Of a stretch of 64,000 bases of DNA, positions 1 through 64,000 are shown one piece after another. The notes beneath the pieces were generated by a model, which did not search any database, was not told the origin of the DNA, and saw only the letters and a list, made by a program, of their open reading frames with translations. The position numbers and the translations under genes are program-made. The stretch spans positions 1,183,955 to 1,247,954 of the forward strand of contig NW_003314275.1 in NCBI RefSeq assembly GCF_000143415.4, in the 5' to 3' direction. This DNA is from Selaginella moellendorffii. Lineage: Eukaryota; Plantae; Lycopodiophyta. The first letter of the stretch is position 1; every line of letters starts with the position of its first letter.

Positions 1-196
1 CTCTAACCTTGAAGTTTTTCTTCCTTGACTTTTACGCACCTGACTAATTTCTTTCTTTGCTTTTTACTAATTATTGACTTTCCCGGCAGAATAAAAGTAT
101 ATCCGCACATTTGAATATATCAAGACAAGAGAGGTGACAATAAAAATGACTGGGGCTTCTCTCGTCTTTCATGCAGTCCGGGATCAGAAAAAAAAA

Positions 197-1162
197 ATGA
201 AAATCACTGCTTTCGTTACTGCTGCTCTTGTTTTGGCAATCCTCTCAATGGGTGTTGGATCTTTGATCCTTCGGCACCATGGTCCCCAAAGCATTCTTTC
301 TGCTAGCCGGGCAGTGATCTTCCGCAAGATTGTGGAAGTCATCATGGAAGAAGTCTCCAGGGTCCATACATACTCAGCTGGAATATCAATTGGAGATCTC
401 ACTCTACAAGTCGAAGGCCGTCTAGTCTCCATAACCGTCAGTGTAGCCGAGACATGGAGGAGTCTTTTTGGCGAGCTTCTCATGTGTAGCATCTTTCCCT
501 CACTGGGGATTGTCCAGAGACCCGGCACAAGGCTGATGATGGGCTTCATGAAGCTCTACCATGTTCTTGCCGACCTAGAATTAACAAAGGAAAACTATGC
601 TTCCATGGAGATTATTCACGAGAGGCTCTCGATCAGGTACACTGTCCTTGAAGAATCTGATTTAGAATCTGTTAGGATACTAGATCACTACCATGTAAAT
701 CGCACAAAAAGCGTTGATTATTTACGACTCGAGAGTGTTCCGGAGCTTTTGGATGGTCCTGGCGACGATGATGAGCACATACCAGACTGTTGGGTTTATA
801 AGTCATGCATGGTGGGTGGGGGCGAGGATTCAGACGTCTCACGCATCGACACTGATGGCTATCTTGAATCGGCCGATGGAGTCTATTTTCTCCGAATGCA
901 AAGAGATTGCAACCTTGTTTTATATCTTGGGAATCAGGCAGTGTGGGCAAGCAACACGCAAAACTGGGGGAAAGGATGTCACCTGAGGCTACAAGGGGAT
1001 GGCAACCTGGTTGTTTATGATGAGAATGGGGAGGCTATGTGGAGCAACAATAAGAATTGTGGGCGTGGGTGTGGTCTTCTCTATGCTATGTGTGTTGAGC
1101 CATCAGGGCATATTGTTGTGAATGACATAGGACATCAAACGTGCATCTGGATCAGTTCATAA
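197..1162 (+). CDS. Secreted chimeric bulb-type (GNA/B-) lectin: signal peptide + unknown ~170-aa domain + C-terminal mannose-binding domain (copy A1)
   Basis: Intronless ORF. Hydrophobic leader MKITAFVTAALVLAILSMGVGS from ATG 197 (alternative ATG 146). QxDxNxVxY motifs MQRDCNLVLY and LQGDGNLVVY, plus WASNT. Confidence 0.85.
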   Translation: MKITAFVTAALVLAILSMGVGSLILRHHGPQSILSASRAVIFRKIVEVIMEEVSRVHTYSAGISIGDLTLQVEGRLVSITVSVAETWRSLFGELLMCSIFPSLGIVQRPGTRLMMGFMKLYHVLADLELTKENYASMEIIHERLSIRYTVLEESDLESVRILDHYHVNRTKSVDYLRLESVPELLDGPGDDDEHIPDCWVYKSCMVGGGEDSDVSRIDTDGYLESADGVYFLRMQRDCNLVLYLGNQAVWASNTQNWGKGCHLRLQGDGNLVVYDENGEAMWSNNKNCGRGCGLLYAMCVEPSGHIVVNDIGHQTCIWISS

Positions 1163-1184
1163 GTCGTTGCAAAGATAGATTAAT

Positions 1185-1620
1185 AGTTCATCTCCACTTT
1201 TATTTAGGCACTATGCTTCGTTTCACCAAGTAAATGTAGTTGCACCAAGGGAATGGAAATGAGGCCTCAATGCCTCATTTCCATTTCCTCTTGTATCCAA
1301 CTATCGGTCTCATTAAAGTTCACTCTTAGGTTGGTTATGGATCAAGTACCTACCCGCGGGTTGGAATCCTTGTGAGGCTGTGTCCCAGCAAATCTCTTTG
1401 GGGATGGCTTTCACAATCTTGAGAGCAAAGCACCATACTCGTCCGTTCTATGGTTGACAACACCATCTTTAAATTAGGATTTGGTCACGAGCCACCGCGA
1501 ATTACCACCGAGGATCATCGCAACATCGCGTCACGATTGCCCTGCTCCCATCATCCTTTTTGATCCAGCCAGCTCCCCAAGATTTAGTTGGGGTGAGGGC
1601 ATGCTCAAGACTCCCATAGT
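1185..1620 (-). pseudogene. Heavily deleted remnant of the OPR gene
   Basis: Collinear blocks match OPR at 2940-4320, e.g. cgtttcaccaagt, tgcctcatttccat, ggatcaagta..gcgggttggaatcc, aatctctttgg, ccgttctat..gttgaca, separated by deletions. Confidence 0.75.
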
Positions 1621-1919
1621 GAAATATCTTTATCTTTATCTTTGCTAGAATCTATGGAATCTCTGCTCGTTCATTCGCTGGAGAACGAAGAGCAAAAAAA
1701 CTTCCCCCTAACCCACTTTTGTTTGTTTTTGGCAGACAGACAAAACAGAGAAGTTCATGAATAGTTGTCTCCTTGCTTAGAAGAACCGCATGTAGACTTT
1801 GACTTTCCTGGCAAATAAACGTATATCCGCACAATTGACGCTTAGAAATGACGAGAGGTCAAAATAAAAATGCTGCAACGCTTCTCTCTTCAATCGTACA
1901 TAGTCGGGATCAGGAAAGA

Positions 1920-2879
1920 ATGAAAATCGCCACCTTCATTGTTGCTGCTCTTATTGTGTCAATTCTCTCGACTGGTGTTTCTTTGATAGTTCGGCCGCAT
2001 GGCCCCCAAAGCATCCTTGCTTCTAGCCGGGCAGTGGTCTTCCGCAAGATTGTGGAGGTCATCATGAGAATCTCCAGGGTCGAGACGTATTCAGCTGGAA
2101 TTACATTCGGAGATCACACTCTGGAGGTCGAAGGCCGTCTAGTCTCCATAACCGTCGGTATAGCCGAGACGTGGAGGAGTCTTTTTGGCGATCTTCTCAT
2201 GTGTAGCATCTTCCCCTCACTGGGGATTGTCCAGAGGCCCGGCACAAGGCTGATGATGGGCCTCATGAATCTCTACCATGTTCTTACTAACCTTCAGATG
2301 ACAAAGCTAAATTATGCTTCCATGGAGATTATTCACGAGAGGCTCTCAATCAGGTACATTGTCCATGAAGAATCTGATTCAGAATCTGTTAAGATACTAG
2401 CTCACGACCATGTAAATCATACAAAAAGCATTGATTATTTACGACTGGAGAGTGTTCCAGAGCTTTTGGATGGTCCTGGCGACGATGATGAGCACATACC
2501 AGACTGTTGGGTTTATAAGTCATGCATGGTGGGTGGGGGCGAGGATTCAGACATCTCACGCATCGACACTGATGGCTATCTTGAATCGGCCGATGGAGTC
2601 TATTTTCTCCGAATGCAAAGAGATTGCAACCTTGTTTTATATCTTGGGAATCAGGTGGTGTGGGCAACCAACACGCAAAACTGGGGGAGAGGATGTTACC
2701 TGAGGCTACAAGTGGATGGCAACCTGGTTGTTTATGATGAAAATCGAAAGGTTATGTGGAGCAATAACAAGAATTGTGGGCGCTGGTGTGGTCTTCTCTA
2801 TGTTATGTGCATTGAGCCATCGGGGCATATTGTTGTTAATAATATAGGAGATCAAACGTGCATCTGGATCAGTTCATAA
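1920..2879 (+). CDS. Secreted chimeric bulb-type lectin (copy A2, tandem paralog of A1)
   Basis: Intronless ORF, highly similar to A1. Leader MKIATFIVAALIVSILSTGVS (alternative ATG 1848). Motifs MQRDCNLVLY and LQVDGNLVVY. Confidence 0.85.
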   Translation: MKIATFIVAALIVSILSTGVSLIVRPHGPQSILASSRAVVFRKIVEVIMRISRVETYSAGITFGDHTLEVEGRLVSITVGIAETWRSLFGDLLMCSIFPSLGIVQRPGTRLMMGLMNLYHVLTNLQMTKLNYASMEIIHERLSIRYIVHEESDSESVKILAHDHVNHTKSIDYLRLESVPELLDGPGDDDEHIPDCWVYKSCMVGGGEDSDISRIDTDGYLESADGVYFLRMQRDCNLVLYLGNQVVWATNTQNWGRGCYLRLQVDGNLVVYDENRKVMWSNNKNCGRWCGLLYVMCIEPSGHIVVNNIGDQTCIWISS

Positions 2880-2979
2880 GCCATGGTTGATGCAACGCTA
2901 AATTTGCAAGCGTGAAAATCTTCTATTTTTTTAAAACATGTTTTATCTCCAACTAATACTTTTATTAGCTATCGTTTTC

Positions 2980-4387
<1,408 letters not shown>

Positions 4388-4587
4388 GGCGCTGCTTGGA
4401 TCGCAATCGCAAAGGGATTGTGAGCTCTCATAGTCGAGGAGCCCACGACTCTGTGATTGGACGCTCCAGATTTGCCCACGAGGCAGAGCCCTATATTTCA
4501 AAATAGAGTCAAATCATCTTTTCTAGAAGGCCGTGTAAAAAGTATTTCGAGGTTTAGGGTTTGTATCCTCGATCGATCGATCGCGCC

Positions 4588-6063
4588 ATGGCGCTGGACG
4601 TAGCACAGGTGGTGCTCACGGCATTCGACACGAGCATGTCGCGGACATGGCGAGAGGAGGATCGGCGCTGGCGGTCCGAGGACAGAGTGTGGAGGGCCGA
4701 GGATCTCGAGTACCGGGCCGAGGAGCGCAAGTGTAGGAATCAAGAGCGGGCTATGCGCGAGGCCGAGCAGAGGTGAGAAATCCTGGAGCTGTGTCTGGAG
4801 AGATTTTTTCATGTTTTTTGATGTGCTTGGATGAAAGAGTGCCGCAGATGGAGAGATGAGGATATGGAGCAGCGGCATGTGGAGAATGCGCGCTACCTGT
4901 GGACGAGGTGAGTGAAATCCTCTCATTCATTTTGTATTGTTGTAGTGTGGAGTCTTCCTTTGATCGAGTTTTCTTTCCTTGCTCTCGGTTTTAATTCTTC
5001 TCTTGCCTTATAGGTTCGTGGAGAAAAATCGTAGGGACGTGGAAGAAAAGTCCGAGCAGCTTAAAGCGATCTCCAATCTGGCAGCCTTGTTTGCTGGTTT
5101 TGCTGTAGTAACTCTAACACAATTCACCATAGCTCCAGATCCAGTTTTAACTGTAAGTGTTTTTCTCTCTCGCGCTCTAGATATGAAGTTCTTGCTTCCG
5201 TGTTTCAACAGGTTTGGATCGCGTTTTATGGTGTACTGACTGCGATCGCTGTGAGTTTTTCATTTCACATCACTCGTACTTTATAGCTTTAACTTTGATG
5301 GTCTCGTTTAGGTTGGTCTCATGACGATATCCATGGTGACTTGTACTTTGATCTTGGGGAGCATACTAAAGAACGGCAAATCATACGTGAATGAAGAGGC
5401 CGAAGAGGAGTTCATGTTCAAGTGCCGTGACTTTGTGAAGTCTTACAGGACTGGAGACAAGCCACCGTCTCCTCGAAGAACTTTCGAAGCGTTTTGGGAG
5501 ATCAGGTTGGTTTTTCTCTCTTCTTCGTTTCCAGCATTTTTTAATTTTTTTTGTTTTGTTTCGTCATCTGTTTTCTTTTGCAATTTGCAGGTGTGAAGAT
5601 GACTGGAAGAGAGCTTTCCAGTTCTTTGCATGGGGTAGGCCGTTAAACTCCAGTTAGTGTTTTGTGACGTTTTCTCTTTTAACAGGGGTGCTGTCCTTCC
5701 TTTTCAGTTTGATCCCGATTGGGTGGGTGTATTTACCTTTTTTTTCTTCTGATACGATCGCCCTCCTCGCAGGTGGATAAAGTTTTATAACTCACGGCTC
5801 ACAGCGGGACTCTTCATGGGAGTGATTGCAGTATCAATCATAGTCTGGTGAGTAAAAAAGAAAGGAAATGGTACCTGATAAAACAATACTGGACTCGTTT
5901 CAGGGGCTTTGTACAATACTTATGGGGGGGATATCTCACCAAGACGTTTAGATACAACCGGACGAGCATAGCGGAAAGTGGGAGCAGCCATGCGGCCAGC
6001 ATCTCGGCTGGACTGCCATTCGATTGGCATATTGCTCCGGGGAGTGTAGATAGGCAAGTCTGA
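4588..6063 (+). CDS. ORAI: Orai/CRAC-channel-like four-TM protein (multi-exon)
   Basis: TM1 LKAISNLAALFAGFAVVTLTQF aligns without gaps to Orai1 [22 protein letters not shown]. Spliced TM3 GVLSFLFSLIPIGWIKF matches GTLLFLAEVVLLCWVKF. Four hydrophobic segments and short GT-AG introns. Confidence 0.85.
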
Positions 6064-6664
6064 CAAGAGGAAAAGAAAAGAACAATGACGTAGATCCGCA
6101 AAATAGAGTTCCCTGTCCAAGCCTTCCACTCGAGAACGAATCTTGTCATCATCCAGGGAGCTTGAATCTTCTCTTTCGTGCTTGAAAGCTCACTGGTTTC
6201 TATGTTCACTTTGTAGCTGGAAGGGAAAGTCGACTCGTAACAAAACCAACGAATAATTGAGTGTTACTGCATCCACGAGGTGCCACTTTTTCCCTTGCAT
6301 TCCTGTGCCTCTTCGCTGATAATTATTGTCCTTTGGCTGCAGGAAGGAAAAAAGAAATGGAAAGAATATTTGTGAATCAAATTGAAGCCCACTGGTCTGA
6401 CTTGAGATTTCCCATTCGAAACGTGCAGCCAGCCTTTGCAATCATTTCTGAGCGCCGCACTGGAGTAGTCGCAACCGACCACACAAATGGGGCTGAAACA
6501 ACGTACCCGATTTCCAGGGAGTGATATCCTTAATGCGTGCTGTAGAGAAAAATGATACGATCATCTCTGCGTATTATCCGCCATGAGTTTGCTCGATATA
6601 AACCGGAGGCGCTGCCTTCTCTTTTGCTCGTCACAAGAGAACATCACACTTCGAGTCCAGAGCT

Positions 6665-8570
6665 ATGTCTTCTGTGAATCCCAACTTTGCTTCCCAAGGA
6701 TGGAAGTCCGCGCCTTTTATCTTCGGTATGAACTTCTGTTTTCTCTGCTCCTACTGATGGTAGTTTCTGGTTTTTCTTCTTTCAGCTGCTATTGGACTGG
6801 AAAACATGGCCTTCCTTTCGGTCGGGATAAACTTGTTTCCATACATGTTTACCACGATGCACTTCTCCATTACCGATGCGGCCAACGCGGTTACCAATTT
6901 CATGGGAACTTCTTTTCTTCTCACTCTGCTGGGAGGATTTCTGTCTGACGTCTGCTTGAGCAAGTTCTGGACAATCAGCACTGGAGCAGCGATAGCATCT
7001 GTGGTAAGCAGGAGAGTTCTCTTTCTTTTACTTGTTGTTCTTATCTTTTATGTTTGACTGGACAGGGATTTACATTCTTGACACTTTCGTCTTCGATTCC
7101 CGCGCTGCGGCCGCCTCCATGTCCGTTACTCAGTCCAGAATGCCAGGAAGCGAGTGCCACCGGAAAGCTGGTTCTTTTCCTAGGACTCTACCTCGTTGCG
7201 ATCGGGAGTGGAGCTGTCAAGAGCAATCTAGCAGCACTCGGCGCGGATCAATTCGACAGCACGGCCAACTCGAAAGAGAAAAGAGAGATATCGACTTACT
7301 TCAACTGTGCTTTCGTGGCTTTTTGCTTGGGAGCCATCGTTGCTGTCACCGCGCTCGTCTACGTCCAGGACAACGTCTCTCGCCAATGCGGCTACGCCAT
7401 AGCTCTCGGCGCAGTGCTGCTGGCGACCATTTTCTTCGTTTCCGGTCGCAAGTTCTACCGAAGAACATCCCTGGGAAAGAATCCACTGCTCAGTGTTGCC
7501 CGAGTTTTCGTAGCGGCTCTATACAACTGGAGGGTGGCAGTGCCTTTGGATAGCAACGAGACGATTCAGGATGAAGAAGCTGGAGACAAAGTAGACAATT
7601 ATATTCAACGCACTCCACAGTTCAAGTAAGTGTTTTCAAACGATCAAGTATTGGCGAATAGAACTGACCAGCTTTTTTGTCTGTTTCCAGATTCTTGGAC
7701 AGAGCAGCAGTCCACACGAAAGCCATGACAAACGACACAATCCCGTGGAACCTCTGCACAGTGACACAAGTCGAGGAAGCCAAGATCGTGCTGAGGATTA
7801 TACCCGTTTTCGCGAGCACCATCATGATGAACTGCGTGCTGGGCCAGCTCCAGACATTCTCCCTGGCCCAAGGCAAGACCATGGATCGAAAAGTCACGCA
7901 CAAGTTCGAGATCCCGCCGGCATCGCTGCCGTTTTTCCCGCTGGCGATCATGGTGGTTTTGGTTCCGATCTACGACAGGCTCATCGTCCCGGTGATCCGG
8001 CGAGCAACAGGGCACGAGCACGGCATCACGCACCTCCAGAGAATCGGGATTGGACTTCTGCTCGCGGTTTCCTCCATGGCCATCGCAGCTCTGGTGGAGG
8101 AGAAGAGGATCCGCGTAGCAACAGCGAGCAGGCTTCTGGATCGTCCAGCCGAGATTATTCCCATGAGCATCTGCTGGCTTGGACTGCAGTACGTGACGTT
8201 TGGCATCGCGGACATGTTCACGTTCGTGGGCCTCCAGGAATTCTTCTACAGTGAATCTCCGGCCGGGCTCAAGAGCATGGCGACTTCGCTGGCGTACGTT
8301 TCCATCGCCATTGGCTACTTCATGAGCTCCTTGCTCGTCTCCATCGTGAACGCATGCACACGTAGGAAAGGTGGCGAAGGTTGGCTGCCAGACAATCTTA
8401 ACAGGAGCAGGCTTCGCGATTTTTACTGGCTCTTGGCGTGTCTTAGCACCGCCAACTTGATCAACTACGTCTTTTGGGCGTTGTGGTATCGGAGGGGAGA
8501 ACTTGCGGACAGGGAGCTGCGGAACAAGGAGAATCAGGATTTGGAAGTTATGAGCTCCGAGAATCAATAA
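6665..8570 (+). CDS. NRT1/PTR family (NPF, NPF4-like) transporter, 4 exons
   Basis: GWKSAPFIF, AANAVTNFMGTSFLLTLLGGFLSD, ALGADQFD, CTVTQVEEAK, LQRIGIGL, GLQEFFYSESP, FYWLLA. Confidence 0.93.
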
Positions 8571-8895
8571 CTTTTTTGGAAACATGCTCTTGTGGCAAGA
8601 CAAAGGATTAGAAAACAAAGGTGGCGCTATTGATCTTTTTCACCGGTATCAATATAGTATTGTCGCATCCTCAATGCTATTCTTTTTTAAGTTAACCAAG
8701 AAGCCAAATGTCAACCAGCAAGCGGAAATAGCAATGAAAGCAATGAGAAACATGTCTCTTTTATATGATAAAGTGAGCAAATTACCATCTGGACATCGGG
8801 AGGAGTTGTGAGTTTGCAACGCCTCCTCTCCCAAGTGAGACTTCTCAGAATTCTCATCAAGTTCTCATACTTTTCTTAAGGAATCCCTTTCCAAA

Positions 8896-10734
8896 ATGGA
8901 TAAAAGTACCTCATTCCGGGGATGGAAGGTGGCTCCTTACGTTTTTGGTACACACAAACGAAAAGATCCAGATCTCAAAACGTATGAATTCTCATGTTTT
9001 TCAATTCCAGGAACGGAAGCACTCCAGAGCATGGTCTACTTGACACTGGCACTCAACTTATCGACTTACGCAATCTTCAACCTGCATTACTCCCCAGCCG
9101 ACGGAGCCAAACTCCTGTGCGACTTCTCCGGAACGGCAACGCTACTCACCATCGCCGGGGGATACCTCTCCGACGTCTACATTTCCCAATTCACAGGAAT
9201 CATCATTGGAGAAATACTTGGAACGATTGTAAGCTACACAAAGTTTAGCTAATCTCTAAAACTTCCTTTTCTCCCTTCCAGGGAAGTGTCATATTGACAA
9301 TCTCAGCAGCAGTGCCAGCCTTGAGCCCTCCTCTATGTCCACTCTTCGATCCAAGCTGCGTCCGGCCAACAGGGAAACAAACAGCCATCTTCTACTTTGG
9401 GCTATACATTCTTGCGGTTGGCCTCGCGAACATCAAGCCAAACGCTCCAACTCTGGGGGCCGTGCAGTTCAACGAGAACGATCCGCAGCAGAAGAAGCAG
9501 CTGCTCAGCTACTTCAACTGGTTCCTCTTCAGCACTTGCATCGGCGCGTTTCCAGCAGTCACTGTGATCTCCTACGCCCAGGAGCAGGTAAACGCTGCAT
9601 GGGGATTTGGAATCCCGGCAATTGTCTTGGCCGTTTCCATCTTCGTCGTCTGTATGGGCATGCCTTACCGAGCAAAAGAACGCAAAGGAAGCCCCATCAC
9701 CGGCATCGCCATGGTTTTCGTAGCAGCGGCCAGGAAGTGGAAGCTCAAGTCTCCTGATTCCATCGAAGAACTCCACCAGCCCATCGAAGACTTGCAGCAT
9801 CTCCCTCACACGAACCAGTTCTTGTAAGTATTTTGCTGATTTGGAAAGAACTTTCATTGCTCACCACCTTTTGCATGCATTCAAAAGGTTCCTTGACAGA
9901 GCTGCCATCAGAACAAACGACGAGGAGAAGCACTCCCGCTGGAGGCTGTGCTCTGTCACGCAGATCGAGGAAGTCAAGGCAGTGCTCAACATACTCCCAA
10001 TCTTCGCTTGCACCATCATCGTCAGCTGCATTCTCTCCCAGCTCCAGACCTTTACCCTGCTGCAAGCTGCCACGCTCGAGCGTAAGATTGGCAAACACTT
10101 CGTGATGCCCCTGGCATCGCTCGCAGTCTTCCCGGTTCTTGCAATCCTCTTACTGATGCCGCTCTACGACCAGCTTTTGGTGCCGTTTCTACGCAAGATC
10201 ACCGGGAACGAGCGCGGCATTAGCCACCTTCAGAGAGTTGGGATCGGGCTTGTTATTTGCACACTCTCTATGGTCGTCGCGGCGATTGTCGAGACCAAGC
10301 GGCTCAAAGTTGCCCGCGAGAACAATGCGCTTGACAATCCAGCGGCTGTTCTTCCAATGAGCGCCTTCTGGATGGCCTTCCAATTTCTCGTGTTTGGAAT
10401 CGGTGAGCTTTTCACGGTGGCGGGGCTCCTGGATTTCTTCTACACCGAATCTCCTGAAAACATGCGAGCCATGGGGATCTCTCTCGTCAACGTCTCCTTC
10501 TCATTCGGATACTTTCTGAGCAGTGTCATAGTGTCGCTTGTCAACGCTCGAACCAAGCCCGACTGGCTTCCCGAGAACATGAACCGGGGGCGGCTCCACA
10601 GCTTCTACTGGCTCCTGGCTGCCATGGGAGCCATCAACTTCGTGAACTATTTGTTTTGGTCGTGGTGGTACAGGCCGAGGATGGAGTATGAGAGTCAGCT
10701 AGAAAGCTTCAAAAGTGTAGAAAATGTGGCATGA
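8896..10734 (+). CDS. NRT1/PTR family (NPF) transporter, tandem paralog, 4 exons
   Basis: GWKVAPYVF, LGAVQFNE, YFNWF, CSVTQIEEVK, LQRVGIGL, GLLDFFYTESP, FYWLLA. Confidence 0.93.
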
Positions 10735-11490
10735 TCAAATGAAAACACAGTGTCAGATTTGCAAAAAATGTGGTTTAAAATGTCATTATTATTAAAGTCT
10801 AAAAGTAGATAAAGTATAAAAAATAACCACATCATAGTAAAAGTTACTTTACCACTTTCTTTTTTCATCAAAATTTATGCTTAATACAAAATACAAAATA
10901 AATGTGATTTCAATATATTATTTGCTAGTTTTTTTTTCTGTTTATATCTACAATCTATGCTATTAAGAGTTTTATTTATTCAACTCCTGATGTACAATTA
11001 TGTTATGTGATTGTGGTGGTAGAAGAAAAAGATATCATAGACAAAGTGAATATTTTATTTTGGAAACAAAAATATTGAACAAAAACTGGGTTAGGTATTA
11101 AATTTACTTTATATGTCAGGTTATGAAGAAACCAAGATACTGTAAAAACTAAAAATAATATTCTAGAAGCTTTTTAATTTTATATATAGAAAGTTGTAGA
11201 AATTATAAAAGTGGTGGATGATAACCATCACTAAATATATAGAATAACATAAAAATTTATTCTACAAAGCTATACTTGGATTTACCTTGTCAATAATTAA
11301 ATATCTTTAATTTATTAGTGTGTTAGATTAAAGATGATCCTAGATTGAGCTCTTTAATTGTCAATGCTTTTAGCTTGCTTACAAGTGTTACATTTGGGGA
11401 CCGAAGCAGCATCCAAGTGTTGAATTTGGCCCTGGAATTGTCGAGGACCCGGTGTCGAGAACTTTTCCATGTTCTAAGGTGTGTCCTAGC

Positions 11491-13961
11491 TTAATATATT
11501 CTCTCGATTGTGGAAACTGGACGTAGAAAGATCACGATGACTGTTATGTTGTCCCGGCTTCCTCTCTCCACAGCCGCCGTGGCTAGCCTCTTCGCACACA
11601 TTGCTGGGTCTTTAACTGTGTCACTGATCAGAGATATTGCAAGCTCGTTGCTTACAGTGTCCCATAGTCCATCAGTAGCCATCACCTGAAATCGAAGTTC
11701 AAGCAATGGTTTTATCATTGAAACGAAGATTGCTATCTTGTCTTACCAGGAATTCATCGTCAGCTGACAAGGAGCTCACAGTGATATCCGGCTCGGCAGT
11801 CACTGCTGGTTTAAGATCGCTATCACCAATTGATCGAGTCACCTGACAAACGTAAAATTGTCATGACAATCTATCCGAGCAGTCCCGTTTCTTCAATCTT
11901 ACCTGGAGTCCTGCAGAGCCAACTCGCCACGTATCAACTTGCCATTGCACTGATCCACCAGAGTTTACGACTCGGGTTCTCTCGATCGGATCACTAGCAA
12001 GATGATCCTTGCTTAGAGGAAACGACTGGCCGTCACGACACAACAGAGCTCGACAGTCTCCAGCGTTGGCCACAAAAACTCTGTCGTTGATAAACAATGC
12101 TGTTAGAGCAGTGCATCCTGGATTCCAGTTCTCTCTCGAGCCTCTCTCGCTCTCAACCTCAAACTGGAAGGCCGAGTCTGTCCTCGTAAAAGCTAGAGAC
12201 AATGCCTCTTCGGGCCTACAGCAAATATACGCTCGTTAGAAAAAAAGAGCTAGAAAACCGTGCACTGTGATAATCTTACTTGGACGATGAGCCCCGCAAA
12301 AAGCTAGGAACTGCGCGAGACGCAAACTCAGCTGCTTCATAGCCTGATATAAAAGAAATGAATTTTCACACATGAAAGAAGATTACTAGGGAAACGTACC
12401 TCTGTGCCCGTCAAAAACTCCGAATGCATGGATGTCCTTGGAGCCACTGAAATTTGGCAACAAAAAATGCCTGTCCTCCATTGTCTCTCGTCCACCCCGT
12501 GTACGAAATATTCCCCAAGATAAAGTTGGCGTATACACCAAGTCCCTGGAACGAAGCTCCTGGCAAAGCTGAGCAACTTCACTGGTATTCTCGCAGTGAT
12601 CCTGCGCTCTCGCAGCCCAGTCTATGTTCTCCATCGGGATCGAAGTCTTCGGAGGCTTTTTCACCGTGAATTCCTGCGATGGAACTTCTTCCAGCGACGA
12701 GAGCATTTGCTGGAGCTTCCCAACGATAATCTCGAAAGAAGGCCGCCGAGAAGGATCACGATGCCATGACTGCTCGATCAGAGATGAGAGTGCGACGGGA
12801 CAGCCGTTTGCCTCGCTCGCAAGAACAGGCCTGAGACCTTCGGAAGTTATAGCGGCCGAAAGTTGCTGCTCGGTGTAATTCATCTCCAAAACTGTGTGTG
12901 CCTGGGCTTCAGTTTTTCTGTCGGTGTAAGGTACTACACCAGTGAAGAGCTCGCTGTTCGAAGCAAAACTATTAACTTCAAGAAGAAATCTAGAATTTAC
13001 GAGTGCTTACTTGACTGTGATGGCAAAAGCATAAACATCTGACTTCGTGGTTTGAGTTTCCTTGTTGAGAACTTCCGGAGCCATGTATAAAAGTGTGCCG
13101 ACCATGTTCTTCTTGTGGAAGCCTCCAGTTGGTTTTCCTTGCGACTTCCAATTCGTCGAGTCCTGGCGCTTCAAGTCGTCTACGTAGCACGCAAGGCCAA
13201 AATCCGAGAGATGTGCGTCCCAGTTGTTGTCAAGCTAGTACAAAACGAAAGGTAAGTTTACTAGGCGTTTATCGAGCAGAAAAACTTACAAGAATGTTGG
13301 CTGGCTTTACATCTCTGTGCACAATTCCATGACAATGAAGATATTCCAACGCACTGGCTGTAAGGAAATCACTTGAGCTCGACCAAATCAGAAGAAGAAA
13401 AAAAAATTTAAAAATGGAAAGAAAACTCACCAAGCTGGATCGTGATCTTAAGCATCTGTTGTGTAGTGAAGTTAACTTCTCGAGCATGGAGAGCATGGAA
13501 GAGATTTCCATGCTCATAGAACTTGAACAGGAAGAGATAATCTGGAGGGTGGGCATGAGCCGCAAGGAGTGTAGAAATTCTTGGATGATTTAGCTTCCTG
13601 GACGAACAAAGAAAGGAAATAAAGATCTTAGTCACAAGTGTGGATTCTACGTTACGTTAGAAGCTGCAATTCCGTGTGGAATCGATCGAGATCATCCGCC
13701 GTGGACAGGCGAGGTTTCTTCGCTGCGACGATCTTTCCATTCAGCCTGGCGTCATAGACGACGCTCTCGGCACCTGGGATTCTTCGTCAATCAAAAAAGG
13801 AGAAAAGGAAAGGGAGAAAAGAATTAAAACGAACCGCGAGCGATTTCCTCGTTGAGCCTGATGCACGATCTTGACACCGCCAGTGGAATTCTCTCGCTAT
13901 AGCAGCATCCTCTAAAGCACTGGCGGATCGCCACGGCCCCATCGCCTTGTAATTCCCTCAT
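11491..13961 (-). CDS. Protein kinase + PP2C phosphatase fusion protein (multi-exon)
   Basis: N-terminus MRELQGDGAVAIRQCFRGCC. Kinase motifs HRDVKPANI and GTLLYMAPE. PP2C motifs RETMEDRH, GVFDGH, VANAGDCRA, ATDGLWD, GSRDNIT. Confidence 0.92.
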
Positions 13962-14251
13962 TCTTTTTCCTTCCTACTAGAAATCGAATCGCTCGCTAGA
14001 AATCGATCGATAGGATCGATTGCTCGAAATACCGACCACCGCCAGAAATAACCTACCTTGGTCGAAGGATTCAAATGAAATACAATAGAATACTTTGACC
14101 CTTTTCTTCCGCAAATCTAGGAACCTTTACTGCCACGTGGCGAGTTATCCACCGTACATAGTAGCGAAGCCAGACACGTGGCACCAGTGGTGTCCAATTT
14201 GAACACGTCTGCAACTAGCAGTTTGACACGTGGAAGGTTTTAGCGGACGGC

Positions 14252-16586
14252 TTAGATTGGCTCGTCCTCCCTGTACGGATCCCGCTCCCTGTACGGACTG
14301 CCCAGATCGTGCATTCTCGCGAGTTGGAGATCTTTGGTAAATTGCGTTCTCGATTTCGCGTAAGCAGCGCTCCGTGCTAGAGAGAAAAAATAAGAATGAG
14401 GTGTTTAGCTCGCAAGAACAGGAGAGGTTAGGCTTACTTGTTGTGATTCTTTGAGAGCGGGCAATGTTTTGTCTTCTCTTCCACAGGCAGAATCCACATG
14501 TTACTGCGACCATAGCGAAGATGAACGCTCCAAATGCGATCCCAACTTTAGCTCCAGAAGCGAGTACAAAGCCGCAACTTCGAACACCGGGTATACCACA
14601 AAGACCGGGATTGTCTGAGAAGCTGGGAAAAAGTTTGCTCGGGAAAAATCCAAGTTGGAAAGACTTTAAAAGCTTACTTGAAACTCGCGCCGTGCATTGG
14701 ACCAGCAAGAAGAATCCCCGGGACGGCACCACTCAAACGATTTCCATTGAGGTACCTGCTTGGTATTCAAAGGCTAAATGTTGGCAAGCACAGCCTAAAA
14801 CCGGAGCTCTTACAGCTTTTTCAGTCGAGGAAGATTGCCAAATGTTTCCGGAATCGATCCATTCAAGGCGTTGTATGCCAAATCCCTGCAGAGCTATCGA
14901 GCACAGCTCCAGAGACAACGAAAAACTCAAGCGAGTACTTACAACACGACAAGGTTCGTAAGATTCCCAAACTCGGGTGGAATTTGTCCATAGAGGCTGT
15001 TTCCGCTGATGTTTCTGGAGATACAAAGAAGAGAAAAAAGGATTAGAGAATGAGGACGCGCAGCTCCAGTGTCATTTACATGCTTTGCAGGTTTGTTAAG
15101 TAGGAAATGTCCTTCGCAATATGTCCCTTCAGTCCTTGATTGTCGAGGTCCCTGGACACCATGTCTGTTAAATACAAAACTCAAATTTGAAAACTTACAA
15201 TCCATCTATAAACCAGCCTCCTTTGTCGAAATGAAAGCCGCAGTTAATCCCATTCCATGGATGCTCCTGTGGTACACAGGGATCCCCATTCCATCCCACT
15301 CTTGGCGGGAGAGCTAAGGAGTTCTTAAGAGCTTGTAAAGCCCAAACTAAGAAACAATAAAAAGAACAAGATGTGAAAACCAGAATCCGGATGAGAAAGG
15401 TACCTTCTTTTGGATCAGTCGTGTACTCCATTCTGACGAGTTGGTAGACTTCGAAAGCGTTCACCAATATTGATCCTTGGACCGGCCTGAAAGTAATAAC
15501 CAGAGTTTTTCCTTCGACAAACACCGTCTTGTTAAGCACAAGAGCAGTGAACTTCGCTCCAGCAAGACCGATGATATCTACGTCCGGGAAAATGAGCTGG
15601 CTGTTCACGAGTATATCAAACACCCTCTGCTCTTTAGCTGCGATGCCGGACGATATCTCAGCAAAATGGAACCACAAGGAGTAATTCTGGTTGGGTTCTA
15701 TCTGGATGTTGTAGGACACGCTTGCACCCGTGCTGGTTATCGATGCGCTCTGATATATACTTTCCGGATAAAAGTTTGGAGCGACTGATGTGTTGTTTAT
15801 CCTTTCCGTTGTCGTCAGTGAATCTGTAGGACCTTTGTCCAGGCCCAAATCCGAGTCCCAGAACCTGTCCCCACCCCAGACACTAGCGCCAGCTCTGGAT
15901 TCATACCCCCTTAAGTTTTTCTCGCTGCAGCTAACTCTTTTGACCACCTTGAGCACGACGTGGTGGCTCCACGAACTCCCAGGAGCATAAGCCTGCTCAT
16001 CTATCTGGCTTATTTCGAATGACGAGATCGAAGGATTCCCGTGACCGGAGCTGTGAAAGCAGGCTGTGACAGCACCGTCCTCAACATAAAGTAGAGCCTC
16101 TGGATAACTCAGTCCCCTGGATCCGCCCCAGCCAGTTATCAAGCTGAAGACGAGCGTTCCCTCCAGTGAGACGTCGAACTGCGGCTCTAGATCGGAGTTA
16201 TCAGCACTACCAAAGGCGAAGAAGAATCTGAGATGGTAGTGGCCATTCTGAGTTGTGATGTTGTAGCAGTTCTCGGGACCATCTGACATCTCAAAGTAGC
16301 GAGCTGTGCTTGTCTGCGGAGCCAACACATTGCGCGTCTTGATAATTGCTGTTTTGCCTCCAGAGTATCCTGTATCTTTAAGCCACAGCTTCCCGTCTGG
16401 AGATGTTGAGCTTTCGGTAGAGCCACAGGCAATGCGTATAGCAACAGGCGAACCTGAGAAGGGACAGCTCCTAGTCACTTCAAACGGATCAAGGGAAGAC
16501 GGGAGAGGCTTACCAATTTCAGCAGAGACCCCAGAGAAAAGTATGCAGGAGAAGAGTAGCTGAAACAGCATACTCTGCCTACCCAT
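14252..16586 (-). CDS. Receptor-like protein: signal peptide, malectin-like domain, LRRs, TM, short tail (RLP4-like)
   Basis: IRIACG, PENCYNI, WGGDRFW, FHFAEI, RVFDILVN, GWNGDPCVP, NPGLCGIPG, TM followed by WKRRQN. Confidence 0.9.
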
Positions 16587-17033
16587 TGTCTTCAAACTTG
16601 CGCTCCATGCATTCTACATACTGCTGCTGTTCCAGATCTATCCTGAAACCACAAATAAATTGGGAAGTCAGGAAATGCGAACCCATCAAAGATGAACCAC
16701 CCCACCCAACGCCAGCGCTCTGTAGGCTCAGAACCGCATTTGTCGTGTTTCAGATCACTTGACGCAAGGCAAGAAGTCCCTGTTGAATCAGAAAGACAGC
16801 GAAACAAAGCAACGAATATAACAATCTTGAAGCTTAGTCTAATTACCCCTTGCTAAGCTCAAATGGCTTTCTGTCAGTTCCGACAACAGTTTTCACCTGA
16901 CACTTGACAGCACAAAACAATCGAGGTTTGAGAATTAAGACTAAAAAACTGTCCACACTCACAGCTTTGCCGGAAATAAGCGGACTACAAACCTGGGAGT
17001 AACCATTGAAGCAATGCGTTCCAGTGATAAGAC

Positions 17034-17867
17034 CTACAGACAGTCTTGAGTAGTCTGTACAGGCTGCAAAGCCAGAAGATGGCGATCCTTGTTTTTTGCC
17101 ATATTGTCAAGGCAGCTCTGCAAAAAAAAAAGAAAAACACGAGTTGCATCAGACCGTCAATGTATTTCCAGAAATGAGAGGCATTACTTGCAGAATGCAA
17201 AGCGCAGCCATCTTGTCCACAATCTGTTTCCTTCGACGAGGCTCCAGTTTTAAGAAGCTAATAGCACCTTCCACTGTCTGCAAAACCGGGAATGCAATGA
17301 AGAAAATATAGACAACAAAACATACTCTGGATGTAAGACGCTCGTCCCAGAAAACGAAACAGCTATCCTGGAGCATTTGGTTCTGCTGGAGCTCTCTCAC
17401 AAATTGTTCCACCAAGGGACCCTGGTAGAAAAGCTCAACCAAGTTTTCAAGGTGACAAGAAGACGAGGCAAAGAGACTACCTGGTAGCCTTGAAATCCTG
17501 TAATCCTGAGAGGATAGCCGATGACGAGCCCCGGCGCTGAGAGCGTCTTTACCTGCGGGTATACATTGCTGGAAAAGACGCGAGAAACAAACCATCAATC
17601 AACGCCTACCAGCGTTCCGAGCACATTCGAAGCATAGCCCGCGGGTCCTCCTTTGATGTCGATGACACTAGGAAAGCACAGAGAAAAACATGGAAATTTT
17701 CCAAGAACAGAGCAAAATCTAGCTTACCTGTGGGGATGCGCAATGCGATACTCTGAATCAGACACAGCGATGCCAATGTAGCGCGTGCCTACGTCGAGGC
17801 CGATCAATGGGCCGGTGGGCGCCCTAAGCAGCCGCTGGCAGAGCTGCGCGATCTTCACTTCTTGCAT
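17034..17867 (-). CDS. YqgF/RuvX-family RNase H-fold nuclease (putative pre-16S rRNA nuclease), multi-exon
   Basis: LIGLDVGTRYIGIAVSD, FWDERLTS and IVDKMAALCILQ motifs. Confidence 0.85.
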
Positions 17868-17878
17868 CCTCCACCGCG

Positions 17879-17895
17879 AAAACCCTAAACCCTAA
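17879..17895. promoter_or_regulatory. Telo-box (AAACCCTA x2) just upstream of the YqgF start
   Basis: aaaaccctaaaccctaa about 12 bp from the ATG. Confidence 0.65.
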
Positions 17896-19202
17896 AATCA
17901 AATTCTCTATCAACCCTTGTTTTTTTATAGCAGCAGCTAGCCTTGAGTGAGATCACGGTCTACGTTAGCTCGGGAGATCGCAGAGGCTTTGTAAAGGCAA
18001 CATGGACCTTCAATCGCGCGGATTGCAAAAGATGCAATGCATTAGCAGAGGTGGTGAGCCTTGTCAAAGATCGTGCGTGTTTCCTTCTTGCCGAGCATTG
18101 CAATGAGAAGGGATGAAGCCGACGAAAGTGCCACCCAAAGTTGGCAGCAAGACTTGCTCACGAGGCCTTCAGGAACTTCCTGGACGTGTTCAAGGGTGCA
18201 AGGGCGAGCTTGAGGACAATGAAGTGGTCTTCTACACGAAGCTGGCATTTGTGGTAAAAAGTGAGCACTACTCTGGAAAGATGAGTGCTGCTTATTCCGC
18301 TTTAACACTCCCCCGCAAAACCACACCAAACAAACTTGTCACGTCCTAAGGGATAAAACGATGATGATTTGGAGTATGAAATGATAAATGAAGAAGAAAA
18401 AGGTATTTTGATGCAACTTAATGGTAAACAGAGGTTGTTTCTAAAACTCTTGGAGGCATATTAAAAGTGGACAAAACTATGTAATTATTGTTATAGTTTT
18501 ACAGGGATCTTTGCTAGCAAAGAAAAATATTGAGAAAAAAATACTCCATACAAACCAAAAAGTGGAAAAATAACCTGCCACAAAAAACAAATGGAAGATA
18601 TATCCAGTAAAAAAGGAGATTTGTTGTTTCCTAGTTTATTTATATTAATTATGACTAATTTTTATGGCTTTGTAGCTTACATCCACACTAGTATAAGCCA
18701 TTGCTAGCATGGCAGCCACAAATACACATAATAAGGTGTGTTTTTGGTTTATAAAATTATGTGAGTTTTTATATGCTTTTGTAAGAATGAAAATAAGCAA
18801 GTGATATTGTACAATAAACTACTTTTTTCGTTTAAAATGTGGGAGAAATAAATAATTAAAAGCCATGAGAATCACTACTTTTCCAGAGTAGCTACTTTTC
18901 CAAATATATAAAAATATATGCAACAACATATGTACATTGTACTAAAATTTAGGTGTATGGAAAAGCACTATGGTGAACCATATAAAAGAAATGCTTTTAA
19001 ACCATACCTGAAATCACACGAGAAACCACTCATAGACTAATTGCAAAATATAATATTAATCATACTAAAAAAAAATTATGTGCAAAACCATTTTTGTCAT
19101 GGTCTCAAACTAGAGCATGGCCCAATTAATAATTTGTTATGCATTGCATGTAGTAACACTTGGTTTGCTTAATAGTAGTGTTATTTCTATTTAATAATTT
19201 GA

Positions 19203-19380
19203 AGTTTATAACTATAAACATGTTTATAGTTTATAAACATCAAGATTAATCTTATTGAATATCAACCATTAGATGGTAGAATAAACTAGAATATACTAGA
19301 AAATGTTTAGGAAAATTTATAAATTATAAACATGTTTATAAATTATAAATACAAAATTAATCTAAATGAATAACAACCGT
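19203..19380. repeat. Two ~110-bp AT-rich direct repeats, each centred on the palindrome TATAAACATGTTTATA
   Basis: aactataaacatgtttatagtt (19210-19231) and ttataaacatgtttataa (19324-19341), each followed by a similar attaatct..gaat..caacc tail. Confidence 0.7.
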
Positions 19381-19961
19381 ACAATATCCTACAATATCCA
19401 AACATATTCTAGGTATATTCACTACCCCACAAAATTCAATTTTCTTACACATAATCTTGCAACTTTCACATATTTCATGAATAAGGTTGGCATCATGTGG
19501 CTGGCAAGAGTGCCCTGTGGCCAGGTGATGCTACAACTCCTCGCTATGTCTCAAGCTCAGCAGACTAAGGAGCTAGTTTGTATTAGTGGACTCCAGATGA
19601 GGCTGAGTCCTGAGAACCTGTTTCCTAGTCACAAATATATTAATAGGCATGTAATACCTAAATTGTTCTTCCAGCTGCAATTTCTGAAACTGTAGCTTCA
19701 TGGCACTCTTTCAGTGTGATATTGTATCTTAGTTTTGGCCTTATTCGATTGGGATTCCTGATGTTCGCTGAATCCACATTGTATTGGAACAACCTGAACA
19801 AACCATTTAAATATGTATTTGTGGTTGAAAGTGATCATTGGAAATCTGCGACCACGTGCCAGATCACGTGCTTATGTTTTGAACAGCTGTAGAAATCCGT
19901 GATCCACTAATAACAAGCACTCGACCCTTGAGCACTTGGATCATTGTGCAAAACATCAAGG

Positions 19962-20906
19962 ATGAAGCAAGCTTGTTTTTGTTTCTTCTTCTTGGCGGTC
20001 ATCCTGCTAGAAAGTGTTTATGCCGCTACTCCGAAATGCCATCCGGAGGATCTGAAAGCTCTTCTCGCCTTCAAGGCAGGTATGTCCCACTTGGAGCACT
20101 GGCATGGCACCGACTGCTGCAACTGGGACGCAATCCGTTGCAACAATCAGACCGGGGGAATCGTAAGTGTGGCCTTCGAGGGCATTGGTGGTCCTGACTC
20201 GAGATTCAACTATGACCGCATGAAAGGTACCATCTCTGAGAACTCACTTGGCAAACTCGCCTTTTTGGAGCAACTGTACATGAACACGGTGCCGCTTGTG
20301 ACTGGAGGTATCCCGACTTCGGTCGGAAACATCCCCACCTTGAAGGAACTGGTACTGGACAAAACTGGTCTTTCCGGTCCCATTCCAGCTTCTCTGGGGA
20401 AGCTTTCCAAGCTCGTTCTGTTATCTTTCACAGGGAATAAACTTTCTGGTTCCATTCCTCACGAGCTCAGCTCGCTCCAGCGTCTCCAGTCACTCACCTT
20501 TCGCGAGAGCAGCTTGACAGGCAGCATAAGCTCCTTGGACTTCGGGAAGCTGAGATCTCTCACGGACCTTGACTTGTCGTATAACGCATTCACAGGCTCT
20601 TTCCCGGCGTCGTTGTTCGGATCGGTAAAGCTCAAGACACTTTCTGTTTCTCAAAACCAGCTCACCGGTCATATCCCTGCGAGCATCGGCAAGCTCACCC
20701 GTCTGGAGGTTCTCGACTTGTCGTCGAATAAGCTGTCTGGTGGGCTTCCTAGCGAGTTGTTCCACCTGAAGGAGCTGGCTGGTCTGGATCTGTCAGGCAA
20801 TATGCTCTCCGGGGAGCTTCCCAAAGCCGCACGCAAGTTTCCAGCCTCTGCGTTCGCCAACAATCGCCTCCTCTGTGGAAGCCCGCTTCCACCTTGTAAG
20901 CTGTGA
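19962..20906 (+). CDS. Secreted extracellular LRR protein (PGIP/DRT100-like), intronless
   Basis: Signal peptide. LRRNT CHPEDLKALLAFK..DCCNWDAIRC. Plant LRRs LxxLxLxxNxLSGxIP. C-cap NNRLLCGSPLPPC. No TM. Confidence 0.92.
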   Translation: MKQACFCFFFLAVILLESVYAATPKCHPEDLKALLAFKAGMSHLEHWHGTDCCNWDAIRCNNQTGGIVSVAFEGIGGPDSRFNYDRMKGTISENSLGKLAFLEQLYMNTVPLVTGGIPTSVGNIPTLKELVLDKTGLSGPIPASLGKLSKLVLLSFTGNKLSGSIPHELSSLQRLQSLTFRESSLTGSISSLDFGKLRSLTDLDLSYNAFTGSFPASLFGSVKLKTLSVSQNQLTGHIPASIGKLTRLEVLDLSSNKLSGGLPSELFHLKELAGLDLSGNMLSGELPKAARKFPASAFANNRLLCGSPLPPCKL

Positions 20907-21506
20907 AATGATTGCAACCTCTCGACGCAGCTCTAGGATTTTCACGGTGAACGCTGCACTGTTGTTAAGATTTATTTGAAAAAAATAAAAATAGACAACC
21001 AATGTCCCACTTCGACTGGGCTGCTGTGGAGGGAGTTGGGCGATACCCGCATTTGACGAACGAGGTTGGCGTCAAGTGGCCGACAGGAGTGCCAGGTGAT
21101 GCTACAGAAGCACGACAAGGAGCTCCTCGGCATGTCCCAAGCTGAGCAGACTAAGAAGACTAACAAGCTTCTTCTCCCCATGGGGCTTACCGTCTAGTTG
21201 CAGCTCCCCAGCACAGTTTTTATTGACTTTAGTTCATTGTTTTACACCAATTCGAATTTAAAAGTTGTTCATCCACAACATGAAACTAGAATACAATATC
21301 ATACTGGACGAGTGCTATCATTTCAATTGCGATTCCTGATGTTTGCTGAATCACATGCTCATGTTTTGAACAACGTGAACAAGCCATTTGGATATTGATT
21401 TGTGGCTGAAAGTGACGGAAGTCCGACCACTGATAAGAAGCACTAGCTTGAGCACAAGGATATAAGTTCTCATTAAGATCATTTGTGTGGAAGATGAAGA
21501 TTTGGG

Positions 21507-22698
21507 ATGAAGCAGCTGGGTTGTGTTTGTTTTGGTTTCTTTTTGGCGGGCATTTGTGTTCAAGCCGCTACTCTGAAATGTCATCCGGAGGATCTGAAAG
21601 CTCTTCTCGCCTTCAAGGCAGGTATGTCCCACTTGGAGCACTGGCATGGCACCAGCTGCTGCAACTGGGACGCCATCCGTTGCAACAATCAGACCGGGGG
21701 AGTCGTAAGTGTGGCCTTCGAGGGCATTGGTGGTCCTGACTCGAGATTCACAAAAGGTACCACAGTATGCACCAACAACTGTCCCAGTCTCCGAGAACTC
21801 ACTTGGCATCCTCGCCTTCTTGGAGCAAGTGTATATGAACACGGTGCCGCTTGTGACTGGAGCTATCCCGGTTTCGTTCGGAAAATCCCCACCTTGAAGG
21901 AGCTGGTACTGGACAAAACTGGTCTCTCCGGTACCATTCCAGCTTCTCTGGGGAAGCTTTCCAACCTGGTTGTGTTGTCTTTCACAGGGAATAAGTTCTC
22001 TGGTTCCATTCCTCACGAGCTGAGCTCGCTCCAGTATCTCCAGTCACTCACCTGGCGCGAGAGCAGCTTGACAGGCAGCATCAGCTCCTTCGACTTCGGG
22101 AAGCTGAGATCACTGACGGACCTTGACTTATCGTATAACGCTTTCACAGGCTCTGTCCCATCGTTAACGTTGTTTGGATTGGTGAAGCTCAGGACACTCG
22201 CTCTTTCTGACAACCAGCTCACCGGTCTCCGGCCCGGGTCAACCCCAACGACCAAAAAAGCCGCCCCTTCTATACAGTCAGGCCCCGCGCATCCCTGCGA
22301 GCATCAGCAAGCTCACCCGTCTGGAGGTTCTCCATTTGTCATCAAACAAGCTGTCTGGTGGGCTTCCTAGCGAGTTGTTCCAGCTGAGGAGCCTGACGAG
22401 CAATCTGTCTGGTGCTGTCCCAAGCGAGTTATCCAGGCTGAAGAAGCTGACTGGTCTGGATCTGTCAAGCAATATGCTACCAGGAGCCGCACGCAAGTTT
22501 CTAACCTCCTCCTTCGCCAACAATCCTGGCCTCTGTGGAAGCCCATGGTTGAGTAAGGAGCTTAAGAGCCGAACGAGGAGAAGCCGGACTTCCTCTGATG
22601 GCATGGCTCTAGTAAAGCTTCCACCTTGTAAGTTCTTGCAGCAGCCTCTGAATTCGTCTTGGACTTTCACGATGTATGCTGCCGCTGCAAGTTGCTAA
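21507..22698 (+). pseudogene. Frameshifted tandem duplicate of the LRR gene
   Basis: Near-identical N-terminus. Frame changes around 21760-21880 and an ~60-bp insertion at about 22227-22290. Upstream DNA (21060-21500) also duplicates 19490-19960. Confidence 0.85.
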
Positions 22699-23106
22699 AA
22701 TGTGATTGAAAAAAATTAAATCTTTTTGGGGAAAAAAAAGACCTGCCAATGTTCCACTGTAATCAATAGCAGCGTGAGGAAAGCGTGGCCTTCGTGCACT
22801 GTTTAGAAATGTGGAGATAAGTGATGCAGCGAGCCAATTATCGAGATATTCCTGCAGAGACCGGCCACAGTCAATGCATGAAAGACGGAATTTATAAAAC
22901 CTGGAGGTAGTGAATCAACTTACAGGCAATCTTGTGCGGTTGCGAAGCCAAGAGATGGCTATGTTATGAAGGCAAGATAAACTTAAATTATATCCCTACA
23001 TCAGACTGTTAGAACAGGTGGTCTGCAAAGGGGGAAGGTAGAAGTCCATGGGAATAAAGATGTTTGTCATTAAGATCACCAAGAGGAGCATGCCCTAACT
23101 ATGGTG

Positions 23107-23558
23107 ATTAACGAGAAGTTGCATCATCGAGGGACCAGCGCAAAAACCAAAACCTCTAGCAGCCTTACTGCCAGTACTGCAAGATTAGGTTTAGTAGTTC
23201 TTGGTCGGTGTTAAATCTGCCAATCTTCCCTGGTGCACTGTTTGGTAGCGAGAAAAGCTGAGCGAAGCAAATCCCAGATCGCAATACTGGCTAGTGCAGA
23301 ATGCCGGGCTTGGAGATACCACTCCAGAGCAGTGTCTTGGAGTGTAGCAGGGAAGAACCAAAGGCGATTGGCTTCATCAGCAATCGTACTACTGTCTAGT
23401 CCCAATTGTTCAACTAAAAATTGGTTGGGGCAGTGCACCGATGACTAACTCCCACCAGGAACTATTGAAGTCTTGCAATACTAGCAGCAGGGTTACTAGG
23501 GGTTCTGGTTTTTACACTGGTCTCTCCCTTTGCATCAATAATACAGCCTCTCGTTGAT
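23107..23558. mobile_element. Fold-back relic: ~105-110-bp inverted arms around a retrotransposon gag-like fragment
   Basis: Arm 23107-23213 (gagggaccagcgcaaaaaccaaaacctctagcagccttactgccagtactgcaaga) matches the reverse complement of 23446-23558 (gagagaccagtgtaaaaaccagaacccctagtaaccctgctgctagtattgcaaga). The loop encodes RLWFFPATLQDTALEWY on the minus strand. Confidence 0.7.
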
Positions 23559-23694
23559 ATCCTCTGGATGGGATATTTCTTTAGTTCTGCAGTCCCTTTT
23601 TCTTAACAACCATTAAGTGTGCCTTTTTTGCTTCTCTCTACAAAAGCACTTAGGGCAACTTCACCTATTTTCGTTTTCTTACTCGGGCCAAGTT

Positions 23695-24717
23695 ATGGAC
23701 TACTCGTTGTTACAAATAATCGAGGAGGAGGTACTGGTGCGTTTGTCAGCAGGGTTACTACACACTCGCGTAAGATTAGTGTGCAAGCAGTGGAAAGATC
23801 TCATAGACTCGCCTAGGTTTAAGTCTCTCCATCACAAATACCACTCTGGATTCAAAGGTGGTGAGCGAAGTCCTCCCATTATTTTGGGCCTTGAGTGCAA
23901 TGGTAGCCTCGCTAAATGCAATCCCTTTGGACAAGAAAGAGACAAGGATTGGATTGTGATAAACCCACTACCAGAACTTCGCTTCTATCTTCTTTCATGT
24001 GCTGGTGGACTGATGTTTGGGCGGATTACCAGCAACAAGAGCTATGTTACCTTGAATCCCCTCACTGGGGATCTCAAGGTCCTCCCACCGCCACCTTTGG
24101 AACCCCTGCCCTCCACGGCCATCATGGCCACGCACACGTCGAGGCAGCGTTACTGGATTTGCATTTCATATATGCGTGTAGTCTACTTGTACGATTCGAG
24201 TGTGGGGATTTGGCAAGAGGTTTCGCTGCCTGAAGGATGGAAGCATCACTGCTATGCAAAGGCGATCAATAATAAGGTGTATTACTACTGTCGTGGACTA
24301 GATCATGTTGATACCGGTCTCATGGGAGTTTTGAGCCTGGATCTGGAAAGTTTAAGTTGGTCTACGGAGTGGGAAATCCATGGGTATAGTACTCCAAGCC
24401 GTTGTTGTATAGATTTTCTTGTATCGCCAGCGCTGGAATTTTTCAAAGTCACTGTAGACTCTATGTATCATCTATCAAGGCTGGATGCTGCATCTAAAGG
24501 CTTTGTCGAGGAAGTTGGCTTGCCTTTGAATATGAAAGAAGGCATGTCTCATGTTCCATCTTGCTGCTACAAGGACACGATTGTGGTTGCCGGTCCCAAA
24601 CAATTGGAAGTGCTGGATTACAAGACCAAATCTTGGACCACCCATAAAAACAAAAAGTTTTCCAGATTTGATTTCTTGTTTCTATTCACATCATCCTTGT
24701 TTGATCCAAAACATTGA
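23695..24717 (+). CDS. F-box protein with FBA/Kelch-like C-terminal region, intronless
   Basis: LLQIIEEEVLVRLS..VRLVCKQWKDLIDSPRF, LNPLTG..LPP, YDSSVGIW. Confidence 0.85.
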   Translation: MDYSLLQIIEEEVLVRLSAGLLHTRVRLVCKQWKDLIDSPRFKSLHHKYHSGFKGGERSPPIILGLECNGSLAKCNPFGQERDKDWIVINPLPELRFYLLSCAGGLMFGRITSNKSYVTLNPLTGDLKVLPPPPLEPLPSTAIMATHTSRQRYWICISYMRVVYLYDSSVGIWQEVSLPEGWKHHCYAKAINNKVYYYCRGLDHVDTGLMGVLSLDLESLSWSTEWEIHGYSTPSRCCIDFLVSPALEFFKVTVDSMYHLSRLDAASKGFVEEVGLPLNMKEGMSHVPSCCYKDTIVVAGPKQLEVLDYKTKSWTTHKNKKFSRFDFLFLFTSSLFDPKH

Positions 24718-24789
24718 TGTTAAGGTTTAACTTGAAAATCAAAAGTGGTTTGCTTCCGTATAAATAATATATAGTATTTCAACATATAC

Positions 24790-24932
24790 TAGTGGACGCT
24801 GCACTTCGAGGTAGCTAGCTTGTACTGGAATCTGAAAGAAGGCTTGTCTCAACCTTGCTGCCAAAACATTAGCGATTGCAAGACCAAACTTTGGAGCACC
24901 AGTTTCTTGATTTCATTCGTTGTTTGATCCTC
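24790..24932 (+). pseudogene. Decayed partial copy of the F-box gene 3' end
   Basis: gaaagaaggcttgtctc, cttgctgc, caagaccaaa and tgtttgatcc are collinear with 24480-24710. Confidence 0.6.
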
Positions 24933-25246
24933 GTCAATGAATAAAACCACGTTTTAGATAATTGAAGTACATTGACAAAACTAAGCATAAATGCATCAAA
25001 CTTTTGATCATACCTATCCACAAGAGTGGAGTAGGGCTTTACCGCCATTGGGCACCGAATCTACCGTACGCCCAGAGAAAGAAGCAGCCACGTCACCGGG
25101 CGGGTATCCACGTCACACTGCCATTTTCAGTACCGACCACTCGCAGGGTACCAGGTCACGCCCATTTCATTTAAAATCCGAACTCGCGGGATATCGATAT
25201 CGATATCGATTGAGAGCTCTGTCCAAGCGAGCGAGCGAAGAACAAA

Positions 25247-26056
25247 ATGGGCGCCAAGAAGCTGCTGGTGGAGATCGCGAGCGCCGCCAATCTCATGCCC
25301 AAGGATGGCCAGGGATCGGCGAGCCCCTACTGCGTGGTCGAATTCGATGGGCAGCGCCAGCAAACGGAGGTGAGAGAAAAGGATCTGAATCCGGTGTGGA
25401 ACAGCGTGGTAGAATTCAGCGCGCTCGAATCGCCAACCATGGAAGCGCAGGCTCTGGTTGTCACCGTCTTGAGCGTCAAGAAGCCATCGCAGAGGAGGCC
25501 CAGTTTCCTGGGAAGAGTGAGGATCCGGGGAGCAAATTTCGCCAAGCAAGGGGAGGAGGCGCTCGTCTACTATCAGCTCAAGAGGAGGAGCTTGTTCTCG
25601 CAGGTGAAAGGTGAGATTGGGCTCAAGGTGTGGTGGACGGACGAGCCAGATCCTCCGCCTCCAGCGGAGGCCCCTGCCGAAGCAGCCGCCGAAGCAGCCA
25701 CCGAAGCTCCTGCCGGGCCTGCCGAAGCAGAGGCCCCGCCCGCCGAGCCTCCAGCCCCCGAGACAGAAGCGGCGACGCCCGAGAGCGCCGAGGCAGTGGC
25801 ACCTGGCTCGGAAGCGGCGCCGCCTGCCGAGCCTAGCCCCGAGGCTGCCCCCGAGCCTGAGGCGAATAGAGAGGACGAGCGCATTGAGGTGATCGAGAAG
25901 ACGATGATGTCGCTGCTCGAGCCCGTGTATTGGGATCACAATCTACCGTACGCGTGCGAGGTGCCTTGGAACAATTTCATTGCCGCGAGCGTTCTCGAGA
26001 ACCCGTACATCAATCTGCCGGAGGAGAGCTGGATCATCGAAGCAGCAAAGACTTGA
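25247..26056 (+). CDS. C2-domain-only protein (MCTP C2A paralog) with Pro/Ala/Glu linker and short unique tail
   Basis: KLLVEIASAANLMPKDGQGSASPY..KDLNPVWN..FLGRVRI..KRRSLFSQVKGEIGLKVWW, matching the N-terminus of 27528-31058. Intact 269-aa ORF. Confidence 0.85.
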   Translation: MGAKKLLVEIASAANLMPKDGQGSASPYCVVEFDGQRQQTEVREKDLNPVWNSVVEFSALESPTMEAQALVVTVLSVKKPSQRRPSFLGRVRIRGANFAKQGEEALVYYQLKRRSLFSQVKGEIGLKVWWTDEPDPPPPAEAPAEAAAEAATEAPAGPAEAEAPPAEPPAPETEAATPESAEAVAPGSEAAPPAEPSPEAAPEPEANREDERIEVIEKTMMSLLEPVYWDHNLPYACEVPWNNFIAASVLENPYINLPEESWIIEAAKT

Positions 26057-27527
26057 CAAGAGCATAGGGAAGAACTAAAGAACTTGTATATCACTGTAAT
26101 CAAGTAAAGTGGTCTGGAAGTAATAGTTTGCAGCAATAGCTTCAAAAGGTTCCTAGAGTTTGTCTGAAGCGAAACTTTCACTGTTCGCTTTCTTTTTGCA
26201 AAGTGTTTCTCTATCTAGATAGAATAGTATCGAAAGTTTTTTGTACTCGAAAGTTTCAGAAAGTGTATTTTTGATCGTAGATTTAGTGTGGGTGGCCAGA
26301 AATCGTCAGCGCAAGGCATGCCTGTGCTCGATTGGTCACGGTTGACAATGACGACTCCATGATCTCGACTTTATCGCGCAGAAATTGTCGCGAAGAAATT
26401 AGAAAGCTTTGTCCAAATTAGATGGGCGAGTCAACCAAACCAGCGCCTAGATCTACAAATCGATGCTCCTGTCGATGCCTGCGCCACCAGCCCTAAAAAA
26501 CATTTCAATTAACCTCTTAATTAAATTAACAACCATTCACATAGAAACAGCATAGTCAAAGAGACAAGACAAGGCATCTGTTAGAATCTATTTCCCCATT
26601 AAAAAATAGAGAAAATAATTCATAAAAACATAATTTTCAACTCCTCGTACCGAAAGTGGCAATCGAAATACTAATCTATTCCAGTCTGGGTATATTCCAA
26701 GCGATAAGTGAAAATCTAAAATTCATGAAAAGCGACAGAATATCCTGGCTGACTGACGGCGCGATCCTCACGCCGGACCATCATAACCGTCCGACAACGA
26801 CCGGCGGACCGGGAGAGCCGGTCGCTCGATCCGGGCCGTCCAATTCCTCTGCGTTGGCCGTCAATTCCAGGTCACTGTGGAGTGACAGAGGCAGGTTCTA
26901 CAGGGACGAGCTGGAGGAATGCGTACAAAGTTTTTTAGGGCTGGGCGCTGTGGCGTCGTTTCTCTCACGCATCGATTTGTAGGCAGCAGCAGGAATCGGC
27001 GCTTAGATCTAGGCGCTAGCGAATGGCGGATTGATTGAGAATCAGGCGTGATTTCGTCCGGGGAATGGCGATCGGGAGGACAATGCTGGTGCTGGATTGA
27101 TTCAGGCAGTGTTCCAGGGGTAAGCATCGAGAGGAATCGCTGGTTTCCCGCGAGATTTCTGCTGGGAGCGTATGTTGCAGGCCTCAATGCTCGCGGCGGA
27201 TTTCCTTGACTAGTTAATTCCCGATAGAACTTCTCCTCTTCAGGTTGAGATAGCGAAAAATCTGGCAAGGGCTGGGTCCCTGTTCGATCGTCAGTCGCAC
27301 CACGCAAGGTATGTCTAGTTTTTTAAAGATATTTTAGAATGGGTTCTTTTTTTTTTCTCATGAAGGTTCTACACAATCTCTGATAGAGCAAATAAAAGGT
27401 CCTTTCGTCTGACAGGTACATGTTTTCATGCTTTTTCTTCCTATGCTAGAAATGAAGTTGTCACACTGATCTCTTTTTTTCCTACAGGAGTACTCTCTAA
27501 TGCTTTAGTCACGTACGAAGGACTGCC

Positions 27528-30500
27528 ATGGGGAGGAAACTGTTTGTGGAGGTTTGTAATGCTGCGGATCTCATGCCCAAGGATGGACAGGGATCCGCGA
27601 GTGCTTACTGCACGCTGGAGTTCGATGGACAACGTCGGAAAACCGATACAAAGGCCAAGGATTTAAATCCAGTGTGGAACACCGTCGTCGAGTTTCCGAT
27701 ACTCGAAGGCAAAAATCTCGAAAGTGAGGTGCTGGAGTTGTCAGTGCTGTGCGAGAAACGAGGTGCGCAGAGGAAGCCAGGATTTCTGGGAAAGGTGAAG
27801 ATTCCAGGGAGGAGCATTGTGAAGAAAGGGGAGGAGGCTCTTGTATACTATCCTCTGGAGAAGCGAAGCATGTTCTCGCAAGTCAAGGGAGAGATTGGTT
27901 TGAAAGTTTGGTGGAGCGACGATCCGGATCCATCACCGCCAGCTCCAGCTTCTCCTTCTGCTGCCGCAGCTGCTTCTGGTGGTGGTACTCCTCCAGCGGA
28001 AGAAGTTACTGCAAAAGACGCAGCGGTGCCAGAAGTTACAGAAGAAGCTCCTGCTGCGCCTGCTGCTGCTGCTGCTGCTGCCGCTGCCGCGGAACATCAT
28101 CCAGCTCCGTCCGAGCCAGCTGAAGCTCCTGTCGAACAGGTACGAGAAATTCAGCTCGAAGAGATGGCGGAGCCGAAGGAAGAGAAGCATGAAGAGACGG
28201 AGGAAAGGAGAGAAGACGCAAGAGAGGAGGTGCCAATGGAGCGGAAGGAAGAGCAAGAAGAGATGAGAGAGATACCGAACGAGAGCAAGGAAGAGAAGCA
28301 CGAGAAGGAAGAGGAGAAGAGAGAAGAAGCGAGGGACGAGAAGAAAGAAGAAGAAAGGAAGGAAGACAAGAAAGAGAAGGAGAAGAAGGAAGACCACCAC
28401 AAAGAAGAGAAGGAAGAGAGGAAGGAAGAAGAGAAGAAAGAGGAGAAGAAGAAAGATGAGAAGCATGAAGAGAAGAAGAAAGATGAGAAGCATGAAGAGA
28501 AGAAGAAAGAGGAGAAGCATGAAGAGAAGAATGAGCAGAAGCATGAACCGAAGCAGTATGAAGAAAAGAAGAAAGAGGAGAAGAAGGAGAACAAGAAGGA
28601 GGACAAGGAGGAGAAGAAACCAGAGGAGACGAGAGAATATCGAAGTGTGGGAAGGAGGGAAGAACAGAAAGACGTGAAGGATCAAAAGATAAAAGAGAGG
28701 AAAGGTGACGCACCGACAATCGTCATAAAGAGGCACGACGACGAACACGAACACGAGCTCTCTCGGAAGCTAGTCCGGTCAAGCACTGTGCCATCGACAG
28801 ACTTCCATTTGAAGGAGACTACGCCCGCTCTTGCCAGAGGAATCGGAGAGAGAGTGGTCACGTATGATCTGGTGGAGAAGATGAACTACTTGTTCGTCAA
28901 GGTGGTGAAGGCCCGAGCTCTGATGGAATCCGGCAGCGGCTCCTCTTATGCAAGGATAGTTTTTGGGAGCCTCACGGCAAAGACGAAGGAGGTTGGCAAG
29001 AGCCTGTTCCCGGAGTGGCACGAAATCTTTGCCTTCAGCAAGGATAATTCTGCAGGACCCGTGGTAGAAGTCAGCATCTGGGACCACGAAACAGATCAGT
29101 TCATGGGAGCTGTCGGCTTTGACTTGCAAGAAATTCCTTTCCGAGTTCCTCCAGACAGTCCCTTGGCACCGCAGTGGTACAGGCTCGAAAACATCAGCAA
29201 GAATGCCGAGAAGAAAGTCCGAGGGGATGTGATGCTGGCTATATGGTGGGGAACGCAAGCCGACGAAGCTTTCACGGAAGCATGGCAGTCGGACTCTGGA
29301 GGATACGCACACACTCGAGCGAAAGTTTATCTCTCTCCAAAGCTTTGGTACCTGAGAGTGAACGTCATCGAGGCTCAGGAGGTCCAACCGATGGACAGGA
29401 CGAGATTTCCAGAAGTGAGCGTTCGTGCACAGCTGGGGTTCCAGATCTACAAGACGAAGGTGGCGAGCAACCGTAACACAAGTCCTCAGTGGAACGAGGA
29501 CTTGCTGTTCGTGGCCTCGGAGCCTTTTGAAGACGAGCTGCTGCTGGTTGTCCAGAACAAAACCGCCAAGCCCAACGAGGAAGAGGTGCTCGGGATGGTG
29601 AAGATAGCTCTCGCCGGGATCGAGAAGAGGATAGACCATCGCCAGGTGAACTCCAAGTGGTTCGATCTCGTGAGATACAACGGAGGTGACAAGCACTTCC
29701 ACGGCCGGCTTCACTTGCGGCTGTGCTTCGATGGTGGCTACCATGTCATGGACGAAGCCACACACTACAGCAGCTGTGTTCGGCCGACGGCCAAGCAGCT
29801 GTGGAGGCCAGTGGTGGGAGTTCTCGAGCTCGGGATTATCAGGGGCAAGGACGTCCATCCAATGAAAACAGTCGACGGCAGGGGTGCTACCGACGCTTAC
29901 TGCGTCGCAAAGTATGGCCAGAAATGGGTGAGGACGAGAACCATCGTCGACAACTTAAACCCCCGGTGGAACGAGCAGTACTCCTGGGAAGTCTACGATC
30001 CATGCACAGTTCTCACGGTCGGGGTGTTCGACAACTGCCATGTCCATCCTCACCCGGAAGGAGGCAAAGACTTGAAGGACTTACAGATTGGCAAAGTTCG
30101 TATCCGGCTGTCGACGCTGGAGAGCGAGAGGATCTACACCAACAGCCATCCGCTGCTCATGCTCCAGCGCTCCGGCGTGAGGAAGCTCGGAGAGATCGAG
30201 CTCGCCGTGCGGTACTCGTCGGTTTCCATCGTCAGCGTCATGGGTCTCTACTTCCGGCCGCTGCTGCCAAAGATGCACTACTTGCATCCGCTGGGGGTGA
30301 CGCAGTCGGAGATCCTTCGCATCAGCGCGATGAGGCTCGTCGCCATCCGGCTCAACCGTTCCGAGCCGCCACTCCGCCAGGAAGTCGTCCAGTTCATGCT
30401 TGACGCCGACTTCCACGTCTGGAGCCTGCGGCGCTCCAAGGTGAACTACTTCCGGATCATGAACTTACTGGCGGGTCCGATGGCCGTGGGGACGTGGTTC

Positions 30501-31058
30501 CACAACATCTGCCACTGGAAGAACCCGGTGACAACGCTGCTCGTCCACATCCTCTTCCTCATCCTGGTGATGTTCCCGGAGCTCATCCTTCCGACGCTCT
30601 TCCTCTACCTCTCGCTCATCGGCGCCTGGAGGTACCGCTACAGGCCTCGGTCGCCTCCATCCATGGACGGGAAGTTGTCACAGGCCGAGCAGGTGGAACC
30701 CGACGAGCTGGACGAAGAGTTTGATCCAATCCCGACGAACAAAGATCCCAGCGTCGTCAAGGCTCGCTACGATCGGCTCCGGATAGTTTCTTCGCGGATC
30801 CAGCACGTCCTGGGAGACATAGCCACGCAGGGGGAGAGGCTTACCGCGCTGCTAAGCTGGAGAGACCCGCGAGCGAGCGGGATAATGGTGGCGGTGTGCA
30901 TGACCATCGCCATCTTTCTCTACGTGGTTCCACTCCGGGTGATCGTGGTGATCGTGGGGCTCTACGTTTTGAGGCATCCAAAGTTCCGGGAGCGCTTGCC
31001 GGGCTGGCCGATCAATTTCTTCCGGAGGCTGCCGTCACTGGCAGATCGTATACTTTGA
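27528..31058 (+). CDS. MCTP: Multiple C2 domain and transmembrane protein (MCTP; QUIRKY/FTIP family), intronless CDS
   Basis: Four C2 domains (YDLVEKMNYLFVKVVKAR, VYLSPKLWYLRVNVIEAQ, DAYCVAKYGQKWVRTRT). PRT_C end DELDEEFD..NFFRRLPS. 5' UTR intron at about 27309-27487. Confidence 0.96.
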   Translation: MGRKLFVEVCNAADLMPKDGQGSASAYCTLEFDGQRRKTDTKAKDLNPVWNTVVEFPILEGKNLESEVLELSVLCEKRGAQRKPGFLGKVKIPGRSIVKKGEEALVYYPLEKRSMFSQVKGEIGLKVWWSDDPDPSPPAPASPSAAAAASGGGTPPAEEVTAKDAAVPEVTEEAPAAPAAAAAAAAAAEHHPAPSEPAEAPVEQVREIQLEEMAEPKEEKHEETEERREDAREEVPMERKEEQEEMREIPNESKEEKHEKEEEKREEARDEKKEEERKEDKKEKEKKEDHHKEEKEERKEEEKKEEKKKDEKHEEKKKDEKHEEKKKEEKHEEKNEQKHEPKQYEEKKKEEKKENKKEDKEEKKPEETREYRSVGRREEQKDVKDQKIKERKGDAPTIVIKRHDDEHEHELSRKLVRSSTVPSTDFHLKETTPALARGIGERVVTYDLVEKMNYLFVKVVKARALMESGSGSSYARIVFGSLTAKTKEVGKSLFPEWHEIFAFSKDNSAGPVVEVSIWDHETDQFMGAVGFDLQEIPFRVPPDSPLAPQWYRLENISKNAEKKVRGDVMLAIWWGTQADEAFTEAWQSDSGGYAHTRAKVYLSPKLWYLRVNVIEAQEVQPMDRTRFPEVSVRAQLGFQIYKTKVASNRNTSPQWNEDLLFVASEPFEDELLLVVQNKTAKPNEEEVLGMVKIALAGIEKRIDHRQVNSKWFDLVRYNGGDKHFHGRLHLRLCFDGGYHVMDEATHYSSCVRPTAKQLWRPVVGVLELGIIRGKDVHPMKTVDGRGATDAYCVAKYGQKWVRTRTIVDNLNPRWNEQYSWEVYDPCTVLTVGVFDNCHVHPHPEGGKDLKDLQIGKVRIRLSTLESERIYTNSHPLLMLQRSGVRKLGEIELAVRYSSVSIVSVMGLYFRPLLPKMHYLHPLGVTQSEILRISAMRLVAIRLNRSEPPLRQEVVQFMLDADFHVWSLRRSKVNYFRIMNLLAGPMAVGTWFHNICHWKNPVTTLLVHILFLILVMFPELILPTLFLYLSLIGAWRYRYRPRSPPSMDGKLSQAEQVEPDELDEEFDPIPTNKDPSVVKARYDRLRIVSSRIQHVLGDIATQGERLTALLSWRDPRASGIMVAVCMTIAIFLYVVPLRVIVVIVGLYVLRHPKFRERLPGWPINFFRRLPSLADRIL
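28140..28700 (+). repeat. Coding low-complexity Glu/Lys tract with 27-bp tandem units (KKDEKHEEK)
   Basis: gaagaaagatgagaagcatgaagagaa repeated at about 28450-28530 within a purine-rich tract. Confidence 0.9.
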
Positions 31059-31067
31059 TGTACGTTA

Positions 31068-31425
31068 ATGTACCGCGCGGCTTACCGTGTGGCGTTTAAC
31101 TTGCAGTGCGGCATTCTTTAAAAAGCTATCTTGCAGCCCGGTTGAAAATGCATTGATGGTGGGCACCATGGCGCCGCATCTGTGCCGCGCGGCTTGCCGT
31201 GCGGTGTTTATATGTAGTGTGGCATCTTGCAGCTCAGTACCGTGCGGTGCAGTACGGCATTCTTTAAAAAGTTACCTTGCAGCGGAGTACCGTGCGGCAT
31301 TATTTAAAAGCTACCTTGCGGCGGAGTACCGTGCGGTACAATGCGGCATTTTACCTTGCAGCTCAGTACCGCGCGGTACAGCACGGCATTTCCTAAAACT
31401 CTAGCTTAACAGTGCGGCACGGCTG
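31068..31425. repeat. Imperfect repeat array of quasi-palindromic (T)ACCGYGCGG motifs with ~39-bp units (possible MITE/hAT relic)
   Basis: About 8 copies of rccgygcgg. Unit aaaagYtaccttgcRgcggagtaccgtgcggc occurs twice. Perfect palindrome gtaccgcgcggtac. Confidence 0.75.
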
Positions 31426-31574
31426 TCCAAGAGAACTCCAAACACCATGAACACGGAGAATGGAACACCAAGGGACAAGAGTGTATAGAGAGAGTGGATG
31501 ATAGTAGCATTGTGTTTCTCGTTTAACACCAAATATTTGGTCTCGCGCGTTTTTGCGGAATATTTTAGGTCGAG

Positions 31575-33333
31575 ATGGGATCGAGGGGAGCGGTGAGCAA
31601 CGCGCTCCTTCGCGCTCTGCGACGATCGATCGTAGCGCGTGTCGCGCCCGGCTCGGTAGCAGCGGCTGGATCGCGCTTAGGTGAGGAGGAGCGAGGAGCT
31701 AGATTGAAAATGTGGGAGGTTTTCGGGGTTTTGAGTGGCGCTGTGGCGATCGGCAGCTGGATCGGGCAAGGGAAATGCTCGCCGGCGCATTGCGAGGAGA
31801 GCGAGGAAGGGAAAGGGAAGTTCTTGATGAAAGGTACGCGATGAAGGTCTTGCGTGCCTAGGATTTTGATTCCTTTCTTTTGTAGAGTCTTATAGACGAA
31901 GGGTGTTCTTCAAGTATGAAAGGCGCATCAGAGCTTTCAGCCCTCCTGAGAAGGTACATGAGATTTACCACACACTCCCAACTCCACTTCTTTGATTTTT
32001 TCTTGTAGGTGTTTGAGTACTTTGCTTCACTCAGAGAAGATGGGCAATCTTTTATGACTCCATCCGATTTGATGCGTGCCGTCGTCCCAGTTTTTCCATC
32101 AAGTGAATCGAATGCCACGAGAGAAGGAAGTCTTGGTGGGGAGAGATCTCCTGGAGAGCTTAGTTGTCCTCCATCGACGTTTTTCATGCTTTTCGACACA
32201 AATGGAGACGGGCAAATATCATTTCCAGAGTAAGAACTTTGCTGGTGACTGTGCACAATACTTACCGCTGCGTTGGTGAGGCCAGGTTTATATTTTTCGT
32301 TACTCTTCTCAGCCTGCCGGAAGAGAACTTCAAGACGACTTTTAAAATGTTCGACATTGATGGGAATGAGTATGTGCTGCTGTGTAACTTTCTTCCATTG
32401 TGTACTGACTGAGACTTCTTTTCAGCATGATTGACAGGGAAGAGTTCAAAAAGATCATGAGTATAATGAGATCGCAGACTAGACAAGGCCTTGCGCAGCG
32501 AGACGGTCGTCGAAGCATTGCTGTGAAAACTAGTGGCGACTCTGTTGAAGAAGGCGGACTCGTGCAGCTCTTTTTCGGTGAGGATGGGAAGAAGCTTTTG
32601 AACTTTGAGGATTTTGTTTCTTTCTTACGTGACCTTCATGAAGAGGTAAGTATTGGTTGATTTGAAACAACTTAACTTAAAAGATAGCTTCTTGCAGATA
32701 TTAAAGCTGGAGTTTTCCCATTATGATTTCAAACGGAAAGGACATATCTCTGCTCGCGATTTTGCGTTGTCCCTAGTTTCTGCGGCCAATTTGTCCAAGA
32801 TAAATCAGTATTTGGACCTTGCGGACGCTATTGAAGACGATCCCAAGTTTAAATCCTTGCGTATCACTTACGAGGTTCGTTTAAACAAAGATTTAAATTG
32901 TTAGCACGGGCTGATTTCAAGATCTGCAGGAGTTCCGGTGTTTCGCCCAACTTCGAAAGAAACTTCCCACTTTAGCCTTGGCAATTTCGAGCTTTGGAAA
33001 GACGTCAGGCTTATTGACGAAGTCGGATTTTCAACGAGCGGCAGCGCAGGTGGTGCATCATTGAATACATTTAACTGTTTTAGTTCTATCGTTTTTCTGC
33101 TGATTGCTCAGGTCTGCAGTGTGCCCCTGACTGAGGCTGTGATAGACGTCGTGTTTTATATTTTTGATCTGAACCGAGACGGGAATCTGAGCATGGAAGA
33201 ATTTCTAGGTGCTCTGCAGAGGCGAGAGGGAGATACTGGACATCCAGCGGAGGCAGGCATTGTCCAGGTTTTGAAATGCTGGTGGAACTGTGCGCGTAAC
33301 TGTCGGAACGAGAAACAGTGGATGTCGGTTTGA
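31575..33333 (+). CDS. MICU: Mitochondrial calcium uptake protein (EF-hand), multi-exon
   Basis: Arg-rich presequence. RRRVFFKYERRIRAFSPPEKVFEYFAS, MTPSDLMRAVVP. EF-hands DTNGDGQISFPE, DIDGN, DLNRDGNLSMEE. Confidence 0.93.
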
Positions 33334-33527
33334 TAGAATCTGTTACAACATGAAACGCAGGTACGACTGACTTTAAAGCGTCCTCCACAACACAGATATT
33401 TTTCTATAATGACTAACAGATTATTTACAGAGTGGATCTATAAGGACCTGGAATCCGGTAAAGTGCTTTTGTAAATTTTTACTAAAAGAAAACTAATGAC
33501 CAACCTTTCTATGCAGCAGAATACGGT

Positions 33528-34898
33528 TCATATAGTAGGTTTTCCAGAGTTCAGGATCCAGCTGAACTGACTTGCACTTGCCGCACTGTGAAGCGGCTTG
33601 GCTTTCTTCTGAGCTCTCTGTTCCAGCTTTCGGAAACGCTGGACCAGGCCGCAGACGTAGTCCTGAGCTTGTTGAGCTTCACTGGAAAGGCCTGTCAGGC
33701 TCTCAACTTTCCAGGTCTGAATCAAGTGCTCCATAATGTCGGTGTAATCCTTGGACGTGTACACCTTGCAGTCTTGAGCGATCACGGCATAATCTCGGAA
33801 CAAGTTGGTGTTTTCTCCATCAGTCATCAGGTGTGCCGGCATTGTTATCTTCTTCTTCATCATCTCCTGGAATGCCAGCATTACCCCGTTCGGATCGATC
33901 TCAAACAGCCTTCCGACGATTCTGGTGTATGCTATCTCGTGCCTCTTCTCGTCTGACGCTATTATTCCACAGACAGTTGCCAGCTTGAGATCACCGTATT
34001 CTTTTGCGTGGCGTGCCGTGTTCCCATGAGAGATAAATGTCGCTCTTTCTTGGAAGGAGGTGTAGATGAAACCATTGTAAGGATCATTGTCGATCTGAGG
34101 TTCCTGCAAAGGTTTTTCTCGAAATTAGACTAATGCTTCAAAGCATTTTGCAGGCTGCTGCTCTTACCATGCCGGAGCCGATCAAGTACTGGGTGGTACG
34201 TTCGACCATTTTCATGTTGACTCTTCCTGACAAATACAGATATTTGTTGAGCAGCTCTCCATGCCTGTTCTCCTCGGCTGTCCAGGCCCTGATCCAAACT
34301 GCCCACGGCGTGTCACTACAGCCCGACTCGTCTCTCACGCCTTTGAAGGTGTTGAACATCGTCTGATAAGTCGGAAGAGCTTCCTCTGTGATCATGTCGC
34401 CGATGAGACACACCAAGTGATCGTCAGGGAGACTGGAAACTCTCTTTTGGAGCTCCAAGACCTCATCGTAGAATGTGGGTGAGGAAGAGTCGGGAAGAAA
34501 GTCTTGGGGCTGCCAGCATTTCTCGACAGGCTTGAGAAGAGGGAGGAGACTTTTGACGGCCCAGTCACTCATGGAGTCGATGACTTCCACTCTGTCCCTC
34601 ATAGTCGTCTCCGGATCACGTAAGTTGGAACTCTGCCTGGGCCTGCTGCTTACGAACACCGGTTCCGGCTTCTTGATACTGATTTCTAGCGTGGAATTTC
34701 TACAGGCAAACAATGAGGAAATCTTGTCAAAAGAAAGACAAAGCAGCGCGATACGACAAACCTTGGCGCTGTCGGGGCGGCAGTTGCTTCCATTCTGATC
34801 CGGCTTGCTGCTCGGGTACTTCGGAGCAGCTGCAAGTTCGGGCATTGGAAGTCTTTGCTGGAGAGATGATGCGGCATCGGCATTGTCTTGGAACTCAT
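33528..34898 (-). CDS. SAD: Plastidial acyl-ACP (stearoyl-ACP-type) desaturase, 3 exons
   Basis: [47 protein letters not shown] di-iron motifs. Transit-peptide-like first exon; exact start uncertain. Confidence 0.93.
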
Positions 34899-36111
34899 CG
34901 TTTGGAGATCAGCAAAAGCGGGAGCGATTCATCGAAGGAGTAAGTGACCGAAACGCTGCTCTTTCTCCTCTCTCTTGCACACTTTCTAAATACATTCTAT
35001 TTCACAGGGCAGGGGCAAACTTTGAATGCTTGAGCACGAATCGAGAAGGGAGGATTTACTTTACTTTCTACTACCGCCGCATGAATGAAGGAAGGAAGGA
35101 AAGGAAGAATAGGGGGGAACGGACAGACATGCATTCCGGGGAGTCAGAGCGCCATTGCTCCACCGTTCACCTAACTCAAAGAACACATTGATTTGGCAGA
35201 CGCACAATAGGAGGAGGAGCGGGTGGTAGCAGCTATTGCGAGAAGGAAAAATAAAGCAAAGGTGCGCACTCTTTCGACATTGAGATATGCTTCCTAATAC
35301 TTGGAGCCGGGGCGACGGAACAAAGAGATCATCAATTCTGTTAGGTGGAGGCGTCTTGAATGAGCGAGAGGAACATTCATGAGACAACTTTGGAGACCAA
35401 GCGATTACAGGTAAGAACTTTCTTTCCTTTGCTTGCTGTGTGATGGTTTGGTTTCTTCAATCTTCCGTGTTATGAGTGAGTCTTGTGTTTGATAGTTTCT
35501 GACCCCTTGGAGGTGTCTGCACCGCAGGGAAAGGAGGAAAAAAGAGGAGGAGGCGAGCGAGGAGGAGGTGAAAGGGAAATTATCACCAACTTTCCCTGGC
35601 GTTTGCAGATAAAGCATGTGAAAGCGTCGGTATTCAATCACAAGTACCGTGCTAGCTCCAGCTGCTGCTGCCGCCAGAGCTCGAAACACAACTTTAAGGT
35701 TTTTATTTTTCTCTTGTTTGTCCTGACCAGATTTTCATGTTCCAGCCGCGTGAGATTCTATCGGGTAAAGAAATCTAGATTTGTCAAACCTTTCCTCCTA
35801 AGTACAGCCTGGTCCTTTTTGTTGTCTGCACTGTGCAGATTCTGTGCGTTGAGGTTTGCGAGACGAAGTCTTTGAAAGAACAAAGAGAATCTGTGCGTGA
35901 CAACGGGACTACACTTCCTCGACTAGACTCGTGTTTGTTAAGCGCGGGGGGAAACGTCAGTGACAAACAGAGAGGAGTGAAAAGAATGGAGTCATTCACC
36001 ATTGATATCAATGAGGTATGCCCACCATGTCAACAACCACTGTCCCGAGATATTGAAGGTCATAAAACTTGTGCTGCCAGAGAAGATCCCCGCCACTTTT
36101 CAAGTTATGGT

Positions 36112-36133
36112 ACACACACACACACACACACAC
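36112..36133. repeat. (AC)n microsatellite
   Basis: acacacacacacacacacacac. Confidence 0.9.
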
Positions 36134-36286
36134 GGATGGATATCGATCCAGCGCGTCTCTTCTGTAAATATTGCTCTTCTTTCTCTCTTCCAGCTTGCTT
36201 GCTTGTTGACGTTTAACTTGAAAACAGGTTGTTCCTCCGTTGCGAAGAAAAGGAGCTATGGTACCACGTAGTTGTCTTCTACAAAG

Positions 36287-39200
36287 TTAATGTAGCTGGA
36301 GGGACTGCGAGCCGAGAAGCATCTCTTCCAACTCTTTAAAGCCTCTGGACACGGGCTCAACCGCGGCCGGAGAGAGCGGGAGCCTCTTGACTTCCGTCAT
36401 GTACCTGTGGAGCCAAGAAAGAAGTAAGTTCGCGAGATCCTATCTAAAGCTTGATGAACGCAGCACCTGTTCACTGTGCTACACAGGCGGTCCCGGACGC
36501 CAGATGAATCGTCAGAGCCGGAGAAGCTGCCGCCAATGGATCCAATGCGCTGGGCCAGTACCACGATTGTCCACTCGCGCATCACGGCGAGCGCCGAGCG
36601 GAGGAGCCGCAGCCGCAGCGCTGTGCTTGGCAGCACCGAAGTACTAGTGAGAAGCTGGTCATAAGTTCGTTGTACTGGCTCTGGGGAGTCGTGACAGGCG
36701 GCCAGTAATGCTCGTGGGACGTCCTCGTCTCCAACGATTTCCAAGCTGGATGATACTCTCTCCTGGGAGGAAAGACCGTGACGCAAAACGATGAAGAAAG
36801 AGAGGAAGGAGGGATCTACCTCGGCTGCTCGCTCTAAATGGAGGCAGATAGAATCCAGTGGCATGCTACCGCCGTCGCCGGGATAGAGCTGGGGGCCAAC
36901 TCTCTTCACCACCGTGCAGGCCTCGGCTATGCCTTTAATCGTGATGGCTTGGTCTATCAACCTCGCCCACGTCTCGCGCATGACATTGTTCTCAGCGTCG
37001 CTCGTGTAGTGTGAGAAGTGGAGGATTTCCAAGCACACCTGCGAGAAGAAAGCGAAAGGTTTTTTTTTTTGCTCGTCAGAAAGGAGTAAAAGAAGATGTG
37101 AGAGTTGGAAGAAAAAAGAAATGGAAAGAAAGAAAGAACTCGCCTCCCAAAGCTTGAAAGGAACCGCGTAATTGTTGTAGAGCTGTGTGATGCTCTTAAG
37201 TTCGGCACCCAGCTCCAGCGCTTTCTCCCTGGCGGCACGGAGGAAGGCCTCGTCGTCCGCAAAGCCCTCCGGCGGGAACGCGTCTATCGCCATCTGAGAA
37301 GAAATGGCCTCGAGCTCGGCCTGTATCTTAAGCTGGAACCGCAACACCGCGAGCTTGCCTTCCAGGAGCTCCAGCAGGCCGCTCTCTCCGACCTCCGCGT
37401 TGGATCCCAGAGCTCCGTGGCGGATGCTTCTGGCTTGTACCACGGCATGGCTGAGGTACTCGTGCCTGGAGAAACAAAAAAACTCTCAGATAGTAAACAA
37501 CGAGCCTCGAAAGAAAATATTGCACGGTACCTGGCTTCCAGCGTGAGCTGCTCACCGCCTTCGCCACCCTTTCGCTCGCCGAGGCGCAAGAGAACGTAAG
37601 CCGCGAGCGCATGCTGTCTCTTGTGCACGTAATATCTCGAGAGGAGCTCCAGGTACTTGGCTTGGTGTGTAGTGATGGGCTTCATCAGATGGATCACGGA
37701 AGGTGGCGACGTTATTCCTCGGGGGCTCTTCGCAGGCTGGTAAAAGAGAAAACAAAACGTTGTTAGCATCAGAGGAAGAAAAGCTGCAAGCACAACTTAC
37801 CTTTGCAGTTTGGAAATCAACAGCGGCTTGTAGAAATGGAACCAGATCCGGTCCGGCTAGCTCGAGGAGCTCCTTCTCCAGCCCCAGCTCTATCATCGAC
37901 TCGTACAAGTACTTGTGAAAAGCCCGATCTGGTGAGCGTACGCCCAGCTGAACGATCTGTCTAACGTAGCGCATCCTTGCATTTGCATCCAGCGGGCCCA
38001 TCTTTGATGCGTTCCCGTTGAGTGCGGTTTGCGGCACCAGTGAACGAAGCGCATTTGTTATCACTTCGTAGCATTGCTGTCTGGATGCGAGCGCCATCTT
38101 TCGCCGGTTCTCGTCGATATGCGCATTAAAAGCATCCTCGTTAGGATCTAAAGCTTTAGCCTTCCGGAGGGGAAGCTCGACAACTGCCTCGTAAAATCTG
38201 CAACAAACTTCCAGCTTGTGAATCGACCAGCCTGACTGGAGACTGTTTGTTACCTTATCTCTTCAAAACGCGGGCATACGCTCAGCAAGTTTGCGGTTTC
38301 AGGAACCCTGGCCAGCAAGTCAAGTGCCTCTCTGGCCAAATGCTCACGGACTTCCACATCTCTAGCGTTTGCTGCCTTCTCCAAACACTGGACGGCTTGA
38401 TAGAACTTATCATCGGCCTCGTTGTAGTAGCTCGGGCATCCGTCGCGTAGCTTCGTACTTATGTCGTCAACCGTCCCTTTTCCCTCGGGAGATACATAGT
38501 ACTATACATTCAAAAAGAAAAACTGATGAAGGAACAACACTTAGAAACATAACGATCAAACGTACCTCCATAAGAGCACCAATAAGTCGCGTAGCTACGT
38601 ATTCCCCTTCCTGAGAACAGACAAGCTGATGAAATGAAAGCTGCGCGAGCTGACGGCGGACTTCGGATTCCAGACTTTGCACTAATCTCGTCAAGTGATG
38701 CTGAGATAAAAGCTGCAGTAGAAACAGCGCTTCCGCAGACCTCCGGAGCAACCTTCTGACGCATTCCATCCCTCGCACCTACAGAGATTGTACATATCAG
38801 CCGACGTTCAAACACTGCAAAATCGTGTCCAACCTCCATGGCAGTAAGCTCAGCAGGACTATAAGCAACGCGTTGTCTCTTGGCACCAGCTTGAAGTCCA
38901 CCTCCGGACCTCGCATAAGGCGTGTCGTATTGAAGCTTGTGTCCAGCTTCACTTCTGCTTATACCATTTCGATCTCCGTAGCCTGACAAATCGCCAATTC
39001 CCATGATCCGACCATAGTGACCGCGACGTTGGTTCCTTCGAGCTCTGAGAAACATTTCCAGGGATCTGATCTTGTCCTCCAACGTATTCATTGCGTCCGG
39101 AGATATCCGACAAGAGATTATTCCACCTGTGTCCGTCACCATGTCGTTTCCAGAGTCACCTTTGGCTATAAATACTGGTAGCTCCCACACGGACCAGAGA

Positions 39201-41506
39201 AGCCTCGAAGCACACAAACAGAGGCCTTCGTGTGCACCTGAGAAAACAGGCTCGGCTTCTTGCACCACCTGTCCCATATTAAATCCACCACCTGTATTAA
39301 CTGGTGTCGTCGTTGCAGCCCCTCCTTGCATTTGCGGTACTCCCACCAGCCTTGGATCTTCAAACGCCTCGGCAGCCTTCTCAACCACCGCTGTTGATAT
39401 CATCTTCTCATCATACGAAACAATGCGAGCCGCCAGCAGTAGACACATTGCCGCAGCTTCGCCAGCCCCAAAGCGCTGAAAGAACTCTTCCAGAATCGCT
39501 CTCGTGGTGTTCGATTCGAATAACCGCTGCAGCAAGTCCACTGGCCGGTTCATGACAATCTCCGTCAAGCCCCGCGTACTGGCGATCACTGCTCTCCGTC
39601 TAGGAAGAATATGTTGCGTCGCAAGATCTCCTAAAGCCCACAGCGCTCTTGCTCTACTTACTTCTCCCACAGCACCAGAGCCAAGGGCGCTGGAGTCCCA
39701 TACCAATGCTTCAGCAATCGCCGCCTGCTCCGGAGGTGGCAACATATCGACGATCGCATAAGTATGCTCGTCTGCTCCAAAAGTTGTCACAACTTCTCTC
39801 AAAGCACGCATGTTTCTTCCACTCGCACCCATCCCTCCATATGGCGAACTCGCACCAGGAATCAACGGAGAAGTGTAGTCTTTGCGCGCCACAAGCAACC
39901 GTGGAGAGGGTGACGAATCGGCCAGCAAGAAGTTTCCGCTTGAGTATTGAGCTTCTTGAACTTTCAGTCCGTCACCCTGTGGCCTGGTACCGATAAGAAC
40001 GTTGCCTAATGAAATTCCTCCACCAACACCAACCGAAGGACCTGGCCTTGCGGACACTATTCTGAGTAGCGAAGGACGATCCATCCCAATCGTTCCACCA
40101 GCAGCCTGGCTTCCGCCCATGGTCGGAGTTGTCGACAGGTATACTCTGCGTCCATCTGAAACTATAGCCACCAGATGCAGCCACTTGGATTCCATACTCG
40201 AGAGAGGAGCCAGAGAAACCACCGTTGCCTTTGGAGCCCGACTGGTGCCACGCGAACCTGTGCTACGTATGCTACCGTGACGACCGTCTCGCTGATCCCC
40301 AAAGTTTTTTTCTTCGCCTACTTTCTTCGGGGCAGCATCTCCGTTTCTGCCGAGATCAAAAGCTTGGACCTTGGACTCCTGTGTGCGTGCGTACATGATG
40401 TTTCTTTCATCGTCAACGGCAATTTCCAAAATCGAATCTGCCGCTCCAAACTTGAGGCCGTTCGGTATAATCCACCTGAAATAAATTACATGTAAGAAAA
40501 ACTTCAAAGAAAGTGATGAACATGTGTACCTTGAAAGCATACTGCCAAAGCCACCTGTATGGCAAATCTTACGGCAGCGACTCTGCCATCCTAGCCCTGT
40601 CGTGTAGAGCAGCTCGTAGATATGCCCATCACGGCCACCGAGAAAAATACGTCCCTTCTCCGTGGAACTTACACACGTCATGGTGACACCATCCGTCGGT
40701 ACCGTGTACTCTGGTAATGGTTGTAAGGAAAGCTCGGAAAAAGCATCACTGCCGTCGCTGCTAGCACCGCAGCAGACGCCTAGAAGCACAAGCTTGTATA
40801 GCGTCAAAAGCGGGAATTCAAAGAATCAGTCCAGGAAGAATAGTTGGAGTGACAAAATACCTCGACAGGAGTTGCAAGCACTAGAAGGTGCTGAATCGCT
40901 TCTACGAAAACTCCAGCCTTCGCTTTCGCTAAGCCAACAGCACAAATGGCCTGCTCTTCACCGCTATATTCGACACAAGTTCCATCCCTGCAAGAGAAAA
41001 AACTTTACCAGGAGTGCCAACGAACTAAGCGAGGATCTTACCATTTATCAAAGCGCCATATAAAGAGAGTCTCGTCGACAGTAGCCCAAGCTCGTCTTAT
41101 GGTGGGAAAAATCCCACAAAACGCCATCCCTTGGCCAACTCCAGCATTGTAGCACTCCATGACTTGAGGCGGCAGCTCCCTCTTCTTCGAGACATCGATA
41201 TATGGAGGCCACTACAAAATTCACAAAGACCCAACACCCTTTTAGCCTCCATCCGAGACGAAACAAGATCCAAAATCCCCCCCTAGCTACAAAATCGCTA
41301 CGCTAGAGCGAGCATTCTACCACTAGAGCTATAACACATACCTCCTTCTGTGGACTAGCATAGGGATGGCTCGAATAGCGCCCGGCATCAAGAGCGTCTA
41401 GAAGATCTCCCGACGCGTAGCATCGCAAATCGCGATTGATAGTGTCGCTGAGAAGCCTACCAGCCGCCGCAATGTCCTCCACGACCGCCTCGTCTTCCCA
41501 GCTCAT
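36287..41506 (-). CDS. NUP155: Nuclear pore complex protein Nup155, multi-exon
   Basis: MSWEDE..RYSSHPY, GRIFLGGRDGHIYEL, LATQHILPRRR, EAEPVFSGAHEGLCLC, SITQLYNNYAVPFKLWE, YMTEVKRL. Confidence 0.93.
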
Positions 41507-41529
41507 TGGAGCTCTCCCGGCGAGGCGAC

Positions 41530-41641
41530 CCAAACCCTAAACCCTAGGATCTCACCCTAAATTTCACTACCCGTTATACCGTCATCGTCATCATCCTAGT
41601 CATCCGCCACGTCCGTATTAAGAAATTTTAGGGTTTAGGTT
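41530..41641. promoter_or_regulatory. Bidirectional promoter between NUP155 and NOT3 with oppositely oriented telo-boxes
   Basis: Only 152 bp between the ATGs. aaaccctaaaccctagg at about 41532 and ttagggtttagg at about 41628. Confidence 0.75.
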
Positions 41642-41658
41642 TTCTCTCCTCGAGCACC

Positions 41659-44600
41659 ATGGGCGCGACGCGGAAGCTCCAGGGCGAGATCGATAGAGTT
41701 CTCAAGAAGGTCCAGGAGGGCGTGGATGTCTTCGACAGCATCTGGAATAAGGTATGGAAATCTATGGCGTCGCCTCGCCATTGATCGATCGAGAAATTTT
41801 TTTTTCTTCTCGCAGGTGTATGATACCGAGAATGCAAATCAAAAGGAGAAGTTTGAGGCCGATCTCAAGAAGGAAATCAAGAAGCTACAGCGATACAGGG
41901 ACCAGATTAAGACGTGGATTCAGTCCAGTGAAATCAAGGACAAGAAGGTGATTAGGCAGTTTCTTCTAGCGATTTTTTTTTCTTCATTCGTTTTGATAGG
42001 TAGCAGCGTCTTACGAGCAGGCGCTGGTGGATGCCCGGAAGCTCATTGAGAGGGAGATGGAACGATTCAAAGTTTGCGAGAAAGAAACGAAAACGAAGGC
42101 GTTTTCGAAAGAAGGTCTAGGCCAGCTTCCGAAAACTGTAAGTGCTGCCATTTTAGATTTCTTTGGTCTGACACGCAACGATTGTCTAGGATCCAAAAGA
42201 GAAAGCAAAAGCCGAAACACGAGAATGGTTAAACAATATGGTTCGTTTTGTTGTGGCATTAAGACATAACACGCTAACTATATGCTAGGTGGATGAGTTG
42301 AATTCGGGTATTGATGCGTTTGAGACAGAGATGGAAGGACTGGCAGTGAAGAAGGGGAAAACTCGCCCCCCCCGCTTGGTAAGAACGTTTTTCTCTCTTT
42401 TTTCCTTTTTACCTTCTCTCAAACTTCTTGCTTCCTCAGATTCACTTAGAAGAGTCTACTGCCCGTCACAAAAGTCATGTCATGAAACTAGAACTCATTT
42501 TGCGACTTTTGGACAATGACGAGCTAAGCCCAGAGCAAGTAAATGACGTCAAAGAGCTTGTGGAAGATTACCTCGAAAGGAATCAGGTGACTTTGCTTTC
42601 TCGTTGTTGCCTTGAAACCTGAATGGTGGCCGCGACAGGAGGATTTTGATGAATTCGCAGATGTGGATGAACTTTATAGTCAGCTTCCTCTTGATAAAAT
42701 GGAGGCCATGGAGGCTCTGGACCTTGCTCCGAATGTGGCTTCAGCACTTGTGGTAAAGGAGAAGGTACTTAGTTATCTACACTGTGTTTCAAACTGTTGT
42801 TGTCTGCTCTGTAGGCTGCGGTTGCTGCCGCCTCCGGAGCTAGCGTGACAAATGGTGCAAGCGTTAAACCATCACTTCCGGTAAAACTAACTTCCACGTA
42901 AACCTTTGGAAACTGTTATTTCCATTTCGTGTTTCAGGTTGCTGCTGCTGCGGCAGCTGCAGCAGCTGCTGCCGTTGCTGCTCAAGTTCCTCCACCTTTA
43001 CAGCCCGTGGATGATATTACATTGGAAGACACATCCGCACGAACATCTCCCGTTCCAATCACCGCAAGCTCGCTGTCACCCACAGGATCGGCCTTACTGC
43101 AGACTACTGGAAGCGATGTAACTTCATCTCCAAGCGCTTCTGGTATCACGCAACGGACTGTGGCAACACCTCCTGGTCTGATTCCACGGCCAACAGCCAA
43201 AGGTGCGGTCTTGCAATCATCACCTGCAAAAGTCAAGGAGGACGAGGTGACGAGCCTTGCCGGGCGACGAGTAGGACCAGGTATTGGAGATGGAGGTCTT
43301 TCTCGAAGCTTTGGCAGGCAAACAGCTGTTCCAGCTTCTCCTGTCGCTCAACCTTCCCCAACCGTCTCGAGCAGTCCAACAGTGCCGGAAGCTGCAAAAC
43401 GGAATATAGCTGACGACAGAGCCACTTCTGGAGTCGCACCGCAGCTCAGTCCTTTGAGCACGCCGAATAAAGCTCCTTTTGGAGGAAAGGTTGGAGATTC
43501 CAGTCCGACAAGTGAGGCTCCGGGAACCCCAGAAACGGCCATTGGGAATAGACTGGGCCAGTGGAGAGAATCGGTATGTCGTTTACAAGAAAATATATCG
43601 ACCACCGGACTCTGTATCTTTTGTTTTTCCAGAGCCAGTTCCATGGAAGACCAGAGATTGTTCCAGATCAAAAACAAAAGTTCTTACAGAAGTTGCAGCA
43701 GGCCAATCAACAGACACAACATCTCCCTCCACATCTTACAAGTCCAGTTCAAAAGCAAACGCCACAACCATCCTCTTTGCTTCATCAGGTAACCAGATAC
43801 TGGTTTTGGAAAAACTTGCTCAAGGTATTACTCGCATCAGGCTCTTTTGCAGCAGCAGCAACAACAGCAGCTTTCTCCTCTAAGTACGCAATCTCCTACA
43901 ACGCCGGTACCTGGACTATCAGCACCTGTCTCACAAGCACAGTCTCCCGCCCAGCCTCTGCAGCAGCAGCCGCAAGTAACAGCAGCTTCCAAAGACGCTG
44001 GTTTGTTTTTCCTCTCGTCATGTTTGTTTTCGAAATTAATTGTGTTTTGCAGTGCCCCAACCTGATGCGATTCAAACAAGGACTGTGGAGCAGCAGAGTC
44101 CACTTGCAGCTAAACTTGCAGACGATAACACGACTGAAGCCAATGTACCATTCCCCAGAAATTTATCTCTGAGCGAAGATGACTTGAAGAATGCAGACAC
44201 CTTCGACGTTCCAGTAAACTTTCTGTTCATAGGCTGTTTGGATTGACTATTGTACACTTTGATCGCAGGTTGGTGGCCCAGGAACGCTAGCGGAACTTAG
44301 CCAGTTGTCGAGGGATGCAGATTTCACGCCAGGGCAACAAGTCCCGTCAACACCAACATCATCAGTACCTGGTGTGATCGGTCGGAAGAGCAACACGGAA
44401 CTTGGAGCCATAGGAGACAACCTCTCAGCTGCAAGTAGCAGTATGGCTCACGATAGTGTGTACAATTTGCAGATGCTAGAAGCTGCTTATCGCCACCTTC
44501 CGCTTCCAAAAGACTCAGAACGGCCACGCAACTACACCCCGGTAATATTTGCAGCAATCCCGCATCAGTTCACTTTCATTTTTGTGCAGAGGAACCCAGC

Positions 44601-45063
44601 TATCACTCCGCCTAGCTATCCTCAAGCACCAGCCCAATCCATCATCGACAACCCTGCGCTTTGGGAGAAGTTTGAGGTGGACGTCCTGTTCTATGCATTC
44701 TACTATCATCAGGTGTGCTCTCTTTTACATTCTGTTCTGTACAAATTACCACGGGTTTTGTTCAGGGAACGTACCAGCAGTATCTAGCCGCAAGGGAGCT
44801 AAAGAAACATTCGTGGAGATATCACAAGAAGTACAACACATGGTTCCAGCGCCACGAGGAGCCGAAAGTCACAACAGACGAATTCGAGCAAGGCACATAC
44901 GTTTACTTCGACTTCCACATCGTGGATGATATTCAGCAAGGCTGGTAAGTTCGTGCTTGTAAAAATACGTTTTTTCTTGACATTCTTGGTGGCTCGCAGG
45001 GTCCAGAGAATCAAGACCGAGTTTACATTCGAATACAGCTTCCTCGAAGACGAGCTGGTGTAA
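41659..45063 (+). CDS. NOT3: CCR4-NOT transcription complex subunit 3, multi-exon
   Basis: [61 protein letters not shown] box [33 protein letters not shown]. Confidence 0.96.
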
Positions 45064-45218
45064 AGTTTTATGTTTAATTTCACGCTAACTCCATGGCGCT
45101 CTAGGGTTCTTACGTTTACACAGGAATGCTTCGCACAGGCTCTGGCTGCACAGACTAAAGGTAAGTGCTTTCTCAAAATTCGTTTTTGGTTATCTCTCAT
45201 GGTGGTTTTCAGGGACTC

Positions 45219-46649
45219 ATGGATTCCGACCAAGAAAACAGCTCTAGTGGCCCCTCGGGGAGCCTGTTGGAGAGCCTTGGAGCGGAGCTGGTGTCCATCC
45301 TTGCTCCAGTCTCGGCGTGCATGCTCTTTGTCGTCCTTCTGGTAAGAGCCCTCGTCGTTAACAGCAGCCAGCTCCAAGCTCCCGCCATAGCCCTCGTTAT
45401 CTATGCCGAGGACCCCTCCGACTCCACCTCCGAGAAGCTCGGAGGTGCTCTCCTCAACGCCCTCGTCTTTGTAGCATTCGTCACAGCCGCTACGTTTTTG
45501 CTTGTGGGTCTCTTCTATCTTCGCTGCACCAAGTGTCTCAGGCTCTATGTTTCCTTTTCGATCTTCAATGTCCTCGTCTACCTTGGTGCTGCTCTCGGTG
45601 TGCTCTTTGTCCAGACTTACTCCCTCCCGGTTGACGTGATCACCTTCTCGGTAGTGATCTTTAACTTTGGAGTGGTCGGGGTGCTTGTGGCGTTTCCTGT
45701 GATGCCTGTCCCGATCATCTTCACTCAGGGGTACTTGGTCCTCATTGGTATGCTCACCGCTTTCTGGTTTACCTTCCTTCCCGAGTGGACTACCTGGTTC
45801 CTTTTGGTGGCTATGGCGTTGTATGACATTGCTGCGGTCTTGCTGCCTGGTGGTCCTCTCAACATGCTTCTAGAGCTGGCCAGCAAGAGAGAAGAGGAGC
45901 TACCAGCGCTGGTATACGAGTCCCGCCCCGTGGTGCGTCCCGGCCAGCAAGGCTCCCAGTCAAGACGGTGGAGGAGACGAGTTGTGGTAGCAGCGTCTCC
46001 AAGTACCTCAGCCGAGACAGCTCCGTCGAGAACATCGCTCTTTGCAAGGATCTTCGGCTACAGGGTGGTCAGCCCGTATCAGACTGTTAGCATGGAAGCA
46101 CCTCAGCAAGCAGAGATTTTGCAAGCTCCAGAAGAAGAGGCAGTCGAAACAAGTCCTGGAGAGGCTGGGGATGGAGCTGGAGCTCCAGGGAACAGGGACA
46201 GGGATCCAGCGGAAGAAGCCATTCCTCTGATGAGCAGGCACGTAGATCACAGGATGGAAACACTCAGTGCTTTCATGGCAAACGAGGAGAGAGCCGCGGG
46301 GGCTATACACGACGAACTTCGCGAGCTTAACAACGATGGCAGTGAGGGTGGCGAGCTCGGAAGGATCGAGTCCGTGACAGAGGGTGGGATCAAGCTGGGA
46401 CTCGGCGACTTTATATTCTATAGCGTGCTGGTTGGACGAGCAGCGATGTTTGATCTCATGACCGTGTGGGCCTGCTACTTGGCCATCGTTGCAGGGCTTG
46501 GTGCCACTTTGGCGCTCCTCGCAGTGTGGAGGCGCGCTCTTCCGGCACTGCCTATATCCATCTCGCTGGGCGTCGTTTTTTATTTCCTCACGAGGCTTGT
46601 ATTGGAGCCATATGTTTTGCAGCTAGACACTCGCCTTGTGTTTTTTTAA
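45219..46649 (+). CDS. PSEN: Presenilin (gamma-secretase catalytic subunit), intronless CDS
   Basis: LPEWTTW, ALYD (Asp1), KLGLGDFIFY (Asp2), ALPALPIS. 5' UTR intron 45161-45212. Confidence 0.96.
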   Translation: MDSDQENSSSGPSGSLLESLGAELVSILAPVSACMLFVVLLVRALVVNSSQLQAPAIALVIYAEDPSDSTSEKLGGALLNALVFVAFVTAATFLLVGLFYLRCTKCLRLYVSFSIFNVLVYLGAALGVLFVQTYSLPVDVITFSVVIFNFGVVGVLVAFPVMPVPIIFTQGYLVLIGMLTAFWFTFLPEWTTWFLLVAMALYDIAAVLLPGGPLNMLLELASKREEELPALVYESRPVVRPGQQGSQSRRWRRRVVVAASPSTSAETAPSRTSLFARIFGYRVVSPYQTVSMEAPQQAEILQAPEEEAVETSPGEAGDGAGAPGNRDRDPAEEAIPLMSRHVDHRMETLSAFMANEERAAGAIHDELRELNNDGSEGGELGRIESVTEGGIKLGLGDFIFYSVLVGRAAMFDLMTVWACYLAIVAGLGATLALLAVWRRALPALPISISLGVVFYFLTRLVLEPYVLQLDTRLVFF

Positions 46650-46698
46650 CTTATTATTAATCCTATAAACTCACTGAAATAAAAAAAGGAATGTGAAA

Positions 46699-47739
46699 AT
46701 GTTTCCCCAAAATAACAGAAATCTAACTACTATAGTAATTAATTTATTGTTAACGTTTGCATTACTAATGGTTAAAGAGGCATTTAGTTTATCTCCTGCA
46801 GATTTATTTGTATACAAAACTTATGGGGACTTACACATGGCTAGAGAAACCTCCATGGCTGAGTTGTTAGTTTCCTTACGAAGAAATTTGTGGAATAGAT
46901 TTCCATATTCAATTGATGGAGCTTTTGGAACCACTCCAGTTGGTTCATCTCATGCATACCAAGTTTGGGTTAAAGATAGTGGTCCTTTCATAATAAAGTT
47001 TTGGGTTTTTGGCCCCATGAGTGACATGGGTTATGAATGTGGATATGATCCTAATAATCTACCTCTTATTTATAATTATATTATTTCAAGTACCATAGAA
47101 GGGTTCATATATATGACTTGGAAAGAAATAGTGACAAATGGTGCTTCTTATTTTTCTGGTGTGATTGATAATTTGGGAGTTCAGTTTTCACTACGGGATT
47201 ATGATGGCTATCATCACAGACCATATGGATTAACCCATCAGAATAAATCATCTAATACATTTGGCATAATTACTTTAGAAAATATACATGAGTATTTAAA
47301 AAATCAGACAGAGCTACAAGAGAAAACTTGTAATCCTTTCACAAGTATTCTCTCAAGTTCATACTATAGAGCACCAAATGAATACCTGGCTGAAGGAAAA
47401 CTTTTGCAGGCTCAAGATAAGCAAATTTTCTTTATTGTTTTGACAGATTGCAAACTTGTATTGGTTATGAATGGACATGTATACATTATTTATGATCCTA
47501 AATTAGGAGTTCATTATACCTTTTGTGAGCTTCATATGCAACAAGATGGAAATTTAGTTTTATATAGTTCTACAATGTACCCTTATTGGAGCACTGCTAC
47601 AAATTGTGAGCCAAGTAAAAGTTGTCAAGCTCCATCTTATTTAATTCTTCAAAATGATTGTAACTTAGTTTTATATAGACATGGTGATCCACCATTATCA
47701 ATATGGGATTCTAAGACAAATTGTAAATATTTCCAATAA
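46699..47739 (+). CDS. Secreted chimeric bulb-type lectin, AT-rich (copy B1)
   Basis: Hydrophobic leader, ~180-aa unknown domain, MQQDGNLVLY and LQNDCNLVLY motifs. Intronless. Confidence 0.85.
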   Translation: MFPQNNRNLTTIVINLLLTFALLMVKEAFSLSPADLFVYKTYGDLHMARETSMAELLVSLRRNLWNRFPYSIDGAFGTTPVGSSHAYQVWVKDSGPFIIKFWVFGPMSDMGYECGYDPNNLPLIYNYIISSTIEGFIYMTWKEIVTNGASYFSGVIDNLGVQFSLRDYDGYHHRPYGLTHQNKSSNTFGIITLENIHEYLKNQTELQEKTCNPFTSILSSSYYRAPNEYLAEGKLLQAQDKQIFFIVLTDCKLVLVMNGHVYIIYDPKLGVHYTFCELHMQQDGNLVLYSSTMYPYWSTATNCEPSKSCQAPSYLILQNDCNLVLYRHGDPPLSIWDSKTNCKYFQ

Positions 47740-47834
47740 GAAATTTTTATATTCATTAATTATTATTATTTATTTTATTAAATGGTTGATATATTAAACA
47801 AGTAATATGTATTAAATGGTAAAATAAATTCTGG

Positions 47835-48445
47835 TTGATCTATGGATTAGATGCCTTCTGGTTTACTTTCTTATCCCATTTGATAACAAGGGAAGCTCTC
47901 ACCACTAGTATACAAGTTATAGTGGGTTCCCAATCAAGTGTGGTAGTAACATCTCCAAGTACCTTAGCCAAGGGAACTCTGTCAAGAAGCTCACTTTTTG
48001 CAAGGTCAAGGTGTAAACCCAACACAAACTCTCAGTATGGAACCTCCTTGGCAAGCAGAGGCAGTGATATCACCAGAGACAAGTTCCAGAAGAGACTGGG
48101 AATGGAGGTGGAGCTTCAGGGATCAGGGACAGAACTCAAGAGGAAGAATTGCTCTCTCCTTGTTGCCTGCTCAATAGGCACTATACACAATGAACTGCAC
48201 GAGCTTAACAATAATGGCAGCAAGGGTGGCAAGCTTGGGAAGACAACATGTAACTTTATATTCTATAGATGGTTGGATGAGTAGCAATGTTTGATCTCAT
48301 GATTGTGTGGGTCTGTTACTTGGTCATTGTTGCTGGGCCTAGTGCCACTTGGTGCTCCTTGCAGTGTGGAGTGGTGTTGTGTATTATTTCCTCACAAGGC
48401 TTGTTTTGGTGCCATTTTCTTACAGCTAGACACTTGTCTCATGTT
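47835..48445 (+). pseudogene. Decayed presenilin 3' fragment co-duplicated with lectin B2
   Basis: ttctggtttac, tctccaagtacct, cgagcttaacaa.atggcag, actttatattctatag, gatctcatga and agctagacact are collinear with 45760-46640, with deletions and frameshifts. Confidence 0.85.
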
Positions 48446-48516
48446 TGTATTTAATTTTTAATTTTAATTTATCTTATTATACTCATCTATATAACCGGGC
48501 AAAATATCAAAAATAT

Positions 48517-49557
48517 ATGAAAATGTTTCATTTGATATTCCAAGATTTAATAATTGAGTTGTTATTGCTAATCTTTGGAATACTAATAGTTAAAGAGGCA
48601 CTTAGTTTATCTCCTGCAGATTTACTTGTATACAAAAATTATGGGGACTTACACATGGCTAGAGAGACCTCCATGGCTGAGTTGCTAGTCTCCTTACGAA
48701 GAAATTTGTGGAATAGATTTCCATATTCAATCGATGGAGCTTTGGAAACCACTCCAGTTGGTTCATCTCATGCATACCAAATTTGGGTTAAAGATAGTGG
48801 TCCTTTCATAGTAAAGTTTTGGGTATTTGGCCCCATGAGTGACATGGGTTATGAATGTGGATATGATCCTAATAATCTACCTCTTATTTATAATTATATT
48901 ATTTCAAGTACCATAGAAGGGTTCATATACATGACTTGGAAAGAAATAGTGACAAATGGTGCTTCTTATTTTTCTGGTGTGATTGATAATTTGGGAGTTC
49001 AGTTTTCACTACGGGATTATGATGGCTATCGTCACAGACCATATGGATTAACCCATCAGAATAAATCATCTAACACATTTGGCATAATTACTTTAGAAAA
49101 TATACATGAGTATTTAAAAAATCAGACAGAGCTACAAGAGAAAACTTGTAATCCTTTCACAAGTATTCTCTCAAGTTCATACTATAGAGCACCAAATGAA
49201 TACCTGGCTGAAGGAAAATTTTTGCAGGCTCAAGATAAGCATATTTTCTTTATTGTTTTGACAGATTGCAAACTTGTATTGGTTATGAATGGACATGTAT
49301 ACATTATTTATGATCCTAAATTAGGAGTTTATTATACTTTTTGTGAGCTTCATATGCAACAAGATGGAAATTTAGTTTTATATAGTTCTACAATGTACCC
49401 TTATTGGAGCACTGCTACAAATTGTGAGCCAAGTAAAAGTTGTCAAGCTCCATCTTATTTAATTCTTCAAAATGATTGTAACTTAGTTTTATATAGACAT
49501 GGTGATCCACCATTATCAACATGGGATTCTAAGACAAATTGTAAATATTTTGAGTAG
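48517..49557 (+). CDS. Secreted chimeric bulb-type lectin (copy B2)
   Basis: Mature region nearly identical to B1; diverged signal peptide. Confidence 0.85.
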   Translation: MKMFHLIFQDLIIELLLLIFGILIVKEALSLSPADLLVYKNYGDLHMARETSMAELLVSLRRNLWNRFPYSIDGALETTPVGSSHAYQIWVKDSGPFIVKFWVFGPMSDMGYECGYDPNNLPLIYNYIISSTIEGFIYMTWKEIVTNGASYFSGVIDNLGVQFSLRDYDGYRHRPYGLTHQNKSSNTFGIITLENIHEYLKNQTELQEKTCNPFTSILSSSYYRAPNEYLAEGKFLQAQDKHIFFIVLTDCKLVLVMNGHVYIIYDPKLGVYYTFCELHMQQDGNLVLYSSTMYPYWSTATNCEPSKSCQAPSYLILQNDCNLVLYRHGDPPLSTWDSKTNCKYFE

Positions 49558-50763
49558 ATATTTATAAAATGAAGTATTTATAACTAGCATTAAGAAATTA
49601 TATACTATTTAAAATATAGATAATTATTCTTAAAGAAATTTTCTTCTAAGCTCTATGATATTGGTTTTTTTTTTTGCTACATTTTTAATTTGAAGTATAA
49701 AGCTCAAATAATTAATCTGATGATTTTTATTATTTTGGTTTTAAGTTTGTAATATATATAGGTTTAATGTATCTAGGCCTATATCCCAAACATTTACATT
49801 TGTGGAGGTGAGGGGCACTACAATTTGTCCCTAGAGAGCCAAGCTTTTTAATAGTGCTTTACTTAGTGTTTGGGTTTATGTTTTTAGTTCTTATTCCTTT
49901 GTTCTTTTTCATATTAGCTTTTTGCTAAATCTAGAATTCTCACAATTGTTATGCTTAGATTTTCTTTTCCTTTGATTTTTATTACCTCTCTTCTTCTACT
50001 ATGCACACTATCATCGATCAAAAAGTGTCACTTGAGGCTATTGATGCTACTCCATTGAATTGAGTTTTTGATGCTATTCCATTAAATCGAGCTTTTGATG
50101 CTATGAGGTGTGATTATATTTGTGTTATGCCCATCCTTGCGTCACTAACATAGTGTTTCTTGTTCTAATGTTTTGTTGTCTCCCATTGATGTGGAGTGTG
50201 TTCATGACATTATTTGAAGATGTATAAATGATGCAATTTAGTTTTTATAAAATGTTTAAAGATCAAGTTTATGGGAAGACAATGTGTACAAGCTTGAATG
50301 AATTTTAAATTGTGATGAGAAATTTGATTATTATGGAAATAACTTTTGAAATGAATTGAAGATTTTATGGGGTAGGTGTCAATTCTTCAATTTGCCATAT
50401 GATCCTTTCTTTTTGGCTTTTGTTTTTTTCCAAACCTTTTGTATTTCTTTGTTTAAGCTACATTTTCATGTATTTAGTGCTTTTTCCTCATCTAAAGTAT
50501 TTCTTTCTTTTGACACATCTATAATTTATTTTAATCCGACATTGAATTGAGTGTTTTCTATCCTCCTTATACGATGTTAAGTGTGAGGTTAAATATATTT
50601 TCTCAATTGTAACTGCTACTGAAAGTTTTTGTTTTATTATTATTGCTAAGGAGTTCTTTTGTTCCCTTGAAAATATAGAGTTTTTCTTTGATTTTCCCGT
50701 TTTAAATATTGGGTTTAATGTTAAAGAGATTGATGTAAGTTCCTGAATTTAGACTTCTAGAAG

Positions 50764-51110
50764 GTCACCTAGCCCAAAACTTAAAGACACTTAACTTTAA
50801 ATATCCCAAAACCCTTAACTGATTAAAAAAGGGGGTGTATTATTATTCATAGGCCTTTTCTCTCTATATTTGAACCCTATAGATCGTTTATCAAATTGTT
50901 TTCTTTGGTTACTTACAATCCACTATAAGCTTTTGAATTTAGATTTATTAGGAGTCACCTAACCCAGTACTATTTAAATTTCAAGGATGTTTAACCCTAA
51001 GTATCCTAAGACTTTTAACCGATAAAAAAACGGGGTGCAATTTTATTTATTAGCCCCTTTCTTTTATATTTGAACCTCATAAATCGTCTCTTAATTCGTT
51101 CTTTTTTGTT
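50764..51110. repeat. Two diverged direct repeats with ~190-bp period
   Basis: gtcaccta..taa..gat.aaaaaa.ggggtg..tatatttgaacc..atcgt at 50764-50910 and 50954-51110. Confidence 0.7.
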
Positions 51111-54100
51111 GTTTATAATTTAATATATGGAGTCTTTTGTTTATCTTATAAAGTGTTTTATCTTATATTCTCTAAGTTTTTAGCATATTTCCTTCTTTTT
51201 ATTTTTCCTATTTTTACTTTGACAATTGTTGAAAATTCCTACTCTAATGTTTCTTTATCCACTTTTTTTTCTTTTCACAATATTTTTTCCTCAACTTTTC
51301 TCAATTTCTCCTCTTTATCATAATGCTTTAAATGTTTTTTTGAAAGAGGGGGTAGAGGGGATAAATGGGAGATCAACCCCAATTATAGAGTTAGGATTAA
51401 AAGATATGATAGTTGAGTGAGGATAAACAATATAAATTGTGAAGTAAAGATGAGTATAGCAAATCTGAATGATTGATATAGTGAGGTTAAATGAATTCAA
51501 TAGTGAAGTGAGGTAGAACATTAATAAAAAAGTGAAAACAAACACAATAAGTCCAAACAAAACTAATATTTTAGAACTTTTTTTCCTTTGAGGAGGGGAT
51601 AAAAAAGATATGAAGGATGAATAGAATGAATTTGATCTCCCATATGTAGTGTTGGATGAGGATGAAGGCTATAAATTTGAGTTAATATATATTTTAAAGG
51701 TTGACCAAAGGGAAGATGCAGAAGTATTATTTGTTGATAGTCATGAGTCTAAGTTAATGGTAGTTTCAGAGGATGGCTTGTAGATGGACTTAGAGATAGG
51801 ATGTATCATTTATTGCAATGATGTTTAATGAATTGTAGTGGCTTTCGAAGTTTCTTATTTTAGTTCAAAGTTAGAGCTTCAAGGTTGGTTCAAACATTTT
51901 GTAATTACACATAGAGTCATAACAAGTTTAATGAGATTCTATAATCACATAATATTTATGTCATGGCTTTGGGTCTTGTTTTTGTCATAGTTGTCAACAA
52001 CTACATTAGTGGTTAAAGTGGGAGTTACAAGTTCTTGTAGCAGTTTATATTTGCTCAGCAAAAGCTCTATATATCCCACTTGACTTATTATCACCATCTT
52101 TTTATCTTCATAACTAATAAAAGAATGACATTTTATAGTCCTTCATAATATGGATAAAATATAAATACTCAAGTATGAATAGAATAGTTTGAAGGCCTCT
52201 TATATATTTATTATCAAAATATAAAATTACTTCTTCTAATTTCAACTAAACTATCACATAATATGGTTTCTACTTACTATCCGTACTATATATTTAGAAT
52301 TTGCCATAAACCCCCCCTTCCCGCCCCACCCCCCCCCCAATGGGACTAATACATGAGGTATGATAGTGAGGGTGTTTGGTAGACACAATAAACTATTACA
52401 TAATGATATTGAGGGATTAATGCTCAATATGCAAAGGTTTTTTTCAAAACAATGCAAGATAGGAGAAAAGAGAATTGAAAGCTAGGTTGAGTAAATGTAT
52501 AGAAATTCCTATTTTATGTTTATCTAGCTAAACCTTTAAATAAGAGAAATTGATAAAGGGAACCAATAGTACCGCCCTCTTGTAATCGTGGCAGTAAGGA
52601 AAGAAAATCTAAAAGAATTTGCCGACATATAACTTTCAAAACCCATAGACACATTTGCATCACTCTCCCCCCCTTAGAGAAGATTGATGTCTTTGTTAAT
52701 GCATACTTTAATCTAGATAACTGCTAAGGAAATAACTCTAAAAAAAATTTACAATGTTTATACTTTATAAGAAATGTATAAACTTAAATGAGTTAGGGGG
52801 CAACCTCTTTTTCTAACACAAATATGCTACCACTCAAACACCTTCCAATTGTCACTGACAAAGAAATAATTAATAGAGTCAGTCAACCCTACTACATTAG
52901 GTATCCCAACTTATAAAAGATGATATGCCCTTGCTTGCAAGTGATATAGAAAGAGAAGGTAAAGGCCTTAAACAAACTTATTACTAAGATTTAGATAGAT
53001 TATCTTGAGTTTGGGCCAGTATAGGGATATTAGCTTTAGCACTTTGTGTGCATAGTGAAATTTTTAGTTATGGGATATCTATTATCAACTAATCATATCA
53101 TCCACATTTCTTTTGATATTCGTTATTCCATTAAAAGGGATGTAACCATATCAACAACTCTAATTGCCTATTTATAAGTAATAGATGAACAATATCAAGG
53201 TCATAAACAAAGATATTTTAGAGATTAAATTATTAGTAAATAAATATTATATTATGACACAAAAGTATTCCAAGTAAATTGTCATATAATAAACCAAAAC
53301 TAGAGGATAGGAACCACCAAGACCACAAAAGTTTAAAGGCATAAAAGCCAATAAAATTTAATAGCTAATGTATCATCAAGAAAACTCAATGATAAAATTT
53401 AACTTTTAAATATTATAAATAGTATGCCAAATAGCTTACAAAAGATATCTTAAAGAACTCAAAGTATTATTGACTAACAAGCAAAATAATCATAAATATA
53501 TCACCTAAAAGAAATAACATCCAAATCCATCAAAATTAACCTTTAATAATAATCAACAAAATGAATACTACAAGACCAACAAATATTCTGTTATGTGAAT
53601 TATCTTATTAGTAAGTCTTAATAGATCCCGGTCAACAATACAAAGGAACTAGAGTTGTTTAAATAAGTGTTAGCAATATTCTACCGATATCTTAAATCTA
53701 AGAGATCAATTTAGAGCAAATCATAAAGAATATATAGTAATGCATAAAAGCTCTATTTCGTTAAAGTGGGATTTATTCAGTAAAATGGGACTAGGTATAA
53801 ATTTTCAAGTATTTGAAAATGACGTGAAATTATATGTTTTTTGTCCAGGGGCTAAACATATCTGGGGCATGGTGACTAGCACGGTGACTTTGTGTCCAGG
53901 CTGAGTCCATCTGGTTGTATAATAAATCTCATTGTCAAGGTGAACAAGCCGAATCTGAAGCTAAAGAAGAGCGATGGCATGCACGCACACATTATTTGTT
54001 TGTTCATTGAGCGTGTGGTGAGCTTTCCAAGATGAACGTCATTCCTATTAGCCAGACATATAACTTAATGGTGAGAACATTTAGATATTATTCAATGTTA

Positions 54101-54407
54101 TCTTTTTCTAACGAATCTAATTGTGAAGGTGTAGCAAGAGGCATTGCTAGTCTGGAGAAGTCATTTAACTCATTTGACCCTTAGTGTATTTTCATGAAAC
54201 TAAATAACATTCATATTATTAAGGAATTTCTCTAGTACCTTTTTTTTACGACATAGAGGCTTGCATTTCTTTCAAAGGTGATTTAGTAAAAGGCCTGAGG
54301 GCACATGCCATTCTATTTCTCAGACCGGTATTAAGATATACTAGTGCAAAGGGAAAAAGGTATTTGGTGATCAAGTAAATGGCATGAGGGCACATGCCAT
54401 TATAAGC

Positions 54408-54665
54408 CTAAGCGCTAGTGGACACCTCCTTTTTGGTACTCTCAGCGGTACTATCATCCTTCTCCGGGTCAGTTGTTTTGCTTTGGATTGTTGTCTCTGA
54501 CGTTACTGGGGCGTTCTCGATAGTTGTTAATGTTGCCATTTGTTCAGAAAAATGATCACTTGGAGTATAGTACGGGGAGTTTGGAAGACTTATATATTCT
54601 ACATCTTCACCTATCTCCTTCTCCGTCTCCTTTTCTGCCTCACTTACAGATTTTGTGCTTGCCAT
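54408..54665 (-). CDS. Small acidic Ser/Thr-rich ORF inside the transposon (85 aa, function unknown)
   Basis: MASTKSVSEAEKETEKEIGEDVEYISLPNSPYYTPS..; locally higher GC than its AT-rich flanks. Confidence 0.3.
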   Translation of the reverse strand: MASTKSVSEAEKETEKEIGEDVEYISLPNSPYYTPSDHFSEQMATLTTIENAPVTSETTIQSKTTDPEKDDSTAESTKKEVSTSA

Positions 54666-55378
54666 GAGAATGCTCTTCACCCTAAAATATGGAGTTTGTT
54701 GTGTTATAAAAGGAAACCAACACACACGCTACAAGGGAATGATGGTACATAAAGCACGTAAGCCCACAATATGGGTTTATGTGCCATTAATATGGGCCAC
54801 ACGCCATATTATTAGATTTATGCACGTGTGATTGGTAAATGCATATGTCACATCATCTTTGTTTTAACTCACACACTATATCAGGCCTAATGAACCATAT
54901 CACATGTGCGCACATGCTATATATATAGAGAAGTATTATGCAAGGATAGAAAAATTCAATGCATGATTGTGGAGAGCAATGGCATGAAGCCACATGCTAA
55001 ATAACATTTTAGAGAAAGAATTAAAATAAAAACATGCAAACAGTACTGAGTGGACCAAGACTTAGAAGTGCACAATTGAATGAGGTATTTCTAATAAATA
55101 TTTCACTCACCTCATATAGGAATGGCTACCACTCTCAAATGGCGTATCGCTTCATGCCATCACCTCGCAATTTGTTATAACAATCCGATGAATTCATATT
55201 CGGCTTGTTCACCTTGAACTTTAAGTAAGATTTGCTAGAACAACTAAGAATTTATACTTGTTATTTGTATCATCTCACCTAGGAATGGCGTAAGGCCACA
55301 TGCCATCACGCCTCCTCTGATTCAGATTCGGATTGTTCACCTTGAAATAAAATACATTAGAAACTTAGTAAAGGAATA

Positions 55379-58202
55379 TTAATGAATCTCACCTTGAACC
55401 CGGGTTATGAATGCTCTTGCTACATCTCTTGCATGGTCTGGCAAGGTGATGGTGGCACTCTGCTTCCGCATCCAACCATGCACAACATTATCCATCGATA
55501 TGCTCATGCTGGGATCCCTTAGATTCAGCACCCATCTCTTTTCTAGGCAATCCTTCGTATATTTGGAACTTGGCTTGAACCACTCCACAGTTACATTGAA
55601 GGAGTTAGTTTCCGCGTCCTCCTCTGCATCAGTGATGCAGCACCCCACCCATATCATTTGTTTTTTATTACTGGGTCTGACAAGCACGACCATTCCTTTG
55701 CAGACCTGTACTGGATTGAATGCTGAATCCGGCTTCTTGTTCCTCGGCCCACAATAGTGATCCTCAACATTGTTATCTGTCACTGCATTTCCAGAGGACA
55801 TTGTTCCGCTACTATCTGGTGCTCTGGGTTCTGGCCAAAAGGACTCTTCCAATTCTTCATATACAACCGGCCCATTCTGGATAGCAGATATAATCTTCTC
55901 CCAGTATTCGAGCAAAGGCTTGCACCTCTGAAAATAGGATTCTCCACCAAACACCAACCCCCTCTTCCAGAAGGCAATATGTTGTCTAATCCCGGCCACT
56001 ATACTTTCCTGGTCTTTGAGTCCATCCGGGTGCATCGGCCGTGGGGAACCCTAAGGAATCATAGGTTCCCCAGTTATGGGATCTCTCTTGAAGAGTTCAA
56101 TGCCGTCCACTGGCAACCACACTGTGTCCCATTCTCTCATCTTGTACCTCATCACTGGAGCACCGTCATGCATGTTGAAATGAAACTGAAGAGGCTTGGA
56201 GTGGCCAATCAGCGTTTCGGATCCGTCCCTGATGTAGCCTCTTACAAACCTTAAAGTCTGGAACCTCTGTCACAAGTGCAGCTTCAACAGTGCCTTTGAT
56301 GCAATTTTGGAATTCATCGTAGAGTTGTGGGAGGGTGAGGACATTGGATCGCCGGAGGGACTCTGCCAGGTGACTGAACATGGCATCGATGTCTTCATGA
56401 GTGTGCCCAACCATGAGAAAGCCAAGTGTAACCGTTTCAAATATGCCTTTGGCAACAAGCATTGCCAAGTACGCGAAGACGTACATGTTTTTGTTCTCAC
56501 TGCCAGCATTGTCTGTTTGGAGTAGAAGATGGGGTGGAAGGCCACATCGGCCGCAAGAACTTCCTTGAGATTCTGCTTTGTTTGGATGAGGCTGTGCATT
56601 CACCGGGCGACCAGCCTCGTCGGAATGGCATGAGGCCTCACGTGATAACCCTACAATCTGACGGCCAACATATTCACTAGGATGGCATGGGGCCCCATGC
56701 GATACTGCAAGCCTTTGCTCCTCCTCCAGCTGAACCCTGTATGGGGTTCGATCAACAAGGGCCTTATGCAAGGGTTGGCCGTTCAGCTCAGTCTGCACAC
56801 TTTGCAGAGACCTTAAGTGTTTTGCTAGGGACGCAATCATCATGTTTGCACCCCCGCCACCCCATAGAGGTACAAAGAAGTTCCCATAGTTCTGGGCACC
56901 ATGCCCATGAGCGATTATGCCAAACAGAGACACAGGCAGCTGCATGGATGAAGAGATTGCCTTGGGGGCAGGATTGAGTCGAGGTAAGCACGTCTTTTTT
57001 TGGTCCATTTTGTCATGGATGATGCAGAGGTAAGAGTCAGGTCTCCCCATGGAGAGAATCCTGTTATGATAATATGCAGTCCTGCAGCTTCTCTGCTCGA
57101 TGTTGTGGTTGAGCCGCCTTCTAACCAATGTCTCTCGCTCTTGAGCAATGCAAGAATTCTTCAACAAAGCCATTTTGATAGCAGTGCACTCGTCACACTT
57201 TGAAAAGCTGGAGTACTTTCCTATACTCACATCCCTGAACCTATTGCTCCACAATCTACTAAATCTAGATTGGCTCAGCTTCCTGTAGCCATTACTCTGG
57301 AGTTCCCGATTCACATCTTCCAATATGGCCCCCTTGGTATACATGGAAGGGAGAACTCGTTGGGTGTCTCGAGTTCCATCTTCCAAGAGGTGGGTTTTAT
57401 GTGGTTGCTGCTCGCTACATGTCTCGACAAACCTCTTGAAGATTGCCTCTCCATATACAACATGACCCCTGGTTTTGTGAGTACTGTCGTTCCCATGGAC
57501 TGCCTGTTGAACCCTTTGTTCCTCGAACTCAGTTTTGATTCTGTAGAATGTGGTTCGAGGGACTCCATAAATGATTCTCCATGCCTTCATGCAGACCAAA
57601 CCCCTCTGGAAGACCATGCCCCCCACCTGATGTTCTGAAGCATCAACAGATGACCGTAATGCCACATACACAAAATTGCGAGCTGCCTTCCAGGACAATG
57701 TCTTGTATCTTGCTCTCTCCTCTTCAATAGCATCCCAATCAGCATGTTGACAGCACCTCCTCTTGCAACAAGCAACTGTCGAGACCATTCGAACCTCCAT
57801 TGCCATTTTCTTCCTTTTCGGTTCGTTACTCAGATCCCTTTGGCTGCACTTTAGGAAGGTGTACTTTCTTTTCCCATGAAGAGATGTTCTGTCATCAGTT
57901 GTAGTGGTGTTTGATTGTGAATCCTTCACATTCTTAAACACTAAGTGCCTCAATTTCCACCGCACAATGCTTCCAATAGTCAGACTGTTTTCTTCTGTGT
58001 CAACAACCTCTAAAATTGCGACTCCAATATCATCCCAGCCCAATTCTTGATTAGCAACCGCATCTCTTGGATCGACAACTATGGCTAAGCCCTCAGCTAC
58101 CACCTCCCCCTCGGGGTTGTTTAGAAACACCTTTGCTTGAATCCATGTAGCATGGTTCTTAAGATCCACGGAGGGAACATGCGTCGCACTTGCGGAGGCC
58201 AT
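55379..58202 (-). pseudogene. Sola-like DDD transposase (~940 aa reconstructed) with one frameshift and one nonsense codon
   Basis: CCKRRCC, VCMKAWRIIYGV, FSKCDEC, IIHDKMDQ, LQTDNAGSENKN, FLMVGHTHEDIDAMFS. Frameshift at about 56248 resumes FVRGY..IGHSKPLQFHF..PVMRYK. TAG at 56051-56053 is in frame with ORF 55379-56035. Confidence 0.85.
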
Positions 58203-58414
58203 TCTAAAAGTGCAGAAAAGAAGTTAAGACCATACAAAAAATGATTGGAGAATGGCCTAAATCATAATATACCAAACAACCTCAATAGCATGAGGCCACA
58301 TGCCATTATTCAAACATGCTATTGACACCCATGTGAAATTTCGCATTCACAAAATTGGCATGAGCCCTCATGCCATTAGTGGTACCACTAATGGCATGAG
58401 GCCTCACGCTATCT

Positions 58415-59970
58415 TTGGCCCCTGCTAGCCTGTTGCTATATTCCTTTTGCCTTGCTGCAACTGTATATATTTTTGTGTGCGTGACTAGTCACCCATACGT
58501 GCATATGTGTGTGCTCATGCCATTCATTGCAGATCAAGGGCTGAGTGAAAGCAGCCAGTCACCACCTCCTAACTCAGATTCCTATGGCGGACTCCCCTTC
58601 CCCAATCTCAATGGAGAAGTACAATGGATGAGGGATGCTTTTCAAGTCAGGGCCACGTTTTTCTCATCTCGTCGTCTTCGAAGGGTGCAAGAACGTGCAG
58701 AAACCATGTTAAGACAGTCGGGTGAGGATACGATCCTAGGTCACACACTAAAACAGGCTATGGATGTCTTGTATTTTGAGATGGAGACTCGGCCAGATGA
58801 TTTTCCCAAGATGGTCCTGGAAGAACAAGCCATCCAGCCTGAGCAGCCTATGGAAGAAATGCAGGAGGGGGATGAGGAGTCAGAGAAAGATAATGAGCAG
58901 GAAGAGCAGAAGGACGAAGAGGAGGACAAAGAAGAGGAGGATGAAAAAGAGGAGAGTATTGACCCCACATTGCAGAGGAGAGTATTTCCGCCCTTCACGT
59001 TTCCTCGACCAAAACCCTCTCAACGACCATCGGGAGCACCATTCGCTAATATTGTAGATGGTAAAATTGACTTGTACCATTTTTTATGCTGACGCATTTC
59101 ATTTCAGAGTCACGGCGAAGGTACTATATCATTTTTGATCTGAACGGTGTCCTTTTCTCCCATGAGCGTGGCTCGTCCTCGAATGTCACTGCACCCTCCA
59201 AAGCCTGCGGTCGCAAGTTGGTCAAAAGAGACAGATTCACATTAATCACACGGGAGAAACTGCGGGATCTAATAATGACCATGCGACACTTAAAACAGAG
59301 GGCCGGGTTCAATTTGCAATTGGGAGTTTGGACATCCATGATGCGCCACAATGCATTAACGTTGCTACAGATGATGCACGATCAGACGCGAGTAATATTA
59401 CCATTTGACTTTCTCCTAACGCAGGAGGATTGCTTGACTATGGTCTATGTGAGGGGTAGCAAGCCCATTTTCGTCAAGCCAGAGGTTGTAGTGATGAACC
59501 GGACTGCTAGGTCAAGTGAAATCCTCATCATCGATGACTCGCCGATTAAAACTGTAGTGAACACGCACACATATGCAGTGCACCCCATCTCCTACAGTAT
59601 GGAAACTAGGGAGAAGAAACCGTATGTTCTGGGGGACCTTGCAAAACGGCTTGGAGCGATGGTGATAGAGAACTAGCCAGTCCAGGAGGTGGCTGCAGAA
59701 ATCAACCAAATGGCAGATGGAATGGTATATCAAAAGCCATTTGATCGGACAGACACCAGTCATCATTTATGGCATGTATATTGTCTAGCCAAGCACTATC
59801 CGCATCTCCATAATCTGCTCAACCGGATGGGTTCTTCGACCACTGAACATGAGTGTGGACGTATTAGAGAAGAGATGGCATTACTATTGGGTTTAAATCC
59901 TGATAGTGTGGAGAGTGATGAAATTCCAAGATTATTGTATAGGCGTTGGAGGCAAAAAATAACAGTCTGA
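58415..59970 (+). pseudogene. Transposon cargo gene: acidic N-terminal region + HAD-superfamily FCP1/SCP (NIF)-like phosphatase domain + C-terminal extension; one premature TAG
   Basis: YIIFDLNGVL (motif I), GVWTS (II), LTQEDC..KPIFVK (III), LIIDDSPIK (IV). Intron 59061-59107 joins the frames. TAG at 59674-59676 is in frame with 59689-59970. True start uncertain. Confidence 0.75.
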
Positions 59971-62900
59971 GATGGCATGTATTTATTTAAAAATGTAACT
60001 TATTATGGCATGGGGTTCCATGCCATTGTATTAATATTAAAAGACAATTCTTTGAGAGGATTTGCATTATACTAGAAGTGTTACAGCATGTTATTGGAAG
60101 TCTACAAAGTTGTTTTATTAATAAGGGGAAAGTAAAGATTGAATGGGGACTTGGGCTCCACCTAGACTCGGAGCAACTGAGCCAATATTAAAAGGATGGA
60201 AAGAAATTGGACGACGATGACAAGGAGAAGAGAGAGGTGAAGCAGTGGCAGAGGGAGGAGAAGTGATTGAGTAGACATTTCCTTGTTTAAAATAAAATGG
60301 CATGTGCCTCAATGCAGTTGAATTTTGTTATATTTATATACTATATAAAGGTTTGGAAACCTTATTTTACAAGTGGGATAATGACAATTCCCACTTTAAC
60401 GAAATAGAGCTTATAAAGCTAAAATAAAAATTAATCATTATAAAAGATTATCAATCATCCCATTGATAAAGATACACAAATACTATTGAAAAACAATTCA
60501 CCATCCCAAAGAATGCAAACCATCCATAACCAATAAAATCAAGCAAAACCCTAAAAAGAATAATTAAGTATCCCAAATAATGATCATAATGATCGCTAAA
60601 TGTAAACATTAATTGAAAACACGTCTAGCCAACAGCTTTGAACATAACCGAAGAGGCTTTATACACGATCAACACTCAGCTAAAATTAAAGTGAAAACTA
60701 TGAAATAGACTCATATAGGTACACAACTTCCTAATAGATAAAGATAAACTTGTGTTCACACTGCCTTTAGTCAAATTTAAGAAAAATTTATGAGAGAGCA
60801 TCATAATAATTACTTGAACTAATAGATTAATCTCTATAGTTTTAATTGCACTCATAACTATGTCTAGGAAAGATCCACTAGTGCAATGCTAAATAGCTCT
60901 TACGGTAATATGGTAATAACTCATGATAACTAATGATAGACTAACATTAATTTTACCAACTCAAAATGTACCTTAAGTTGCTAATATGCCTCATTCACAA
61001 GCCCAAGTGTAAACTTGAGCAAATGATATATCTTACATCCATCTTATAAGCCCAAGTGAAATATACAATATAGTATAAAAAGGTAACTAAAATTCATACC
61101 CAAAAAATGCATACAAAGCCAAAAACTCGAGTTCCACTCTATTGTCCTTAGCCCACATGTCCAAAGGTTTAGGTTTCACTTCATGGTTATAAATTACTAT
61201 ATGGTAAAGGGTGAAAACTATGTGCATTACATTTAGTATCAAAGGATAATAAGATTGGGTGACTAATCTTGTTGCATACACCAAGATAAAAATGATGATC
61301 CAAGTGGGTATATATTTGGTTGCAAAGGGCCTTGGGCCACTAAACAAAGGAACAAGTCAAACTTTCGAGCTTACAGCTAAGGAGCAAGGGAATCAAAGCA
61401 TAGAACAACTTTTAAGTATATAGCACAAAGAGTGAAGAGACAAGAGCATGGAGCAATATTGGAACAATTCTAAAGCATTTAGCATCCCACTGCCAAGACT
61501 AGCAAGAAAAATGAAGCCAAATGAAGACAAATAAAGTCTAGCACTATTTCAGTATACTAATGGCCTAATGCAAGCATATGGGTACTCCACTAACTTACAT
61601 AATATAGAGTTTAAGATTAAACCCAAGCTAAATGTAGAATAAGAATAGATATGCAAGCAGGGAGCTAGATTATACCTCAAGTTGATTAGTCATACTCAAC
61701 TTACCCACTATTTCTACTATACATTTAGAACCCTTCAATAATGATATAGAAAATCAAGTAACAAAAAAAAAACACTTCATCACTCAATACAATGATGAAG
61801 AGGTAAATATTTTATCTTGTATAACTTCCCAAACAAAGCAAAAGAAGGAAGCTTAAGTGAAATGAAATTATACTTAAACTTAGGCATCCAAAAGAAGAAA
61901 GACCCGATCTAGGCAATGCTTGTCATAAACAAGTGAGAAGCAATTAAGAACAATTATAAAATCATGTAGTATATAAGTAGCACTTAGACGTGCTGAAAAG
62001 TAACCCTCACTCACTGTTGTATATATTTGCATTAAATTAACTACCTATGACTGTTTATGTAAAGTAGAGTTAAGAGAGTGACATATGCTTATACTTACTT
62101 ATGCCTTTGGGGTTTGAGGTTGAGTTTTATTCGTTTCTATTCTATTCTCCTTTTTTTCTTCTTCTTCTTCTACATTCTTGTCACTGTTTGTTTGTCATAT
62201 TTTACAAATAGGGGCAAGAACACAAGTATAAGTAGAAAAAGCTTTATTCATTTTTGGCGATCACAGTGGGATAAACCATCACTCTTTGGTTTGAAAAACA
62301 ACCGGGAGAAAATTATTTGTGAATTTTAAATATGCTCAGCACTAAGAATCACAAGTAGATTTCTTCAGTGATTGCAAAGGTCTTTAACCCAGAAAACACT
62401 GAACAAAGGAGCTCTTTATGCTATTATAGTGATTTAATACCTAAACAAAGCAAGAAAGATACTTCTTCAACCATCATACAACCCATAGAGCTTGGGATGA
62501 GTTTGAAATTGGAATTCAACATACATTACCAAGAAACTCAAGTTTAAATTGTGTTACTAGCAATTTCTTGAGAAAAATCCAAAAGAAGAAGGAATGGAAT
62601 TTGTTTCATATGGAAAACATAGTCAACTACTCTAGAATTCTTTCCTTCTGAGCAAGTTCTCACTTGGGTTTTTGGAGGCTACATTCAGCATTGTCTCATA
62701 ATTTTTCTAGGTATACACAAGTAGAAAAATTAGTCAATTATAACTCTTATTTTCGACTCTAGCTTAAAGAGAGCTAAAGTTAGTCTTAGTGAAGAATAAA
62801 TTGGGGAATTATTCACCCAAATCTTATGAGGCTTTGATACAAGTAGAATTATAATTAAAATATTGTACTGTCTCAAAGCTTTGATCTAAGATCCTTTAGA

Positions 62901-64000
62901 TTGGACTATTACCCAGACACGATTTGAAAGTAGATTTATCCCAAGTTTAAGTCTTTTATGTATATTGCAAGAGCTTATAAGACTTGAATAAAACTCGTAA
63001 GTCAAAAATTTAGAAACAATTATAGTACACCTAGGTGAATTAATCAAGGTTCATCTCTTAGACATAGAGAATTTGCAAACACTACTTAGTGTGAAAGGTG
63101 CCACTCTTTTATAGATTTTGAGAGCACTCACATCACATCTAACCCCATAGGGAGGAATCAAGGGCAATCATGTAAAATGTGCCTTATATCCTCTAAAGTG
63201 AGGCATAGATAAAGAGCAAATATACAAGTGAATAGGCATGAAAATCCACCTTTCATACTAGTTAAGTGACGTTCAATTACTAAAGGAAATATTCATCAAT
63301 TTATGCATGAAACACCCTTTGCAAGGCATGAACCACCCTTTGTGAGATGTAATCCACAAGTGTATATACCTCCTCACAAAAAAGAATTCCCACCTAGTGA
63401 ATATTTACCACATAGGCAAAATTATACAACTACTCTAGTAAAAATTGTAGCTTAATTTCCACCTACATTTGGAACGCACAGATCACCTCGTATGTTAATT
63501 GAGTTTTTGCTAGACGAAGCAATCGACAGGCTTCACACCATAAATGTAGAACAGAGAGTTGTAAAGTTTGCTACTATGCGTATGCATTAGTCTTGGAGAC
63601 ACTACTATTGTCAATTTGATCTCTAAAAAACTAGAACAAGCTTAGAGATATTAGAAAAGGGTTTTTGTCTAAAAAGATGAAATAGCCTCAGACACATGGA
63701 AATTTTGAAATACATTGCAAAGCTTAAAAAAATTTCATATAAATTTGAGCAAAAACTTGTATTGAACCATTATAATTATTGGCGAAGAGATTAAAGAGAA
63801 ATTTGCCTTGAAAAGCAATTTTTGTTTGAAGCAAAGTTTTCCACAAATTAGATATCACATGTTGAAAAGCTATATAACGTCATTCCATAAATAAATTGAT
63901 CTATAATAGGTTATCATATGCTAAACAATTTGATATAGTAGATTACCATGTCAACTAGACACGTCCTATGTGTTGGTTCCATTCTGATCCAAGTGCTAGT

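What the first reader, a model, noticed from the sequence alone, without database searches (positions are those of the whole stretch)
5060..5790. Plant Orai with Gln at the E106 selectivity filter, Ser at E190 and Asn at R91
Seen: gap-free TM1 alignment puts CAA (Gln, 5120-5122) at Orai1 E106 and Asn at R91. Spliced TM3 puts Ser at E190. The gene otherwise looks intact. Known: E106 forms the Ca2+-selective ring, E106Q is a non-conducting dominant-negative mutant in animal Orai1, and plants lack a recognised STIM. Inference: this is not a classical CRAC channel and may have different selectivity, a regulatory-subunit role or a novel gating partner.
Basis: partly seen in the sequence, partly recalled or inferred. 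Interest (0 to 1): 0.75.

Follow-up and report, generated by a model that had tools for sequence, protein, structure and literature searches.

The report
Spikemoss Orai channel with glutamine pore
This intact spikemoss (Selaginella) gene encodes an Orai-type channel subunit in which the pore glutamate that animal Orai channels need to select calcium is a glutamine, conserved from stoneworts and desmids to Ginkgo, so these plant "Orai calcium channels" probably do not work like the animal ones.

Summary
Observation confirmed. Window 4588-6063 (+) holds an intact nine-exon gene, Selaginella moellendorffii LOC9653726 (310 aa). It is an Orai-family protein: Pfam Orai-1 scores 160 bits, and the AlphaFold model superposes on Drosophila Orai (Z 14.8, rmsd 2.7 A).

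Sequence, profile and structural alignments agree on three positions. Gln118 (CAA 5120-5122) sits at Orai1 E106 / dOrai E178, Asn103 at R91 and Ser228 at E190. The next acidic residue after Gln118 is Asp124 of APDP. Its position is not conserved among orthologues, and one orthologue has no acidic loop residue.

The Gln is old. All 37 proteins of a streptophyte clade carry it, from Chara and Closterium to lycophytes and Ginkgo, in two paralogous subclades. Residues 83-118 are 36/36 identical between Selaginella and Closterium. Separate Gln-type groups exist in green algae. Selaginella also has a Glu-bearing paralogue (LOC9650622, Trp at R91).

Best reading: a conserved, working pore without the CRAC calcium filter, so probably a STIM-independent channel of different selectivity. 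Conduction, selectivity and gating are inferred. The main rival is a subunit of heteromers with the Glu paralogue.

I found no paper that notes the Gln. The scan had already flagged the same feature on another piece of this genome (s1-402902).

The parts
4588..6063 (+). Whole coding region of Selaginella moellendorffii LOC9653726 (Orai-family, 310 aa), nine exons
   Evidence: The exon model from the sequence has GT..AG introns throughout. It is identical to public protein P0001. Pfam Orai-1 scores 160.3 bits, E 4.8e-47, covering 2-172 of 173 profile positions.
4588..4772 (+). Exon 1 (residues 1-61 plus 2 nt): start of the N-terminal heptad W-R-x-E-D helix
   Evidence: Trp or another aromatic residue recurs every 7 residues at W21, W28, W35 and Y42, with C49 being Trp in orthologues. 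Periodicity power peaks at 3.5 and 7. AlphaFold2 models one helix over residues 2-118.
4848..4907 (+). Exon 2 (residues 62-82): conserved WRxEDMEQRHxENARYLW segment
   Evidence: W63, Q70, N75, R77, W80 and R82 are at least 90% conserved in 88 homologues.
5014..5152 (+). Exon 3 (residues 83-128): pre-TM1 helix, pore helix TM1 and start of the outer loop
   Evidence: Pfam Orai-1 scores 46.8 bits on this exon alone. Residues 83-118 are 36/36 identical to Closterium.
5120..5122 (+). CAA = Gln118, at the position of the Orai1 E106 / dOrai E178 selectivity-filter Glu
   Evidence: Gln is present in 37/37 proteins of the streptophyte clade.
5075..5077 (+). AAT = Asn103, at the position of Orai1 R91 / dOrai K163
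   Evidence: Asn is the majority state in green Orai of both Glu and Gln types.
5063..5065 (+). AAA = Lys99, the one retained basic pore ring (Orai1 K87)
   Evidence: This position is Lys or Arg in all groups.
5087..5110 (+). Conserved hydrophobic gate and hinge: L107, G110, F111, V114 (= Orai1 L95, G98, F99, V102)
   Evidence: All four are invariant in clade A (18/18).
5138..5140 (+). GAT = Asp124 of APDP in the TM1-TM2 loop; not a conserved substitute filter
   Evidence: In the loops of clade A the acidic residue lies at varying positions. The Diphasiastrum orthologue has none. The loop is only 11-33% identical among orthologues.
5212..5250 (+). Exon 4 (residues 129-141): first part of TM2
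5312..5505 (+). Exon 5 (residues 142-205 plus 2 nt): rest of TM2 and the conserved cytosolic TM2-TM3 loop (ILKNGKSYVNEEAEEEF ... PPxPRRTFEAFW)
   Evidence: Pfam Orai-1 scores 36.6 bits on this exon alone. Conservation is shown.
5591..5634 (+). Exon 6 (residues 206-221): RCExDW motif and start of TM3
5686..5722 (+). Exon 7 (residues 221-233): TM3 core
5706..5708 (+). AGT = Ser228, at the position of Orai1 E190 / dOrai E262
   Evidence: Ser occurs in 35/36 proteins of clades A and B, Asn in chlorophytes and Leu in clade C.
5773..5847 (+). Exon 8 (residues 233-258): end of TM3 (WIKF) and first part of TM4
5904..6063 (+). Exon 9 (residues 258-310 and stop): rest of TM4 and the C-terminal tail
6010..6030 (+). 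GLPFDWH motif (residues 294-300), conserved from chlorophytes to lycophytes
   Evidence: Alignment, consensus. It forms an island of high pLDDT (block 291-300 = 89, neighbouring blocks 60-64) with a short helix at 297-300.

Best explanation
The window carries the intact nine-exon Selaginella moellendorffii gene LOC9653726. It belongs to an ancient streptophyte subfamily of Orai-fold channel subunits. The protein keeps the Orai four-helix fold and the pore helix TM1. TM1 retains the hydrophobic gate and hinge (L107, G110, F111, V114) and one basic ring (K99). Several charged positions of animal Orai are neutral here. The glutamate that forms the Ca2+-selective ring in animal Orai is glutamine (Q118). 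The R91 and R83 equivalents are Asn and Ser, and TM3 E190 is Ser. I infer that the protein assembles as Orai does into a pore that cannot bind Ca2+ tightly at its mouth, so it is not a CRAC-type Ca2+-selective channel. Most likely it is a conducting cation channel of low Ca2+ selectivity; a Gln ring is compatible with cation and even Ca2+ flux, as in unedited Q-form AMPA receptors (established knowledge). I further infer that it is opened not by STIM but through cytosolic parts specific to the green lineage. These are a long N-terminal heptad W-R-x-E-D helix continuous with TM1, the conserved TM2-TM3 loop, and the C-terminal GLPFDWH motif. Shown here: the gene, family, fold, residue mapping and deep conservation. 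Inferred: oligomeric state, conduction, selectivity and gating.
For: Gene and identity: the nine exon translations match P0001 = LOC9653726 exactly. Family and fold: Pfam Orai-1 scores 160 bits. The profile of 88 homologues hits PDB Orai chains at E 3.9e-13. The AlphaFold2 model has pLDDT 90.1. The ten best Foldseek hits are all Drosophila Orai. VIA-align gives Z 14.8, rmsd 2.7 A over 125 of 127 residues of 7kr5_A. Residue mapping is supported. Functional constraint: Gln is present in 37/37 proteins of the streptophyte clade. Residues 83-118 are 36/36 identical to Closterium, whereas the outer loop is 11-33% identical, so the pore helix is the most constrained part. L107, G110, F111, V114, T115, T117 and Q118 are invariant in clade A. 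Gln-type proteins seem to work without a Glu-type partner. In three word-index searches, every Orai retrieved from Chlorella, Micractinium, Coccomyxa (including two neighbouring genes), Apatococcus, Symbiochloris, Tetradesmus, Monoraphidium, Chromochloris, Closterium and Chara was Gln-type. The Glu/Gln state changed at least 3-5 times on the tree and was then kept. No STIM-type gating: PDB alignments stop at the end of TM4, and the tail instead carries the green-lineage motif GLPFDWH. Reviews state that plants and green algae lack STIM (PMC11894410, PMC8318260, PMC11085791).
Against: In human Orai1 the same change, E106Q, gives a pore-dead dominant-negative subunit (PMC3050638). A Gln ring could therefore mean no conduction at all. 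No electrophysiology, localisation or knock-out of any plant or algal Orai was found. The hexamer was not modelled. Expression of this Selaginella gene was not tested here; the only indications are the RefSeq model and transcript-derived orthologues. The absence of Glu-type partners in Gln-only lineages rests on capped word-index searches, not on whole-genome scans. Cation versus anion preference cannot be read from the sequence: the inferred pore lining has K99 (+), E92 (-) and R88 (+).
Confidence: 0.5

Rival explanations
1. Modulatory subunit of heteromers. The Gln-type protein co-assembles with the Glu-type paralogue (LOC9650622, clade C). It dilutes the Glu ring and so tunes or suppresses Ca2+ selectivity or conductance, much as E106Q subunits poison animal Orai channels.
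For: Selaginella, Diphasiastrum, Sphagnum, Ginkgo and a gene with an 'SM...' identifier (probably Spirogloea) have both Gln-type and Glu-type genes. The three clades are all older than land plants. Animal Orai1-3 heteromerise (PMC7229178), and E106Q acts as a dominant negative (PMC3050638).
Against: Many lineages yielded Gln-type proteins only: trebouxiophytes, Sphaeropleales, Closterium, Chara, and the mosses Ceratodon and Physcomitrium. TM1 of clade C is only 15% identical to that of this protein, and it has Trp, Ser and Thr at pore positions, so a mixed pore would be very irregular. Chromochloris has a natural tandem of two Orai domains with Gln in both halves.
Confidence: 0.2
2. Non-conducting Orai-fold protein. 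It would be a scaffold or regulator that has lost channel function, as proposed for the animal Orai relative Jiraiya/TMEM221.
For: E106Q is pore-dead in Orai1 (PMC3050638). Jiraiya lacks the Ca2+-binding residues (PMC7016017). Some green Orai proteins carry precomputed Pfam Jiraiya (PF15038) hits beside Orai-1.
Against: The pore-lining residues of TM1 are the most conserved part of the protein. These include the hydrophobic gate, the G98-equivalent hinge and the K87-equivalent ring, and the segment is 36/36 identical to Closterium. A protein that no longer needs a pore would not be expected to keep them this way.
Confidence: 0.12
3. Alignment artefact. Another acidic residue, such as Asp124 of APDP, actually forms the filter, and the channel is an ordinary Ca2+-selective Orai.
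For: P0001 has one Asp six residues after the Gln. Seventeen of 18 clade A loops hold at least one acidic residue. Animal Orai1 has loop aspartates (D110/112/114) that help attract Ca2+ (PMC2151669).
Against: TM1 aligns without gaps by sequence, profile and structure. The acidic loop residue moves between positions +4, +6 and +7. It is absent in the Diphasiastrum orthologue and in several clade B proteins, including the Selaginella paralogue. In Orai1 the loop aspartates modulate selectivity but do not replace E106 (PMC2151669).
Confidence: 0.04
4. Decaying gene or mis-annotation. On this reading the Gln is a recent disabling change.
For: None, beyond the analogy with E106Q.
Against: The reading frame is intact over nine exons with canonical splice sites. 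The model is identical to the RefSeq model. Gln is invariant in 37/37 relatives, with transcript-derived orthologues aligning without gaps across exon junctions.
Confidence: 0.01

Closest known systems
Animal Orai / CRAC channel pore subunit (human Orai1; Drosophila Orai, PDB 4HKR, 6BBF, 7KR5)
   Same: Same Pfam family (PF07856) and the same four-helix fold (Z 14.8, rmsd 2.7 A). TM1 is the pore helix, with L95, G98, F99, V102 and K87 equivalents conserved. The WxKF motif at the end of TM3 is present.
   Different: E106 is Gln, R91 is Asn, R83 is Ser and E190 is Ser. Nothing aligns with the C-terminal STIM-binding helix. About 80 extra N-terminal residues form a heptad W-R-x-E-D helix. The TM2-TM3 loop is long and conserved, and there is a GLPFDWH tail. 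No STIM is known in plants (literature).
Engineered human Orai1 E106Q (pore-dead dominant negative)
   Same: The same residue change at the same pore position.
   Different: E106Q is an artificial loss-of-function mutant. Here Gln is the wild-type state, invariant in a clade that spans streptophyte algae to Ginkgo. It is flanked by clade-specific Thr115 and Thr117 and sits in a pore with a reduced basic region.
Glu-type green-lineage Orai (Bryopsis, Ostreobium, Cymbomonas, Mesostigma, Edaphochlamys)
   Same: The same green-lineage architecture: N-terminal WRxED helix, NRRDVEEKSEQLK pre-TM1 segment, TM2-TM3 loop and GLPFDWH tail. Asn is at R91 and a non-acidic residue at E190.
   Different: They keep Glu at the filter position.
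Selaginella paralogue LOC9650622 and its clade C (Diphasiastrum, Sphagnum, Picea, Ginkgo)
   Same: Same genome, same overall architecture, 45% identity.
   Different: It keeps the filter Glu but has Trp at R91 (the position of the human R91W and dOrai K163W loss-of-function changes). It also has Ser at G98, Thr at V102 and Leu at E190. TM1 is only 15% identical.
Selaginella paralogue LOC9644061 and its clade B (mosses, Diphasiastrum, Ginkgo, Closterium)
   Same: Also Gln at E106, Asn at R91 and Ser at E190, with the same VTLTQF motif. It is the sister subclade of the same Gln clade.
   Different: 53% identity, with different TM2-TM4 and loop sequences.
Jiraiya / TMEM221 (animal Orai-derived membrane protein)
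   Same: An Orai relative that lacks the Ca2+-binding residues (PMC7016017).
   Different: Jiraiya is animal-specific and has diverged throughout. This protein scores as bona fide Orai-1 and keeps the pore-lining gate residues.

Membership tests
Orai family (Pfam PF07856, Orai-1) | Significant match to the family profile over its full length | tested here: met
   160.3 bits against a cut-off of 25, E 4.8e-47, profile positions 2-172 of 173. Exons 3 and 5 alone score 46.8 and 36.6 bits.
Orai family (Pfam PF07856, Orai-1) | Four-transmembrane-helix Orai fold with a long TM1 pore helix | tested here: met
   AlphaFold2 pLDDT 90.1 with helices 2-118, 128-166, 199-236 and 241-283. The ten best Foldseek hits are all dOrai. 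VIA-align gives Z 14.8, rmsd 2.7 A, 125/127 residues to 7kr5_A.
Orai family (Pfam PF07856, Orai-1) | Pore-lining hydrophobic gate and hinge (Orai1 L95, G98, F99, V102) | tested here: met
   L107, G110, F111 and V114 are invariant in clade A and nearly so across green Orai.
Orai family (Pfam PF07856, Orai-1) | Hexameric assembly around a central TM1 pore | not testable with these tools
   Only monomer prediction is available. Assembly is inferred by homology.
CRAC channel (Ca2+-selective, STIM-gated Orai channel) | Glutamate ring at the outer end of TM1 (Orai1 E106 / dOrai E178) | tested here: not met
   Gln118 occupies the position. There is no Asp or Glu from V113 to P123. Gln is present in 37/37 clade members.
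CRAC channel (Ca2+-selective, STIM-gated Orai channel) | Basic inner pore (Orai1 R91, K87, R83) | tested here: not met
   Only K99 (= K87) is kept. R91 is Asn103 and R83 is Ser95.
CRAC channel (Ca2+-selective, STIM-gated Orai channel) | TM3 glutamate (Orai1 E190), which influences selectivity and pore size | tested here: not met
   Ser228 occupies the position.
CRAC channel (Ca2+-selective, STIM-gated Orai channel) | C-terminal M4-extension helix that binds STIM | tested here: inconclusive
   Profile and structural alignments end near the end of TM4. The tail 284-310 is mostly non-helical, with low pLDDT except at the GLPFDWH motif.
CRAC channel (Ca2+-selective, STIM-gated Orai channel) | A STIM partner encoded in the same genome | not tested
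   I did not search the Selaginella genome. Reviews state that STIM is absent from plants and green algae (PMC11894410, PMC8318260, PMC11085791).

The most novel reading that the evidence does not exclude
Gln-type Orai proteins are a distinct, self-contained class of channels whose selectivity is not Ca2+-specific. They might be monovalent or non-selective cation channels, hydrated-divalent channels such as Mg2+ (by analogy with the Asn ring of CorA), or even anion channels. The six long N-terminal Trp-heptad helices would form a cytosolic coiled-coil stalk continuous with the pore and act as a built-in gate or sensor in place of STIM. If so, the 'ORAI Ca2+ channel' entry in plant and algal calcium toolkits would be wrong for most streptophytes and many green algae.
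Probability: 0.2. Interest if true: 0.85.

Novelty: new variant of a known kind. Interest (0 to 1): 0.66.

Why it matters
Reviews of plant calcium signalling list ORAI as a Ca2+ channel kept up to gymnosperms, and they ask how it is gated without STIM. This gene and its clade show that most streptophyte Orai proteins, and those of many green algae, lack the one residue that makes animal Orai Ca2+-selective. The rest of the pore helix is nevertheless almost frozen over the time since land plants and desmids diverged. That turns a vague question (does store-operated Ca2+ entry exist in plants?) into concrete experiments. What does a natural Gln-ring Orai conduct? Does a Gln-to-Glu swap confer Ca2+ selectivity? 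Do the Gln-type and Glu/Trp-type paralogues co-assemble? For CRAC-channel biophysics it offers a natural, evolutionarily tuned counterpart of the pore-dead E106Q mutant.

Tried and rejected
1. Single exons against PDB sequences by phmmer found no Orai chain. The full-length protein and the profile did find Orai.
I corrected them with a script.
3. A tblastn search of the exon translations against the window found no second Orai copy in these 64 kb.
4. The look-up of encoding contigs has no record for P0001, so I obtained no transcript contig for the Selaginella gene itself.
5. The search of earlier findings by place (near) and by sequence returned nothing.
6. The ESM Atlas gave no usable hit for the N-terminal 82 residues. 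Pfam also finds nothing there apart from sub-threshold low-complexity matches.
7. I guessed that the upstream minus-strand ORF 3581-4075 was an oxidoreductase fragment. Pfam gave no hit, so I dropped the idea.
8. The idea that Orai retention tracks motile sperm fails, because Closterium and Picea have Orai genes.
9. I looked for co-variation between the Gln and the V102 position. Streptophyte Gln-types keep Val, while chlorophyte Gln-types are mixed, so there is no consistent pattern.
10. I could not retrieve a Chlamydomonas reinhardtii Orai sequence. Its relative Edaphochlamys is Glu-type.
11. Collins and Meyer 2011 (PMC3175768) is not held in the paper library. I did not look up Edel et al. 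2017 or Cai 2007 by id; the full-text searches did not return them. An earlier mention of the Gln in any of these three cannot be excluded.
12. I did not submit a self-joined spliced model to any tool. That step was left out, and the public protein P0001 was used by its id instead.
Full report
THE GENE

Reading 4500-6600 on the plus strand and locating splice sites with a script gives a nine-exon model. The exons are 4588-4772, 4848-4907, 5014-5152, 5212-5250, 5312-5505, 5591-5634, 5686-5722, 5773-5847 and 5904-6063. All eight introns are 50-106 nt long and begin GT and end AG. The coding sequence is 933 nt, or 310 codons plus a stop.

Pfam Orai-1 (PF07856) hits exon 3 at 46.8 bits and exon 5 at 36.6 bits, both above the 25-bit cut-off. 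A phmmer search of 1.84 billion representatives with exon 3 alone returned a 310-residue protein, P0001, as best hit. All nine exon translations lie in P0001 at exactly the predicted offsets.

I never submitted a self-joined spliced sequence; that step was left out. From here on I used the public protein P0001 by its id. P0001 is 'uncharacterized protein LOC9653726 isoform X1 [Selaginella moellendorffii]', so the window is from the spikemoss genome. The full protein scores 160.3 bits (E 4.8e-47) on Orai-1 over profile positions 2-172 of 173.

THE OBSERVATION

Four routes support their equivalence to Orai1 E106, R91 and E190.

- phmmer of P0001 against Drosophila Orai (4HKR) aligns LKAISNLAALFAGFAVVTLTQF with [22 protein letters not shown] without a gap. 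In TM3 it aligns FSLIPIGWIKFY with LEIAILCWVKFY.
- A profile of 88 homologues (alignment A1) finds the Orai chains of the PDB at E 3.9e-13. It gives the same gap-free TM1 alignment at top posterior probability.
- An AlphaFold2 model built on A1 has mean pLDDT 90.1. Its TM1 helix ends at residue 118, just as the filter Glu caps M1 in Orai.
- The ten best Foldseek hits are all Drosophila Orai chains. VIA-align gives Z 14.8, rmsd 2.7 A over 125 of 127 residues of 7kr5_A. The aligned ranges start at model 96 = chain 156, 88 = 148 and 84 = 144. This constant offset of 60 puts Q118 on E178 and N103 on K163.

PMC11085791 names E178 as the Ca2+-selectivity glutamate of Drosophila Orai. The PDB titles name K163W as the loss-of-function change. 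The conclusion does not depend on the register: there is no Asp or Glu between V113 and P123.

It does not hold up. In the 18 clade A orthologues the single acidic loop residue sits at +4, +6 or +7 from the Gln. The Diphasiastrum orthologue has none, nor do several clade B proteins, including the Selaginella paralogue. This loop is also the least conserved segment of the protein, 11-33% identical among orthologues.

HOW WIDESPREAD THE GLN IS

Among the 150 best representatives found with exon 3, the filter column holds Gln in 98, Glu in 52 and Asn in 1. The R91 column holds Asn in 100.

A word-index search with P0001 gave named relatives. I built a maximum-likelihood tree of 99 near-full-length proteins with the filter column left out. 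It shows a streptophyte clade of 37 proteins that all carry Gln. The clade has three parts.

- Subclade A holds this gene. Its members come from Closterium, two genes with 'SM...' identifiers (probably Spirogloea, judged by identifier format from my own knowledge), Sphagnum, Diphasiastrum and Selaginella.
- Subclade B holds the Selaginella paralogue LOC9644061. Its members come from Closterium, the mosses Sphagnum, Ceratodon and Physcomitrium, Diphasiastrum and Ginkgo.
- Chara braunii is the remaining member.

The sister group, clade C, holds the third Selaginella paralogue, LOC9650622. Its other members come from Diphasiastrum, Sphagnum and Picea. A second search added Ginkgo Gb_35851 and an 'SM...' gene. 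Clade C keeps Glu but has Trp at R91, Ser at G98, Thr at V102 and Leu at E190.

The Glu/Gln state needs at least five changes on the tree, of which well-supported branches force at least three. A third search showed that every Orai retrieved from the following taxa is Gln-type: the trebouxiophytes Chlorella, Micractinium, Coccomyxa, Apatococcus and Symbiochloris, and the Sphaeropleales Tetradesmus, Monoraphidium and Chromochloris. Ulvophytes, prasinophytes, Mesostigma and the volvocalean Edaphochlamys are Glu-type. The algal Gln-types use a different local motif (FLQFD) from the streptophyte ones (VTLTQF), which fits independent origins.

Asn at R91 and a non-acidic residue at E190 are common to Glu- and Gln-type green Orai. 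These two features are therefore not special to this gene.

CONSTRAINT

Residues 83-118 (pre-TM1 plus TM1) are 36/36 identical between Selaginella and Closterium. TM2 and TM3 are 64-76% identical, TM4 is 28% and the outer loop 22%. In clade A, L107, G110, F111, V114, T115, T117 and Q118 are invariant. The pore helix is thus the most strongly conserved part of the protein. That is what one expects of a working pore, and not of a decaying or purely structural one.

ARCHITECTURE OUTSIDE THE PORE

All green-lineage Orai proteins share parts that animal Orai lacks.

- An N-terminal region of about 80 residues has Trp or another aromatic residue every seventh position (W21, W28, W35, Y42, C49 with Trp in orthologues, M56, W63), flanked by Arg, Glu and Asp. 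Hydrophobic periodicity peaks sharply at 3.5 and 7 residues. AlphaFold2 models residues 2-118 as one helix at pLDDT 92-98.
- The pre-TM1 segment NRRDVEEKSEQLK is nearly invariant.
- The TM2-TM3 loop is long and conserved.
- The C-terminal GLPFDWH motif forms a high-confidence island in an otherwise poorly predicted tail.

By homology with dOrai (offset 60), the inner pore would be lined by N103, K99, S95, E92 and R88. That gives one basic ring where animals have three, plus an acidic ring. Nothing aligns with the STIM-binding M4 extension.

MECHANISM

Shown here: the family, the fold, the residue mapping, the age and invariance of the Gln, and the presence of a Glu paralogue.

Inferred: the protein forms an Orai-like oligomeric pore that lacks the high-affinity Ca2+ site, so it is not a CRAC-type channel.

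I consider a conducting channel of altered selectivity, with STIM-independent gating through the green-lineage cytosolic modules, the most likely reading (about 0.5). There are three reasons. The pore lining is under the strongest constraint. Gln-type proteins appear to be the only Orai in many lineages. A Gln ring is compatible with cation and Ca2+ flux in other channels, such as Q-form AMPA receptors (established knowledge).

The main argument against is that E106Q in human Orai1 is pore-dead and dominant-negative (PMC3050638).

The rivals are as follows.
- A modulatory subunit of heteromers with clade C (0.2). The co-occurrence of both types in Selaginella, Diphasiastrum, Sphagnum and Ginkgo supports this. 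The Gln-only lineages and the 15% TM1 identity weaken it.
- A non-conducting Orai-fold protein like Jiraiya (0.12).
- An alignment artefact (0.04).
- A decaying gene (0.01).

KNOWN OR NEW

That Orai genes exist in Physcomitrella, Selaginella and up to gymnosperms, without STIM, is published (PMC7016017, PMC11894410, PMC8318260, PMC11085791). None of the papers I could search mentions the Gln. PMC11085791 speaks of 'the conserved glutamate', and PMC8318260 relays that the Chlamydomonas Orai preserves many important sequence features. I found no functional study of any plant or algal Orai. Collins and Meyer 2011 is not held in the library. I did not look up Edel et al. 2017 or Cai 2007 by id, and the full-text searches did not return them, so priority cannot be excluded.

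Within this scan the same feature was already reported on another piece of the same genome (s1-402902), and the Trp-type paralogue was reported in s1-394677. I re-derived both claims independently here. I rate the finding a new variant of a known kind: a bona fide Orai-family member that fails the defining pore feature of CRAC channels.

Noticed in passing
window 4588-4907 (exons 1-2; residues 1-82): N-terminal domain specific to the green lineage, with a strict heptad of Trp or aromatic residues inside W-R-x-E-D repeats. It is predicted as one helix continuous with the pore helix (residues 2-118). It could form a long cytosolic coiled-coil stalk in the oligomer. No Pfam or Atlas match was found.
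   Followed up: partly
window 6010-6030 (residues 294-300): C-terminal motif GLPFDWH, conserved from chlorophytes (Bryopsis, Tetradesmus) to lycophytes. It forms a high-pLDDT island in a disordered tail, which suggests that it docks somewhere on the protein or on a partner.
   Followed up: partly
P0002 (Chromochloris zofingiensis Cz07g20190) and P0018: Natural tandem proteins with two Orai domains in one chain (433 and 532 aa), with Gln at the filter position of both halves. They are natural concatemers, which would fit a hexamer built from three dimers.
   Followed up: no
P0220 (Selaginella LOC9650622) and clade C (P0217, P0214, P0245, P0265, P0266): A paralogue clade that keeps the filter Glu but carries Trp at the R91/K163 position (the human R91W and dOrai K163W loss-of-function site). 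It also has Ser at G98 and Thr at V102, conserved from an 'SM...' alga to Picea and Ginkgo.
   Followed up: partly
P0178, P0179, P0002, P0251: Some green-lineage or metagenomic Orai proteins carry a precomputed Pfam Jiraiya (PF15038) hit beside Orai-1. This is in line with the proposed common origin of Orai and Jiraiya/TMEM221.
   Followed up: no
window about 6583-7629 and beyond, + strand: The next gene downstream is a POT/PTR2 (NPF-type) transporter. ORF 7054-7626 hits Pfam PTR2 at E 4e-32.
   Followed up: partly
window about 3848-3897: A (GA)n dinucleotide microsatellite of about 25 units lies upstream of the Orai gene.
   Followed up: no

Follow-up and report, generated by a model that had tools for sequence, protein, structure and literature searches.

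Layout and ends of the element

The window, the 64-kb stretch of DNA that was analyzed as a whole, contains at 53748-60412 an element of 6,665 bp that is bounded by terminal inverted repeats (TIRs) and carries two genes. Its features, in window coordinates, are as follows:

53744-53747, left target-site duplication (TSD) ATAA, identical to the 4 bases flanking the right end
53748-53771, plus strand, left TIR of 24 bp, a perfect match to the right TIR
53935-55346, no strand, left non-coding arm containing inverted as well as direct internal repeats
53974, 54290, 54379, 54899, 54979, 55139 and 55285, seven palindrome sites in the left arm
55379-58202, minus strand, predicted Sola1-type (DUF7869) transposase of ~940 codons, in two frames owing to a 2-bp deletion; family-invariant acidic and motif residues retained
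55382-55717, minus strand, C-terminal beta-barrel of the transposase, probable chromo-barrel/Tudor/PWWP/BAH-like fold
56051-56053, minus strand, premature TAG in the transposase
56249-56250, minus strand, frameshift site, GG here and GGGG in other copies (DFK-G-FVRGY)
56682-56703, palindrome within the transposase frame; a weaker copy lies at 56625
58203-58504, divergent intergenic region of ~300 bp between the two start codons
58285, 58355 and 58391, three palindrome sites in the intergenic region
58505-59970, plus strand, accessory gene, head to head with the transposase
58505-59060, plus strand, accessory exon 1, a short helical part and an acidic tract, no domain detected
59061-59107, plus strand, putative 47-nt GT..AG intron, placed from reading frames only, with the phase join G/AG encoding Glu
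59108-59970, plus strand, accessory exon 2, NIF/FCP1/SCP-type HAD domain and helical tail
59674-59676, plus strand, premature TAG in the accessory gene
60005-60026, perfect palindrome beyond the 3' end of the accessory gene; a weaker copy lies at 60297
60389-60412, minus strand, right TIR of 24 bp, a perfect match to the left TIR
60413-60416, right TSD ATAA, identical to the 4 bases flanking the left end

The two TIRs, with the sequence AAGCTCTATTTCGTTAAAGTGGGA, match at 24 of 24 bp with zero mismatches. A motif search gave an expectation of 0 for such a pair by chance, and no further TIR match was found in the 64 kb with up to three mismatches allowed. Both termini were confirmed by contigs from other copies. 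A Logan contig from another run (L001) stops exactly at 53748 and continues into unrelated DNA, representing a second, internally deleted copy with a flank different from that of the window copy, and in a contig from run X1, base 60412 is followed by other DNA. A complete TSD pair was obtained from one copy only; the chance of a 4-bp flank match is estimated at ~0.7% at the local composition, and the match is less telling because the flanks are AT-rich. Alternative boundaries giving 2-, 3- or 8-bp duplications left unequal flanks. The initial annotation, which described intact ends with TIRs and a 4-bp ATAA duplication, is borne out for the ends; it did not mention that the transposase is broken, and both genes are inactivated in the window copy.

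A 22-bp palindrome with the consensus ATGGCATGAGGCCTCATGCCAT was present at 14 sites in the element, whereas the remaining 57 kb of the window contained a single weak site, and 18 of 20 exact half-sites fell inside the element. The proposal that the element has a cis-motif array of its own agrees with these counts.

The transposase and its NIF-like neighbor

The sole Pfam family matched by the minus-strand gene was DUF7869 (E 6.7e-38), and homologs at 28-45% identity aligned across both of its frames. Alignment of 10 homologs revealed invariant residues D397/D400, D564-N565..K571-N572, and G599-H-T-H-x-D-I-D606, with the acidic residues D397/D400, D564, and D604/D606 sitting in three conserved blocks. 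In an alignment with Sola1-1_Ec32 made by eye from supplement text rather than by a program, the putative catalytic block QTDNAGSENKN...MVGHTHEDIDAMFS of the window copy shared 28 of 52 residues with QVDNTVAENKN...MVGHTHIQIDQIFS in an ungapped match, and FxxCxxC and CC..C motifs were common to both proteins. The DUF7869 match and the agreement of the DN..ENKN and GHTH..ID blocks with a curated Sola-1 transposase support the earlier call of a minus-strand, Sola-type transposase, and on sequence grounds we file the element under Sola1. Structure matches of the C-terminal barrel included MRG15 (Z 7.9) and MRG701 (Z 7.6), giving moderate support for a chromo-barrel/Tudor/PWWP/BAH-like module. Distant transposase homologs have a start close to that of the window copy and a single N-terminal module. 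On short contigs, no NIF gene was found in the vicinity of distant transposase relatives.

The plus-strand gene at 58505-59970 had been described as a spliced HAD gene head to head with the transposase, and this description was upheld, with the intron remaining putative. Its product scored above the cut-off for Pfam NIF (PF03031; 25.0 bits, cut-off 21.8, E 1.7e-5), and 10 of the 10 nearest relatives scanned were NIF proteins. A search of 1.84 billion representatives returned a best match of 31% identity (E 1.7e-7) and no close host paralog. An AF2 model (pLDDT 82) showed a predicted SCP-like HAD fold; the top 25 Foldseek matches in the PDB were human Scp1/2/3, CTDNEP1, UBLCP1, and Fcp1, among them Scp1, an FCP1/SCP protein of the NIF family (E 4.6e-8, TM 0.59), and giant-virus Ctd-like phosphatases matched the model with a TM of 0.62-0.66. 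Identity to solved structures was only 15-20%, and, unlike FCP1/SCP phosphatases, the accessory protein is transposon-encoded.

The protein shares with FCP1/SCP phosphatases the nucleophile Asp, the motif II Ser (S76), the motif III Lys (K118/K123), and the DD of motif IV (D142-D143). In motif I (DLNGV at 59137-59151), by contrast, Asn occupies the second Asp position (D+2), giving DxN in place of the canonical DxDx(T/V). The four HAD motifs listed in the initial annotation are therefore present for II, III, and IV, while motif I deviates. The D+2 Asn was invariant in 12 of 12 sequences of this divergent subfamily, so it does not reflect decay of the window copy, which retains all invariant columns of its subfamily, this Asn included. 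Absence of the general acid Asp suggests that the protein may not be an efficient phosphatase, and its catalysis may be weak. When exon 1, the tail, and the remaining ORFs of the element were scanned with Pfam, neither a ParB nor a methyltransferase or oxygenase domain was detected, NIF being the only domain matched by the accessory protein; exon 1 had no match in the Atlas, and no DNA-binding domain linking the accessory protein to the palindromes was detected in the element.

Family copies and decay of the window copy

In run X1, 21,893 contigs were placed on the element at ≥95% identity. Their summed depth was nearly flat, at 635-765k over the transposase, 513-830k over the accessory gene, and 636-724k over the arms; summed contig depth is not copy number, and the two-gene layout of the other copies rests on this depth. 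Nine internal "skip" joints, some with filler letters, were also present in X1. The element is a multi-copy family with many internal-deletion derivatives. Because the X1 depth of the accessory gene resembles that of the rest of the element, the gene is part of the family, and the one-off capture against which the initial annotation had set its reading is not what the contigs show. Some DNA contigs from X1 and X20 were ≥95% identical to the window copy on both sides and carried different sequence between 58194 and 58958; the sequence P0047 (93% identity) is extended at its N terminus by 83 residues, which match one loose end of these contigs. X1 depth over 58250-58950 was as high as elsewhere, indicating that the short form predominates at ≥95% identity.

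Three inactivating mutations are private to the window copy, and other copies read through all three sites. At the 2-bp deletion at 56249/50, homologs align straight across, five X1 contigs carry two extra C on the plus strand, and P0047 reads DFKGFVRGY. At the premature transposase stop, the first base of the codon is C (CAG) in 34 of 34 other contigs. At the position of the accessory-gene stop, the majority of other copies read TGG, with G at 59675, and C occurs at 59674 in some. Of 40 listed differences from the family majority, 34 were transitions in which the window copy has T for C or A for G, with 17 in CG, 17 in CHG, and 0 in CHH context, a restriction that fits the methyl-cytosine decay expected in a silenced transposon. 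The window copy is young and recently inserted, and is already defective. Its value lies in its membership of the family rather than in activity of its own, and in showing clearly how decay of a silenced transposon can be restricted to CG and CHG sites.

Two RNA-seq runs under the Selaginella moellendorffii label gave 0 reads on the element. In X20, the sole possible RNA run, the contig keeps the 47-nt intron, and its breakpoints are common to DNA contigs.

Interpretation and relation to known elements

Collectively, we read the locus, with a probability of about 80%, as one young, defective copy of a multi-copy, cut-and-paste Sola1 family (DUF7869, putatively DDD-type) in a land plant, with the unit consisting of a TIR, the minus-strand transposase, a control region of ~300 bp, the plus-strand NIF/SCP-like gene, and a TIR. 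The transposase would cut at the TIRs and open the target with a 4-bp stagger. Once inserted, this copy would have been methylated and would then have decayed by 5-methylcytosine deamination, and any later mobility would require transposase in trans. Sola1 elements have a 4-bp TSD and TIRs of 11-1124 bp (Bao et al. 2009 as summarized in PMC10741241), and the window element agrees in both respects. The closest curated example in what could be searched is Sola1-1_Ec32 of Ectocarpus, a 21.5-kb element with 282-bp TIRs and an opposite-strand ParB and methyltransferase gene, published in 2025 (PMC12477816). It has in common with the window element a transposase with DN..ENKN and MVGHTH..ID blocks, presumably of DDD type, and a second gene on the opposite strand, and the TSD ends in A, as in the Ectocarpus Sola1 family. 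By contrast, the window element is 6.7 kb long with 24-bp TIRs, its partner is a NIF/SCP-like HAD-fold protein in place of ParB and a DNA methyltransferase, and it carries a palindrome array, which the Ectocarpus paper does not mention.

The description of Sola as transposase-only is accordingly outdated, and the claim of an undescribed composite element survives in part: a two-gene Sola1 is known, whereas a NIF/SCP-like partner without ParB or methyltransferase was absent from the literature searched, where we found no paper describing a NIF-like partner in a Sola1 element. In what could be searched, the undescribed part is the type of partner. The two-gene Sola1 design, lately described in algae, would extend to land plants.

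Several other explanations were weighed. Membership of another superfamily with short TSDs (piggyBac/Kolobok TTAA type, Academ, Ginger, or PIF/Harbinger) would be compatible with the AT-rich flanks and the single complete TSD pair, but it is highly improbable given a transposase that matches only DUF7869 in Pfam and aligns to a curated Sola-1 transposase across the putative catalytic block, and given the unequal flanks at other duplication lengths. The NIF-like gene could also be a passenger that the family ancestor took up from the host in a single capture and that has no role in the life cycle, as in Pack-type cargo. Gene capture is common among DNA transposons, and 335 Pfam domains occur only once in non-transposase proteins of active plant TIR elements (PMC12973397); the runs examined gave no sign of expression, the D+2 Asn may mean weak catalysis, and transposase relatives elsewhere are without a NIF neighbor. 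We consider a passenger unlikely, however, as the gene matches the rest of the element in X1 depth, has no close host paralog and only a distant best match, and has a compact divergent control region and palindromes in common with the transposase, and as retention of all invariant subfamily positions suggests long constraint inside the element lineage.

A further alternative, compatible with the Sola1 family reading, is that the 6.7-kb element arose by shortening of longer Sola1 elements with a ParB-like/methyltransferase-like/phosphatase fusion, the NIF-only gene being a remnant and the palindromes being read by a ParB module in trans. The X1 and X20 contigs that diverge between 58194 and 58958, the loose end matched by the extra residues of P0047, and the lack of ParB and methyltransferase domains would fit such a history; yet distant homologs begin at about the same point as the window copy, which need not be truncated, and the high X1 depth over 58250-58950 makes the short form the common one. 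This derivation is possible, at well below even odds.

For the Sola1 family with its NIF-like partner, the accessory protein would serve the element. Our preferred guess, held at somewhat less than even odds, is a protein that binds, or slowly removes phosphate from, a phospho-protein (for instance the transposase, a chromatin protein, or the CTD of RNA polymerase II), aiding expression or transposition. The palindromes would be assembly sites for element-encoded proteins, with the N-terminal barrel module(s) of the transposase as candidate reader here and a ParB-like module in longer relatives. More speculatively, a lycophyte Sola1 lineage might keep under selection a DxN-type NIF accessory factor that is recruited to the 22-bp palindromes via the transposase in short elements, or via a fused ParB-like module in long ones. 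There, by binding or dephosphorylation, the factor would act on the CTD of RNA polymerase II or on a phosphorylated transposase or chromatin protein, leading to element expression or evasion of silencing. This full chain is doubtful; if true, transposon accessory proteins would gain a new functional class.

Accessory genes are rare among DNA transposons, and the studied cases (MURB, VANC, and the algal ParB fusions) point to control of integration or escape from silencing. If a Sola1 family keeps a phosphatase-fold partner, this would be a new kind of accessory factor, possibly acting on the transcription machinery. MuDR (MURA and MURB) and VANDAL (VANC) similarly combine a transposase and a dedicated accessory protein in one element, with proposed roles for MURB and VANC in integration or anti-silencing (PMC12973397), but belong to the Mutator superfamily and have unrelated accessory proteins. 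Red-algal Plavaka elements of the EnSpm/CACTA lineage, with accessory genes PAG1-3, carry inverted-repeat arrays beside ParB-like accessory genes (bioRxiv 10.1101/2025.02.11.637652). Resemblances to the window element are accessory genes conserved alongside the transposase and inverted-repeat arrays within the element that are proposed binding sites for an element-encoded protein. The transposase superfamily is different, and the Plavaka accessory proteins are ParB-like with a 2OG oxygenase and methylase with SET, a phosphatase-like protein being absent. The Plavaka repeats lie in tandem beside PAG3, whereas the palindromes of the window element are dispersed.

Termini, copies and class of the element

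The 24-mer AAGCTCTATTTCGTTAAAGTGGGA was found at 53748-53771 (+) and 60389-60412 (-) with 0 mismatches, and no third site with up to 3 mismatches was present in the 64-kb window (shuffled sequences also gave 0). ATAA abuts each end of the element (53744-47 and 60413-16), and moving the boundaries to accommodate 2-, 3- or 8-bp duplications left unequal flanks. A 96%-identical protein led to L001, a 3.6-kb Logan contig from another run. It matches 58397-56313 (97.4%) and jumps next to 53880-53748 (98.5%), with unrelated sequence beginning exactly past base 53748, and is thus a second copy that sits elsewhere and has an internal deletion. In the public sequencing run X1, element base 60412 is joined to other letters in one contig. 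The boundaries are thus confirmed by other DNA (L001 and the X1 contig). The perfect 24-bp terminal inverted repeats (TIRs) and the 4-bp ATAA duplication described in the initial annotation are present in the window copy. Neither a second copy of the element nor a paralogous empty site was found within the 64-kb window. X1 contains nine 'skip' joints, which span 99 to 4,292 bases and in some cases carry filler letters; together with L001 they show that internally deleted derivatives exist, as is typical of cut-and-paste families. An X1 contig also runs from the right terminus at 60412 through 11 other letters into sequence like that from 59508 onward, a joint that suggests an insertion of one copy within another copy's accessory gene.

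For Sola, PMC10741241 (citing Bao et al. 2009) gives a DDD transposase, 4-bp target site duplications, TIRs of 11-1124 bp and a size of mostly 2-9 kb. The 6,665-bp element agrees with these features; its DDD residues are putative, with invariant acidic positions D397/D400, D564 and D604/D606 in three conserved blocks. The curated transposase Sola1-1_Ec32 (Supplement 2 of PMC12477816), whose best BLASTP match is Repbase Sola1-1_PPa from the moss Physcomitrella, aligns to the window protein without gaps over VTVQVDNTVAENKNNYLMGILAAMVGRGIMRTVTLCFMMVGHTHIQIDQIFS versus LLLQTDNAGSENKNMYVFAYLAMLVAKGIFETVTLGFLMVGHTHEDIDAMFS, with 28/52 positions identical as counted by eye. The window counterparts of its YCMMDGANQ, FMLCKICTLLK and CCRLNC are LCIIHDKMDQ, FSKCDECTAIK and CCKRRCC. 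On this alignment, made by eye, the element very probably belongs to Sola1 (probability about 0.9), in agreement with the Sola-type transposase proposed initially. In the protein Atlas, the transposase fell among animal DUF7869 clusters, one of which also had the DDE_Tnp_ISAZ013 family in 11% of its members; no mention of DUF7869 was found in the literature searched.

Transposase gene and condition of the window copy

The minus-strand ORF at 56166-58202 (678 codons) matched DUF7869 only in Pfam (E 6.7e-38), which upholds the minus-strand transposase of the first reading. Eight related database proteins were analyzed: seven homologues (28-45% identity, 705-1144 aa, DUF7869) and P0001, the product of the L001 copy, which is 96% identical to the window transposase. 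For the seven homologues, one frame accounts for the alignment from 58208 to about 56250, and a different frame carries it on gaplessly from 56248 to about 55415. Because they continue without a gap, the frame change is a frameshift. An intron at 56249 was ruled out on the same ground and by P0047 (UniParc, 93% identical to the window protein), which reads DFKGFVRGY at the site where the window reads GAC TTT AAG G TTT GTA. Five X1 contigs carry two extra C (+ strand) there; from these and the P0047 reading, the G run at 56249/50 has thus been shortened by two G in the window copy. The second frame is interrupted by a TAG (56051-53), and base 56053 is G (+ strand) in 34/34 X1 contigs and in a contig from a second sample, run X20, corresponding to CAG on the coding strand. 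The conceptual transposase gene (55379-58202) comprises about 940 codons. The window transposase retains every position that is invariant across ten aligned sequences, including IIHDKMDQKK (D397, D400), QTDNAGSENKN (D564, N565, K571, N572), GHTHEDID (599-606) and FxxCxxC..H.

The C-terminal end of the transposase (55382-55717, -), conserved in all homologues, is a predicted beta-barrel. Among known structures it most resembles chromo-barrel, Tudor, PWWP and BAH chromatin readers, with moderate scores (MRG15 Z 7.9, MRG701 Z 7.6, AIPP3 BAH Z 6.3; model pLDDT 68), and chromatin-guided targeting by this barrel is only a lead. Contigs of X1 and X20 contain other sequence between 58194 and 58958, being at least 95% identical on both sides, and one loose end encodes ..LQKKADVGDS, the sequence that closes the 83-residue extension at the N-terminus of P0047. 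With the differing centre running from 58194/58195 to 58957/58958, subfamilies that differ in their central region therefore exist. The P0047 extension resembles a second small barrel module on the transposase. This extra module gave a weak, below-cut-off match to TNP1/En/Spm (PF03017, E 0.0035), no more than a hint of DNA binding by the N-terminal transposase barrels.

Forty differences between the window and the contigs were listed, of which 34 have C or G in the majority and T or A in the window copy; by majority context, these transitions (54450-60449) fall into CG (17), CHG (17) and CHH (0). Such CG/CHG-only transitions are what 5-methylcytosine deamination would be expected to leave in a plant transposon carrying CG and CHG methylation, and 2/3 of the inactivating changes are of this C/G to T/A kind. 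The window copy shows about 47 differences in 6 kb, and this divergence of about 0.8%, together with the perfect TIRs, points to a young insertion. The ends are intact, as the initial annotation stated, but the transposase frameshift, the TAG at 56051-53 and an accessory-gene TAG at 59674-76 mean that, judged by its reading frames, the window copy is dead. X25 and X26, RNA-seq runs bearing the species label, gave 0 reads on the element, which is no test of expression. X20 contigs (sample kind guessed) are limited to the coding parts of both genes; because they retain the intron and share breakpoints with the DNA contigs, we make no claim of expression from them.

The accessory gene and its protein

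The first frame of the accessory gene, head to head with the transposase, runs from an ATG at 58505 to 59060. A GT..AG segment of 47 nt (59061-59107) would link it in phase (G|AG) to the domain frame, and we infer a candidate intron here; an ATG at 59086 provides an alternative start, and the sole contig across 59061-59107, from X20, retains the 47 nt. The domain ORF matched Pfam NIF (25.0 bits vs a cut-off of 21.8). The plus-strand gene initially described as spliced and head to head thus keeps its existence and orientation and gains a NIF domain, but its splicing is a prediction, the X20 contig retaining the 47 nt. Exon 1 (a helical part and an acidic tract) and the tail had no Pfam or Atlas match. 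Where the window copy has this TAG (59674-76), the majority of X1 contigs read TGG, with G at 59675, and C at 59674 occurs in some; past the stop the frame runs on to 59970, and the alignment of relatives spans the stop.

HMMER, run exhaustively against 1.84 billion representatives, yielded only 28 relatives, the best at E 1.7e-7 and 31% identity, and the accessory gene is thus without a close host paralogue. The relatives scanned were NIF proteins in 10/10 cases. One weak protein-homology match to the NIF ORF was an ordinary host gene on the compact eukaryotic contig L007, and was set aside as irrelevant. Against eleven relatives, the window protein keeps all the invariant columns, N12, R48, W74, Q105, K118, K123, D142, D143 and K147. 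Motif I reads FDLNGVL in nearly all aligned relatives, and the Asn at the second-Asp position is invariant in the alignment. Decay of the window copy as the source of DxN is ruled out by this invariance across the subfamily; the Asn is, on the alignment, a subfamily mark. The four HAD motifs first reported are accordingly present in part: motifs II (S76), III (K118/K123) and IV (D142/D143) are kept, but motif I is FDLNGVL, with Asn for the second Asp.

An AlphaFold model from the subfamily alignment (pLDDT 82) best matched human Scp1, Scp2 and Scp3 in the PDB, followed by CTDNEP1, UBLCP1, Fcp1 and Tim50; a D98A mutant structure was also among the matches. In a viral library, giant-virus Ctd-like phosphatases matched slightly better (TM 0.62-0.66), and the Atlas, using language-model features, placed the protein nearest giant-virus NIF clusters. 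At 14-20% identity, these structural and viral matches show the fold of the modelled protein and allow no inference of origin. Language-model features and fold agree that the named proteins closest to the NIF domain (59110-59673, +) are Ctd-like/FCP1-homology proteins of giant viruses (Nucleocytoviricota), and baculovirus 38K is also among the matches listed. The general acid/base of Scp1 is the second Asp, without which the enzyme works more slowly; with Asn at this position, the accessory protein may bind phospho-proteins or act as a slow phosphatase.

A one-off capture of the gene, raised in the initial annotation as the rival to a standing two-gene layout, was weighed using contigs of X1 (labelled 'DNA?'; identity threshold 95% or more), of which 21,893 lie on 54450-60449. 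Their summed depth, very high but no measure of copy number and used for its evenness alone, was nearly flat: the transposase had 635-765 thousand, the accessory gene 513-830 thousand and the non-coding arms 636-724 thousand. X20 contigs cover the accessory gene too, with 3-8 differences each. The even depth and the derivatives speak against a one-off capture and for an accessory gene carried by the family. No NIF gene was found by tblastn near the distant transposase relatives on the short contigs L002, L003 and L008. These contigs, like those carrying the closest NIF relatives (L004-L006), are too short to span a neighbour gene, and support for the two-gene layout is therefore confined to this genome.

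Palindromes, known two-gene elements and host surroundings

The motif ATGGCATG-N6-CATGCCAT, with up to 2 mismatches, occurs at 9 places, all inside the element (0 expected by chance). With up to 4 mismatches, 14 palindromes lie inside the element vs a single weak one in the remaining 57 kb, which substantiates the cis-motif array initially ascribed to it. Exact half-sites were inside the element in 18/20 cases, and the consensus is the perfect 22-mer ATGGCATGAGGCCTCATGCCAT.

Palindromes in the element
53974-55306: left arm, 7 sites
56625, 56682: transposase frame
58285, 58355, 58391: 300 bp between the two start codons
60005, 60297: right arm

The left non-coding arm also contains an inverted repeat of 25-47 nt (53935-53981 vs 55193-55217 and 55299-55346, 83-96% complementary). 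Its arms are 1.2-1.3 kb apart, one being duplicated 128 bp apart, and it surrounds most left-arm palindromes.

Sola had been taken as transposase-only. This does not hold for a 21.5-kb Sola1 of Ectocarpus, in which the opposite-strand gene encodes a ParB-like and DNA-methyltransferase protein (PMC12477816, 2025); that study suggested a class of accessory proteins which target the encoding element for binding and modification. Plavaka elements of Bostrychia have ParB-like accessory proteins beside inverted-repeat arrays (bioRxiv 10.1101/2025.02.11.637652). The design of a transposase, an opposite-strand accessory gene and private repeats is therefore already known. Unlike the Ectocarpus partner, that of the window element is NIF/SCP-like and has neither domain; no ParB or methyltransferase domains or remnants were detected in the element by Pfam. 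In the literature searched, we found no paper on a NIF/SCP-like partner of a transposon, nor one combining a DNA transposon, a CTD phosphatase and an accessory role, so that what appears new is the kind of partner. The importance is moderate, the window copy being dead and the function of the partner a prediction.

The element is located in an AT-rich stretch (GC 0.30-0.33) adjoining host genes, in gene-rich surroundings. The PRT_C and malectin-like receptor kinase genes (Pfam) identify the window as plant DNA.

Host genes in the window
15195-16595, -: malectin-like receptor-kinase ectodomain
27528-31058, +: ORF of 1176 aa with four C2 domains and PRT_C (plant MCTP-type; Pfam)
36397-40807, -: Nup133-like exons
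45165-46649, +: presenilin ORF, apparently intronless (E 4.7e-115)

Two tandem ORF pairs (134-2879, 342/343 aa; 46693-49557, 348/370 aa) resemble a gene family that arose by local duplication: every ORF has a B_lectin match, below threshold, close to the C-terminus.
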